Below, piece by piece: positions 1 to 64,000 of a DNA stretch of 64,000 bases (its first letter is position 1; the number at the start of each line of letters is the position of its first letter). The position numbers and the translations under genes were made by a program. The stretch covers positions 12,894,352 to 12,958,351 of the forward strand of contig NC_092678.1 of the NCBI RefSeq assembly GCF_964355755.1, in the 5' to 3' direction. The notes below the pieces were generated by a model. The model saw only the letters and a program-made list of their open reading frames with translations, did no database searches and had not been told where the DNA came from. This DNA is from Antedon mediterranea. Its lineage: Eukaryota; Animalia; Echinodermata.

Positions 1-74
1 ATTTGAAAGTTAAAGTAGTGAAATTTATTATTACACATGCTTTAGTCAATTCAGTCACAACAATCAGTACTTAC

Positions 75-3000
75 GAAGTAATGGCACTGCAGTCAAAGAA
101 TGTGAAGTCAGTGGAAACAAAATCAACGTCAGTTACAGATGAGTGAACTGATAAAATAACATCTACAAAAGCTGTAAACAAATTATTTAAAGGTTAGCTA
201 CTGTGTAGGCCTAGGCCTTAATTTCAAATACATTTCATGGGTAAATACAATAATTGAAAATTCAATACAAAAATCTCTACAAAAAAACTAAATGTAATAT
301 TTAATTACTTTTTTTCCAGAGGTAGATAGGTTTAAATAGTTGGTGCAAATGACTCCCAAAAATTGCGATGTGCCCATATATGGAGACAATGATTTGGGCA
401 TATCACTACCATATTTGTTTTGTTAATCAAGTTTGATAGTGTAGACAAAGCTTAAGATATCAGTAGGTTGAAACAAGGGTCACTTTAGGGGAATCCCCTT
501 GTTGCCAATGTAGAGTAATGAGTGCATAATTTCTGTAATCCATAGTGTGTACAAAAACCTATTTCCTCATGAGCTATTAATAGTATATACACCTCCTACA
601 GAGGAGAATGCATACCATGTGTGAAATACTAGTACAGCCACTGCTACAGTTATATTAAATAAAGAACAATAAAACAGAAAGTAAAGCATATTACCATGTT
701 TAACTCACCTTGGCTGGTTGGTATATGTGGCACATGTGATAAAGGCGGTGAATTACAAGTTAATGTTTCTCTATCTTTTATTGCAGATGATTGAAAGTCA
801 CCAAATTTACAATTATAATTTTGGTTGATGTTTAAAGGAGGAAGTTGCTCAACAGTTAGAGAAATCTATGAATAAAAACATTTAAACTATCGGTTTATTG
901 GAGTTACATACATATTAAAACATGTTATTAAATAATTGTATAATTCCTTTTGTGAACAAGCATCACAAGCCAGATGTACACTGGATCTCCAGCCAGTTTT
1001 GAGTCCAGAATTATTATGGCCGAGGAGTGGCTTGAACCCTAATATAGATGTGCCGATAATATAGATATAGTTTGTACTAATACCCCTGCCTTAGTAGTGC
1101 TAAAATTCTCCAGTCAATGGCATGTTATTATTATTAAATATTACAAGCCTAGAAAACAAATTTAATAAATTGTTCTTCACAACTTACGCTGATATTTTCA
1201 AAAGTTTGAGGAATAAAAGGTGGTTCAACACTTGTAATCACAATGCATTGTGCACTGTTGCTTGGCAACCAGGGATACTGTTGGCATTCTCTAAATCTGG
1301 TACATCTAAAATAATAAAAGACAAGTGTAAGTGCCATCTGCACTAAAGAAAATTTAAATTCTTGATTTGTATTCAGATTTTTTTAACTGTTTGTATTTAA
1401 AAAAGAGAGATTGAATACAGTAAATAATTAAGCCTGAAATAATGTAGCCTTTAGACAGTACAGTAAACTCATTTCTAATAAGTAATAGTTTATTATTTTA
1501 CAAAAATATCTGAAAAAGTTAAAAAAACTCAAAATCTCCAAACAGATTTTTATTTAAATTTTTTTATTTTTATTTTATTCAATCGAAACCAACAGCGATA
1601 ATTACTGCCACTAACAGGTTTGATACAAACAAAGCCAGGACAGTTTTAAAGCACCTTGATTGGTCCTGACATTGATCAAGGGCTTCTCTCGTCCAGTGCC
1701 CACCTTGACCAGAGGTCTAAGGCAGATACTAGATGCAGGGGCTGCCATAAGAGTCAGCAGTGCGGATTTCAAATGCCTAACGAGACCCCAGCTTCGTATA
1801 CAGCACCCGCTATTCCTAGATGGTCTCCCATCCAAGCTCTAACCAGGCCCAACGTTGCTTAACTTCGGTGATCTGACGAGAACCGGTGTTTCAACGTTGT
1901 CAAATGCATTAGAAAAAGACACTTTAGACAGAGCCCATACAAGATAAAATAATATTTTGGGATTGAAAAAAAGAAAATAATTCTATTTACTTTTTGTGTA
2001 GTGTACACCATCCACAATAAGGATCTGCATCTAGCTGACCTGGTCTGATACACTCATCACATGTGATAAACTGACTGCAGTTTGCTACTGGCAACTTAAC
2101 CAACTAATAACAGGTAATGTGGTAATTATGAAAAATAAAGAAATATTATGAAACATAATCAACAACTAAAACAACAAAAAGTACAAGAAACTTTAAAACT
2201 CAAATTTACCATTACAAACAAGGATCAATTAATGATAATTGTAAAAGTAATGAAAACATTTTATAAACTGTAGGGGTTTAAATTGAATTAAAAAAATGCC
2301 TTATATAGGGTTAAAAACATTATGTAACAAGTATTTAACAAACACCACAACAAACGACAAACAATTAATAAAATAGACTTACCTTTTTAGCTGTGAGTGC
2401 TATTATATAATCAGATGTGTCATCTATAAATGTGTCTGATCTGACCTCTTGACCTGTATCTATGGTGACAGTCTCATACATTCTAGATAAAGTTTTGTTG
2501 GTTAACTCGGCCTGAAAAAACATGTTTCTACATTTAAGCAGTGTTAAAACTAGCCAATATTAGTGACAGAATGCTAATTTAGTAGAACAACCTGTGAATA
2601 AATGCTGCTGACAAATATGCCTCTGTACCTTATCTTAGGTCTTAATATCACCAGTCGTTTTTCTAAATTGATAAAATAGTAGTTTTTATATAAACCATTG
2701 TCGCGTACAGTACTAATTTCATACTAACCTTAATAAGTTGTCCATTATCTGTGCCTATGAATGCTATTGTGCGATTCTCTTCAATTGCTGTAGTAACTGA
2801 TGTTAGTATTTTATCATTAACTGTTAGCAATCCCTCTGATACTGCTGCTTCTGTGTAGGTACCTTGTGAATAAAGTCTGAACAGTGTAGCACCGTTTGCT
2901 GGACACATCAATGACTGAATATCAGCAGCAGTAAAACTGAAAGACTTCATTATAAAAAACAAAACAGTATTATTAACTTGAATTTGTATCAGTTAATAAA

Positions 3001-4258
3001 CTGATTAAATTTTAGAATTATAATAAATCCACTTTTTCACATGTCTTATAATTGAAAACAAACCAGAATGAGTGTTTATAGACTGATTGACTAGTATTGC
3101 CATACTGTAGGATTTAGAAAACACAGCATCTGTCCACATGTTTGAAATAAGGTTCCCACACCAAATAAGTAACAAGACTAAATAATGTAAGTTTGAAAAT
3201 AAATATCATACTTGTGGGCAATTAGCTTCATTTGCATAGTCTAGAGTATGGACATCACTATCAACGTTAAGACATCCATTGAGTGCTTTGAAGAATGCAT
3301 TTTCAATATCATTCCACTTGTAAATACACAATGCAGATTGTCCAGTGGCAACTCCACTTCCATCACCTTTAGCAAACACTCCATACAATACATTATCTCC
3401 AGCTTGTAAGCCTAGTGACGTAGCTAACTGAGCTCCTGCAGGACCCACAGACATGGCTTGTACCAAGTTGTAATCAACATTACTATACACACAGCTGAGG
3501 TATATCTCGGATAATGTATCAAATGAATTTTCTTGACAAACACGACTCAGTCGTGAATGAAAGTAATCAGTATCATCAGGTCTAAATGCAGCAAAGTAAG
3601 TATATCCTTCATAATCAAATGCAATTTTGAATTGCACAGGTTTACTGTAAGAATGTATGATGGCATTAAATGGAGTAAAAGTTTGAAATATTCTATCTGT
3701 TTTAAGACTCCTTCTGGAATGAATATGTCTGTAAGAATATTTAGTAGGATTCAATGATGTATGCCCAGATGACATATATAAAACATTTTGTTTGATATAA
3801 CGGTCATATTGCTTATCATCATCACTCAACACACCAGGAGCAATGATTCCAACTGCTGACAGTTCACTCACTATTCTATCTTTCATATCACTTCCATCAA
3901 AACTTAAATCCACAAGAGATCTTCCTTCACATCTTCCATTGTTTCCTCCTCCACACGTGATCAATCGTTCACGATCATAATCAATTTCTAATATTTTATT
4001 AATGTTATCACAATCATCTGATGAACATGTTGAAATATTAGCACTGATGTTAAAATCCTCTGACAGTCTGTACAGTGAGTTGTAAGCTCCTATGTAGATA
4101 TCTCCTGTTGTACTATGTATTTTGACATGGTACAGATCTTCATTTTCATGAGGTTTAAATTCAAGTAACACATCATTGTCGAATGCTTCGATGCTTGGCA
4201 GAAATGTTGAAGAATATAGCAGAAATGCAAAAATGTTGAACAATGTTGGCAAACCCAT
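75..4258 (-). CDS. Plexin-like receptor, paralog 1 (5' part; continues beyond window start)
   Basis: Exons read by hand with GT-AG boundaries and consistent phase: 4258-3212, 2944-2729, 2511-2383, 2103-1991, 1305-1188, 865-709, 171-75. They encode a signal peptide, a Sema domain (SRLSRVC, YNLVQA, SALCIY motifs) and PSI ([17 protein letters not shown]). Exon sizes 129/113/118/157/97 match paralog 2. Confidence 0.9.
1560..1899 (-). mobile_element. 5S rRNA-derived SINE (SINE3), 5'-truncated
   Basis: 1899-1797 reads as a 5S rRNA sequence (..CACCGGTTCTCGTCAGATCACCGAAGTTAAGCAACG..CTTGGATGGGAGACC..GGAATAGCGGGTGCTGTA). It is followed by an unrelated body and an A-rich tail. It is absent from the homologous intron of paralog 2 (~38730). 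Confidence 0.85.
3212..4258 (-). CDS. Large first coding exon of plexin-like paralog 1 (signal peptide + most of Sema domain)
   Basis: ORF 3206..4258. Acceptor AG at 4286-4285 upstream of the ATG, which implies a non-coding upstream exon. Donor GT at 3211-3210. Confidence 0.92.
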
Positions 4259-4559
4259 ATTTAAAGTTGAGAGAACGTCATTACCTTATAAAAAAAAATA
4301 ACAAAACACTACTTTAAAATACGAAATACAATGAATCATTAATGATTAAGTTTTATATGCCTGTACTGAATAGCATTGTACTACCTATACTCATTAATTA
4401 AAAAGCTAAAACTGGATTGTACTAAGATTGATTTTTTGACAAGACCAACAAGCATAGAAAAATATCCCACACAGATAATATTGCTCATTTCAGATTACAT
4501 GCTGGACTGATAGTTAAGTACAGTATGTATAGTATCAGTATAGTATCAATTTTGTCTAA

Positions 4560-4868
4560 TACCCTTTTTCTGCATAAATTTGTATAACTTGTAACAACTT
4601 GTAACCAGTGTTTAATCTCCTGATTTATTGCACATTTTCATACACGCATATGCTGGGAAATATCGGGAGGAAAGTGTACAGTAGTTGCACGCTATTTGAT
4701 TACTATGATTGGTCAGTTTAATACCAGGGCAATACATATGCGCACAGAACAAACACAGGCCTCTCTCTGTGTTTTTCTCCCGAGATCCTGTTCACACTAT
4801 GCAAAACTGGTTACAACTTCTTACATTATAAAGTTGTTACATTACATTTTGCAATGTGAAAAGGGTAT
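4560..4868. mobile_element. Small MITE-like inverted-repeat element
   Basis: Ends TACCCTTTT / AAAAGGGTA, plus internal inverted matches (TTGTAACCAGT / ACTGGTTACAA). Confidence 0.5.
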
Positions 4869-7800
4869 AACTAACTAAGTTTCGAACAGTCAAACAATTT
4901 GAAGATTTATTTTGGGTTCTCCACTTAAAACTGGTTTATTTTTATGTAATAAATATTTATTGATAAGTATCTCTGATGGATGTACAGTTACCATCAGCCA
5001 ACCTATGTAAAAAATGGAATAAATTCAATTTCTTTTTCTTCAATTTATTACTGTACAATTAGACTTAGTACATTACACTGTTGCAATATTATCAAGACGA
5101 TTAATACAAAAACCAAACAAAGTTAAACAGAGACCAGAAGCTTCTACGAGAAAAAGCTTGATTATGAACAATTTAATTAACTTATAAAATTGTATAATTC
5201 GGAAAGTCATATGGATATCATTTTTTAATTTAATTCTATATCCACATTGTATAGTAATATATCTAAAAAAAAGATAAGAGATAAGATAAGATAAAGGTAT
5301 GGTAAAATTGCATTACGTTATAATCAGCCAATGGGGTGCTGGTATGTGTGTGACGTCATCGTATAAGGACTTTGGATTTTTTTTCATATCGCAAAAACAG
5401 TGATCAACCGGCAACTTAACATTTTCTTTATGCTTCATTTATCGCTATTATCGCCGTCGTGTGATACTAAATGTAGCCTACGTCTGTTATTATTGAAAGG
5501 CCAAAACAAGTTGATTTTAATTCTAGAATACAGAAAATCGTTTTAAAAGAGGCCTACTACGTACTATAACCATGCTATAACCTATAGCCTCAGTATATCA
5601 ATCTGTTAGGAAACCTAGGCGACGAGGAAGAAGAGAGGAATTCGAGTTAAACTTAGAAATCGTAAGTTTAATTCTCCACTCCCCTCAGTTATCCTAGGAA
5701 ATACACAATCACTTCGAAATAAAGTCGACGAGTTGAAGTCATGTACGGATCATCTGTTCAAGTTCAGAGAATCGAATTTGATGTGTTTCACTGAAACATG
5801 GTTTAAAGATAGTGACTTAGAATGTGATTCAAGAATTGATGGTTTTACTTGTATCAGAGCTGATAGATCTATAGAGTCCGGGAAAAATTGTGGTGGTAGA
5901 GTATGCGTGTATGTAAATAATCGCTGGTGTAAAAACATTTCCGTCAAGAAACGAATATGTTCTGAAAATATTGAACTTTTGACTGTAGCACTCCGCCGTT
6001 CTATCTCCCACGCAAAATAAACTATATTTATGTTACCTTGGTTTATATACCACCAACAATGTTCTGGGTTGACCAACTAGCATTGGTGTTTAGCACCTGT
6101 TTGGTCTTTCCTGCCTCCTTTTATAATTGTTTTGTCTTCTTTGTTTATGTATATGGCAGAAATTGAATAAATAAAAAAAAAAAATAAATAAAAACAGCTG
6201 ATACTAGAGTTGCTACAAATTATCTATGAAGTTAACAATGATTGCAAATCGAAATCACCAGACGCGTTTAAACTTATACTTGGCGACTTTAACGCTTGTG
6301 AAATTAAAGGTACGTTCCCGCATTATCAACAGTACATTACTTTTCCGACTAGAGGCAACAATATACTTGATAAATGCTATGGAAGTAGTATCAAAGGACA
6401 AGGTGCTTACAAAGCGAACGCTAAAGCAGGCCTGGGTCGATCAGATCATAGTATTATTCACCTAATACCCAAGTATAAGCAGAAACTGAAACAACGCAAG
6501 CCTGAAATCAAGAAAGTTAAAGTTTGGACTGATGAGACGATTGATGAACTCAAGTGCTGTATTGAGTCTACAAATTGGGACATTTTTGTAAATCCACATT
6601 CGATTGATGAGACAACCGATGCTATAAGTAGCTATTTAAATTTTTGTATTATATCTTGTGTTAAGGAGAAAACTATTAAAGTCTATCCAAATTCCAAGCC
6701 TAGGATTAATAAAGATATTAAAAGATTACATAGATTAAAACAAACTGCTGTAAATAATAATGATTACGATCAAAAGAAAATAGTTCAATTGCACTTAGAT
6801 AAGTTGATTAAAGATGGGAAGCGAAAGTTTGGCGAGAAGATTAGGGATAGTTTTAAAAATGGTAATCCCAAGAGTGCATGGAATGGTTTAAAATCTATTA
6901 TTGTTAATGATAAGAGAAAGAAAATGGTTATTCCGTCAGATGTTGAACCTTGTGATTTTGCAAATAAGCTTAATGAATTTTTTAACAGGCTGGTTTGATA
7001 TTAACGAATTGGAAGATGAACTCATAACATTGAAAGAATCATTGATAAGATGTACAGTATGATAATGAAAATGCTTTTGATGATTTTAGAGTAAATGTAT
7101 TAGATGTTGAAAACATTTTTTAATGTACAAAGGAAAGGAAGTCTGCTGGGGCAGATCAAATTGTTGGGAAGGTGCTAAAATTATTTTGTAAGGATCTTGC
7201 GCCGATTTTCACTGACATCTTTAATTGGTCGCTAGAGAGTGGCAAGGTTCCCAAGTTATGGAAATCTGCAAATATTACTCGGCTAAATAAGGTTACTCAA
7301 CCTAAAGGTATGAATGACTATAGGCCCATTGCATTAACATCGCTTGTTATGAAGAGTTTTGAAAGATTGATTAAAAACAAGTTAATTAAAGAAACAAAGA
7401 ATCAAGCGGACCCATACCAATTTGCTTATTGTTCAAACAGAAGCGTAGAGGATGCTACTTTGTGTCTCTTACAACCAATCTATGAGCACTTAGATAAGGC
7501 AAAGTGTTATGTAAGATCATTGTTTATTGACTACAGTTCCGCTTTCAATACTATTCGGCCAAGTGTACTATTGAGGAAGCTGATGACAATGAATGTAAAT
7601 CCTTATTTATGTTCATGGATAAGCAATTTTGTTACTGGTAGAAGTCAACGAGTTACGGTTAACAATTTTTATTCAAATTATATTGACTCTAATACTGGAA
7701 CACCGCAAGGATGTGTGTTATCCCCACTTTTATTTATTTTCAATATATGTTAGTGATTTAAGATGTAATGTTAATTCCTGTAACATTATCAAGTTTGCGG

Positions 7801-8366
7801 ATGACATGTGTTTGTTGAATGGTCTTATTACAGGAGGGGATGAATTTGTATATAGAGAAGAAGTAACAAGGGTTTTAGATCTGTGTAATACTAATTATTT
7901 GTATTAATTCTAAAAAAACCAAAGAGCTTATATTTGACTTCAGAAGAAATGTTAATCACATTCCACTTGTTATTGACGGAAATTATGTTGAAAATCCAGA
8001 GTCTCATAAATATTTAGGGGTTTGGATAGATACGAATCGGTGCTAAGTGTATGCTAAAGGTGTTCAACAACTGTATTCCTTAAGGAAGTTGAAACAATAT
8101 AATATAGGCCGTGATTCTTTATTTCTTTTTTATCAAAGTGTTATTCAATCTGTTTTAAGCTTTTGCTGTGTTACTTGGGTAAATGGTCTAACAAAGAAAA
8201 ATTTGAGTAAGTTAAACAGAATAGTTAGGAATGCAAGCAAAATTACTGGTGTCGAAATTAAAGGTATCGCACAAAATGTGTAATGATGGAATGATATCTA
8301 AATTAAATAGTATTTTAGCTGATGAATCTCATATTCTCAACAATAAGTTAGTAGTTACCAGATCTG

Positions 8367-11288
8367 CAGGCCTCGAATTTTACCGCGGCCACCGCCGTCG
8401 GTGCCCTCCCAGTTGGCCTCAATGCCCTCGAAAATGAATAGCACCCACGGCCACTACTGGCCTGCCCTTTTTTTGCGTTGGCCGCGAGCGATTTTTTTTT
8501 TCGTACATAAGTTGGGGACCCCATCATGAAACGTCACAAAATAAACATGAATAATTCATCAGTTAAATTTTCTTGTTCCGTGTGCACCCAAGCGTATAGC
8601 AACAAGAAGTGATTACACAAGTGCGGTACGATTCTAGGCCTATCTCCGCTGATTTCATAATAGAATAGCGGAGTTTTGTGTGGGTTGTCGAAATAATCAG
8701 CCTTTTTAGTTTATGGTGTTTTTAATATAGTTTATTACTAAAGAATTACGTGTTAAAATTATAGTTCCTATTGATACTATTAGGCCTAATTACTAGTCTC
8801 TAAACCCCTGTATATTCTAGAGTAGTGGGTGTGTGTGACTTGTGTCTTTGGGCTATGTCCAATTACTACTTAGTTTAATGTCTTGCCTAGCTGTCGATTA
8901 GCCTCGACACATTTTGCATAGTGGACGTGTGTGTGAAGAAGAGTGCGCGAAGGCAATATCATGAATTGACCTAGAATCCTAGGCCTATTATTGTAGAAAG
9001 AATCGTATCGCAGTTGTTGTTTCGTGTGCACCCAAGCGTTCTTGGACATAGCCCAAAGAAAGCTTAGACCCACAAGAATAAAGAATGTGTATAATTTGTG
9101 TACTGTATTTTTTTAATTCTGCTATCAATTATCAAACAATATGCAATGTACTCAAAGGAACTTTAAAAATGCGCGTATATGAACACATGAGATGGGAAGA
9201 TTTGACCCACGAGAATAAAAAATGTATTTTTGTGTAATGTTTATTGTTTAATTTTGCTGACTTATTACTCGGATTGTGTCATACCAAAGATAGTGTAACT
9301 ATCTTTGGTCATACCAGGGAGTTGTTAACTCCCTGGTCATACCTAACACACACACACGTCACACACATCCACACAGCTACTACTAGAATAGACATGGGTT
9401 TAGAGACTAATAATTAGGCCTAATAGTATTAATAGAAACTATAATTTTAACACGTAATTCTTTAGTAATAAACTATATTAAAAACACCATAAACTAAAGG
9501 CCGATTATTTCGACAATCCACACAAAACGCCGCTATTATTCTTCAACAGCGGAGATAGGCCTAGAATCGTACCGCACTTGTGTAATCACTTCTTGTTGCT
9601 ATACGCTTGGGTGCACACGGAACAAGAAAATTTAACTGATGAATTATTCATGTTTATTTTGTGACGTTTCATGAGGGGGTCCCCAACTTATGTACGAAAA
9701 AAAAAATCGCTGGCCGCGAGTGCCCTTCCCGAGTTTTACCACAATAAAAACCACTGAATTAGATAGAAAATAATGTCAAGAAGATTTGTTTACACGACTC
9801 GGACGAGACGCAAAACTATCGCCTGTCTTCGTTGCAAGGGGATTTCCCTAAACGCATTTATTAATACACAAACAGTAAACAAAACATCGAACATTGCAAG
9901 GGTAACCAAAACAATATCATCCCGGCCGCCGTGCGTGGTAAATAATGGTATAGATAGTACATTAAAATACAGGGGTGTAAACTTTTAATAATCAAGCTAA
10001 AAACGTTCCTCGATCGGAGGTTACTGAAAGTATTAAAGTCGCACAACAATCGAGCTAGCCGCCTTCGATGAAAAAAATATTACACGCACTCCTAGCTAGC
10101 CTAGCCTATCCTCCCGCCGCCGATCCGGTCGAACACACGCAATTCAATGCATTTGGGAAAACAATTCTATTTGACGCACACGCACCCTCTGATAAGAAAA
10201 CGTCGTGTGAGAGTACCACGCGCGAAGGATCGGCGGATCGTTGGAAAAACAATTCCTTTTGACGTACACGCACCCTCTGAGAAGAAAATACCATGTGCGT
10301 TCCTGCATGGTGTAGTCCATTATACGTGTAAAATTAGGGGTGTTTACCTTTAGCACCAAAGTTAAACCTGCACCTCAACCCGAAGATCGTTGGAAGTATA
10401 TCATATTTATATTTTATCGCACCCACCTCAATAATCCAGCAGACAGATCATCGAAAAATCTTGTTTAACAACGTCGTACACTAAATTACCAAACGCGTTT
10501 TTACCGAATTCAAGGAAATGGTATAGTCCAGAATACACGTGCCGAAGGCTAAACAGAGAGAGAAAGGGGTCGGTGTCCGTCGTGTTTTTGAATTCCTATA
10601 AATATGGGTTATACTAACAAAAAAGCTTCAGAAATCGAAACTCGGAAAATAACTATAATTTATATTCTACTACATAATGTAATTGGCTTTATTTTTACCG
10701 TGGTTAACACTCTGTGTATGAATAGTTGTAGGTAAGGCCTACAAACAAATTGTTTTTGTATCATGTTTTCTCCGTCGGCTGCTAGCTAAGTAAGGCTAAG
10801 TAGCTTGCTGTTGGAAGGGTTTTTATACCTTTTCCGGGCCTTACTTGGTTGGCTTCACATGCCTTTTTATCGCATTATTTGAAACTAAACGAAACATTCA
10901 ACACAGGACGGTAAACTATAAACGCTAAACATCGTACCTATTTATTATTTATATAGATCGTAAATACACGTAATATTTATATGAAATACAAAAAGATGTA
11001 TTGTAGACAGTCCTACTACTACTCCGCGATCTGATGAATAGGGGGAAATCCCAAAACATTTTGCGGGTAGAATTTTTTTTTTGGAAAAAAATTCCACCCT
11101 CAACCGGAAACAAGCTATTTTTAAATTTTGGCCTAGTTATTAAAATATTTTTTAATTTTGGCCTTGGTGCCCCTTTGATTTAAAACAAATGGCCTTGGTG
11201 CCCTCCCATTTGGCCTTGGTGCCCCTAAAATCAATGAAAACCGGAGGCCAAATGGCCTTGCCCCTAAAATCCCCAAATTCGAGGCCTG
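8367..11288. mobile_element. Non-autonomous DNA transposon, CAGG termini, 6-bp TSD (hAT6-like)
   Basis: TIR CAGGCCTCGAATTT / AAATTCGAGGCCTG. TSD GATCTG at 8361-8366 and 11289-11294. GGCCTTGGTGCCC subterminal repeats. Confidence 0.85.
8488..9710. mobile_element. Mutator-like foldback MITE (family M1)
   Basis: Long TIRs starting GCGATTTTTTTTTTCGTACATAAGTTGGGG. Perfect 9-bp TSD TGGCCGCGA (8479-8487, 9711-9719). Confidence 0.88.
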
Positions 11289-12199
11289 GATCTGGTAGAT
11301 TAACAACAATTTCAGTAAAAACAAATAGACATAAATGTTCATTCTTACCTAGTGCTATTAGACTATACAACAGTGAGTTTCAAAGATAGGTCATTAGGTC
11401 TGTTGTATTTTTTATTGCTGATCATTTGTTCTTGTTAGTTCCAAGTTGATCACGAATGTAAATATTATGTGTGTATTGTTTTGGTTGTGTTTTTCTGCCA
11501 AGAAAACAATTATCATTATACTATGTATGAATGACTTAATAAATCAAATCTGAATCTATATTTGTTTGCCAGGCTGGGCCAGCTGCATGTGTGCGCTGAT
11601 TTCTGTGACTGAGACCTGGGGAAAGGCCTACTGTCTAAATCATAGTATTTGAGGGCCCTTTTATTGTCCGCATTTGCTTTTTGTTTATGGTCACCATCTG
11701 TAAACGAAATTTAATAAAAAAATATAGGCCTAAATAGGCCTAGGCGATTTGGAATAAAAATAAAATCCTCATATAGTAACTATGAACGAACATTGCCAGG
11801 TCTACTGAGTCACAGAATCAGCGCACACATCCATGCAACCTGGTGCCGCCGGTAGGCATTCTCTACAGACGCGATGTGAAAAAAATCCTTATACGATGAC
11901 GTCACACACGTACAAGCACTCTATTGGTCGATTATGACATAATGCAATTTTACTATATCTTTAGTAAACGGAAGTTAGGATATGGTACCCGTATCTTTAG
12001 CCACGGCGAAAATGATTTAGGCCTAGGCCTAGGGCCTAGTGTTAAAAACCGAACTGTTAATAGTGTTAACAATAAAGATCAATTTCACATATTGCATTTT
12101 TGTAGAAACAGCATTAGTTAGGGTAGCTACAGTACAGTAAGCTAGGCTATTGTATATGGGGCGGCGCCAAACAAATGGGACGTTCATGTTCAACATTAA

Positions 12200-12565
12200 A
12201 TAGGCTATATAGGCATTAGGCCTAGGTAAGGTAGCATACCCATACATCATCATATAGAATTATAGGCTATCTATAGCTTACCTACATACATACGTAACAT
12301 AGGCTAGCACCTAGCTAGTTAGGCTTGGGTAGTAGGCTAGGGCCTTAGCTGGCCTAGCCCCCTTCTTAGGCCTATATGATGGCTAGGTCTAGTCAGGCCT
12401 ATCCTAGAGGGCCAGGCCTAGCTAGGCCTATCCTAGAGGGTTAGGCCTAGCTAGGCCTCTAGGCTAGCCTAGGCCTAGGCTTACCTAGGCCTAGCTTAGC
12501 CTAGGCTAGTAGAAGTAGGCCTAGGCCTCCTAGGCTAGGCCTAGCCGTAGCTAGGCTAGGCCTAA
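12200..12565. repeat. TAGGCC/CTAG-rich low-complexity palindromic tract
   Basis: Dense interspersed TAGGCCTA and GCTAG units. Confidence 0.8.
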
Positions 12566-13117
12566 GAAGAGGGATCCCGAAGTAAGTAGGGTAGGAATAA
12601 GATTAGAGTTAGAAAAATAGAATTTACTTTTAGCCCAGTTTTGTTCACCAACATCCAAGAGTTTTTCACACGAAAATCCAAATTATTGCTGTAGCCTTAG
12701 GCTATGCCCTATTTTAACAAGTAACCAACAAAAGTAAGTCAGATTCGATTCGATCGTTTCTCTCTCCTCCTCCTGCTGGGTCACGTCCCCTCTGATGTAC
12801 GTCTCCACCTACTACTACCTCCTCGCGCAAATCACATTATAAGTAGTTTGTTTTGGTTTATAATAGAGAGGGCAGCATTATAAGTTTACCGATCTTCAGA
12901 TTAAAACCAATCAAACGCAATCCAGCTTTGATCCAATGTGCTTATCAAAGTTATTCAGTTGCTTTAGACAGTTTTTAAAATCACATAAGCAAATATTTAC
13001 TTATTTGTTTTTAATACCTTTTTAAAAATATATTTTATAATTTTGTTATTATTAAATCTTAGATGACGAAGTTTATTTTATAAGACAACAAAATTGATTT
13101 GGAATAGGCGACGCACT

Positions 13118-14526
13118 TCATTCTTCAGTAAGTGTCTAATTTCAGGTTTATAAAAAATTGTTTTTAAATTTTAAAAGTTTATTCAGATAAATGAACATGT
13201 ATTACATGGCAAGCGTATGTTTGGCGCAATCTTTATTGTACATTTCGTATTTTATTCGTATTTATGAATACATGGGTTTATGTTACTGTCATATCCGTCA
13301 CGTTTATGGAATATACAAAGATACAAAAAATAACGAGTTAGGAATTATAACATTATTTCCATTATTAATTCTTTGATACTATACAGTATTTTTTTCTCCA
13401 TTAATAAAAAAATGATTGTTTTAACATTTATTAGTATGGTTATACGTTCAAAACCGTTTACTATTCCAAAAAATAATAAATTTCAGAAAATAGTATGACT
13501 GTCAGTGATGTTTTACAAAATTTTGTTGAACGAATATTACTAACCATTGACATAGTGGAAGAATATGGTTTATATTTCAATTATACCACATAATTGCGTT
13601 CATTACTTAAATATTTTAGGATTTAAAAGGATAAAATTTCCATGTGACGGAGATGAAACCGTGACGGATATGACAAACCTCAAAAATCATGTGACGGAAA
13701 TGACTTTAAGATATGAATATGTTTATTGACCAGAGTCACACAGATATACAATGTAATAACATAATAAAGATAAACAAAACAAAATGTACAACAAAAAAAG
13801 GCCCTGGCAATAACAAAAAATCATATCCGTCACTGGCCGTCATCTCCGTCACAACGAAACATTGGGAAATGTGACGGAGCTGACCGTGACGGAGAACAAA
13901 AATTGTAATTATCAAATGAGTTCTATACCGTTCGGAAATGACATTCAATAAAGGTACGCAACTGTAATTTTCCTAAAACCTCGTTTAATTAGCTTTTTCC
14001 TCTTTTATTGAAAATGATGTGCGGCTAGTTTTATTTCAATATCTTCGCATGTTTACAACGCACAATAAATTTTTCCCCCGTCGTTCATTAAACTGTAGAC
14101 GGCACATTTAAATTATGTGACGGATATGACACAAAACTGCGGGACAAGCTTTTTCCAAACAAAAACTTAAAAATTTGAGAATTAATGTATGTAGAGATGT
14201 ATTTTGAAGAATAAAATCGCATGAAATCATGATTAACTAACTTTTTACAATATTTTAAATAACAAAAGTCCTGTTATCAATATGTATACGACGATCATAA
14301 AATTGAAGATGTACGATCGGGACATGAGGTTTTAGGGGGTTGCCTGAAACATTTTAATAAAAATTAACAATATCAATGTTATTATCTTTGGTTTATGTAA
14401 TTAATAATATTTACAATAATGTTGATTATGATATAAGTCAAGAATTTTTGTTTTTTAATGAATTTTCAGTCTCTATCCCACCAAAGTATCGGGACACGAT
14501 TTTAGACACTTACTGAAGAATGACCC
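13118..14526. mobile_element. Non-autonomous DNA transposon with internal GTGACGGA(T/G)ATGAC repeats
   Basis: TIR TCATTCTTCAGTAAGTGTCTAA / TTAGACACTTACTGAAGAATGA. GTGACGGA motifs recur in both orientations. Confidence 0.6.
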
Positions 14527-15048
14527 TTATAGGTATTCCCTTAGCAAACTTATTGATGCAAGCCATGAATCTTATCTTAGTTAAAAAGGCCAAACTCAAG
14601 CTCTGTCTACATTAATAAAACTTTATGTGACAAAAAAATGTGATGTGAACATTGTTACGGGCTCGCTCGTTAGGCTGAAACCAACAATAAGAACATAACA
14701 AAACACGTTGTAGTTGTCGTCCATCTTTATTCATCTCCCCTCTTTTACTCTAGAGGGCTGACTTCCGTGTGACAAACCCATCACACACCCCCACTTAAAG
14801 AAAGTTTGATATGATTAAACTTATAACTGTTTACTATAACATCTTAAATCTTTTCTTATACAGTAGTTATTTTAACAGGTCGTTGATATGAATTTACTTT
14901 AACTGCTTCTTTAAAATTTCACAAGTTATAATTACTTTAAATCTGTGTATGCCATTAATGCATCACTCTATCACAACTAACATATTATAATTAAATAAAC
15001 ACTTTTAAAATCAACAAAACTTTTAAAATCATTTCATGCATGTTTTAT

Positions 15049-17250
15049 CTAAACTCTTGACAAAGCGTCAGCTACAACATTGTCTTTTCCTCTGATATGA
15101 TGAATTTCCAGATTCATTTCTTGAACTGCTAAACTCCATCTCAACAAGCGTTGTTTCTTGTCTTTCATTCTTGCCAAGAACGTTAATGGGTTGCTGTCAG
15201 TCCAAACTATTATTGGAAACGGAGTAGATCCAAGATACACTTGAAAGTGCTTTAACGCTGACATCAAAGCTAATGTCTCCTTCTCAACAGTAGAATAACG
15301 CTTCTCATGCTGGTTGAATTTTTTCGAGTAGAAACACACAGGCTTGTCAACACCATTCTCGTCTGTTTGCGCCAACACAGCACCAGAACCAACATCACTG
15401 GCATCAATCATCAACGAGAACTGTTTATCAAATTGTGGAGCCATCAAAACTGTTTCGTTTGATAACATCGCTTTAACTTTAATGAACGCATCACTGCATT
15501 CCTCCAACCACACAAAGCTCGCATTCTTTTTCAGCAGATTCGTTAATGGAGCTACAAGCGTTGAGAAACTTCTGCAAAAACGTCGATAAAACCCAGCCAT
15601 TCCCAGGAACCGCATTAACTCCTGCTTACTCTTTGGAACTGGGAAATCACAGACTGCCTTAATCTTAGCACTTAATGGTTTCACTTTTCCGCAACCAACT
15701 TTATGACCTAAGAACCCAATTTCTGCACAGGAAAACTCGCTTTTCAACAAATTTACTGTCAACTTCGCAGCTGCTAACCTGTCAAAAAATGCCTTAATTC
15801 TCTGCACATGGACATCCCATGTATCACTATAAACAACCAAATCGTCTATATAAGCTTCACAGCCCTCCAACCCTGAAATTATACCATTAACCAATCTCTG
15901 GAACGTGGCTGGTGCATTCTTTAAACCGAAAGGCATGACCTTATACTGATAAAGACCCATAGGAGTTACAAAAGCTGACACTTCTTTCGCACGCTCTGTT
16001 AAAGGAATTTGCCAGTAACCCTTTAGAAGATCAAATTTACTGACAAACTTAGCACTACCCACACGATCAATACAGTCGTCTATCCTCGGTATGGGATATG
16101 AATCTGTAGTAGATTTAGCATTAACCTTCCGATAATCAGTACAAAAACGATACGATTTATCTGGCTTCGGAACTAATATACACGGAGAACTCCAAGCACT
16201 GCAACTAGGCTCGATGATATCATTCTTAATCATGTAATCAATCTCATTTTGTAATATCTTCATCTTGAACGGATTTGCTCTATATGGATTTTGTTTTATT
16301 GGTGAACAATCAGCTGTCTTAACATCATGCTCCACTAAGTTTGTTCGACCAGGAACATCCGAAAACAACTGCAGATTTCCAAATATCAAACTAACAATTT
16401 CAACCTTACGATCACGAGATAAATGACCAACTTTCTCTTCAATGTTTGCAAGAACATCTGAATTACTGAACTTAACACATGTATCAGGATCACCAAACTC
16501 TTCAGAATTCTCTTCAACAACACACGTAACTGGTGTTGACGTACAGGTATCAGTATTATTTTTCGCTGTGTATGGTTTCAACATGTTTATATGACACAGT
16601 CGCTTCTTCTTACGCCTATCTGGAGTATCTAACACATAGTAAACTTCTCCTACTCTTTCTAATACTTTGTAAGGACCAGCAAATCTTGCAGATAATGGTT
16701 GACTGGGAAGAGGCAACATAACTAACACTTCATCACCTGAACTAAAGCTTCTCTTTTCTGATTTCCTATCAAACAATCTCTTCATTTTACCCTGAGCCTT
16801 CACAAGATTCTTTCTAGCCATCTCACGAGCACGATTTAATCGATCACGAAATTCAGACACATAGTCTAGTATCGATACAGACTCTTCTGCATTCCCTAAC
16901 AGCCTTTCTTTGACTATTTTAAGAGGGCCTCGGACCGAATGACCATACACCAACTCAAATGGGCTAAACCCTAAGGACTCTTGCACTGTTTCACGAACAG
17001 CGAATAACAATAAGGGAACTCCCTCATCCCATTCCTTTTCACATTGAAAACAATAGGTTTTAATCATATTCTTAAGTGTTTGATGAAATCTCTCAAGTGC
17101 CCCTTGAGACTGTGGATGGTAAGCACTTGAACTTATATGGGCAACACCTAACTGCTCTAAGACTTGTTTAAATATCTTTGACATGAAGTTTGATCCTTGA
17201 TCGGACTGAACAGCTTTAGGCAATCCTACCCATGTAAAGAATTTTACCAA
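15049..17250 (-). CDS. pol: Gypsy pol fragment: integrase core/GPY-F, reverse transcriptase, RNase H
   Basis: SDQGSNF..AYHPQSQGALER (IN), FAGPY, RFCTDYR, MPFGLKNAPATFQ, YIDD (RT), DASDVG..EKE..TD..ADALSR (RH). Confidence 0.92.
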   Translation of the reverse strand: MVKFFTWVGLPKAVQSDQGSNFMSKIFKQVLEQLGVAHISSSAYHPQSQGALERFHQTLKNMIKTYCFQCEKEWDEGVPLLLFAVRETVQESLGFSPFELVYGHSVRGPLKIVKERLLGNAEESVSILDYVSEFRDRLNRAREMARKNLVKAQGKMKRLFDRKSEKRSFSSGDEVLVMLPLPSQPLSARFAGPYKVLERVGEVYYVLDTPDRRKKKRLCHINMLKPYTAKNNTDTCTSTPVTCVVEENSEEFGDPDTCVKFSNSDVLANIEEKVGHLSRDRKVEIVSLIFGNLQLFSDVPGRTNLVEHDVKTADCSPIKQNPYRANPFKMKILQNEIDYMIKNDIIEPSCSAWSSPCILVPKPDKSYRFCTDYRKVNAKSTTDSYPIPRIDDCIDRVGSAKFVSKFDLLKGYWQIPLTERAKEVSAFVTPMGLYQYKVMPFGLKNAPATFQRLVNGIISGLEGCEAYIDDLVVYSDTWDVHVQRIKAFFDRLAAAKLTVNLLKSEFSCAEIGFLGHKVGCGKVKPLSAKIKAVCDFPVPKSKQELMRFLGMAGFYRRFCRSFSTLVAPLTNLLKKNASFVWLEECSDAFIKVKAMLSNETVLMAPQFDKQFSLMIDASDVGSGAVLAQTDENGVDKPVCFYSKKFNQHEKRYSTVEKETLALMSALKHFQVYLGSTPFPIIVWTDSNPLTFLARMKDKKQRLLRWSLAVQEMNLEIHHIRGKDNVVADALSRV

Positions 17251-17283
17251 TGCTTTATAACAACATTCTTAGCTGTAATACGC

Positions 17284-19597
17284 CTAAGAGGAATCGCTTC
17301 TGGACATTATTGTTAATAGATACTCATTTCCATTTTTAGTACGTGGTAATGGACCCACACAATCAACAATAACCCTTGAAAATGGTTCACCGAATGCAGG
17401 AATAGGCTTAAGTGGGGCTACTGGAACCTTTTGATTAGGCTTCCCCACTACCTGACACGCATGACAAGATTTACAATAGTTAGACACATCTTTTCTAAGA
17501 CCTGACCAAAATAAATGCCTGAGAATTTTGTCTACCGTTTTATTGACACCTAAATGCCCTGAAAGAGGATCATCGTGCGCAATACCAATAATATCCTGAC
17601 GGTATCCACTAGGAATAACTATCTGGTGAATCTCATTCCAAACATCACTACTTGGAATATCTGGTGGCCTCCACTTACGCATAAGTATGCCATCCTTTAT
17701 ATTATAACAAACAGGAACAATAGACATTTTCTCTACAGAAAGAGCTTTCTGACCAAATGACACCAAATCAGGATCTTTACTCTGCTCTTCCACTAACCTG
17801 GACCGATTGAGAACTGTCGGACCGAAATCACACACTTTTATGTGCTGTTGTTCAGCCTGGGCAGTGTGTGACTCGGGACCTGAGCAGACAGCCTCTTGGG
17901 AAACGCGATCCGTAATGTCTCCGTAAAAACTATCACATAAGTCAATACTCTCATCCTCATCTATGGTTATATTTGCCATAGATCGCGTCACCGCACATGA
18001 TTGAAACACATGTGATAATTCTTTCTCTAAACACACCGTGCTTTCGTCTTCAACAGGACTCTTGCACACAACCGGTTCTACTGTCACTCTGTCTCCGGCC
18101 AAATCATTCCCCAAAAGGAGGGTGAAACCCCATACTGGAAGACTCGGAATGACACCGACAACAAAATCTCCGCTAACAATATCTGTTTCAATCCGAATTA
18201 CATGAAGTGGGACTTCCTTAAATGAGCACACTTGCTCCAGCAGAAGACTCGTTTGAAAATGACAATGTCGATTCTATTATCAGGGATTGTAACGCCCCTG
18301 TGTCTCTTAAGACACGAACTTTACTCAGATTCACATCGTTGATCAATGCTACAGAACCAGTAGAGAGGAAAGGCTTAAATAGCTTTCGCACTTTTTCCGG
18401 ACCTGAAGATTGGATCAACTTCTCACATTCATCAACGTCATGACTCGCTGTCACTTTCAACGGGACTGTATTTACTAACGTGTTTGGAAGTGATTGGGGT
18501 TTCTTATTATCCCCTTTAGATTTGCTTTGAAACAGCCAGCAATCTGCCTTTATATGACCCTTTTTCTTGCAGTAAAAACAAGTTCTGACAAATTTACTAC
18601 TACTATTAACTGTAGTTTTCTGACTTTGGACCTTAGAATCATCAACAGATTTGGAAACCGATTTGGTATCCACCACCTTGTGCGTGAGCACATAATTATC
18701 GGCAACAGAAGCCGCTTTCATTAAATTATCAACTTTCTGCTCCTCTAGATGTGTACAAACTTCACTTAGGGCAACAAGATTTAAACTCCTCAACTAACAT
18801 AAGCTCACGAAGCTTTTCAAATTCACCCTTTACTCCTTCCGAACTACACCATCTATCAAAAAGAATCTGCTTCTTACGTGCAAATTCTGTAAACGTTTGA
18901 TCATAAGGTTTACCTAAGTTCCTAAATTTCTGACGATACGCCTCTGGAACTAACTCATAAGCTGACAAAACAGCAGTTTTAACCGCATCATAGCCTTCAC
19001 ATTGATCATCAGCCAATGCAGAAAATACCTCTTGGGCTTTACCCACAAGAGCAGTTTGTAACAACACAGTCTAGTAGGCCACTTTAATCTATTAGCAATT
19101 TTCTCAAAAGCTAAAAAATATGTCTCTACCTCGTCCTCATTAAACTTGGGAACCCATTTAATATTCTGAGTAATCTCTGAATCATTAGGTGTAGAAACCC
19201 GTGTGGTGTGACCCATTTGGTTAGCTAATTCTAATTTCCTTAACTCAAATTCATGTTTTTCTTTTTCCATTTCTCTTTGAGTTTGCATCTCTATTTTTCT
19301 TTTTTCAAAAATCAATTTTTCACGTTCCAACTCAATTCTAGCCAACTCGACCTCATTCCCCGCAGTTTTTACGGTAATTAAACCAACATGATTTCCAATC
19401 ACATTTATCAAGTCATATTTATTCATGGAATCATTTATAGATGCTCCAACCCTAGTATCTAGGAGTCGCAAACGCTCCTCTGATAGCTGAGCTACCACCT
19501 CAATGGACATGCTATCCAAAAATTCCTCGTCAAAATCACTTTCTGACATAGTTTCTATTCGAAACAAACAAACAAAAACACAGGTTAAAATAACCAA
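17284..19597 (-). pseudogene. gag: Gypsy gag (CCHC zinc knuckle), protease and integrase zinc finger, frameshifted
   Basis: ORFs 18950-19597, 18762-19067, 18218-18793 (CFYCKKKGHIKADC; LRDTGA) and 17284-18231 (LLGND; H..GHLG..C..C). Confidence 0.88.
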
Positions 19598-19975
19598 TAT
19601 GACGATAATTAAGGCACCAGTAATAAATTACCTGCCAAGCCCACACAGTATTAAACCTACCGTGCGCCGTGGTCTCAATAACTAGACCCCTAAAATCAAA
19701 GCCAAACAGACTTCTACTATCACAGGCAAGCCTACACAAGCCTAAAACAACACCACAGTGTACTGGCTCGACGACCGCCAAACCTCGTTCGTTATAAAAC
19801 GCGCTTCTAAACCTAAAACCAGCTTAGAATAAACAACTAAAATTACCATTAGTTCGATCTACAACTACAATTCCGTACTTTGTTCTCCGATGACCCCCCA
19901 ATTTGTTACGGGCTCGCTCGTTAGGCTGAAACCAACAATAAGAACATAACAAAACACGTTGTAGTTGTGACAAAC

Positions 19976-20817
19976 GGTGACTACTCTTCTTCGCATGCAG
20001 CTAAAGTAAAATGACGTCATGTTAAAGTGGGTCGTCACAGAGTCTCATGCATATAAATGAAGCAAACTTGCTGAGAGTTTTTTCCACCACCACACACACG
20101 CGACGCGAGATTTATCGAAAATATACAACAAAATTATAATTGTTTTCACTGCTGAGGATAATAAATAATATACTTTAATTTTAACATGACAGGAGAGCCT
20201 AGATACTCCCAGTGCGAATACAAAATAATAATAATGTACAATATTAGTATGTATTTTCAAATGCTGAGTGCAAGACCTGAGGCCCGAATTAGGCTAGGCC
20301 TCCTACTGTCTGTAGTTAGTGGCAGCGCAGTGCATACCTGAGAGCTAGGGTGGGTGGGAAGTTAGCTAGTATGCTGGGTTAGTATCTGCACAATGCCACG
20401 CGGTAACGATGAAGGGGAGGATATGGATGGCCTGATAGTGGGTAGTGTACTGTATTTTACTTGTCTTTAGTTAGGCCGCTAGTGAGTAGGTATCATAGAA
20501 AGTCTGTCTATAGGGCTAGGCATCTAAGCAAGCCAAATGGGTCGAATAAACAACTATATTTAATCTGCTTATAAGCCAAATGGGTCGAATAAACAACTAT
20601 ATTTAATCTGCTTCTTTGTTATCTGGAACAATATCGGATTATTTTCTGTACCACTGATCGCACCATCATTAATTAATCACTCTGAAAACATTTTGTAAAA
20701 TCATGAGCGCACAAGAAGCAGAGACAAAACCTCCTTTTGCATATGCATGAGACTCTGTGACGACACGCTTTAACGTGACGTCATTTTACTTTAGCTGCAT
20801 GCGAAGAAGTAGTCACC
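19976..20817. mobile_element. Mutator-like MITE inserted in the Gypsy 5' LTR
   Basis: ~80-bp TIRs GGTGACTAC..GCATGCAGCTAAAGTAAAATGACGTCA. 9-bp TSD GTGACAAAC (19967-19975, 20818-20826). Confidence 0.88.
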
Positions 20818-21469
20818 GTGACAAACCCATCACAACATATATACAAAAGTCTTTATTTTATTGTGTCATGTGATGGCATTCAGGCATATATATATTTTTT
20901 TCTTTCACATCTTTAACACTATAGCTTTATAAATGTTTCATTTTCAACTCCACAAAGTTGTTCATTACTCAATCTTCTTGGAAGTGTTAAAAATTAAATA
21001 GTACTGCAGTCTGTTTTGCTTTCTACGTTGGAAAACGGAACTTTTAGAATTAAAATGTTGATCCGTCAACACATTTAATGATGTTTTATAGCGAATCCAC
21101 ACATATTGCTACATATTAATATTTTTGTTATAAGGAAGTAATCTAGTGTGGTTTAATATTCAAATAGTAAATTCAGTTGGTCTTGCTCCGATGAGTTTAT
21201 AAAAAAGGATTTGTAATAATCAACAAAGCGTAGTGATATTTTCTTTCAATCATGAACTTCAGCTGACGTGTTTGTTTACATTTGACGTAAATACAACTCG
21301 TTTGCTGTCTCAATTGTGAGTATGTCTACCTTTATTTTGTATTATAATTATTGCCTTGTATCTTTGTAATATCACTACCATATTTGGGCACACACTCTTT
21401 TTGTCAAACTAGTTTGATAGTGTAGACAGAGCTTAAGAGCACTATTATCGTGTCAATACAATGATGTTA

Positions 21470-22220
21470 TAGACAGGCAGCCCAGAGACATTTGGTTAGA
21501 TGAGCTAGGTACCAATATCTGATGATTTAACGGTGTTGGGGGTCACTTGAAGTCAATGAAAATGAGAGTCTGCCGGGTACCCCCTGTTGCAGACCGGGGG
21601 ACTCCGAAAGGTGCTAAAAAATCGGCACTGTTTAGATGAGAGAAATACCACCACTTAATTTTACCACCATGAGATGCCCATTGGCATCCTTATACCGGTA
21701 TCACAAACGACAAACAGACAGAGGGCCTAAAATGGGAATAACATAGATGAGTGAGGTACCACTCAAAATTAATGCCAAATGAACAAGTTGTGTTCATACA
21801 ATGCTAAATGGATAACAACAGACTAATTGTCTGCTGCACCTTAAGTGCCAGACACCCTAAAGTTAGACTAGAGACCGCCTTCCCAGCTTAGATATTGTAG
21901 ATATCACCAGCAACCAATGTTATATGATTTAGCACATTGTAAACAATACCAAATGACCTATTACAGACTATCTGTACACTGCCTTGGCCCTGGCAGACCC
22001 TCTAAAGTTCGACTAGAGACCCCATTTACCCATAGTCTACCTTAGATATTGTAGATACCATTAGCAGGAAAAAGAATTTAATTGAATAAAATTTAACTTT
22101 AGTCGAACTAACACAAAACAATTGAAAAGATATCCAATCAATGACAATAAAATGACCATTACGATTCTAAAGGGAAAAATAATGTAAGAGTTACACTTAA
22201 AACTTATATAAGCCAAATAA
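21470..22220 (+). repeat. Dispersed repeat family D, copy 1
   Basis: Starts TAGACAGGCAGCCCAGAGACATTTGGTTAGATGAGCTAGG. Reverse-complement copies lie at 23887-24308 and 31410-32229. Confidence 0.8.
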
Positions 22221-22854
22221 TAAAAACTTTTCAACGTGTGATATGGTTGGAATGTACCTGAAACATATTTTACTGACTAAACGCTGTAGTTTTACAGAAA
22301 TAACTTTAAATACCCTTTTTCTAGGGACAGTACAACATACTGAACTATTTATCTATAGCCTTCTGTACATACAATTTTAAGTTAAAAAAAACGATCTAAC
22401 GGGAGATTTATGAATTATTCTGTAAATTTCTAATTTCTATAAACAGAACATCTCAAGTTCACTGTCAGAGTCATCGCTCCATTCCGGCCCAGAACTTATA
22501 TCATCTTCGTTGGTTTCGCTAACGCTCACAGGTACATCTTCAAAAAGGTTTTCGGGTAATGCCATTCTGGAAACCAGTTTATTGTAAAAGTTATTTATTT
22601 AATCACAAACTTTGTTCAAAATAATGATTAATATACTCTTGTAATAAGCATTGGGCTAGATATGTAGTACTGTATCTATTAAAAAAGGTACTTAAACAAA
22701 ATTAGTATAATCATTTATAATCAGCATTGGGCTACAGTACTTATTGAAAATATTAATATACTCTTCTAATTAAGAATTTGGCTACAACTACAGTTTTTTA
22801 CTTACAAATTGTTAATGTACATTATATATATGACAAGACAATCAATAAATTGTC

Positions 22855-23560
22855 TAGTAACCAAAAACTTCATTTATCTCATATACTGTACTGTAATATT
22901 GTGGCAAACAGTACGTTGGGGAAACAAAAAACACTCTCCGTATGAGAATGACACAACACAGATCAGCTATCAAAGCTTTAAAGCTTGATCAACCTGTAGC
23001 CGAACATTTTAATTCAGCTGGTCACTCGATTGCAAATTTCAGAGTTATTGCAATAGACCACGATGTCAAATGGAGCGACAAAACTCGCAAAGACAGAAAA
23101 CCACTGGGAATTACAACTTAAAACCACAAAACCTTTTGGACTTAACATTAGGAACATACTCCCAGATCGGTAAAATTATTCAATTGACTACCACAATTTA
23201 AGTTTCAATATTAACCACCATTTAAGCTGTTTTTTAGTCTCATTCCAAAAGTGTTTATATCTCTACTACCAAGCTACCTTCTTTGTTTTCTACTCTTATT
23301 CAGACTCCACCCTGGCCCCCCTTGTTATATTTCTTTTATTCCTGTCCACCCAGGCAGCACTTGCCAGCTTTATACTATGACGTTATCCAAATTCCTTCAC
23401 TTGCACTGATGAAGGGCTAATGTTGCCCGAAAGCTCTGCTAACTTTTCTGGCTGTTTGCTTTATCGTTTTGATTTAGCTTTTCGCTTTTTATTTTTGTAT
23501 CTCCATTGAGATCCAGCCACTGATACCTACAGCATTTTCATTTTTTTTTCAGTAATTTCC
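22855..23560 (+). mobile_element. Penelope-like element 3' fragment (GIY-YIG endonuclease + pLTR)
   Basis: Translates across frameshifts as IYLIYC..CGKQYVGETKNTLRMRMTQHRSAI..PVAEHFN..LKTTKPFGLN. A minimal hammerhead follows. Confidence 0.85.
23403..23439 (+). ncRNA. Minimal type I hammerhead ribozyme of the Penelope pLTR
   Basis: GCA-CTGATGA-A-GGGC-TAATGTT-GCCC-GAAA-GC-TC-TGC. Stem I GCA/TGC, stem II GGGC/GCCC, palindromic AGCT in place of stem III. Predicted cleavage after C23436. Confidence 0.85.
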
Positions 23561-23697
23561 CTTTGGATTTATATATGAGAAAAAGAAAACACATTAGGCA
23601 ATGAACATTAATTCGAAACCGCCCGGTGATATATTTAAATTTAATTAATTAATTTGAAAAGATAAAGATGAGGAAATCTGTGACAATGAGAAAAAGT

Positions 23698-23769
23698 CCC
23701 CCCAACCGAGACTCGAACTCGGGCCGCCTGCTTGAAATGCAGATGTCCTAACCATTAGACCACTGGGGC
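23698..23769 (-). tRNA. tRNA-Glu(TTC)-like gene, pseudogene or SINE head
   Basis: GCCCCAG-TG-GTCTAATGGTTAGGAC-A-TCTGC-AT-TTC-AA-GCAGG-..-CCGAG-TTCGAGT-CTCGG-TTGGGGG, followed by a T5 terminator. The 1:72 mismatch and A at position 32 argue against a fully functional tRNA. Confidence 0.7.
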
Positions 23770-23886
23770 TTTCATGGTATTGTTCAAACTCGAGTGGATA
23801 GCGACTCTTTAACATTCCCGGCGTGGTACGGAGGAACAGCACTAGTCCTCAGTTGTACGCACGCGCACATGGGGGGGGGGGGATCT

Positions 23887-24308
23887 CTAGTCTAACTTTA
23901 GGGTGTCTGGCACTTGCGGTGCAGCAGACAATTAGTCTGTGTTATCCATTTACTTGTTCATTTGGCATTAATTTTGATGGTACCTCACTCATGTATGCTA
24001 TCCCAATTTTAGGCCCTCCCTCGGGGAATCTGGCGGGCCTATTGCAGCAGACAAAAAGTCTGTCGTTTGTGATACTGGTATAAGGATGCCAATGGGCATC
24101 CCATGGTGGTAAACTTAGGTGATATCTCTCTCATCTAACCGGTGCCGATTTTTTAGCACCTTTCCGGGTCCCCCCGGTCTAGACGCAGCATGGGGTACCC
24201 AGCAGACTGCCATTTTCATTGACCTTACCAACTTGACTTCAACACACTTAAATCATCAGATATTGGTACCTAGCTCATCTAACCAAATCCCTCTGGGCTG
24301 CCGGTCTA
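23887..24308 (-). repeat. Dispersed repeat family D, copy 2 (partial)
   Basis: Reverse complement of ~21470-21870. Confidence 0.8.
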
Positions 24309-24924
24309 TTTGTTCTTTAATGATCACGACATAATTTCATTTGATTTTAATTAATATTTTTATCATAAAATAAACAGACATAAATGGTTATAGTTCTAGA
24401 ATGAAATCAATTTCGCTTGTTTTATTCATCAATAAAATGTATGTTTATTTATTTGAGATCGTTACCATGCCTTATAGTATTTCAACATAATTATGCTCAT
24501 AAGATGAACAAAGAAACTTCAAACTAGTAACATATTCAGAAGCAAATTAGGTAAATTATGACCTTATTGACGTTTTATAATAATCAATACATTGTTTGAT
24601 ATGTCATACTTGGTAGCCGGTCATCCTGTCTAGTGATGAAGAGTTTGACCACCAGTATTATAGGCCTACTACAAAAACAACATGATACATTGACCAGTTA
24701 ATAATGCATATATTTTTTTATATTTTTTAACATTCTCGACGCTACACAGGGCAAGCAAACATTTATTATTGCTAGTAAACAATGACAGTACAATGAGTAT
24801 ATTTTGCTACTTTCATGTCTGTTTAAATTCAAAGTATGCAAAGTCTAGTACCAACATTACATATTCAACAATGTGTTTGTTATTGTATGTTCTATAATGA
24901 TTTTAACGAAATGTTAAAATCTGC

Positions 24925-25015
24925 CCACAATCTACTTCATCAATTTAAACATAGCCAAAATAATGAAAATGTGTATCACATCAAAATCCATGAGGAGTCT
25001 TCTACATTGTATAAT
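24925..25015 (+). pseudogene. Decayed plexin first-exon fragment
   Basis: LLHQFKHSQNNENVYHIKIHEESSTLY resembles [25 protein letters not shown] of the intact genes. Confidence 0.5.
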
Positions 25016-25221
25016 ATACACTGTTATTCACTGTATGGTATTTATACTTCATTTTACGAAATAAGAAAGAATGAATAGTGCTGTTTAATAATATAACATG
25101 GTTAGAATAATAGCTACTAAATAGGCATACAGATCCGTTGTATTTATTCTCGTATACTGTATTTTACAGTAATTTTAAACATTTTCTTTTATAAGGTAAT
25201 GATGTTCTCTCATCATTAAAT

Positions 25222-26268
25222 ATGAGTTTTTCAACGTTGTTAAACATTTTTGCATTTCTGCTATATTCTACAATATTTCTGCTAACCATCCAAGCATCTG
25301 ACAATGATGTGTTACTTGAATTTAAACCTCGTGAAAATGAAGATCTGTACCATATCAGAATCCATAGTACAACAGGAGATATCTACATAGGGGCCTACAA
25401 CTCACTGTACAGACTGTCAGAAGATTTTACTATTATTTATAGTATTTCAACATGTTCATCAGGTGATTGCAATAATATTAATAAAATATTAGAAATTGAT
25501 TATGATCATGATAGATTGATCACGTGTGGAGGGGGTAACAATGGAAGATGTGAAGGAAGGTCTCTTGTGGATTTAACTTTAGATGGAAGTGATGTATTTG
25601 ATGGAATAGTAAGTGAACTGTCAGCAGTTGGAATCATTGCACCTGGAGTGTTGGGTGATGGTACTGATGATAGAGATGATGTTTTTAAACAAAATTTGTT
25701 ATATGTTTCATCTGGACATACATCATTGGATCCCGTAGAATATTCTTACAATTATGTTTATTCTAGAAGACGTCTTGATAATGAACGGCTATTTCAAATT
25801 TCTAACTCTGTATTCAATGCTATCTCACCATCCTATAATAACCTTATTCAATTCAAAACAGCATTTACTTATAAAGGATACACTCACTTTGCTGCATTTA
25901 GACCTGATGATACTGATTACTTTCATTCTCGACTGAGTCGTGTTTGTCAAGACAACTCATTCTTCACATTTTCCGAGGTCTACATTCGTTGTGTAGTTAA
26001 TCATGTAGATTACAACTTGATACAAGGCATGTCTATGGGTCCTGTAGGATCTGAATTGGCTACCTCACTACTACAAGCTGGAGATAATGTATTGTATGGA
26101 GTATTTGCTAAAGGTGATGGAAGTGGAGTTGCAACTGGACAATCTGCAGTGTGTATTTACAAGTGGAATGACATAGAAGATGCATTCTTCAAAGCTTTAA
26201 ATGGATGTATAAACGTTAATAATGATGTTCATACTCTAGACTATGCTGAGGATGCTGATTGTCCACAG
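25222..26268 (+). CDS. Large first coding exon of plexin-like paralog 2 (signal peptide + most of Sema domain)
   Basis: ORF 25222..26298. Acceptor AG at 25194-95, donor GT at 26269-70. Clear homolog of ORF 3206..4258. Confidence 0.92.
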
Positions 26269-29200
26269 GTATGCATTGTATTCTTTTTGTCTTCATAACC
26301 AATCAGTCATACTAAAGTGAAGCATGTACATAGTTGTTTTCACAAGAAGAACATTTCTTTATTGCATGTTTAATATAGGTTACATCTGCATTGGTATTAC
26401 CTGTTTGTTGTAATTATAATTTCATTATAATAGCATATAAATATCTGAATAACGATGAAGAAGTTTCTATATTGAATGATACTGTACCTCAAAAATATTA
26501 AATTAAAAAAATATACAATGCTGCACACTAAACAGCTTCATTCTTTTCTTATAGAATATTAATAATAAACTAAAACATTTTAATATTTTGAAAATCAATC
26601 AAAAGCATTTTTAAATGGGTCTATTAATCATAAATTAGACCCTTAAAAGGTCCCTTACAACATCTTTAATTAATTTTATATAAAGAATTAACAATAAAAG
26701 CGTTTTATAAATATCATACTTAGGCTATATGCCTATTTCTATTGATGTATGTGTGATGACATGTTATAACAAATACTGCCTAAAATGGAAAACAATACAA
26801 ACAAAACATGTGTATGACTTTTAAAATTTGACAATACAAAAAAACATATTTGGTATCTTGGGCTTAGATCAACACGAGACATTGCTCAGTTTGTAGATTT
26901 ATACTACCAAGCGTGATTAATAAAACGAACGTCTTCGACACTAAGAGGTCCGCCGAACTTAGTTTAAATCTATATAAAAGTACATCGTAAGTGTATGGTG
27001 TAAAATTCATCAACAATTAAATTGAGTTTTTTACAAAAAAAAAGAAAACAACAAGCACTTCATTGTTATTCTTATTTGACCAATATTTATTTTGGCTTCC
27101 ATTATATTGGAAATGAAAATACTGATATTTGTTTGGTGGTGTTTGGAATGCGATAAGCACTATCGTCAATGGAGAGATCATATAACTCAAGATTTGTATG
27201 CCTGTGGTATAGAGAACATGTCAGTAGTTATTTTCGTGTAACATGCAAAGGTGAGCAAAATCATATAGTAATCCAGCTATGACACAGATACATCGGACGA
27301 TGAAGGCAATGACCAGTGCGCCTGTCTGATACCATCAGATATTGACGTTGGATTTTACATGTCATTACATCCGCTTCATTATAATTTCAACGCTCACTGT
27401 ATTTTTTTTCGGAAATATTTTAAAGCCTATAGTATCAATTTTTGTTAAATTTTGAATGCAGTGTTTTTGTCACAAAACATGGAAATTGTAAAAAATCTCT
27501 TTGAGTTACCGTCAGAACATAACATTAGGCCTATATCATATTAGAGTTTTTCGAAGCCATAAAGAATAAGGATAGCATTCATTTTTTTTTTATAAGCAAT
27601 TGAGTTTGGTTCCCTACACCTCATGTCTGTCTAATTTCAGGAACTGTCAATTTTAGCATCCTACTACAAAAATGATTTATCTAAAATATTCAACGTGTTT
27701 CTGGTATGTTCTTTGAAATGTCTGTCAACATTTTCGACATCTGCAGACGATGTGCTTCTTCAGTTTAAACCTAATAAAAAGAAGATCTGTATCATATTCG
27801 AATTCACAATACATACAACAGAAGGAGGGCTCGTGCTGAGCCTAAGCTCAAGTGAGGTTCTTGTAATAGTCCGGTATCGGATAGTGATAGGGCTATCTGT
27901 TGGATACAAAGAAACTATTTATTGTGTTGCTGTCTTATAACAATGCCGTAAAGAAAAGAGAAATGATAGGCCTAATATATAAGTGTGATAACGATAATAA
28001 AAATAAAAGTGTATCGTAATAAATTCCCCTATCTTTGATATCTTTCATTATAGTCTCGTATGCCCATTTGGGAGGAAGGAGAGACGATGGCGTTCAGTGG
28101 ATCCCCCCGGTCACTTGTATATAAACCAAACGGGGGGGGGGGGGGGTGCAGCAGCCACTTCAAGACATGAGGCACTACCTGTTTTACTGAAAAATACTAC
28201 GGACTTGAACTATAAGTCCAGGAGTATTAGACAAAAAAGGGCCAAAGGTAGAAATAAATATGCTAAAGCTGAATTTTTCAGGATAGGTCCCCAATGTTGT
28301 CTGGAACAACATACTAAAAGTCCCCGGGTTTCCCCGTTGTGCTTCAACCTGATTGGGCCATTTTTCAAAATGGCGGCCATCTTAACATTATTTACCATAT
28401 TTTGACAAACAGTAGGTGTAAGTAAACAATTTTGGTGTCAAAATACTCAGAAGACCAATATTTATATTCACTGTAATGGAGAAGTTTTTAAAAAAATGGA
28501 CTTTGACCATAAATTTGGATTATCTCAATATCTCATCAACGACTGGCCGTAGAGAGTTCAAAATTGTCCCAAATTATTCAGAATGCCCAACTTTCTATTC
28601 ACTCTAATGAAAGTAAAATACTAAATTCCTTTAGAAACCTTCTGTTCTGACCTTTGAACTATTGACCTAAGCATATTTTAATTTTATAGACATCTTAGTG
28701 ATCGATAGGAGTACATAAGTGAAATTGGTGTCAAAATACTCAGAAGACCAATATTTATATTCACTGTAATGGAGAAGTTTTTAAAAAAATGACCGGAAAT
28801 GCATGTTTTGAACTTTGACCCTAAATTTGGATTATCTCAATATCTCATCAACAACTGGCCGTAGAGACTTCAAAGTTGTCCCAAATTATTCGGAATGCCC
28901 AACTTTCTATCTACTTTAATGAAAGAAAAATACCAAAAACCTTTAGAAACCTTCTATTTTGACCTTTGAACCCTTGATCTGGTCATATTTTATAGAATAG
29001 AAAGTTGGGCATTCTGAATAATTTGGGACAACTTTGAAGTCTCTACGGCCAGTTGTTGATGAGATATTGAGATAATCCAAATTTAGGGTCAAATATCAAA
29101 ACAGGCATTTCTGACCATTTTTTGTTAAACTTTTTCATTACAGTGAATATAAATATCTATAAAACTCTAGAACTAAGAAGTTAAAAAGAAAACTTCTTGC

Positions 29201-32200
29201 ATCCGAGTTTCAAAACAAACTCAGGATTATTGGCAATGATTGCCGTAAGCAATCAACGGTAATGGCCTGAAAGGGACATCACAAATTTGGTCTACCTGCA
29301 GACTTAGTCATTTCAACAAAAATGACTCTACCTTCGGATGACTTCAGGGCTTTTAGGAAACCCTGCAGAAGGTTCGTTGGGACTTATAACAAGAATCAGG
29401 GCAACACCTCTGATTCAGTTGTTAAAAATAATTGTCGACTTTCTAAAGGAGAGAAAAAACGTCTTTCCCGAGGACCCCAAACCAAGGCAGGTCGGCGCAC
29501 AACAACTATCTTTTGATATAGAGTCTTTTTCCAGAAGATTACGATTACGTGAATATTTTGCTGATTTAGACAGCAGCACGATGCAAAACGAAGGCAACAT
29601 TACCAAATTTAAACCAAATAGTTCCTGGAATCCACCTAAAAATCGTTGTCCAGCTTTAGAAACATTTATCCAGGCTATTGAGGAGGATGTACAAAACTAC
29701 GTCCCGAGTCCAGATAAACGTGACATTCTCCCAAAACAAGAGAGGCAGGCCAGTTGCGTCAGCGTAATGATATCATCATTAAACCCGCTGATAAAGGTTC
29801 TGCCATTGTTGCTATGGACATCAAATTTTATGAAAAGGAATCCTTAAGACAGCCAAACAATCCTCTTCATTATATATCGTAAACGGACCCCTCCCCCCCC
29901 CCCGGAAATTGCGGATAAGGTGGCCAAATCTGTTTCTGTGATGGTAAAAAAACACTCTATCGATCCTAAGATTGGACTTCATTTGGAACAGGTCAATCCA
30001 GTTCCAGGCAGATTTTATTTCCTACCTAAAATCCACAAAGCAGGCAATCCTGGTAGACCCATTATTTCGGGCAATGGCACTGCTACAGAGGAAATTTCTG
30101 AATATGGGGATGATTTACTTAGACCATATGTGACTAATCTCCCTTCATACATTCAGAACTCCACGGGCTTTATCCGCAAAATTAACCAAATTTCTGACTA
30201 CATTAGATGTTTCATCGTTGTATACGAATATCCCTCACAAAGAAGGAGCTGACGCATGTATTTTAAATTACAAGCAAATTACAGGCAAAACGCCTACTAA
30301 AGCTCATTTATGAGAACAGGTCATGTTGATTTTAACAACAACAATTTTATTTACCTTCAAATTCATGGCACAGCGATGGGCACAAATGGCCTCATCTTTT
30401 GCAAATTTATTTATGGGACAATTTGAGGCCAAATGTCTGTCCCTCCAACCTAATAAACCACTTTTTTTGGTTTTATTTATTTATTCAAGATCCAACAGTG
30501 TAAAGAAAAAACAGGATCGCCATAAATAAAATATATATAGATACATTGACGACATCTGCATGATCTGGACCCATGGTGAAGTTAATTTGTAATTTTTTCT
30601 TCTCAATATTAATTCAGCCCACCCAACTATCAAATTTACAGCTACCAAATCCACTAGTAGCGTTGATTTTTTTATCCGTAAACCTGCGGATAAAAATATG
30701 TACCTGCTCTCTAGCAGTTGTCATCCCCAACACTGTACTAAAAACATACCGAACAGTAAAGCATTACGTGTCAGACGCATCTGTTCTTCAGATTTAGATT
30801 TTCAGAATCGTACCGAAGAACTAACCGGACATCTCCGGAATAGAAATTACAAGAAGGAATGCATCAAAACTGCTATAAAGAAAGCAAAAAATATTCCTCG
30901 ATGTCAAACACTGACGTACAAACTACGTCAGCCAAATTCGACTGGTGCCATTGGTCACAACCTATCGCCCTAGGTTGCCTCCATTACGGGCTATTAATTT
31001 ATTGAGAAACATATGCTCATTCTAAAGTCCACAGAACCTCCCAGAACTGTTTTTCCGGAACCACCCATTATTGCATTTCGTAGACCTCCCAACCTTCGTG
31101 ATATATTAGTCAGATCCTAATTTAATTGTGAAATCTCATATTCTAATGAAACAGTTCATTGATTTTAAGTTATGTTTACACTATCAAACTAGTTTGACAA
31201 AATAAAAAGTCACCTTTGAGGCAAATCTTGCAAAACTTGTTCATTGGTTGGTTCTAATGAAAAATTTAAGAGTAACCAAACTGGCCGCATTATTCGGATA
31301 AGACAATCAATTAATATCGTTTAACCAAAAACGTCATTTATCTCATATACTGTAATATTTGTGGAAAACAGTACGTCGGAGAAAAAAAAAATTTACCCGA
31401 GTCTGTACTTGTTATATATATTTGGCTTATATACGTTTTAAGTGAAACTCTTAAACTATTTTTCCTTTTAGAATGGTAATGATCATTTTATCGTCATTGA
31501 TGTGATATATTTTTTGTTTTGTGTTAGTTAAACTTTATTAAATTAAACATGTTGTTTTAGGTGTTTTTTTTGCTGCTGGTGGTATCTACAATATCTAAGC
31601 TACGCCATACTTGGGGTAAATGGGGTCTCTAATCGAACTTTAGAGGGGTCTGCCAGGGCCAAGGCAGTGTACTAGTCTGTAATAGGTCATTTGGTATTGC
31701 TTACAATGTGCTAAATTATGTAACATTGGTTGCTGGTGGTATCTATAATATCTAAGCTGGGCTAGTGGGGGAAAGGAGAGTAGTCTAACTTCGCAGGTGT
31801 CTGCGATGCAGCAGACAATTAGTCTGTTGTCATCCATTTAGTATTGTATGAACACAACTTGTTCATTTGGCATTAATTTTGAGTGGTACCTCACTCATCT
31901 ATGCTAACCCCATTTTAGGCCCTCCCTGGGGGAGAAGGGGGGGGGGGGGTCTGGCGGGCCTTTTACAGCAGACAAAAGTCTGTCATTTGTGATACTGTTA
32001 TAAGGATGCCAATGGGCATCCCATGGTGGTAAAATTAGGTGCTATCTCTCTCATCTAACCGGGGCCGATTTTTTAGCACGTTTTGGGCCCCCCCCCCCCA
32101 GTCTAGACGCAGCAGGGTGTACCCGGCAGACTCCCATTTTCATTGACTTCAAGTGACCCACAACACACTTAAATAGTCAGATATTGGTACCTAGCTCATC

Positions 32201-35200
32201 TAACCAAATGTCTCTGGGCTGCCGGTCTAATAAGGCAGTCGGCAATGTCCGAGTTAAGGGGATGACTAAAATCATTCCATATCACTCTAAACAAATTGCG
32301 CAACCATTCATGATAGACCCAGTCCACCACAGGTAATTCACATCCAACCATCCTCCCTGCCCTCCTCACCAACCTGTCTATTCTATCCCTATATCCCCTA
32401 CCAACATTCCAAACCTCAACCCAACAGACAATATCCCCAAACAGAACTAATCACTGACAAATAAAACATACGAAGGATGTGGCTATCAACATTAAATGAG
32501 CGTAGTTTACGTAGGCAGTACATGCGTGAATTTAGTTTCTTTATAATTTAATTTATGTGTTCCTCCCAGGACAGATATTCAGCAAAAACCACCCACAGAT
32601 ACTTAAAACTAGATACCCTCTCTACTTTAGTATTCTTTATAAGCACGTATTTAGCCTCGACCCTCTTTTCAGTCCGGAAATCTATCACCATATCTTTGGT
32701 TTTTGAGACTTTCAATTCCAAATAATTTAAATCACAATATTCTACAAATCGTTTAATTTCTGAAATATACTGAGAATCATCATACCCCCTGATTAACCAA
32801 TGAGAGCAGTGTCGTCAGCGAATTTAATAGCAGGACAGGAGGTTTGGTCATTAGATCTAAAGTCAGCGGTATAGACTGAAAATAGAAATGGAGCTAACAC
32901 CGTACCCTGGGGTGCGCCTGTGTTTGTAAAAATTAAATCCGAGATGGCTCCTGTACTTAACTTAACATATTGACTACGATTTACTAAAAAATTATATATA
33001 AAGAATATTAGTGAGTGCGGGAGTTCCATATTAAACAATTTATTAATTAGGAGAGGTTGGATAGTGTTGAAGGCGGAGCTAAAGTCATAATATATGATTC
33101 TCACAGAGTGAACGAATTTAGCTACGCTTTCAAGATGAGAGTATAATATCTTTTCGAGTTTAAGCAATATATAGCATCTTCAGTATTTCGTGAACTTCTG
33201 TACGCGAATTGCAGCGAGTCTAAATATTGGGAGATTAACGGCTTTAACTTATTGAGGACAATCCTTTCACACACTTTCATAACAACAGAGGTTAAAGCAA
33301 TTGGTCATACATTTGACACTATTATTTTTCGGGACAGGGACGATACATTTTTTCCAAATGTTGGGCAGTAAATGATTTAAGAAACAAACATTAAAAATGG
33401 TATTAAAAATTCCAGCTAACTGTGAGGAACATGTTTTAATAACTTTTGATAAGATAAAGTCCGGGCCAGTTGCTTTAGAAGCTTTCTGGCGGGAAACATA
33501 TCTCCTCACTTCAGCTACATCAGTTTGGAACTCGTATGCACAGGCGTCGTGATTTGATAGTAGGGTGTCCTTGATAACCTTCTGTTCAGATGCAAAATCA
33601 TATTTGTCAAACCTGTTGTAGAAGTTGTTAAGTTTATTTGCGTATTGTCCATTCATATTACTATTTGTTACTTCCCGGCATTGATACGCTTGAATAACCT
33701 CTTATTTGTCGCATGCCTTTCCAAACTTTGTTTACGTCGTTATCACCGAGATTTTTTTCAATTTTCTTCTTATATATACGTTTCTGTTCCTTTATTTCAC
33801 GTTTAAGTTCATGTTGGATGATTTTAAGTTGATCTTTGTCACCGCTTTTGAACTCGATTTTTTCCTATTGATGATTGCTTTAACACTCGGAGTGATCCAT
33901 GGCTTGTTATTGCTGTATAACTTAATTTCTTTGGACGGTATCGCGATATCTGTGCAGAAACCAATATATGAACTCACGGATTCTGTCAATTCATTTATAT
34001 CTGACGATTTTTCAGTAAAAACAGACCAGTTGGTGGCGTCAAGTTTAATCGATCAATATTTTCCGGTGACCAACATTTCACTACTATCTTCCTCTGTTTC
34101 TGTCTTTGTACAAGGGGCTTATATTTCGGAGAACTAAGTTTGTGATCCTCCTAAGTTCGGTAGTTTCGTCGACGAGTACGCGTTTTTCACATTGGAATAA
34201 CAGATATCCAATGTGGCTGCATCCCGGGTGCGATTTTTTTTTTCGTACATAAGTTGGGGACCCCCTCATGAAACGTCACAAAATAAACATGAATAATTCA
34301 TCAGCTAAATTTTCTTGTTCCGTGTGCACCCAAGCGTATAGCGAAGTGATTACAGTTTACACAAGTGCGGTACGATTCTAGGCCTATCTCCGCTGTGGTT
34401 GCCGCGTGCGATTATTTCATAATAGAATAGCGGCGTTTTGTGTGGATTGTCGAAATAATCAGCCTTTAGTTTATGGTGTTTTTAATATAATTTATTACTA
34501 AAGAATTACGTGTTAAAATTATAGTTTCTAATGATACTATTAGGCCTAATTACTAGTCTCTAAACCCATGTCTATTCTAGTAGTAGCTGTGTTGGTGTGT
34601 GTGACGTGTGTGTTAGTTAGGTATGACACAGTCCGAGTAATAAGTCAGCAAAATTAAACAATAAACATTACACAAAAATACATTTTTTATTCTCGTGGGT
34701 CTAATCTTCCCATCTCATGTGTTCATATACGCGCATTTTTAAAGTTCCTTTGAGTACATGCATATTGTTTGATAATTGATAGCAGAATTAAAAAATTACA
34801 GTGCACAAATTATACACATTCTTTATTCTTGTGGGTCTAAGCTTTCTTTGGGCTATGTCCAATTACTACTTAGTTTAATGTCTTGCCTAGGTGTCGATTA
34901 GCCTCAACACATTTTGCATAGTGGACGTGTGTGTGAAGAAGAGGTGCGCGAAGGCAATCACGTGAATTGACCTAGAATCCTAGGCCTCAATCAATCAATC
35001 AATCAATCAAAGTAACATTTATTTCTCTTGTCTTTCATAGAAAATAAAAATTAACAGTAAAAATTTTTAAAATAAGAGGGGCAACATTCCTAAAAAGCAA
35101 AGCTTGTATAAGGCAGCCCATAGAAAATGAAAAAAAAAAAACAGGACAACACGGGAACCGGAAACAGGACAAAAACAGTAATGAAGACTTTTAGATTCAG

Positions 35201-38200
35201 GGTACCGAAAAGACTAAATATCAAAACTACAATGAGTGAAAGGATAATTAAACATAACTAGATAAGAGGTGCCGTTTCAATTTAAAAGGAAAACTCTTCT
35301 TAGACAAAGCACTTTTTATATTAACTGGTACGTTATCCCAAAGTTTAGGACCAGTGAACTTAATGCTATGTTTAAAAGAAGTAGTTTTAAAAAAAGGAAT
35401 ACGTATTTGATTTGCGCTTCGAGTACTGTGGTTATGAAAATTAAGATTGAAACTAAATAAATCATTAAAGTGTGATGGCAGGATCGAGTTTAGCCATGAA
35501 TAGAGGAAAACACTTTGTTGAAGATGGTTAATATCCTGAATTTTAAGAAGACCAAATGAAGAAAATAAAGGATTGGAATGGGATAAAGGAGAGCATTTGC
35601 TATGTATCTTACGGTTTTCTTTTGGATCAATAACAGTTTGTTTAAGTAGAAAGAATCGTATCGCGGTTGTTGTGTAATCAGATCACTTCTTGTTGCTATA
35701 CGCTTGGGTGCACACGGAACAACAAATTTAACTGATGAATTATTCATGTATATTTTGTGACGTTTCATGAGGGGGTCCCCAACTTATGTACGAAAAAAAA
35801 AATCGCATCCTGGGTACCACAAGATACGTGTTGGTGGTGTGTTCCAATTTTGGTTTCATTGCATTTGTCAACAAGTATCTAAGGTAAAATATAATTGGTT
35901 AAAGAATGATGATCCTAGTTTTTCTGGTATTGCAGAACGTGTTCTGCATTAGCAAACAAAATTATGACCTTACTCGGCGACATTAAAATCGGACAGGAAA
36001 GAATGCAATCGGATATTGATGAGGTGAAGAAAGATGTGAAAGTAAATAAAGATCAGATTAGAATCTTGACCAAGAAGTCTAGTAAGGTAGATTATCATGT
36101 TGGTAAATTTAATGAGGAGGTTTCTGAGCTTGTTGATTAAAATGTGAAGATATTAATGAAAGATCGAAAGGAAAAAAAAATGTAATCTTTGGATTTGAAG
36201 AGAGCTCTAGTCCAGATACTGCCGTAAAGAAATTATATGATCATGATTTTATTAAGAACCTAATAGTCCGGTGGCAGGAGAAATCACCACTCGAAAGGGG
36301 ACAAATTGCCATCCAACTTTTCTAGACCAAAATTTTCCGTACATTACGAATATGGAAGGTAATCGATCAGGATAGGAAGCTTTTTCTAGATATAAGGGTC
36401 AAAGTTCAAAATTGACCAATTACAACAATGTATTATGTATATGTATTATAACACATTTATTGCAGCACAATTTGGTCTTTTATTACATTTTTATGATTAT
36501 AGGTGTTTATTAATAATAATAAACAGTATTTATATAGCGCCTAATTGATCACTGACCCCTCTAGGTACTTTACATTAGACCTTAACTAATGGTAATAAAC
36601 TATCCCCCGCCGGACACCATTCCGGTATTTCTTAGTCGAGGTTTCGGGGATGGAGACAATCAATAATGTGGAAAAAAAAGTAACTAAGCTTAACTATGCT
36701 TAACTAAGGTAAAACTATCCCCCGCCGGACACCATCCCGGTATTTCTGAGTCATGGTTTCGGGGCCAGAATTAAGAATAGAGAGTAAATGAAGCATGCAC
36801 TAACTTAAGCTACGGTTAAACTATCCTCCGCCGGACACCATCCCGGTATTTCTGAGTCAAGGTTTCGGGGAAGGAATACATGAATGAATGAATAAGTTAA
36901 TTAATACCGGATGAGAACAGATGGGCTTTCAGTCGTGATTTAAAAATACTGACTGGCTTGCTTTATCAACGCTTCTATGAATGGATGACTAGTTGGGAGC
37001 AGTAACGCTAGAGTACCAAACCCAGTACCGTTTTTTATTACGATCATGCGGAAAATTACCTCACGACGTAAGAAAGCAACGAGCTGCTTTTCATATACAA
37101 CAAATAGACTTAAAGACATTGCCAATTGCCTACTAATGAACATTATATAACCTAAAATTATCATCACAATATTAATTTAGTTATACAGAATTGTAGAATA
37201 AACGATTGTCTTGGTTGTAAATTTGTAAATTGAAGTCTTACTATAATATTTTTTGGGGGAAATGATAAAAGCGATAAAATTGGTAAAAAGAAATTAGCAA
37301 TCACGTTATTTTTTTCGTAGATTTAAAGCTACCAAAGCTGAAATTACCAATGTGCCTGAACAGTTACAACTTTAAAACGTTGCAAAAGTTAAAAAATAGT
37401 TGGTAGCAAAAAACATTAAAGATAAAAAGACAATAATATGCTTACTGTTATCATAATACGTTGTACGTTTGTGAAAGTCTTTCAGTTTTACTGCTGCTGA
37501 TGTTCAGTCATTGATGAGTCTTCCAAATGACGGTAGGCAACTATACAGACGTTATTCACAAGGTACCTACACAGAAGCAGCAGTATCAGAGGCATTGCTA
37601 ACAGTTAATGATAAAATACTAACATCAGTCACTACAGAAATTGAAGAGAATCGTACAATAGCATTCATAGGCACAGGTAATGGACAACTTATTAAGGTTA
37701 GTAGGCCTACTACGAATTGTTCAATTTGAAATTTTGAAATTGATTATAAAGTTACAGAGATACAAATACACTTTTTTATTTCAATATAACAAGTGTCCAC
37801 AAAGAAATCGCAAAGGGCACGTAAACAAATAATGTATGTCTTTTAAAACTCACTTGGGGACAACAAAGAAAAAATGAAGTATGATTGTTATGTTTTGTGT
37901 ATCAGTATTTTCCCTGTCGACTTAATTTATATAAATATGATTACAATTTTGGCATTTCCTTCAGCAAAGAAAAAAAAACCAACATTCGTCGGATGTGCTG
38001 CATCGGATGAACATTCTTTACATGACCTAATTAGGAATAGCTCTTAGCATTCCTACAATAATGAGGCAGGTCCTAAGTATTGTGAAATAAGTTATTTTCT
38101 TCCAATTTGTCAGGCTGAGTTAACAAACAAAACATCATCTAGACCGTATGAAACTATCACCATAGATACAGGTCAAGAGGTCAGATCAGACACATTTATA

Positions 38201-41200
38201 GATAAAACATCTTATTATGTAATAGCACTCACAGCAAATAAGGTCAGTTTATTCTAATTTTATGTTATGTTTATCATAATTTATTTTTAATATTTGATTT
38301 TGTTTTATACATAGTATATTTTCCTTGAACATTCATATATAAATATTTGATAAAACAAAAAAAAAAATTTCCCCGTCTCTTCACAAAGGCCGGGACAATC
38401 ACCAAAAGAATAAAAAGCAGTAAAACATCCTGAAAATACACGATTTTACATTTATTTTTATTATTTCATGCTATTTAAAAAATTTACCGAAATGTGCCTT
38501 TGCGTGAATTGATAATAAAATAGCTTAATGTTTTTATACTTTTGATTAGTTGGTCAAGCTACAAGTAGCAAACTGCAGTCAGTTTATCACATGTGATGAG
38601 TGTATCAGACCAGGTAAACTAGATGCAGATCCTTATTGTGGATGGTGTACACTACACAAAAAGTAAATAGAGTTCTTTTTCTTTTCTTTTTCTTTTCTTT
38701 TTCAATCCCAAATTATTATTTTGTCTTTTCCTAATGCATTCGACAAATTATTAAGATATTTTTGTTTGTTTTTTTATTTTTTTTTCTTTTTCAGATATTT
38801 TTGCAAACAATTATAATAAATGTTAGAAATTAGGTAACTGTCTAAATGCTAAATTATTTCAGGCTTAATTATTTCTTCAATATTTTTATTTTATTTTATA
38901 TATAGTTTTTTAAACAGTTTAAAACAAATCTTAATACAAATAAAGAATTTATATGTTCTTCAGTGCAGATAGCACTTACATTTGTCTTTTTTATTTTAGA
39001 TGTACCAGATTTAAAGAATGCCAACAGTCTCCCTGGTTGCCAAGCAACAGTGCACAATGCATTGAGATTACAAATGTTGAACCACCTTTTATCCCTAAAA
39101 CTTTTGAAAATATCAGCGTGAGTTGTAAAGAACAATTTATTAAATTGTTTTCTAGGCTTTTAATATTTAATAATAAATAACATGCCATTGGCTGGAGAAT
39201 TTTAGCACTACTAAGGCAGGGGTACTAGTACAAACTATATCTATATTATCGGCACATCTATCTTAGGGTTCAAGCCTATCCTTAGCCATAGTAATTCTGG
39301 ACTCAAAACTGGCTGGAGATCCAGTGTACATCTGGCTTGTGATGCTTGTTCAAAAAGGGAATTATCCATTTATATAATAACAAGTTTTAATATGTATGCA
39401 ACTTCATAGCTTAAATGTGTTTATTCATAGATTTCTGTAACTGTTGAGCAACTTCCTTCTTTAAACATCAACCAAAATTATAATTGTACATTTGGTGACT
39501 TTCAATCATCCGCAATAAAAGATGGAGAAACATTGACTTGTAATTCACCACCTTTATCACATGTGCCACAGATACCAACCAGCCAAGGTGAGTTAAACAT
39601 TATGCTAATATGCTTTACTTTCTGTTTTATTGTTCTTTATTTAATGTAACTGTAGCAGTGGCTAGTATTTCACACATGGTATGCATTCTTCTCAGTAGGA
39701 GGTGTATACTATTAATAGCTCATGAGGAAATAGGTTTTTGTACACACACCATGGAGTACAGAAATCATGCACACGTCACTACTCTACATTGGCAACAAGG
39801 GGGATCCCCCAAAGTGACCCTTGTTTTAACCTAGTGATATCTTAGGCTCTGTCTACACTATCAAACTAGATTAACAAAACAAATATGGTAGTGATATGCC
39901 CAAATATGGTAGTGATATCACATCATCCTCTCCATATATGGGCACATAACATATTTTGGTAGTTATTTGCACCAACTATTTAAACCTATCTACCTCGGGA
40001 AAAAGTAAGTAATTAAATATTACATTTAGGTTTTTTGTAGAGATTTTTTGTATTTACCCATGAAATGCATTTGAAATTAAGGCCTAGGCCTACACATTAG
40101 CTAACCTCTAAATAATTTGTTTACAGCTTTTGTAGATGTTATTTTATCAGTTCACTCATCTGTAACTGATGTTGATTTTGTTTCCACTGACTTTACATTC
40201 TTTGACTGCAGTGCCATTACTTCGTAAGTACTGACTGAATTTTTTTATAAGCATGTGTAAAAAATAAACATTTAAAATATTTCAAATTCACTACTTAAAC
40301 TATCACATTTTTTATTGTAAACACACATTTTCTAAAGATAATAACAAAATAAAAGGATCTAAAATTCAAGTGACACATTATTTTAAGGAAATAAATGTTT
40401 ATTTAGTTTCTACTGCACCAGAATGTAAACATAAACTGTAATGTAATGTAAAGTATAGGAATTAAAATAAAATATTGATAATATTGTTGTAATGGGACAG
40501 TTGTAATTGTGTAATACGATACTGTACAAACATGTGTCAGACAGCAGCAACCACGGCTCTTTTGAAAATATAATTCATTTGCACCAACAACAAACAACAG
40601 TAAATAGCCACAACTGGACAACTCTCAATAATGTAACAAGAAATGTAATGCAACAAAAAAAAACCAACCAATTCTCAAACAATCGCCCTTTACAGTATCC
40701 CTATTCCCAATACAATTTATACCATTTTCCAAATTTCCCAATCCTTCCAGACAAAATATCAACAATCTTCTTATTGCCAAATAAATCCTAGAAACCCCCC
40801 TTTCAAATACAATAATATCACAGGATGAATAATTAAACGAATAATAAAGGTCCACAATATCGTTCCTTTTTGTTTTCTCTCCTACGCTGACACAAAAAAA
40901 ATTAGAAAAATAAAAACGATTCTGCAACTAAACAACTCCCACGCCTCTGCTCCTGTTTTGCTGGTATTACCAATTATAATTCTTCCCAAACTGCAACTAT
41001 TTTCTTACATATAAATAAATTAAAAAGAAAGTTAAAATGTTTCTTGATGTCGTTCTGTACTGCAATCCGCTCCCCGACCAATTATTTCTTTCTCCTTTCA
41101 CGTAAAGTTACTCTTCAATATTTTCAACAATTCTTTAAATTCAATTAATTCTACTATTTCCAACAGTTATTTCTTTCTTCAATTTACATACAAAATTTCA

Positions 41201-44200
41201 ATTAATCTTCAGTAATCTCAACAATTAACAGTTCTACATTTAAGTACAGCCTTATAGGATTACTTCCATTTCACTATGTATTTTACTTTATGTATCTCAC
41301 TTTATTTACTTTATGCTTCTGCTTTATCACCACAACAATTACTTTCTTCTCCACTGTACGTCTTGTTTCTCATACCAATGTTCGTTCACCTATCCCTTTC
41401 TTGCTTAACATTTCATCCTTCTCCTGTCTCCTCTCATTTTTCATCTCTTCCCAAATTCCCTCAATTATACACATGCCACCACCTTATCTTTCTCCACCAA
41501 TCAGCAACTCACACACTAACTTAACTCTTATACCTCTTCTCCAATCAGCAACCTCCACACAATCCTTCTCTGCAACACAAATACTCTGCTTCACTAGCTT
41601 CACACAGTAGCTTCCTAAAACAAAAGAAAGGTTCAAATAGTGAAAAACAAAGGGAAAGTAAAAATGGACTAGCAAAATATATATACAACTTTATGTCACA
41701 ATTGTGACAACCAGGGGTGGCGCCAGGATCTTTCCGACGCGGGGGCTAAATTCCCCGACGGGAGGGCAATGCGAGTGAAGCGAGCATCACTTGGCTGGGG
41801 GCCAGGGGGGTGGCAAGGGTCCCTGGTGGGGGTCCAGGTGGGGGAGCCCCCGGAAGCAACACGTTATAGCGTAATTTGAGGCCGTTTTAATCAGATTTAG
41901 GGTAGCCAATTTTTTCAATTTTGTATGGTACATAAATAAAATACTGTGTGAAAAACATATTGCAAGAGGTCCGGTACGATGACTGTGTAAATCCATTCTT
42001 TCAAATTTAAAAATGAAGTTTTTAAAGTTCAATATGTGCCTATCATAGAAAATATACGCGAACGTAAAACCTACCCACGGGCCAAGAGGTATATCGTTAT
42101 AATCGCAGAGACGTAGGCAGGTTGCTGTCTGGGGGTGCGAAAATTGTAAATGCGCGAGATATCCATGGCCTGGTCTGTAAGAAAATTTTGTAAAATAGAG
42201 CTGCTAGGTCCCCGGAAATTGCAATTATACATTGATATAAAACGAAATTACAAGTCTATTATAGAAGAACAAGCCCACCGAGGTTGAGATGGAGCTAAGG
42301 ACATTTAAACAACTAGAGTTGTTAGGTCCCCGGATATTGGATTATAGTATTTCGAAAAAAAGAAACAAAATATATAAGGCTCCAGGACCAGCCATACCAT
42401 TAGTGTTCAGCTGCTAAAAAAATTGTGAAAAATAGACCTGCTAGGTACCTGGAAATTGCATTTATATAGGCCCATATTGATAAATGAAACGAAATTATAA
42501 GTCTACAGAACCAGAGCTAAGAAAATTGTCAAAAATAGAGCTGCTAGGTCCCTGCAAAACATTGAAATATGAAACGAAATTATAGGTCCAGCCCACCATG
42601 GTTGGGGTGGACCTAAGAACATTCTGAAAAATAGAGTAGAGCTAGGTCCCGGAAATTTAACTTATTATACTTCGAAGCATAAAACAAGATATATACCGGT
42701 ACGTCTCCAGAACCAGCCCTACCATGGATATTTAAAAAAATTGAAAAAATAGAGTTCTAGGTTCAATGCACTGACTGTATATTGTACATCGAAATATGAA
42801 ACAAAATGTACGGTAAGTATACATGACCAGCTCTATAATTGGGGACGGTTGAGCTAAGACAATTTTGAAAACTAGAGATGCAGGTCTTCAAAAATTACAC
42901 CTATACTTTAAAAAAATTCAGACATAGAGGCCTAAACAAGTTACCCTTTTTACCTTTTATTTGGAGGGGAATGCATCCACAAGCGTAGCATCTACGGGGG
43001 CTCTAGCCCCCTCGTCGGGGAGCCTAGCCCCCCCGTCGGGGAACACGGGTACTTTTTGTTGGGGAATATAACATTCAGTAAAAAACGTTCGCGTTCACTT
43101 CATATAGCTTCAGCGCCTAGAAAACCACGACGTTCCATTGACCGTGAGAGTACGTCAGAGGGCTATTATGCACTTTTATGCATTCATTATTGCCAGAGAT
43201 CTAACTACTAATTGCCAGAGATCTAACTACTAAACAATAGCTAGTACGCACTCGACTGGGTCGAGACGCGTGATATCATGTTCCATCCAGGGACCAAAAT
43301 GTGTAATGTAGTTATTTTCCAGGCGATGTTTACCGACGGTTACCGAAGGGAACACGGGTACTTTTTGTCGGGGAATATAATATACAATAAACAAGAATAT
43401 TTCTTACAAAAAACGCTGCTCGCTTATTGGTATTGCTAAGGTCCAGTCTGGGGGTCACTTCATCACGCCTAGATACTTCAAGTATCCTATTACAAACAAA
43501 AACTTCAATGGACTGTTTTGATAATAATTCAATGATTATCTGACAGCGAATTATATCATGGGACTCATAAATACCAGAATGCTTTGGGATTTGTCATTAG
43601 ACTCTTTTCTCAGCCGTTTTTGGATTCAACAGGTGGTACCAATAAATTATAGTGGAGTTTCCATTTTAACAAAAATGTCAAAGTGTAGTACTATAAAGCT
43701 GCTTGATTTCATCTAATGAATGAGTCATCTCGTGTGACGTAGCGGGCTAGAGCAGCAGCGTGAAAACGTTCGCGTTCACTTGGTAGCTTCAGCGCCTAGA
43801 AAACCGCGACGTCTCATTGACCGTGAGAGTACGTCAGAGTGCTATTATGCAATTTATATGCATTCATTATTGCCAGCGATCTAACTTACTACTAAACATT
43901 AGCTAGGTACGCACTTGTCTGGCGGAATCCTTTTGTACGAATCGTTCGAGACGCGTGATATCATGTTCCATCCAGGGACCAAAATGTGTAATGTAGTTAT
44001 TTTCCAGGCGAAGTTTACCGACGGTTCGGGTACTTTTTGTCGTGGAATATAATTCGTTCGCGTTCACTTCGTAGCTTCAGCGCCTAGAAAACTTCGACGT
44101 TTCATTGACCGTGAGAGTACGTCAGAGTGATATTATGCACTTTATATGCATTCATTATTGCCAGCGATCTAACTTACTACTAAACAATAGCTACAAGTAC

Positions 44201-47200
44201 GCACTTGTCTGGCGGTATCCCTTTGTACGAATCGTTCAACGTTGGGTTGTGATATCATGTTCCATCCAGGGACCAAAATGTGTACTGTAGTTATTTTCCA
44301 GGCGAAGTTTACCGACGGTTACGTTGTGTACTGTGTCGACGTACGCTACACTACAGCAAAAACGAATTATGTTAATTGTTCGTATGTTCACCAATATTTT
44401 AATTTACAAGTAACCTTTTGTACCGTGGGGCACCTAAAATAAATATTTCATCCATTACTAAACAAAAAAACATGCCATTTTCGCTTAGCCAACATCTTAT
44501 TATAGCTAAGTTATTAAATTTTCAATGTCTTGTATGTCATGACTCTCTCACCACTCGGAAGTCGGGTGTCACGAAAGCTCAGACCACGAAAGCTCAGACC
44601 CCCTAAGACCTAAGATCACGAAAGCTAAGACCCAACACCTAAGATTACAAATACTAAGATATACTACAGCTTAAAAACAATACTTGTTTATCCATACATA
44701 ATTTTAAACACAGTAGGTTTCATTTATTACCATAAATATAATTTAATACTACCGAAAAACATAGATAAACTCACATTATTTTCGCCCGTTGAGTAAATGT
44801 ATATTTTTTCTTTACAACAAACAAACTTGTTGTTGGTATATATTTACTCCATTGTGTTGCTTCAGAGGATGTTTTTCTTACGCACCTGCCTTTCTTGTAT
44901 TTTGACTCCAAATTTGTTGACTAACTTTATCCTGAACACCACACTTTAAAATTAGGACTTATAAGTACTTTCAGAAGGAGAAACACATAATAACATATAA
45001 ATAAATCCTTTAAATTGATGATTTTACAGATGTGTTTCTTTGTATACTGTAATGACAATGTAACTCCTCGAGCTCCCCATGCTCAATGTTTTTGTTTCTA
45101 TGGAGCGCCAAAAGAGCAACAATAATAGTACAAGTATAAAAACAGAAAGAAAACGAAACAAAAAAACTTATCATGATTTTTAAATTACAATTTATTTGCC
45201 AGTATTTATTTCTTCGTACTTGCATGATTATACTATTATCATAACAATTTTAATTTTACATTGTTCCATCCACACTGTAGATATGGACTCCACAGAGTTT
45301 TCAGCCCTCTATATAATTTTTGCTCTTTTGACGTTCCATAGAAACAAAAACATTGAACATGGCCCATGGGGTAGGCCTACTGTACTGTAGGCTAGTCATT
45401 TTGTGTGCGAGAAAAACGTCTGTAAAATCATCAATTTAAAAATGTATTTGTTACTTTTTATGTGATTCTTTTTCATGAAAGTGCCAATTCTAAGGTGTGG
45501 TATTCAGAATAAAAATGTTGGGAGTTAAAATACAAGGCAGGTGCGAAAGATAAATATTTGTAATCTTAGGTGTTGGGTCTTAGCTTTCGTGATCTTAGGT
45601 CTTAGGGGGTCTGAGCTTTCGTGACACCCCTCGGAACTCCAGATGGTACGCAGGCATACACTTGGGAGGAATAAACTTATTTCCCCGACTGAAAAAGGTC
45701 TACGCTTGCGTTTTTTAAGCCTCTAGGCCTGATGTTTCCAAAGTATAAAATGCAATTTTTTGAAGACCTGCAGCTCTAGTTTGAAACATTTTCTTAGCTC
45801 AGCCCCAACAATAAAGCTGGTCATATTTCGAAGTACAAGAAGTGCATTTTCCGGGACCTAACATCTCTATTTTTCAAACATTTCTTAGCTCAGTCACAAC
45901 CATGATAGGGACTTATATATTTTGTTTCATGTTTTGAAGTATAATAAGTCCAATTTCCAGGACCTCCAACTCTATTTTTCTAAATTTCTTTGAACTTTTA
46001 TTTTTTAAATTGAAAAATATGGATTGAAACAGTCATCACGCATCGTTTTTTGCACGCAGTATTTTATTTATGCATTATAAAAAATGGAAAAAATGGCTAC
46101 TCTAAATCTGATTAAAATGACCTCAAATGACGCTAGAACGCGTTGCTTCCGGGGCCTTCGCCCCCTGGACCCCCACCGGGGGCCCTTGGCGGCCCCTGGC
46201 CCCCAGCCTTGTGATGCTCGCTTCGCTCGCATAGCCCCCTCGTCAGGGAATGTAGCCCCCGCGTCGGGAAGATCCTGGCGCCACCTCTGTATCACGCGTA
46301 AACCGCAATGGGCCGGGCCCAATGTTAAACGATTCGTACAAAGGGACACCGCCAGACAAGTGCATACCTCTTGTTTATTAGATCGCTGGCAATAATGCAT
46401 GCATAATAAAGTGTAATAGCCCTCCGACGTACTTAACAAAAATGGAACTTCGCGGTTTTCTAGTCGCTGAAGCTACGAAGTGAACGCGAATGATTTTTAC
46501 TTTATATTATATTCCCCGACGAAAAGTACTCGCGTTCCCCGACGTGGGGCTAGGCTCCCCGACGAGGGGGCTACAGCCCTCGTAGCCCCCCCCCCCGCTG
46601 GCGCCACCACTGGTGACAACATGTACAAAGCATACGAGATTGGTTCTTTATATTTCAAATATATTTTGGATTGTGAACATAACACATATTTATAGCTCTG
46701 AGGGAATTAATAAACAGAATCAAATATTTAAAACCATAATGTGTCAACACTTAATAAGTATTGTTTTATTCTTCAGTATTTGAAATCAGATATACAATAT
46801 TTCATTAAAGTTAACCAATAAAACTTAGTTTTAAGACATTTTGCAACAAGGAACTATCAACTTATCAGTTATGGGTTGTGTTTAGTTTATTTGTATTACA
46901 TTAGGCCCTATTTATAATCAAATAAAAGAAAGGTCCCCTTAATCAACTTGAGTTTGTAAGGCAATGAAATACTATTTTTAATCATCTTTATTCTTATAAT
47001 TTGTAATTATGTTTTGAAAATTAAAATAGTATCAATCAAGCTCTTGAGTTGTTCCAACATTTCTGAAAAACAAAATAAATATCTGGTTGCTTATAAAAGC
47101 ATGCCAACACCTTAGAGCACACTAAGGTTTTCCAACAAATATCCAGAACTTTTGGATTCTTAAGAACATTGTGATTTTTCCAGCTTAGTTTCTAATTTTA

Positions 47201-50200
47201 ACTGACAGAAAGTTGACTGTATATGTCATAAATCATACTACAGGAAGGAATTTAGTTTAGATTGTAATAGAAAACTATTTATGTGGCGTATTTACACATT
47301 TTTAAAACATAGCTGTTGAGAGACCAAACTTAAGTTGTACGGTACTCAATTATATATTGTATTTGGCCTCATCATAAATACTTATTTTGACTAAATTTTC
47401 CCAGGGTGATACTCACACCATGTTTAAAAACAGTTACTGGGTTAATTTCGTACCATGTACTGTGAATTATTTTCTCCCATTGTTCAAAGTAATATTAACA
47501 ATATACATCAAAATAGTATACAGTAGACCCCTAGAGGACACTATTGGGATCTAAAAAAATCTCCTTTTTAAACTTTAGCAAACTGTGATGCGTTTGCACT
47601 GGTCATTACCTCAACAAATTACTGTTTACATTTGTGCTCAGAATTGTTAAATAAATACAATAGATCATTATGTTAATTCAGTGATTTGAGGCCCAGTCTA
47701 GGTGTTCCTTTTGTAAGGGTTGGCCGCAGTGTTAAAACAGTGCCCCTCGTTTGGCAGTAAAATGTCCCCTGAGGAGTAGAAAAATGATAGTATATGATTT
47801 AATAATTATCTTTAATAACATCTTTATATCGTTGACATTACATAAGATAACTAGAGGGTACTCTGAAAGTACAAACTTCCGCCTACTGTAAAATTCCCGG
47901 CCCCTATGATATTTTATTATTATTATTATTTTTTTATTTCTTTTTTTGTGGACCTTCTTCTTTGACCCTGACCCTTTGCGGCCAAATTTGGTGAGAATCG
48001 GATAAAAACTGTGGCCTCCAGGCTGTTCCCAGACACACACACACAAAAATACAGGGGTGAAAATATAACCTCATTGGCGGAGGTAATGATTGGCACTTTG
48101 TTATTTGTTGTGCAAAATAAGTAAAAGATATTTTACTTTTTAACAATGTTATTTTGTTTTATTTTCAATACTGTAGCTGTTCTGAATGTGCTTCAAGTTT
48201 TACTTGTGATTGGTGTGTCTACGACAATAAATGTACCCATAATACATTAACATTGTGCACAGCAGACGACAAAATTATTTTTAATGGAAACGTAAGTAAT
48301 TATGACTTTTTTTCCCTTTTTGTTCTGTATAATCAAATGGAAGCTGAACTTCTATTGCTCACTTTTTAAGACAACATGGTATAGGCTAATTGTTTTTGGA
48401 AGGGGTTGGGCAAGGTGCGAATGGGTTGCTCAGTATGACACTAATGGAAATTATTAGTATGATGTGGCTGATGCATGCCTTGTGTCCTTAGGCAAGATAC
48501 TTCAATCTATGCAGATGGAATATTGGGTGCGAGGTATAGAACTTAATGGAGTATTCTTTATATTGTAGTGATGTTTGTCGGTATTTTACAGTAGTTACCA
48601 CGGTTCGTATTAACACTAACAGTTTCCATTATATCCTCTACAGTTATCGGTGTGAAAAACAAACAGAAGATTATCTATGTAATTATTGCATCCAAAATGT
48701 TTAATTATGTTATTGTTATCACTTATAAGCTATTGTTTAAATATGTAGGCAGTATCACCACCAAATGGTTTTCAAGGTCAAGGGTCATGTCCACAAATTT
48801 ATCAACCAAATGAGGAACTTATTCATGCAAATATACGGAAAGAAGTCAGAATACCAATTATGAATTTACCAAATGCTACAAAGGTAAACATTTAAAGTTG
48901 ATAATTTTATGAATTTTCATAATTTATTTCCTCCATGATAATTTACACTGAAATAAACTGAACTTTAATTCATTCATTTATTGAAAATTAAAAACCTTTC
49001 ACTCTCCACAAATAAACTTTTTTTCAACTCTTGAGTTTTACTACTGTATAGTCATGATAATACACTGCATGATTTCAACTGACCAATAATGTTATTCCAT
49101 TCAATGTTTATATTCCATTCAAAATGTGAATGGAAAAGAAGTTTTACCCATTGACAGACTAAGTTATTTAAACTTTCTTCCTGTTTTATAGCAGGCAATT
49201 TGCACTTAAATTCTTTTTATAAAACTTATCAGCTGGTAAAAGTGCACTACTAAAAACTTCAATGAATTTGTAGATTAAGTACTATATTAATGAAGTTTTG
49301 ATACTTTTAGTTTGCAATGAATATTGTTAGAGTAAGATGGCCAGACAACAACTAAATCTCAGAAAATCATATATTGGTGTTAACATATACATATAAGCTC
49401 AATGCCAGCCGTGAGCGAACAGAGAGCGAACAATAGCACACTGTTCATTAAATACAGAGTTGTTACTTAATCACAGGAGGACCATGCAATATGCTAATTA
49501 GCCATGGGTCACAATATTATATAAATAACTTAATTATAAAATAATTAAAGGAACTTGAAGCGTAGTAGTGAGATGTGTGTGAGATTTCCGTCTACTTTAA
49601 GGTTCCAGGAATCAATTCCCGCAAGAGATACAGTTGGGTATTAATATAGAATTGTTTAATAGGTAGGAAAGTTTACTTCATAATGTAGAAAAACACCAAT
49701 ATACACCTACCTAGATTATACATGTTCATTTATTTGTCTGAGCTGTTTATTGTAGATAAACAGCTATGAATGTGAGTTGGAAATTGAAACACAAACTGTC
49801 AGGATTCCAGCAACAGTTGATGAATCAAACTCAAATATCACATGTTCACAATACACTGTAAGTATAGTAGCAACCAAGACATTTGAACAGCATCAAATCA
49901 AATAGCATTTAGTTACATTTTCAAATGCATAATGAAACAAAGATATTACATTAAAGTTGACACATTGTAGTACAACCATGGACCTATATGTCCATGGTAC
50001 TTCTTATCATGTACATACACGTCTTACAAACCTCTTGTTAAAGAGTGCTTGATAATTAATCTCAATAGCAAGAGATATACAAAAAGTTATTATAACTATA
50101 TGTAATTAAATTTATGTTTTCTGATTTTGTTAGAAGTGGTTTATAAAGTTTTTTTTATTAATTTTCTATTCATAAATTTACTCTGTAATAATTATTTATT

Positions 50201-53200
50201 AAACTTAGGCCTAAATCTATTTTTAAAAACCACAAAACAAAAATTGATAGAGATATTATTTTAAAATGAATGGATGTATCTAGCTTGTTACTTAATAATT
50301 ATTTCTACCAATACCATGTTAGTTAATTCATATACACTAGAATTCTCGATAACAACTCCACTTCCAAAAACTTGTTGTTTCATATGGAACGCCGTTTACG
50401 CAACATTTCGATGATATGAATTGTATGACGCGATATGTGAATGAAATGCATCGATATGAATTGAATGGCGCGATATTTGAATGAAATGTTTTGAATTGAA
50501 TGCTTTGAATTGAATATTTTGAATGAAATGTTTTGAATAAAATGTTTTGAATGCAATGTTTTGAATGAAATTTTTTGAATGAAATGTTTTGAATGAAATG
50601 TTTTGAATGAAATGTTTTGAATGTACCCTCATCTCCTTTCCACGCTGTCATCAATATGGATCCTTTACAGAGAATGCTAACAGACCTGAAACAGTGTAAT
50701 ACATATTTCCAAATCCAGGTCTGTAAGGATTCTCTGTAAAGGCAACGTGGAAAAGAGATGAGGGTACCCAGGCTTAGGCATAAGAGGTTGAGAAAAAAAT
50801 CGCGAACGGGAATGACATACGCCGCCAATAGTTTGACTTTTCAATTCAATTCAAACATTTCATTCAAAAAATTTCATTCAAAACATTTCGTTCAGAACAT
50901 TTCGTTCAAAACATTTCATTCAAAACATTTCATTCAAAACAATAAATTCAAAGCATTCAATTCATTCATATATCGCGCCATTCAATTCATATCGATGCAT
51001 TTCATTCACATATCGCGTCATAAAATTCATATCATCGAAATGTTGCGTAAACGGCGTTCCATAGTTTCAGGAAGTTTTTGTGGTATAATTTTCCTGTAAA
51101 TGTCATATTTCATTTTGGCATTATTGTGTACTTTTAATGGCTTTTTGGAAAACATTTCTTTCTATCTAGTATGACTACACAGCTAAGGACAAGCAGGAAG
51201 TAAACGCATATATTAAAGTATTTTGGAACGACAATGAAATTGACAATGCTTATCAAGGTTGGTTTCACCTGATTGTTTACATTGATAAATATCATTAAAT
51301 CAATTATTTACTTGGTAAACATAACATCATACATTTTGTTATCATATATCCACATACCCCTGTTCAATTTTCCATTAAAAAAAAATGTAACTCCTGAAAC
51401 AAATACAGTATTCCTAGTACCTCTTTAACAACCCTATTTTTATATTGACTGTTTCTGCTTATTTTGTGCTCCCAAAAAACCAGTAAATCAGTGTGCGGTG
51501 TATAGTGGACAAAAAAAACGGTAAGATTACCCAAAATGCTGAGAACCGCTCAAGCTTTGGAATGCTACTGTAGTTCACCCAAGGTTAACTACAATCAATC
51601 AAATTATGCACAAACATTTATTTATTTTGTGAATGCCATTTAACAACCACAAATCTGTCTCATTTATGCTACAAATTAGGGATAATTTATTCAAACAGTT
51701 ATTAACCAAAAAAAAGAACATTATACAGTTATTAACAGCTTAAAAACAGTCAACTGAAAATTCTTTAAGCTCGCCCAAACTGTCATATTCTTGAAAGTCT
51801 GGTTTTCCAAATAAATTTTACATACAGTTTTAGTTAAGTATAAACAGAATTCAACGCTTTTGTTCAACTTGATTTCAGACAAACTGTCCACATGTAAATA
51901 CAATAAAAACATTTGAACATTATGATAGGTTCCTGGTTCAGATATTCAGAGATGTGGTTTCAGCTGACACTGACAGACAATTAAGTGTTTTTAACATAGT
52001 ACAATTGTTCTTTAATGAACATATTAAATGGTTGTTTAAATTTTAAACAGGAAGTTTAACAACAATTTACTTTACTAAGTATTGACTCAACACCACATTG
52101 TTCAAACAACAGGATGTATATAATTACAGTCAATTTGTTTGTATACTATAAACCCCTACTTCATTCCCTTTATTGTTCTGGTGTCATTCTGTGCAAATAA
52201 TATTATACCCATAATGGATGGATAATGTGTATTTGTTTGAATAATTATTAGTTACAGTTTTTAGTTTATCCTTAAATGTTATCATGACATATGTCTTGTC
52301 ATAATACATATATAATATTAATGTTATCTACTCTCATCCAACCAGGCTTTGAGACGTGTTTTCAAAACCTGGTAAATAAAACCAATTTATTAAATATCAT
52401 GTGTTAGCATACAGCCATTTTATACGAACGCTGTCAAAATATGATAAAAATATGTATCATTCTTTTTTTATGTTGTTTTTGGCATTTTAATATTCAAAAC
52501 AAAGTCACAAGATCATAACTGATAGTGACACCTTCGTAATATGCTAATGATATGATATTTTGTCAGTTAATGCTTCATTTTTACATTTAATTTCTCTACT
52601 TTTATTTACCAGTCACATTGTACAAGTGTAGTGTTCAACGTCCAGACTGCAGTCGATGCTATTCAATGAACACCACTAGGTCTGGACTTGATTGTGTCTG
52701 GTGTACTGGAGACCAATGTTCCTACAGTCCATTGTGTTCATCAATAGTGAATGAATGTCCATCACCTGTCATTATTCAGGTAATTTGAATCATTTTATCT
52801 TCCTTTAAAATCCAGCACTCTAGCCTAACTTAAATTTGTTTGAAATGTTGTTTGCTAGTCGCCCTCTATTACTCGTTCATCTATATATAAATTTACGTAA
52901 GGGCAAAATTCGGTAAATCGCGCCTTACTTTAGAATGTAAAGTTGGTTCGTACTTTCGGTACTGATTTTAACCACCTGATGTAACCCTGTTTACTAATTA
53001 AATTAAGTTAGATAATTAGTTATTGACGATTAAAACGAATTTAGGTTCAACGATTTGCCCCAGATAGGGGTGTTTTCCGATCGTGGTATACACTGTCTAA
53101 TGGATGTCCATCTTGAAAAATACCCGCCACAAAAATGCGAGGAGGCTTCGCATTTTCCTATCTCCTCCTACGATAATTGTTTTTAATAGCTGAAAACCGG

Positions 53201-56200
53201 TTGAACAGCTCGAGTACAGTATCATAATGTTGAAGACAGGCCGGTTTTCCTAAAAAAATACTATTTTGATAGATTTAATATACGTTTATACAAATGTATT
53301 GATTTGCGATGAATGGAACATTCCAATCTCTGTGTCGTTCCACAAGTGTCTATTCCCTCAGGCGTCGTAAAGGAAAGTACTGTATACTCATAACAGAAAT
53401 TCGATCCATTTTTTTTTCAATCTGTGCTGCAGAGGTTGGATATAATTTTTTTTAAACGGATAATGAGCTAGCGTTTTCAGTCACCGTAATTTAATATTTA
53501 TTACCGATTAAATCGAATTTATGATTTGCCCCGAATAGAGGTGGTTTTCACAAATTGTTTAACATTATATATAAACATACGTCGTAGTGTATCGTTACAT
53601 GTACTGTACTATTTCAATCGACTACGACGGTGATAGTTAAGTTTCAACAAAGTATTACATCGCAATGTTTTACTGTGTTTAGTGGTATATTATTTGTAAA
53701 ACATGTTAATTAATATTTCGTTACAAAATAAAGAATATATTTAAAAATTGTTCCTCTTTGCACCCATCCTCTTCCCCATCTCTCAACCATAATGTTACAT
53801 ACAAAACACAAATTAAGTTTGTTTAAATTTGACTTAAACAATTGGTCTCATTTTGTGACAACTTTCTCTTTCGGAAGTAATTCTCAGGGTGCTAATTTTA
53901 GTTGAGTACATAAATCACAGTGTCTATTTAATCGTTCATGTAAACGACATATATTATTGTCCTGCATTATTGTACATTTGAAATCGCCAGTTTTTTAACG
54001 CTGAAATTACTGTGTATTCGAGAACCATCTGTGGGCACGACCTAGATGGTACGCTCGCTTCGCTCGCGTACCATCTAGTAGTGTGTAATTTACATTACAG
54101 TATATATTTATCGCAGAAAGGGCAGAACATTTAGTCTGAAAATTAGAAGATTAGAAGAAAAGGGTACTGAAAGAGTATATGATATTTGAGCAAATTGTTT
54201 TACTCCAAAATATCCAATGGTTTTTTTTTTGTGATTATACCAATCATGTTTGTTTTTTTTTAAATATCCATCATGCTTTTATGTTTTACTAATATTATTT
54301 TCAGACTCTTCCCATCTCAGTTGCTACAGTAACTACTCAACCTGAACCTGATTTCACAGAGGTCATTGAACTGTTCGGAACTGATTTTGGACAGATGATG
54401 TCAGATATTGACAACTTTATGATAGATAACAAAGAATGTGTAATAGTTGCTGATGGATTTAACATAGCTTTACAAAGGTATTTTAAATAAAATTTAATTT
54501 AACATTAATTATGTAGCACTAAGTCTGTACTTGTTTCTGGTGAGATCCTTCAAGCTGTACATAAGCCAAGTTTCATACAGGACCAACGGAATAACATCTC
54601 ATCCGGAAGATAGTGCACTATATTCATGTAATCCAACCCATAAGTTAGAACACAGAGAGATGGCGATTGAACCGTGAACCAAACCTATTTCATGGTTCAG
54701 TGCACAACACAGGTAATACCCTCAGTTTAACCGAATATGCCTCTCTTTCTGTGTATTGTGATAATGTGTGTATGGACAACAAGTAAATATATTATGATTG
54801 CTACTGTATGTATTCAGCTTTCACTGATGTAATGCAAAACAGATCATAATATAAGTAGTTGATACCCATCCTACAGACGGGTATCTTTGACAACTCTGTG
54901 CTACCATGTTAAGATGCCTCAAATTTGTCTCATCTTATACAAACATTTTCTAAAAGCATTTTTATGGAAAACCACCACTAACATGAGATGAAATACACAA
55001 CACTTCTGTAACTTATCACACATTTATTTATTTATTTATTTTATGTCTTTAGGCAATGTGGCCAAGGATTACCAATAGTGAATTAATCACTGTCCTATCA
55101 CATAGGTGGTAATCCCCCTGATACAGGGGCTATTGTGTGAACCAGTTCACCGGGGTAACCCCCTACTCTTTTTCGAATAATGAACTGGGTTTCTTTAAAG
55201 TACACACAGGTCATAACTGTGTACACTCGCCCTACGGTTTATAGTCCTTATCCGAGAAGACTTGTTCCACCACCAGAACTAGGAGCGAGTCGGCCTCGAA
55301 CCCTTGCCGAGGTTGTTGTTGGCTCTTTAGGTACGGTAAACGGCGCCCCTGCCTTAACCGTAACCGTAACATAATCCATAAACTATTTGATTGGTTCGTT
55401 TATTAAGCATCATGTGCCATGCATTATTGCGATCCATCCTCAACATTGGGAGTAACATTGCATGTTATTTTTTTTATTATAATTATTTTTGTGGTGTATA
55501 TCAGTAAAAAAGAAAATTCTATTATTTACTATACACAGTGTGAAATGTAAAGCTCCTGTGTTTGATAGTGTCTCTCAACGTGAAGTCATCATAACTGTTC
55601 AAGGAAAGACAAGCGCACCTGTAGTCATACTCTATCAGGTATATTTTTTCACTCAAATTTCACAATTGTTTTAATCTTGCCTTAATGTAGAAAGAAGAGT
55701 CAACCTTAATAAATATTTTTATATAATTACTAAAGTTATTTTAAAATGTTTATTCTACAGTAATCATGTATATTTGTTGTAAACTTGTGGTATTCATGAT
55801 ATTAAATGAACACTAGAACCAGCCAAGAGTGAAGATACATTCACTTATTTCTTCTACTGTACGTTCACTCTTTTCTTCTACTTTAACTCTTTTCTTCTAC
55901 TTTCACTCTTTTCTTCTACTTTCACTTTTTTCTTCTACTTTCACTTTTTTCTTCTACTTTTACTCTTTTTTCTACATTCACACCTGCTAGAACGAGATAA
56001 GAGTGAAATTAATGCAATTTCACTCTTTTCTTCTACTTTCACACCTGCTAGAACGAGATAAGAGTGAAATTAATGCAATTTCACTCTTTTCTTCTACTTT
56101 CACACCTGCTAGAACAAGATAAGAGTGAAATTAATGCAATTTCACTCTTTTCTTCTACTTTCACACCTGCTAAAACAAGATAAGAGTGAAATTAATGCAA

Positions 56201-59200
56201 TTTCACTCTTTTTTCTACTTTCATTCCTGCTAGAACAAGATAAGAGTTAAATTAATGCAATTTCACTCTTTTCTTCTACTTTCACACCTGCTAGAACAAG
56301 ATAAGAGTAAAATTAATGCAATTTCACTCTTTTTTCTACTTTCACTCCTGCTATAACAAGATAAGAGTGAAATTAATGCAATTTCACTCTTTTCGTCTAC
56401 TTTCATTCCTGCTAGAACAAGATAAGAGTGAAATTAATGCAATTTCACTCTTTTCGTCTACTTTCACTCCTGCTAGAACAAGATAAAAGTGAAATTAATG
56501 CAATTTTACTCTTCTCTTCTACTTTCATTCCTACTAGTAAAAGAAAAGATATTGTCGTGAGGTGGTTTCCCGATTAATCGTACGATCAAAACGGTACTGG
56601 GTATGATCAACTAGCGTTCGTGTTCCCACCGAATCATCCATTCATAGAAGTACTGATGAAGATATCAATCTGTGGCGACAATAGAATGGACCCGAGACCT
56701 CATGAGGTAATTTCCCGATTGATCGTAATCAAAACGGTACTGGGTTTGGTCTACTAGCGTTCCTGCTCCCAACCAGTACATCCATTCATAGAAGCCTTAA
56801 TGAAGTAAGCCTACCTGGTGGTGGCCATAGAACGGTCCCGAGATAACGACTATACTTCGGCTTTAGTCGATAGAAGATTGAATAAATTGTTAGAGATAGA
56901 GTATACGATGTTATGATTATGTGTAGATATGTGATTTGTTCTTTTTATTCCAATGATGTTATGTATTTAATAAATTTGTTATATCAAATAATTAAATTAT
57001 CGTAGATTGCATATTATGCGATGAATATTATTTAATACATTTTTGATATATTATTATTATTATATTAATAAAAAAGATATTTGTTAGTATAAATTAAAAA
57101 ATATAGATATAAGGAAGAAAAGCAAAGAGATTATGGAGCGGCTGTACCAGAATATACAACACTAAGTATTGTAAAGTTAATATATTAAAAATTTAGGCGA
57201 TCTTGTCAAAGGTCAAGCGCCTTCAGCCTGCCACGTTTCGATATTCAATATTGAACTTGACCTGACGTGGTTCCACAATATCTTTATATGAAAATGGTAG
57301 AGTGGATAGAAACATAAATTAATTTAAATTTAAAATGTTTACCTTAAACTGGTTTTGAACTGAATCGGTTGATGTCTTATCGTTGTATGTATGATTTGGT
57401 TTAAATTATGTTCGATAAAAGTGCGTATGCGTATAGAATGAAATGCTCGCGTTACGATGTACGCGTGTAATGCTGTTTATATCGTATAATAGATAAAGGA
57501 TGAAAATATAGAAGGTATGATGGTAGAAAAATAAAAAGCAGTTTAGGATGTAGAAATAGGAAAAGTTTGTTAGTGCAAAAGTGTAGATTTTGAATGTGAG
57601 AAATGACTAGAAAGTACATTCCTGCTAGAGTCCTATGTCGGCACCTAGGCCTATATAACGTCATGAGGTAATTTCCCGATTGATCGTAATCAAAACGGTA
57701 CTGGGTTTGGTCTACTAGCGTTCCTGCTCCCAACCAGTACATCCATTCATAGAAGCCTTAATGAAGTAAGCCTACCTGGTGGTGGCCATAGAACGGTCCC
57801 GAGATAACGACTATACTTCGGCTTTAGTCGATAGAAGATTGAATAAATTGTTAGAGATAGAGTATACGATGTTATGATTATGTGTAGATATGTGATTTGT
57901 TCTTTTTATTCCAATGATGTTATGTATTTAATAAATTTGTTATATCAAATAATTAAATTATCGTAGATTGCATATTATGCGATGAATATTATTTAATAAA
58001 TTTTTGATATATTATTATTATTATATTAATAAAAAAGATATTTGTTAGTATAAATTAAAAAATATAGATATAAGGAAGAAAAGCAAAGAGATTATGGAGC
58101 GGCTGTACCAGAATATACAACACTAAGTATTGTAAAGTTAATATATTAAAAATTTAGGCGATCTTGTCAAAGGTCAAGCGCCTTCAGCCTGCCACGTTTC
58201 GATATTCAATATTGAACTTGACCTGACGTGGTTCCACAATATCTTTATATGAAAATGGTAGAGTGGATAGAAACATAAATTAATTTAAATTTAAAATGTT
58301 TACCTTAAACTGGTTTTGAACTGAATCGGTTGATGTCTTATCGTTGTATGTATGATTTGGTTTAAATTATGTTCGATAAAAGTGCGTATGCGTATAGAAT
58401 GAAATGCTCGCGTTACGATGTACGCGTGTAATGCTGTTTATATCGTATAATAGATAAAGGATGAAAATACAGAAGGTATGATGGTAGAAAAATAAAAAGC
58501 AGTTTAGGATGTAGAAATAGGAAAAGTTTGTTAGTGCAAAAGTGTAGATTTTGAATGTGAGAAATGACTAGAAAGTACATTCCTGCTAGAGTCCTATGTC
58601 GGCACCTAGGCCTATATAACGTCATGAGGTAATTTCCCGATTGATCGTAATCAAAACGGTACTGGGTTTGGTCTACTAGCGTTCCTGCTCCCAACCAGTA
58701 CATCCATTCATAGAAGCCTTAATGAAGTAAGCCTACCTGGTGGTGGCCATAGAACGGTCCCGAGGTCAAGTTCAATATTGAATATCGAAACGTGGCAGGC
58801 TGAAGGCGCTTGACCTTTGACAAGATCGCCTAAATTTTTAATATATTAACTTTACAATACTTAGTGTTGTATATTCTGGTACAGCCGCTCCATAATCTCT
58901 TTGCTTTTCTTCCTTATATCTATATTTTTTAATTTATACTAACAAATATCTTTTTTATTAATATAATAATAATAATATATTAAAAATTTATTAAATAATA
59001 TTCATCGCATAATATGCAATCTACGATAATTTAATTAATTGATATAGGCTAGGCCTAACAAATTTATTAAATACATAACATCATTTGAATAAAAAGAACA
59101 AATCACATATCTACACATAATCATAACATCGTATACTCTATCTCTAACAATTTATTCAATCTTCTATCGACTAAAGCCGAAGTATAGTCGTTATCTCGGG

Positions 59201-62200
59201 ACCGTTCTATGGCCACCACCAGGTAGGCTTACTTCATTAAGGCTTCTATGAATGGATGTACTGGTTGGGAGCAGGAACGCTAGTAGACCAAACCCAGTAC
59301 CGAATTGATTACGATCAATCGGGAAATTACCTCATGACCACACAGTACACAACTTGACATCGCGCACATTGTATACGCTAGCATTTCATTCTAATACGCT
59401 CACGCACTTTATCGAACATACTTTTAAACCAAACCAAAACCATACAACGACAAGACATCCATCGATTCAGTTCAATACCATTTTTAGGTAAATTTTGAAT
59501 TAATTATTATTTTCTATCAATTCTACCATTTTCATATAAAGATATTGTGGAACCACGTCAGGTCAAGTTCAATATTGAATATCGAAACGTGGCAGGCTGA
59601 AGGCGCTTGACCTTTGACAAGATCGCCTAAATTTTTAGTTTTTAACTTTACAATACTTAGTGTTGTATATTCTGGTACAGCCGCTCCATGATCTCTTTGC
59701 TTTTCTTCCTTATATCTTTACTCTTTTTAAAAGTTTTACTAACGATTTTTATTTTATTTTATTATAGGCTATTTATATTTTTTGCTTTATGTACACGACA
59801 ACTAACGATCAAATAACAGTTTTTTCACATCGCAACTTATACAACGTAATTTTGAAAACTACAACCATTTTTTTCTATATACATACAACGTACATTTCTA
59901 TTTTAACAAAAACATTTTTCTAAACTTTCTATTATTTAAAAGTCGAAGATAGCCAGGTCTCGGGTCCATTCTATTGTCGCCACAGATTGATATCTTCATC
60001 AGTACTTCTATGAATGGATGATTCGGTGGGAACACGAACGCTAGTTGATCATACCCAGTACCGTTTTGATCGTACGATTAATCGGGAAACCACCTCACGA
60101 CATTATACAGGCCTAGGTGCCGACATAGATCTCTAGTGGGAGTTAACCATCATAGTCATTCCTCACATTCAAAATCTTTCCTGTAACTAACAACCCATTC
60201 CTTTTTCTATACATCCTATACTACTTATTTATATCCTACCTTTATACCTATGTTATTTTCGCTCTACTACAATGTACGATACACTTATAATCTTACATGT
60301 ACCACACAGTACACAACTTGACATCGCGCACATTGTATACGCTAGCATTTCATTCTAATACGCTCACGCACTTTATCGAACATACTTTTAAACCAAACCA
60401 AAACCATACAACGACAAGACATCCATCGATTCAGTTCAATACCATTTTTAGGTAAATTTTGAATTAATTATTATTTTCTATCAATTCTACCATTTTCATA
60501 TAAAGATATTGTGGAACCACGTCAGGTCAAGTTCAATATTGAATATCGAAACGTGGCAGGCTGAAGGCGCTTGACCTTTGACAAGATCGCCTAAATTTTT
60601 AGTTTTTAACTTTACAATACTTAGTGTTGTATATTCTGGTACAGCCGCTCCATGATCTCTTTGCTTTTCTTCCTTATATCTTTACTCTTTTTAAAAGTTT
60701 TACTAACGATTTTTATTTTATTTTATTATAGGCTATTTATATTTTTTGCTTTATGTACACGACAACTAACGATCAAATAACAGTTTTTTCACATCGCAAC
60801 TTATACAACGTAATTTTGAAAACTACAACCATTTTTTTCTATATACATACAACGTACATTTCTATTTTAACAAAAACATTTTTCTAAACTTTCTATTATT
60901 TAAAAGTCGAAGATAGCCAGGTCTCGGGTCCATTCTATTGTCGCCACAGATTGATATCTTCATCAGTACTTCTATGAATGGATGATTCGGTGGGAACACG
61001 AACGCTAGTTGATCATACCCAGTACCGTTTTGATCGTACGATTAATCGGGAAACCACCTCACGACATTATACAGGCCTAGGTGCCGACATAGATCTCTAG
61101 TGGGAGTTAACCATCATAGTCATTCCTCACATTCAAAATCTTTCCTGTAACTAACAACCCATTCCTTTTTCTATACATCCTATACTACTTATTTATATCC
61201 TACCTTTATACCTATGTTATTTTCGCTCTACTACAATGTACGATACACTTATAATCTTACATGTACCACACAGTACACAACTTGACATCGCGCACATTGT
61301 ATACGCTAGCATTTCATTCTAATACGCTCACGCACTTTATCGAACATACTTTTAAACCAAACCAAAACCATACAACGACAAGACATCCATCGATTCAGTT
61401 CAATACCATTTTTAGGTAAATTTTGAATTAATTATTATTTTCTATCAATTCTACCATTTTCATATAAAGATATTGTGGAACCACGTCAGGTCAAGTTCAA
61501 TATTGAATATCGAAACGTGGCAGGCTGAAGGCGCTTGACCTTTGACAAGATCGCCTAAATTTTTAGTTTTTAACTTTACAATACTTAGTGTTGTATATTC
61601 TGGTACAGCCGCTCCATGATCTCTTTGCTTTTCTTCCTTATATCTTTACTCTTTTTAAAAGTTTTACTAACGATTTTTATTTTATTTTATTATAGGCTAT
61701 TTATATTTTTTGCTTTATGTACACGACAACTAACGATCAAATAACAGTTTTTTCACATCGCAACTTATACAACGTAATTTTGAAAACTACAACCATTTTT
61801 TTCTATATACATACAACGTACATTTCTATTTTAACAAAAACATTTTTCTAAACTTTCTATTATTTAAAAGTCGAAGATAGCCAGGTCTCGGGTCCATTCT
61901 ATTGTCGCCACAGATTGATATCTTCATCAGTACTTCTATGAATGGATGATTCGGTGGGAACACGAACGCTAGTTGATCATACCCAGTACCGTTTTGATCG
62001 TACGATTAATCGGGAAACCACCTTACGACATTAACAATTTTATGAAATATTTTCCGCTGACCAATTTTCATACTATAAATATATATTATATATATGTTGT
62101 TATGTTTGTATATAAACATTTGTTTTTTTTTTAAATATTAAAAACAATTATTAATCATACAGATTGTAATACCTGTGTTTTATTAGTATATATTTATTAA

Positions 62201-64000: not shown

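Follow-up and report, generated by a model that had tools for sequence, protein, structure and literature searches.

Does a self-cleaved RNA leave a recognizable trace when it is copied back into an animal genome? The question arises at a repeat locus in a 64,000-nt stretch of Antedon mediterranea DNA (the window), where one genomic copy begins at the nucleotide that follows a predicted hammerhead cleavage site. The role of hammerhead ribozymes in Penelope-like elements has been described as unclear (PMC8557442), and in one in vitro system cleavage was dispensable (PMC11167929); here and below, published work is represented by excerpts of the cited papers. Copies that start at the cut would show germ-line reverse transcription of cleaved RNA and, if that reading is true, the genome would preserve in vivo evidence that a ribozyme of this form, known only from environmental RNA, has cleaved. 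What is surprising here is the form of the ribozyme and its host, rather than the junction. With a host among animal genomes, type-SGC hammerheads gain a biological context that is known; a further implication is that a class of retrozyme-like repeats escapes standard type I descriptors.

The locus is built from a non-coding repeat with a unit of ~960 nt, arranged as partial tandems in two head-to-head arms. We number the unit from the first base after GUC. BLAST with the unit resolved 56549-62033 into four segments of two subtypes, A (961 nt) and B (964 nt), and located an older copy elsewhere in the window:

56549-56700, minus strand: B-type 5'-truncated piece, unit 396-547, forming the outer left arm.
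56697-58764, minus strand: A-type array of 2.15 units (422-961, 1-961 and 1-564/567), the units 99.6-100% identical, running through two intact predicted ribozymes.
58763-59338, plus strand: A-type copy that opens at the predicted cut site and reaches the fixed 3' end, unit 1-565.
59333-62033, plus strand: B-type units of 964 nt, 2.8 of them in tandem (737-964, two complete units and 1-546), which form the outer right arm and run through three intact predicted ribozymes.
36955-37069, plus strand: short copy, older and 5'-truncated, that covers unit 453-567, shares the 3' end of the others and is 86% identical to A.

A common homologous 3' end (unit 546-567) is found in all five of these segments, and their 5' ends differ. 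The subtypes are ~74% identical overall; identity is 42-53% at unit 161-360, and the two are identical over 116 nt around the ribozyme. GC content is 32-34% over 56001-62000, in a window of 30-40% GC. On either strand of a dimer, the longest ATG frame spans 96 aa in A and 52 aa in B. An open reading frame with reverse transcriptase (RT) and GIY-YIG endonuclease is absent from the repeat unit, which can therefore only be non-autonomous. Four features of a Penelope-mobilized repeat are present, namely a fixed 3' end, 5' truncation, partial tandems and an inverted 5' copy. The reported hallmarks of Penelope-like elements combine a 3' end that is fixed with 5' ends that are ragged, and partial tandems with an inverted copy alongside (PMC8557442, PMC3846280), and inverted 5'-truncated copies beside partial tandems have a specific precedent among them (PMC8557442). 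Where a target-site duplication would lie, the trinucleotide ATT stands at both outer borders of the insertion, and the ATT on the right is also the element's own next bases.

Each tandem unit contains one complete predicted ribozyme, two in the minus-strand array and three in the plus-strand array. From its sequence, the motif is predicted to be a hammerhead of type SGC (non-circularly permuted), and we found in it every testable sequence feature of that type. The intact copies and the fold around them are as follows:

59553-59628, plus strand: intact predicted hammerhead in the B array, drawn on the topology of PMC10085705.
60517-60592, plus strand: second intact predicted hammerhead (motif scan and BLAST).
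61481-61556, plus strand: third intact predicted hammerhead (motif scan and BLAST).
58156-58231, minus strand: intact predicted hammerhead in the A array (motif scan and BLAST).
57195-57270, minus strand: intact predicted hammerhead in the A array (motif scan and BLAST).
59537-59699, plus strand: predicted long-range helix around the ribozyme (59537-59551 with ~59685-59699), from minimum-free-energy folds of both subtypes, with one A-U to G-U change.

One short stretch contains, in succession, the cleavage block (S), the GAAA block (G) and the core block (C). In the first of the intact copies listed (59553-59628), stem III pairs 59553-58 with 59587-92 (6 pairs), stem I pairs 59560-67 with 59606-13 (8-9 pairs) and stem II, with 3 pairs only, joins 59581-83 to 59621-23. 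A further helix of 5 pairs (59601-05/59624-28) connects the free sides of stems I and II. C17 lies at 59559 and the predicted cut falls between 59559 and 59560, followed by a hairpin (59568-79), GAAA (59584-87) and the core UUGACAA (59614-20). With UUGACAA, GAAA and GUC, the conserved core nucleotides are all in place (the 3-8 pair, G5 A6 A9, G12 A13 A14, A15.1-U16.1 and H17), the 3-8 pair being U3-A8 in place of C3-G8. A U3-A8 core is a natural, active variant (PMC3088659) and is present in Penelope-like hammerheads (PMC4209133). The hairpin stretch, 59568-59579 (unit +9 to +20), is also a perfect 12-nt palindrome just inside the predicted cut; palindromes have been described at the 5' ends of pseudo-LTRs in rotifer Penelopes (PMC3846280).

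A scan of the window took in each of the six possible block orders and required 14 stem pairs or more; its only matches were the five intact copies, all of them SGC. Of 10,000 dinucleotide-shuffled units, 2 matched a loose descriptor and 0 the strict one. The canonical readings were part of the motif scan, which returned no type I, II or III hammerhead fold in the window. Hairpin, HDV-like and twister readings were set aside by eye and on the lack of an Rfam match; Rfam gave none on the repeat at gathering scores, nor at E up to 5 over 57200-60600. Relatives of the motif had 0 matches in metagenome contigs and prokaryote genomes and no genuine one in viral contigs, where five matches to a gapped pattern were rejected as chance, having neither the other blocks nor BLAST similarity. 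We saw no compensatory change in any stem: A equals B over the motif, and among the 40 of 292 run differences listed, those from +1 to +72 in four runs fall only at 59599-59600, in an unpaired linker. Nested folding favors a competing hairpin that buries the core, as computed by a folding program that cannot form pseudoknots.

If these motifs cleave, the start of the plus-strand A copy is where their product would begin. In all five intact copies CCACGUC stands directly before AGGUCAAG, which puts the cut sites before 59560, 60524 and 61488 on the plus strand and before 58224 and 57263 on the minus strand. Two features describe the plus-strand copy at this point:

58763-58764, no strand: head-to-head junction, with AG common to both arms (2-nt microhomology; sequence and BLAST).
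58763-58831, plus strand: 3' cleavage product of the predicted hammerhead, with stem I at 58763-58770, GAAA at 58787-58790 and the core UUGACAA at 58817-58823.

The original prediction held that this copy starts at 58763, the first nucleotide after GUC, that a G rather than the C of intact copies precedes it, and that a 2-nt AG overlap leaves 0-2 nt of ambiguity. Sequence and BLAST bear out each of these points. The first base, 58763, is indeed the first base after GUC and opens AGGTCAAG, base 58762 is G, and the arms have exactly AG (58763-58764) in common, so that the junction reads ..GAACGGTCCCG AG GTCAAGTTC... Given the G at 58762 and the AG overlap, the copy starts at +1, +2 or +3. Because it has neither the 5' strand of stem III nor GUC, it would be unable to cut again.

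The improbability that had been claimed for a random break at this place survives in weaker form. Under a uniform null, the chance that one 5' end falls in the 3-nt interval is 0.31%, and the relevant figure, which asks whether any of the five 5' ends does so, is 1.6%; it carries no correction for a coincidence that was picked after the fact in one of many windows scanned. A random 5' truncation that happened to land on the site and was noticed afterwards is a reading with something behind it. The remaining four 5' ends of the window fall at other unit positions (B396, A422-424, A453 and B737), and with many windows scanned, events at the 1.6% level are expected. We nevertheless judge chance to be a distinctly improbable explanation, on the evidence of copies in other samples.

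Contigs of four of the 17 runs listed were aligned on 58190-60560: X1 and X5 from one organism (organism A), X6 from a second (organism B) and X10 from a third (organism C). That X5 is RNA is only a guess. The repeat was found in runs of several organisms and is high-copy there. Its fixed 3' end recurs in other copies with many dissimilar flanks, seen as loose ends at 58625 (22 contigs) and 60100 (13) in X1 and at 60098 (18) in X6. Among the 24 loose-end positions listed (857 more exist), none lies at the predicted cut; with clear peaks at the 3' end and none there, any peak of ends at the cut must be smaller.

The aligned pieces listed, 32 of 4,175 from 30 records, are a selected set, which again leaves room for chance. 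The base that follows the cut is covered by seven of the 30 listed records. The alignment runs on through the site in four of these (records 9, 12, 14 and 15) and stops in the other three, which have unaligned letters before it. Record 26 of X6 stops at -2, with 334 nt unaligned upstream; record 24 of X6 and record 18 of X5 stop at 58763 (+1), with 675 and 67 nt unaligned upstream. Since the reference itself begins at +1, records 18 and 24 can hide starts up to ~15-20 nt further upstream, and this slack makes record 26 the sharper case. We simulated such alignments with BLAST, which may behave differently from the aligner used for the contigs. Intact copies with 67 nt upstream aligned best at 58760-64 in 0-34 of 200 cases over six settings, copies that start up to 15-20 nt upstream often aligned best at 58763, and intact copies with a long upstream part aligned best on the minus arm, with a second piece at 58763 possible. 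Records 24 and 26 have depths of 36 and 45, similar to those of other long flank-bearing X6 contigs (25-39), and are therefore probably single loci.

These three records come from two other samples and lose homology within ~17 nt of the site, in a stretch that is identical between the subtypes, which speaks against chance. So does the position of the other listed 5' boundaries, which fall mostly at unit 323-408, where alignability drops. Additionally, summed contig depth is 6-11x higher just downstream of the cut than ~10-125 nt upstream in three runs; depth is not copy number, and this step is suggestive only. The claim that the junction lends the ribozyme independent support can accordingly be kept in part: the homology of three contigs from other runs stops at or near the site, and the window itself supplies one junction. 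We conclude that the junction is modest, mechanistically apt evidence for in vivo cutting by the predicted ribozyme. As a hint, and an indirect one, a copy start within two bases of the predicted cut suggests that animals may have a working ribozyme of this rare form.

RNA could also begin near this site for another reason, such as an internal transcription start at or near the front edge of the ribozyme (-7) or a pause of the enzyme, and copies would then gather there regardless of cutting. We regard this as unlikely, if deserving of serious attention. Penelope pseudo-LTRs do contain a promoter and start site (PMC8557442, PMC3846280), and in the SGC fold just 7 nt separate the motif's edge from the cut, too few for records 18 and 24 to distinguish the two. 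The two resolved ends, however, lie at +1 to +3 (window) and at -2 (record 26) rather than at -7, and an RNA that started at +1 would be without its own first ribozyme. A stop imposed by RNA structure would also be unexpected at +1, which lies in the 5' strand of stem I and not at the 3' foot of a helix.

The reading we favor, and consider probable, is that a Penelope-type RT ran off the 5' end of an RNA cut after GUC by the predicted hammerhead, and that the resulting cDNA end annealed to the cDNA of the opposite arm. The RT presumably came from another element. Each unit would carry the predicted pseudoknotted S-G-C hammerhead on the strand that is copied; it is on the ribozyme strand that the element's 3' end is fixed and its 5' ends are ragged. 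An AT-rich target would be nicked on both strands, each priming cDNA synthesis at the fixed site. Multimeric segments would derive from uncut multimers or re-ligated circles, and each arm would include one jump from a B RNA to the start site of an A RNA, with 1-2 nt of microhomology at 56697-56700 and 59333-59338. The last segment of the right arm would stem from cleaved linear RNA and cover all 565 nt between the start site and the cut. The right cDNA would terminate with the complement of AGG and the left one with GAG, so that the 3' ends would pair by two bases; CT and AG would anneal and prime each other's second strand, yielding the inversion. Twin priming of L1 involves a comparable pairing of two cDNA ends.

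The original prediction had an RT run to the 5' end of a self-cleaved RNA and then switch template. The run-off gains support from the SGC geometry, the strand and the three contigs. The switch needs adjusting, since a move onto a second sense RNA should yield a head-to-tail join; the join here is head-to-head, which would fit annealing of two first-strand cDNA 3' ends through AG/CT. Published systems offer partial parallels: the Anolis enzyme nicks and extends both target strands, with an internal start in the RNA downstream of the hammerhead (PMC11167929), and R2 5' junctions lie at the ribozyme cut and show chance microhomology (PMC3774820).

Evidence against a cleaved template is found in the same insertion. 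Five intact predicted sites were copied through, so cleaved linear RNA can have been at most one of the templates. Near-identical multimers that run past five intact sites would fit uncut multimers or circles, and for such multimers circle copying has been proposed by Cervera and de la Pena. In the excerpts on the Anolis element in vitro, uncut RNA is the dominant substrate and no reads begin or end at the cut (PMC11167929). By analogy, we would take this use of uncut RNA, with no ends at the cut, as the main counterweight to a cleaved template.

An inversion might also arise in ways unrelated to any RNA end, through self-priming fold-back on an antisense template or a later DNA rearrangement, for example of an A pair into an older B pair. 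We think this very improbable. Antisense self-priming has been proposed for palindromic head-to-head Penelope junctions (PMC3846280), the B-A-A-B symmetry fits a nested insertion, and there is imperfect similarity (GAAC, GTC) before AG on both sides. No palindrome is centered on the junction, however, and the arms differ in unit start and in sequence. By BLAST, 5 substitutions, two of them within the mirrored part, and an 11-nt insertion set the plus-strand A copy apart from the minus-strand array, so this copy is not a fold-back of the neighboring array; these private variants also indicate that the segment came from a separate RNA molecule. A nested insertion, for its part, would still leave an A copy starting at the cut. 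The same private variants, in the mirrored part as elsewhere, and the asymmetric start weigh against an assembly artefact within the near-identical inverted repeat, and a chimera would have no reason to land on the cut site. Assemblers are troubled by such structures (PMC8557442), and none of the 32 contig pieces listed of 4,175 spans the junction; even so, we find an artefact scarcely credible.

Returning to run-off from cleaved RNA, a wider claim can be framed. The repeat family, in at least three related organisms, may encode an active U3-A8 SGC hammerhead whose cleaved linear RNA is a regular Penelope-type template, with cut-to-start monomers of ~550-565 nt forming a major class beside circle-copied multimers. 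We offer this tentatively, as a plausible extension that we lean slightly against.

While the predicted ribozyme closely resembles a published form, it departs from that form in host and in detail. Type-SGC hammerheads are represented by HRIMA-1 and SGC variants from metatranscriptomes (Eckert et al. 2023, PMC10085705). The motif shares with them its block order, stems I-III, the extra I/II helix and a length of ~75 nt. The published examples are metatranscriptomic, from no genome of a known organism, whereas this one is a repeat on an animal chromosome; in the excerpts, the motifs are stated to be absent from genomes of known organisms, with the exception of one bacterial GCS candidate. The core here is UUGACAA (U3-A8), and the three atypical sequences of 583 that the excerpts give include none such. 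The linker between stems I and II is 13 nt with a hairpin, as against ~3 nt in the published ones. Our literature search, which covered few subscription papers, returned no paper placing SGC hammerheads in animal genomes or repeats, and none on genomic copies that start at a hammerhead cut.

In its overall organization the repeat is like the non-LTR retrozymes of animals, which are non-coding, low-GC tandems with one hammerhead per unit; Penelope-like mobilization has been proposed for them, and their near-identical multimers fit circle copying (PMC7229834; bioRxiv 10.64898/2026.07.22.740005). Those retrozymes are defined by type I hammerheads, whereas SGC is predicted here, and their units are mostly 150-450 nt (up to 972, bioRxiv 10.64898/2026.07.22.740005), compared with 961-964 nt. 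By its sequence features, the repeat appears to work like a Penelope-moved non-LTR retrozyme, yet we do not file it as a member, since it lacks the type I hammerhead that defines the group.

Endonuclease-bearing Penelope-like elements, such as Poseidon of Anolis and the Naiads (PMC11167929, PMC8557442, PMC3846280, PMC4209133), also have a fixed 3' end downstream of the ribozyme and 5' truncation, together with partial tandems, a head-to-head inverted copy and AT-rich flanks. Unlike them, the unit contains no RT or endonuclease gene. Naiads are described, in the excerpts, as being without canonical hammerheads, some having 'half cores' (PMC8557442), and by eye the 3' ends of three hemichordate Naiads contain no copy of the SGC motif. 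In R2 elements with HDV-like ribozymes, self-cleavage sets the RNA 5' end, and a cut at the element end leads to chance-microhomology junctions much as here (PMC3774820). R2 differs in its ribozyme and element class and in being site-specific; the cut defines every full-length R2 copy, whereas most sites in this insertion are read through.

The 5' ends of both minus-strand segments lie within ~6 nt of each other in homologous coordinates (B396/397, equivalent to ~A418/419, and A422-424), beside a common TCTCGGG (56697-56700, 58762-58764). This clustering is possibly a second preferred start or stop of the RNA. We looked for a second hammerhead at unit 396-424, where these two other 5' ends fall, and the six-order motif scan found none. 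By eye, the reverse strand around unit ~396-424 weakly resembles a short motif that two Ptychodera Naiad consensus sequences have close to their 5' end.

Judging from a neighboring coding match, the insertion is probably in an intron of a plexin-like gene. The surroundings also include a decayed Penelope-like element, which we take to be Neptune-like by its motifs. Pfam gave no match on this element, and BLAST of the repeat unit against it revealed no common sequence. The main neighboring features are:

62227-62364, plus strand: IPT/TIG exon of the plexin-like host gene, just right of the insertion (PF01833, E 2e-10).
3206-4285, minus strand, and 25195-26298, plus strand: a pair of paralogous Sema-domain exons in inverted orientation, 81-89% identical, belonging to a plexin-like gene cluster.
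~29330-31390, plus strand: decayed Penelope-like element interrupted by frameshifts and stops, in which RT motifs precede a cysteine linker and a GIY-YIG-like end.
15049-19627, minus strand: LTR-retrotransposon-like coding region with several ORFs (by eye).
5619-7753, plus strand: LINE-like coding region with several ORFs (by eye).
1794-1912, minus strand: 5S rRNA-like match, probably repeat-derived (Rfam).
23698-23769, minus strand: tRNA-like match, probably repeat-derived (Rfam).
36581-36871: 106-nt tandem of 2.6 copies, just upstream of the short copy at 36955-37069.
50462-50967: inverted pair of 14-nt minisatellite arrays.

Satellites of 19 nt and 61 nt (55836-56549) reach the left end of the insertion, and the right flank is not satellite. 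With satellite on the left flank only, the target may have lost some sequence. The 11-nt insertion found in the plus-strand A copy alone (~59045-59055) consists of TAGGC(C) words, like those of a simple array at 12367-12564.

Follow-up and report, generated by a model that had tools for sequence, protein, structure and literature searches.

The insert at 56554-62029 of the window (the whole 64,000-nt stretch of Antedon mediterranea DNA analysed here) is best read as two subfamilies, A and B, of a young, protein-less, hammerhead-less family of ~960-nt units, whose mobilisation depended on a Penelope-like element (PLE) with an endonuclease, acting in trans, and whose template was a linear RNA. 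We give this combined reading a probability of about 0.6. Taken separately, assignment to a PLE-mobilised class is held with considerable confidence, a linear rather than circular template is judged nearly as probable, and a single event is slightly preferred over successive insertions. The preliminary description had proposed a retrozyme-like element with Penelope-style inverted tails, copied from circular RNA; our analysis supports its non-coding retroelement family with a fixed 3′ end and Penelope-type head-to-head arms.

Structure of the insert and of its units

The arms of the insert, its target site and the neighbouring host exon are as follows.

56551..56553, plus strand: left copy of the target ATT, from the sequence and the empty-site joint 56548-GAT-62030 in sequencing run X1
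56554..56700, minus strand: B tail, the inverted 3′ end of subfamily B, outer left arm, 147 nt
56700..58764, minus strand: A run, inner left arm, period 961, 2065 nt or 2.15 head-to-tail units
58763..59338, plus strand: A′, 5′-truncated A arm, 576 nt
59337..62029, plus strand: B run, outer right arm, period 964, 2.79 head-to-tail units
62030..62032, plus strand: right copy of the target ATT, with which the next B unit also begins (ATTA, 4/4)
62227..62364, plus strand: host exon with an IPT/TIG domain (Pfam TIG E 2.2e-10; translation)

The tandem structure was far above chance (BLAST E about 0), and the near-perfect head-to-tail runs with non-integer copy number described previously were confirmed for both subfamilies. 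Internal mismatches amounted to 2 of 1107 compared positions in the A run, which ends 143 nt into its third unit, and to 1 of 1738 in the B run. The B tail showed no difference over 146 nt from the ends of the two inner B copies and one difference from the outermost copy, while alignment of A′ with the left A arm gave five substitutions and an 11-nt insertion. In 1012 aligned columns, A and B share 74% identity. The 1-2-nt microhomologies reported for the junctions were found again at the inner ones, as overlaps of 1 nt (56700), 2 nt (58763-58764) and 2 nt (59337-59338). The fixed ends of the outer arms point toward the host flanks, and the arms stand head-to-head for both A and B. An inverted duplication of the 3′ end on the left, earlier ascribed to both subfamilies, is present for B; for A the long arm is the left one and the short arm the right one. 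None of the five composite junctions is bridged by any of the best 32 of 4859 contig pieces, so the evidence for all five is the assembly of the window.

One contig of run X1 joins 56548 to 62030 via GAT, and this empty site indicates a single 5.5-kb insert at an ATT target. As the contig leaves ATT on either side, the statement that there was no clear target site duplication (TSD) was too strong; the flanking pair would fit either a 3-nt duplication or pairing with the bases that open the next unit. The contig has one extra G relative to the flank in the window and may represent an allele or a paralogous site. The target ATT adjoins a 61-bp repeat. An ATT target, a short or absent TSD and the lack of poly(A) are seen at this one site through the empty-site contig. 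The insert sits within the intron between an exon at about 55532-55620 and the IPT/TIG exon of a gene predicted to be plexin-like; a Sema domain was found in a related gene copy within the window.

All four arms terminate at ..ACCTCA(C/T)GA(C), the outermost B copy reading ACCTTACGAC. Three further features bear on this end and on the conservation of the unit.

36955..37069, plus strand: copy C, the solo 5′-truncated representative of a third subfamily, sharing the 3′ end (end point 37067), 115 nt
59999..60136, plus strand: conserved module spanning the unit junction, ~103 nt before the fixed end (60101) and ~35 nt after it
60486..60601, plus strand (B copy), and 57186-57301, minus strand (A copy): 116-nt block identical in A and B

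Copy C is 84-86% identical to A and 76-77% to B, and it agrees with the four arms on the common homologous end point that had been claimed for every run. Within the junction module the identity of A and B is mostly 16-19 of 20 (one window of 14), compared with 10-15 upstream, and the module is also present in copy C by alignment. It likely holds the start of reverse transcription, a function we infer from the sequence. The expected number of identical runs of 116 nt is 3e-13 assuming independent columns. This block has no match in Rfam and fold z values of -1.5 and -1.2, and in runs X5, X6 and X9 most of the depth differs at its positions 57223-57224. A reading of the block as a small ORF or a selenocysteine element was dropped by eye, the ATG being in A only.

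No ORF is common to A and B, as noted before: the longest stop-to-stop frame (101 aa, without Pfam match) is restricted to A, and most of the 43 indels between A and B are not multiples of 3. When five PLE proteins were compared with 56554-62029 by tblastn, no match was obtained, i.e. the insert is without an ORF for reverse transcriptase (RT) and GIY-YIG. A SINE, which would have a tRNA- or 5S-derived head with A and B boxes and a tail that is A-rich or a simple repeat, was rejected, since ARAGORN gave no gene at thresholds 100 and 90 and one ambiguous gene at 80, paired A and B boxes were not found, and Rfam gave none. A putative intron boundary, AG|GTAAA, lies near position 347 of the A unit and of the B unit, with no supporting joint among the joints listed.

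Penelope remnants and copies in sequencing runs

Two Penelope remnants had been reported in the window, and both proved real by tblastn and Pfam.

22824..23440, plus strand: Penelope-like remnant comprising part of a GIY-YIG endonuclease and, at 23406, a minimal type I hammerhead (tblastn; descriptor)
29163..31392, plus strand: broken Penelope-like RT with C-terminal GIY-YIG (tblastn, Pfam)

The GIY-YIG match of the first remnant (Pfam E 0.0035) is under the curated cut-off. The 3′ core of the unit is not present in either remnant. Comparison of this core with Penelope sequences, which the preliminary description had suggested, gave no convincing terminal match in these two remnants, and they are therefore not shown to be the partner of the family. 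A matched the 3′ UTR of one remnant weakly, with 1 of 300 shuffles as good; for B the figure was 252 of 300. None of three short motifs was found in the PMC8557442 supplement; this paper, PMC11167929, PMC3846280, PMC7229834, PMC10288648 and bioRxiv 10.64898/2026.07.22.740005 are all cited here from excerpts. The G/C skew of the sense strand was -0.24 and -0.27, similar to the -0.32 of the PLE 3′ UTR in the window (whole window -0.04).

In contigs from sequencing runs the repeat family is abundant and present in three organisms, the small-share runs of organisms D and E having been left out of the counts. The runs listed as carrying the sequence included no RNA run; that run X5 is RNA is a guess only, and the run was not taken as expression evidence. 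Piled-up molecule ends, which contigs are unable to reveal, were not listed. Six of the best 32 of 4859 pieces break off no more than 6 nt from the fixed end and continue into other sequence (X1 records 2, 3 and 6; X5 records 11 and 15; X6 record 20), and X1 record 7 was ambiguous. Loose contig ends within 6 nt of the fixed end account for 4 of the best 24 of 1162 rows and comprise 12 contigs, and another of these 24 rows holds eight X6 contigs that end at 60070, 31 nt inside the fixed end, a distance equal to the optional tail described in PMC3846280. A 30-40-nt tail is found at neither outer end of the 56554-62029 insert. Dispersed 5′-truncated 3′ fragments are numerous, and contigs end at the fixed end in three runs. 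Long arrays with random ends were seen neither at the locus, where arrays have fewer than three units, nor in the contigs listed. Summed contig depth reached 284,297 in 3′-end bins (X1) versus about 5,000-19,000 in unit-head bins, which is a hint only, gives no copy number and is confounded by conservation. Pattern scans yielded two matches in metagenomes, none and one in viral contigs, and none in prokaryote genomes; no match was similar outside the pattern.

Template, mechanism and rival histories

A descriptor search found no type I hammerhead in either strand of A or B. With one mismatch allowed in the core, there were no matches on three of the four strands and one implausible match on B antisense; with two mismatches, there were 0, 11, 1 and 1 matches per strand, none common to A and B. 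As a control, the same descriptor recovered the minimal hammerhead of the Penelope remnant at 23406. The sole CTGANGA, on B antisense, has no conserved counterpart in A or C, and a TGGATGA..GAAA hammerhead near the 3′ end of B was dropped because it was not found in A. Rfam returned nothing relevant on the insert, a weak negative, since Rfam missed the control hammerhead; over the whole window, its only matches were one 5S-like and one tRNA-like, both outside the insert. No HDV-like fold was found in the units by descriptor, and twister, pistol and hairpin motifs were absent except for one 7-nt partial match on B antisense. The sense strand of B folds with z +1.39 (20 of 20 shuffles fold as well) and the antisense strand with z -2.34; none of the 120-nt sense windows of A and B falls below z -1.8. 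Consensus folds of the 3′ core showed covariation at 2 of 35 pairs with two sequences and at 0 of 20 with four.

The term retrozyme-like is not supported: neither unit has the defining type I hammerhead on either strand, and self-pairing of the sense strand is lacking. Nor is the unit size unusual, since animal retrozyme consensus lengths of 51-972 bp (bioRxiv 10.64898/2026.07.22.740005) include 961 and 964 nt. A circle copied by rolling reverse transcription, as proposed, is dispensable to the explanation, since a multi-copy linear RNA with internal initiation leaves the same footprint (PMC11167929).

In our preferred reading, transcription of a tandem source copy would yield a linear RNA of more than one unit in length, and a PLE protein would cut both DNA strands at ATT. 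From each cut end, reverse transcription of a B RNA would be primed at a fixed site within it, giving B cDNA of 147 nt at the left end and 2.79 units at the right. Both cDNA ends would jump, via 1-2 nt of pairing, to the same start site of two different A RNAs, and the two A arms would join through the 2-nt microhomology. The earlier proposal that two RNAs were copied by template jumping is retained, as template jumps best explain the two-family insert. The flanks match the head of the next unit at 4 of 4 and 4 of 5 positions (chance 0.017 and 0.06), and this match together with the conservation across the unit junction suggests that the template likely ran beyond the fixed end. B sequence bordering the ends of A is not rich in AT, and this speaks against A having been inserted later at an endonuclease cut. 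Between A′ and the left A arm 5 of 565 positions differ, versus 2 of 1107 inside the left arm (Fisher P 0.048), a difference pointing to two A molecules. The left-arm stops lie 143 and 147 nt from the fixed end (about 1% by chance, post hoc), which fits a defined RNA 5′ end; this is a hint from two junctions only, because the solo 3′ fragments among the pieces listed are ~155-220 nt without clustering at 143-147, and A/B identity shows no step at -145. For want of such a step, a conserved module starting exactly at these stops was rejected. Two published observations stand against the PLE and linear reading: the start site in PMC11167929 is reported to lack homology to the cut DNA, but a 4-nt match between flanks and template is seen here, and rotifer PLE TSDs are given as 8-10 bp or absent (PMC3846280), not 3.

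A closed 960-nt RNA, produced by an unrecognised ribozyme or by back-splicing, on which a PLE enzyme makes repeated rounds from a fixed internal start, would also account for tandem copies that are 99.8-99.9% identical with exact junctions, for conservation across the unit junction and for a 116-nt identical block without assigned role. A circular template has been proposed for PLE tandems (PMC4209133), and hammerhead searches may overlook variants, as Rfam did at 23406. Yet neither strict nor relaxed descriptors find a hammerhead, no HDV-like fold appears, and the only half-core common to A and B (CTGAAGG) is altered in three runs over most of their depth. Extensive self-pairing is typical of retrozyme circles (PMC7229834), whereas B sense has a positive z and no 120-nt sense window reaches z -2; two stops in one phase are also not expected from a circle. 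We consider this template unlikely. Somewhat less probable still would be a new kind of replicating circular RNA, processed by a ribozyme or a protein-bound fold, undescribed so far, within the junction module or the 116-nt block, with PLE enzymes chaining different circles end to end at both sides of a break; if true, one insertion would be a record of the RNA pool of a germ cell.

The remaining alternatives concern the order of events and the nature of the insert. That A came first and B was later added at both of its ends, by a PLE endonuclease cutting ATT beside its own terminal sequence, is a matter of history only, overlaps the best explanation and is a possibility of second rank. A PLE endonuclease is reported to recognise its own tail and to nick ‘in its own pLTR’ (PMC11167929), and A carries more differences (two in the left arm, five and the insertion in A′) than B (one). 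A different template nevertheless accounts for the excess in A′ better than age does, no ATT is left between either end of A and B, two one-armed B insertions would be required, and the joints listed (15 of 66, and 12 of 28 bridged ones) include the fully empty form but no A-only joint. The reverse history, B first with its inverted tail and A later landing at, or deleting, the inversion junction, accords with the descriptive nesting of A in B and with known PLE-into-PLE insertions (PMC3846280); we regard it as improbable, since the flanks of A in B are not AT-rich and have no duplication, an exact landing within about 2840 nt of B is unlikely without deletion, and A is by divergence not younger than B.

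Rolling-circle transposition can yield tandem copies with one fixed end, and Helitrons have a 5′ TC and a 3′ CTRR with hairpin and insert between A and T without duplication. Such tandems could thus come from a DNA-based element, either a non-autonomous Helitron or another rolling-circle transposon, or from a satellite unit, if break-induced template switching had rearranged it, and the antisense strand does read TC one base in from the fixed end. However, no CTRR lies at the other end of the unit (CTAG occurs about 12 nt inside) and there is no A|T insertion without duplication, and a Helitron was rejected on these features. The head-to-head arms and dispersed 5′-truncated 3′ fragments fit target-primed reverse transcription, arrays at the locus are short, and Replitrons are described from plants, algae and protists in the excerpt of PMC10288648, which together leave a DNA-based origin little credence. 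An assembly or foldback artefact of a high-copy repeat is the least credible explanation. It would agree with the unbridged composite junctions and the empty form in run X1, but the arms lack symmetry and have variants of their own, all junctions coincide with the biological end of the family and show 1-2 nt of microhomology, and the outer ends reconstruct a clean target.

Comparison with known elements

The EN+ Penelope of Adineta vaga resembles the insert in its head-to-head inverted arms and microhomology junctions; its 31-bp tail is optional, it mobilises non-coding or foreign sequence in trans, and template jumps have been proposed for it (PMC3846280). It differs in its TSDs and in the inversion-junction palindromes and self-priming invoked there, neither of which is seen here.

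A purified PLE protein, that of the Poseidon element of Anolis (PAc), cuts and extends both strands, prefers 5′-ATT-3′ and starts reverse transcription from two internal sites 30-40 nt apart; hammerhead cleavage is dispensable, and a multi-copy mRNA was proposed as template (PMC11167929). PAc is thus alike in ATT target, two-strand extension and fixed internal start, and dispensable cleavage and a possible second start ~31 nt away also accord with the reading here. In contrast, PAc is autonomous, has its own hammerhead and starts without homology to the cut DNA, and inter-family template jumps are not described in the excerpt. This is the only in vitro PLE system, with ATT cutting, two-strand extension and internal initiation; its later steps are unvalidated (PMC11167929). 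The locus resembles an in vivo footprint of those three activities, and since two distinguishable RNAs mark the order of synthesis in each arm, two-sided priming and inter-family template jumping become testable.

The insertion pattern itself is largely known already. EN+ PLE insertions include partial tandems, 5′ truncation and an adjacent inverted 5′-truncated copy, and both hammerhead-less PLE clades and non-autonomous multi-copy head-to-tail elements (MRC1) exist (PMC8557442). By analogy, the element may best be regarded as a hammerhead-less non-autonomous Penelope-like element like the algal MRC1, in an animal; for a protein of the window, the closest named relative comes from a feather star. 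MRC1 of Chlamydomonas, which belongs with the Chlamys PLEs, is also without ORF; the Chlamys PLEs and the hammerhead-less Naiad PLEs are alike in pLTR-type partial tandems, multi-copy head-to-tail insertion, 5′ truncation, an inverted truncated copy and no canonical hammerhead (PMC8557442). The differences here are the animal host, the ATT target by a 61-bp repeat rather than (TA)n or (CA)n, the chaining of two subfamilies on both arms of one insert and a matching 3′ end, sought in the two window remnants, that was not found. Naiads are known from invertebrates, with no echinoderm report in the excerpt of PMC8557442.

Animal non-LTR retrozymes are alike in their non-coding, AT-rich tandem units with few copies per array (PMC7229834) and have been proposed to depend on PLEs (PMC7229834; bioRxiv 10.64898/2026.07.22.740005); they differ in their type I hammerhead and self-pairing. 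Judging by the present family, a hammerhead may be dispensable for PLE parasites of animals, and searches for retrozymes based on ribozymes would then miss an abundant class.

Anatomy of the insert

The insert at 56554-62029 lies within an intron of a plexin-like gene (a TIG exon was identified), and self-comparison and direct counts revealed four arms, belonging to two related repeat subfamilies of about 960 nt, A and B. From left to right, these are:

Inverted B end, 147 nt, outermost left segment
Inverted A run, 2.15 units of 961 nt, inner left segment
A', a short A arm, 576 nt, inner right segment
B run, 2.79 units of 964 nt, outer right segment

Between tandem copies there are 2 differences in 1107 positions for A and 1 in 1738 for B. 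A and B are 74% identical to each other, with an identical 116-nt block and a conserved module that spans the unit junction from ~103 nt before it to ~35 nt after it. Every arm, and also the solo copy of a third subfamily, C (36955-37069), terminates at the identical homologous 3' point, referred to here as the fixed end. Each B segment is joined to the fixed end of A with a microhomology of 1-2 nt, the two A arms adjoin each other through 2 nt of microhomology, and checking the frames of both units gave no ORF common to A and B. Self-comparison and counts thus confirmed the preliminary description in its anatomy (tandem runs with non-integer copy number, the same end point, inverted arms), its 1-2-nt microhomology at the inner junctions and its absence of a conserved ORF.

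A 61-bp tandem repeat of 9.8 copies (55836-56549), with an internal palindrome and grading into 19-bp units, terminates exactly where the insert begins on the left. The A' arm carries an 11-nt insertion (59043-59053) matching a TAGGCCTA-type motif, which forms a simple-repeat patch at 12367-12564; the 8-mer is found at 30 places in the window. By eye, a splice-donor-like AG/GTAAA is present in both B (60440-60455, unit position ~347) and A at the equivalent position, on the 5' side of the 116-nt block; acceptor-like sites follow. Retained 5' UTR introns are described for Penelope-like elements (PLEs) in PMC8557442.

Tests for ribozymes

According to bioRxiv 10.64898/2026.07.22.740005, the defining feature of retrozymes is a type I hammerhead in each unit. 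The term “retrozyme-like” used previously fails on this feature, as our own descriptor, which recovered the minimal hammerhead of a Penelope remnant at 23406 as a control, found no hammerhead common to A and B, even when two mismatches in the core were allowed. An Rfam search of the insert gave no match, a result of little weight because Rfam also missed the control. The sole CTGANGA, on the B antisense strand, is not intact in A or C; one half-core is common to A and B and is altered (57223-57224) in most of the depth of sequencing runs X5, X6 and X9. No HDV-like fold was found in A or B by descriptor. The B sense strand (the + strand of the right arm) folds worse than 20 of 20 shuffles (z +1.39). 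Folding is better for the antisense strand (z -2.34), but among 34 local windows per strand, z -2 was passed by two antisense windows only. A ribozyme of an undescribed type may be present within the unit.

A probable Penelope-like mode of insertion

Insertions of endonuclease-bearing PLEs are described as partial tandems truncated at the 5' end, next to which lies an inverted copy, likewise truncated; a tail of 30-40 bp may be present (PMC8557442, PMC3846280). The hammerhead is absent from Naiad and most Chlamys PLEs, with non-autonomous Chlamys such as MRC1 forming multi-copy head-to-tail insertions (PMC8557442). PMC11167929 reports that the purified Poseidon protein of Anolis cleaves the two DNA strands, preferably at ATT, and extends each of them, that reverse transcription begins at two internal sites, which define the tail, and that the element inserts with a dead hammerhead; a multi-copy mRNA template was proposed by its authors. 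These published properties (ATT cut, two-strand extension, internal start and multi-copy mRNA) account for all features seen here without a circle. The insert behaves like a non-autonomous PLE and, judged by the feature that defines retrozymes, does not belong to that class. The interpretation proposed previously is partly supported: the Penelope-type arms were retained, the retrozyme class was abandoned and the circle became dispensable. Three findings count against the PLE reading: no partner PLE with matching ends was found among the two window remnants compared, the optional tail is absent at both outer ends, and the start of Poseidon in vitro is non-homologous (PMC11167929), whereas flank and template match here over 4 nt. 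An open-access literature search found no paper on an animal PLE that is both non-autonomous and devoid of a hammerhead, nor on an insert in which two subfamilies are chained on each arm.

We infer every mechanistic step for the insert. Both host-facing ends are B 3' ends, which would be the outcome if both cut ends had primed on B RNA. The B sequence adjoining A is not AT-rich, which argues against A as a later endonuclease-cut insertion. Another history, with A first and B added later at both A ends by self-targeting, is plausible, though less likely than not. The divergence of A' from the left A arm, which exceeds that among the left-arm copies (P 0.048), suggests that two A molecules were copied. 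In the left arm, the B segment ends 147 nt and the A segment 143 nt from the fixed end, a coincidence of ~1% spotted post hoc. A defined RNA 5' end would fit these stops, as a hint only, because the solo fragments listed do not cluster at 143-147 nt and there is no conservation step at this distance. Points that deserve further study are the change from B to A on each arm, the 116-nt block and the possible existence of a circular RNA.

The family in other runs and the neighbourhood of the insert

Four of 16 listed runs, all four consisting of contigs, were aligned to 55500-62066, which covers 36 nt of the right flank. The numbers aligned, 2641 for X1 and 513 for X5 (coded organism A), 1522 for X6 (organism B) and 58 for X9 (organism C), indicate that the family is abundant, diverse and common to several organisms. 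In one X1 contig, 56548 is followed via GAT by 62030, the empty-site form, so that the reconstructed target has ATT on either side of the insert; with one extra G, this contig may represent an allele or a paralogous site. Of the 4859 pieces, 32 were listed; among these, 6 break off no more than 6 nt from the fixed end and run on into different sequence (a seventh is ambiguous), 1 (X9 record 27) crosses a head-to-tail junction, and none bridges a composite junction (56553, 56700, 58763, 59338 or 62030). Among the 24 loose-end rows listed of 1162, 4 are at most 6 nt away from the fixed end, and 1 row (8 contigs) sits 31 nt inside it.

The nearest named relative of a Penelope protein remnant in the window is a protein of the feather star Antedon mediterranea (81% identity, 1 of 22 hits), in keeping with an echinoderm host. 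Aligned locally to the 3' UTR of a Penelope remnant (23243-23298), A and B give best matches that share a starting point, unit position ~112, the match being significant for A (1/300 shuffles) and not for B (252/300). A 250-bp direct repeat and a ~400-bp imperfect palindrome (28432-29156) adjoin the broken Penelope ORF at 29163. About three 106-bp units and, after them, a short inverted segment of the unit occupy 36581-36915, ~50 nt upstream of copy C; no hammerhead was found in this stretch. Elsewhere, a 716-bp palindromic element (50365-51080) has 14-bp tandem repeats in its arms. Several paralogous Sema-domain (plexin-like) gene copies occur in both orientations at 3207-4322, 25159-26273, 27635-27937 and 37475-37703, with window positions 61-1527 duplicated at 38777-40237. 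An element at 14652-19968, LTR-retrotransposon-like by eye, has gag- and pol-like frames flanked by two identical 66-nt stretches, and 5S rRNA-like (1794-1912) and tRNA-like (23698-23769) sequences, both on the minus strand, are possibly SINE heads.

Follow-up and report, generated by a model that had tools for sequence, protein, structure and literature searches.

Can the strands of a hammerhead ribozyme, arranged in an order that none of the classical types displays, make up a ribozyme in the nuclear DNA of an animal, and what kind of repeat carries them? These questions are raised by a 76-nt motif in the genome of Antedon mediterranea (assembly GCF_964355755.1, contig NC_092678.1), of which we analysed a window of 64,000 nucleotides (positions 12,894,352 to 12,958,351 of the forward strand). 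The initial annotation had described the motif as a hammerhead core with the strand order X-Z-Y, a covariant U3-A8 pair and a four-way junction. While the X-Z-Y order does lie outside types I, II and III, it was already known: it corresponds to the block order S-G-C, that is, to the type SGC described and experimentally validated by Eckert et al. 2023 (PMC10085705). In the available text of that work, five SGC examples were cleaved at the predicted site, and four helices, including the one that joins stems I and II, were validated by disruption and rescue.

The motif, its copies and the insertion that carries them

Every segment claimed for 59553-59628 was found in its place (Table 1). Stems III, I and II have the claimed 6, 8 and 3 bp, stem II with G10.1-C11.1, and all of these pairs are Watson-Crick, as are those of the 5-bp AGGCG/CGCCU helix and of the 4-bp UUCA/UGAA hairpin. 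The core holds U4, G5 and A6, A9, G12, A13 and A14, the pair A15.1-U16.1 and an H at position 17, with stems I to III in register. In the crystal structure of the hammerhead, positions 3 and 8 form a tertiary pair, and a Watson-Crick pair between them is present here as U3-A8. Blocks S, G and C follow each other in this order, each uninterrupted, and the AGGCG/CGCCU helix connects the distal ends of stems I and II, as expected for type SGC. The linker between blocks S and G contains a perfect 12-nt palindrome, whose hairpin is also retained by RNAfold. This hairpin is predicted to be the fourth arm of a four-way junction, which would leave one U unpaired; alternatively, the palindrome could pair between molecules. 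Altogether, the hammerhead core, the non-circular pseudoknotted order, the U3-A8 pair and the four-way junction put forward initially are consistent with everything that was tested.

To place the motif among its possible arrangements, we used a descriptor that covers all six block orders with a core of CUGANGA or UUGANAA, a span of at most 120 nt and at least 12 pairs. In the window it recovered only the five intact copies listed in Table 1, which differ at no position and are all in S-G-C order; no type I hammerhead was found in the window among the six orders. A sixth copy lacks everything 5′ of the predicted cut. When the window was shuffled 3018 times with its dinucleotides preserved, both strands yielded 2 matches with the observed 16 Watson-Crick pairs, a count (2/3018) that leaves out the joining helix and the linker hairpin. 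As a positive control, the identical descriptor was run on 120 viral loci: among the matches listed, 40 loci contain ordinary type II hammerheads and 1 a type III. The motif is real and far above chance expectation.

Two other readings of the same stretch were tried and rejected. A split core using the CUGA at 59597-59600 has no stem I partner 5′ of CUGA, and its GA is replaced by AT in most of the depth of public run X5. A kink-turn in the UUGAC/AAGAU stretch shows a register mismatch, as judged by eye against the consensus.

Table 1. Features of the ribozyme motif, of the repeats that carry it and of the flanking plexin exons, in window coordinates
Feature	Position	Strand	Basis or remark
Block S, CCAC-GUC-AGGUCAAG	59553-59567	+	Sequence, descriptor match
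Block S, stem III strand	59553-59558	+	Sequence
Block S, stem I strand	59560-59567	+	Sequence
GUC triplet in block S, predicted cut after C59559		+	Sequence
S-G linker hairpin UUCA-AUAU-UGAA, 4 bp	59568-59579	+	Palindrome check
Block G, AUC-GAAAC-GUGG (stem II strand AUC, GAAA, stem III strand)	59581-59592	+	Sequence, descriptor
Single-stranded linker, 8 nt	59593-59600	+	Last two bases GA replaced by AT in public contigs
Joining-helix strand AGGCG	59601-59605	+	Pairs with CGCCU; cf. PMC10085705, available text
Block C, CUUGACCU-UUGACAA-GAU (stem I strand, core U3-U4-G5-A6-C7-A8-A9, stem II strand GAU)	59606-59623	+	Sequence, descriptor
Joining-helix 3′ strand CGCCU	59624-59628	+	Pairing check
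Ribozyme copy, family B, unit 1 of array	59553 (start)	+	Identical
Ribozyme copy, family B, unit 2	60517-60592	+	Identical
Ribozyme copy, family B, unit 3	61481-61556	+	Identical
Ribozyme copy, family A	57195-57270	-	Identical
Ribozyme copy, family A	58156-58231	-	Identical
Family B 3′-end fragment, 152 nt, left end of composite insertion	56549-56700	-	
Family A array of about 2.15 tandem 961-bp units	56697-58764	-	Head-to-head with the copy at 58763
Family A copy, 576 nt	58763-59338	+	97% identity with the A units on the minus strand
Family B array of about 2.8 tandem 964-bp units	59337-62033	+	0-1 differences between units
3′-end fragment of a third related family, about 110 nt, separate locus	36955-37069	+	Common 3′ end position
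Conserved 3′-terminal segment of the unit	59955-60105	+	Right edge is the end of all five window copies
Nearest detected upstream plexin exon, PSI domain	52591-52785	+	
Downstream plexin exon, IPT/TIG domain	62227-62442	+	

The motif belongs to two families of tandem, non-coding units with one hammerhead apiece, as in retrozymes. The units measure 961 bp (family A) and 964 bp (family B), have a GC content of about 33% and are 70.9% identical between families. They contain no ORF of at least 100 aa, the longest ATG ORFs being 52 and 96 aa long, and the tandem unit junction was found in all four public runs compared (4/4). In the window, the units form a composite insertion with a layout like that of Penelope-like elements, combining a common 3′ end, 5′ truncation and partial tandems with an inverted 5′ copy. 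The four pieces of the insertion and the fragment of the third family all end at one position, located about 545 nt 3′ of the predicted cut, and their 5′ ends vary. The right edge of the conserved 3′-terminal segment is likely the start of reverse transcription. We also considered this segment as a second ribozyme or conserved structure and rejected it (z +1.6; no compensatory pairs in 4-sequence alignments, on either strand).

The minus-strand pieces, whose 5′ ends are at 56700 and 58764, start within about 4 nt of one unit position (about 59955-59959), which lies about 150 nt upstream of the common 3′ end and is possibly a transcription start or a pause site of the reverse transcriptase; in family B, no NUH triplet precedes it. 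No target-site duplication of the insertion was seen by eye. As regards a Pol III promoter, no A box was found and B-box-like matches were isolated ones only.

A 61-bp minisatellite of 9.8 copies (55958-56549) adjoins the left end of the insertion. Plexin exons flank the insertion on the plus strand, placing the repeat in a plexin intron, and the Sema-domain exon of the window has its best match in a feather-star plexin (77% identity). Three intact ribozyme copies (59553-61556) are sense-oriented in this intron and, judging from their orientation, could cut the host pre-mRNA. Elsewhere, the window holds two divergently oriented plexin-like paralogs, at 61-4322 (minus strand) and 25159-40237 (plus strand), about 84-91% identical in their matching segments. 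A Gypsy-like element at 14652-19968 (minus strand) is bounded by identical direct repeats of 66 bp and has an unusual domain order, with integrase domains upstream of RT/RNase H. Another repeat family lies in inverted arrangements at 8481-9717 and 34223-35813, beside decayed RT genes; the descriptor found no hammerhead in it. A 5S rRNA-like sequence (1794-1912, minus strand) and a tRNA-like sequence (23698-23769, minus strand) are possibly pseudogenes or SINE heads.

Sequence variation and junctions around the predicted cut

Families A and B share an identical block of 116 nt (59522-59637), beyond which near-identity continues to 59717. The motif is therefore the same in both, as had been annotated, but because the identical block is wider than the motif, identity between A and B alone cannot single out the ribozyme; the block may reflect recent exchange.

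We then turned to public contigs. The unit was detected in 17 sequencing runs from 8 studies, none of them listed as RNA (run X8 being guessed as RNA), with runs X10 and X15 contributing one record each; this distribution says nothing about expression. In each of the four public runs compared, depth peaks twice, at the motif and at the 3′ segment; summed contig depth does not amount to a copy number. On 59520-59665, run X1 contributed 162 aligned contigs and run X5 157, under two organism codes. Within the motif, differences reaching at least 1% of the depth are limited to linker positions 59599 and 59600, position 59604 and an insertion of T after 59601; the core and stems I to III have none. 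The change at 59604, at about 1% of the depth, turns a C-G pair into a U-G wobble; the stems are invariant, and none of the helices shows a compensatory change among the public contigs. Divergence is greatest in a contig of run X9, from a third organism code, with 16 substitutions over 59548-59718. The 15 that could be placed, by matching depth, avoid all 63 paired or core positions with a P of about 0.001, which rises to 0.007 if the sixteenth, unplaced substitution falls inside these positions. This pattern of variation suggests selection on the core and the stems, with no support from covariation.

The ends of copies were also compared with the predicted cut. The family A copy at 58763 starts at the base after GUC, with a 2-nt AG microhomology at its junction; the chance that any of the 5 window ends falls at the predicted cut is about 1.5%. 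In four public contigs (two from X5, one from X8 and one from X1), unlike DNA is joined at 59558-59560 and the GUGG partner of stem III is kept. The contig junctions come from the pieces listed (32/1935 and 18/322). Among the 14 listed pieces with unlike upstream DNA, 3 start at 59558-59560 and 5 at 59882-59935, where the families diverge; further contig starts are found at 59551 and 59562-59568, and the cluster near the predicted cut is not sharp. A structure-induced stop of the reverse transcriptase would be unexpected at 59558-59560, because the partners of the remaining bases would already have been copied; it would fall at the 3′ side of the motif instead. We consider the junctions at 59558-59560 as suggestive of a cleavage footprint, not as proof of it. 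With several shortened copies starting at the predicted cut, the ribozyme likely cuts in the animal.

Homologs were looked for elsewhere by pattern scans, which gave 15 matches in metagenome contigs, none of them with more than 3 pairs in stem I, and 9 in prokaryote genomes; two sets of viral contigs of at least 120 loci each were also scanned, over 52 and 21 of 64 parts. When wobble pairs were allowed, weak S-G-C matches appeared in 3/120 and 0/120 viral loci (among the matches listed), in 0/15 metagenome loci and in 1/9 genome loci. Three of these four were inspected and judged to be chance matches, the genome match being a G-U-rich stem inside an ORF. No distant homolog of the motif was found in the metagenome contigs, the prokaryote genomes or the listed viral loci.

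A proposed mechanism and its competitors

We think it probable, and hold this with good confidence, that the motif is a monomeric hammerhead resembling type SGC, which cleaves, after C59559, RNA transcribed from a Penelope-mobilised, non-autonomous repeat and whose four-way junction serves in place of a loop-loop interaction. This explanation brings together the block order, the five Watson-Crick helices, the U3-A8 core, the layout, the common 3′ ends and the copies that start at the predicted cut, all of which are observed. Stem III would form first, co-transcriptionally, and stem I would then close as a pseudoknot; stem II and the joining helix would next lock stems I and II at the four-way junction, which would stand in for the usual loop-loop contact. 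Cutting of read-through transcripts would release unit-length RNA, perhaps ligated into circles. The reverse transcriptase of a putative Penelope-like element would start copying this RNA at a fixed site, about 545 nt 3′ of the cut: run-off at the cut end would give the 576-nt copy, passage through intact ribozymes on uncut multimers or circles would give arrays of 2-3 units, and template switches would give the composite insertion. The arrays span intact ribozymes; therefore, cutting is incomplete, or circles are needed, or DNA duplication followed.

It is unlikely that the motif derives from a hammerhead and is now inactive or negligibly slow, with a nested fold dominating, conservation due to protein binding or to recent exchange between families, and junctions produced by microhomology truncations. 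Such a nested fold does exist at -19.7 kcal/mol, with CUUG pairing to CAAG inside the joining helix, and it would sequester C7-A8-A9-G10.1 according to the model. The non-canonical U3-A8 core, the absence of covariation, the excess of the A/B identical block over the motif, the uncut copies held in the arrays and the scatter of junction starts over 59551-59568 in the listed pieces point in the same direction. The nested fold, however, explains neither the 8-bp stem I in exact register nor the invariant core, and substitutions avoid the core and the stems. Moreover, at -10.5 kcal/mol the stem I duplex is more stable than the CUUG/CAAG helix that competes with it (about -4.5 kcal/mol, pseudoknot penalties excluded in this comparison), and stem I can form earlier in transcription than that helix.

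The perfect 12-nt palindrome of the linker and the short stem II are compatible with a strand-swapped dimer, in which blocks G and C of one unit would cleave block S in a second unit, and many animal retroelement hammerheads are described as acting as dimers via palindromic loops (PMC4209133; PMC7229834, available text of both). We regard this as quite unlikely, given that a single 76-nt copy can close all helices, that neighbouring copies are 960 nt apart and that the published SGC ribozymes cut as monomers, at 0.007-0.19 per min in the available text (PMC10085705). Since they do so, the assembly across adjacent units or molecules that the initial annotation had entertained is not required. 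In another reading, the repeat is an ordinary satellite multiplied as DNA that matches a hammerhead by chance. The near-identity of units within an array is also what DNA duplication gives; nevertheless, the rarity of matches among the shuffles, with the extra helices left out of the count, and the five copies with one 3′ end and variable 5′ ends, a pattern of retrotransposition, make this very improbable.

A bolder proposal goes beyond the monomeric, transcript-cutting hammerhead that we prefer. On balance we lean, by a little, towards an active U3-A8, four-way-junction SGC hammerhead that would process, in vivo, RNA from a crinoid retroelement of high copy number and would be one of a layer of rearranged ribozymes of animal retroelements missed by every published descriptor; its three sense copies would also be able to cut the host plexin pre-mRNA. 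The 2023 report of non-circular permutations drew on environmental RNA with unnamed hosts, and the available text places no type SGC in a named genome (PMC10085705). A high-copy animal example would give the SGC fold a host, a likely job in the processing of retroelement RNA, and variation at the scale of populations. If the proposal is true, genomic counts of hammerheads, and likewise statements that some retroelement groups lack them, depend on descriptors that are blind to such wiring. The compact 76-nt form with its four-way junction also bears on two questions left by the 2023 authors, namely how the SGC topology fits in three dimensions and whether it arose by rearrangement or convergence.

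Comparison with published hammerheads and retroelements

As in type SGC (PMC10085705, available text), the 5′ strand of the joining helix stands directly before stem I and its 3′ strand after stem II. The Antedon motif differs from the published examples in several respects. Its S-G linker is a 13-nt hairpin linker, whereas theirs is typically 3 nt long; it combines a stem I of 8 bp with a stem II of 3 bp, while theirs have a stem I of 5 bp and a longer stem II; and it lies in animal nuclear DNA, whereas the RNAs of Eckert et al. come from metatranscriptomes, the genomes of known organisms contributing, in the available text, nothing but one weak GCS candidate. The published SGC cores are CUGANGA, with 3 deviants out of 583, none of them U3-A8 as far as that text goes. 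The covariant U3-A8 core claimed for our motif is present but is itself a known natural variant, described in about 1,300 Schistosoma Penelope-type hammerhead motifs (PMC4209133, available text). In the available parts of the cited hammerhead papers, we found no cleavage rate for a U3-A8 hammerhead.

The claim that standard descriptors would miss the motif held. Rfam gave no hammerhead match in the window at gathering thresholds, and none up to E=5 over 59300-60400. The published SGC descriptor, which in the available text asks for CUGAUGA(U)G and allows an S-G linker no longer than 8 nt (PMC10085705), also fails on it, on both core and linker. Judged by its sequence, the motif falls outside the HRIMA-1 and published SGC alignments, with its UUGACAA core, its 13-nt linker and a stem I different from that of HRIMA-1, which is fixed as AUGU/AACAU in the available description. 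In a subset of HRIMA-1 sequences, the 5-mers UUGAC and AAGAU, which here belong to the core and stem II (59607-59623), flank block C in another structural role, again in the available description; this common occurrence may be a coincidence. No type SGC hammerhead in any animal genome was found reported in the open-access literature. The novelty lies in an SGC hammerhead within a nuclear repeat of an animal, where it combines U3-A8 with a hairpin predicted to create a four-way junction.

The repeat itself resembles the metazoan non-LTR retrozymes (PMC7229834; bioRxiv 10.64898/2026.07.22.740005), which, according to the available texts, are built of non-coding tandem units of low GC content, each carrying one hammerhead, in dimers to multimers. 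It is not a textbook member of this group, since its hammerhead is not of type I and its circle is not self-paired. Indeed, non-LTR retrozymes are defined there by type I hammerheads, whereas the Antedon ribozyme is of type SGC; their units are mostly 150-450 bp long (with a maximum of 972 in Li, Clavereau and Pollet 2026), whereas those of Antedon reach 961-964 bp; and their circles are highly self-paired, whereas the Antedon unit taken as a circle is predicted to fold no better than shuffles (MFE z of +1.2 with 65 shuffles and -1.1 with 79 shuffles).

Penelope-like insertions, as characterized in the available text of Craig et al. 2021 (PMC8557442), are 5′-truncated and include partial tandems together with an inverted copy beside them, and the Antedon insertion shares with them 5′ truncation, partial tandems, an inverted 5′-truncated copy at its 5′ end and the lack of a clear target duplication. 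Penelope-like elements carry RT/GIY-YIG, whereas the Antedon repeat has no such ORF, and no GIY-YIG domain was matched in the window. The hammerheads described in them are of type I or minimal (PMC4209133, available text), whereas this one is of type SGC. Five short motifs of the window gave 0 matches in the published Naiad, Chlamys and Hydra consensus sequences as available, where line breaks could hide matches, and the available Naiad 3′ ends (three from hemichordates, two from octopus), compared by eye, are unlike the Antedon unit. The repeat is likely, from its sequence features, a non-autonomous retroelement, and we propose, by analogy with these systems, that the motif works like a type SGC hammerhead within a retrozyme-like repeat.
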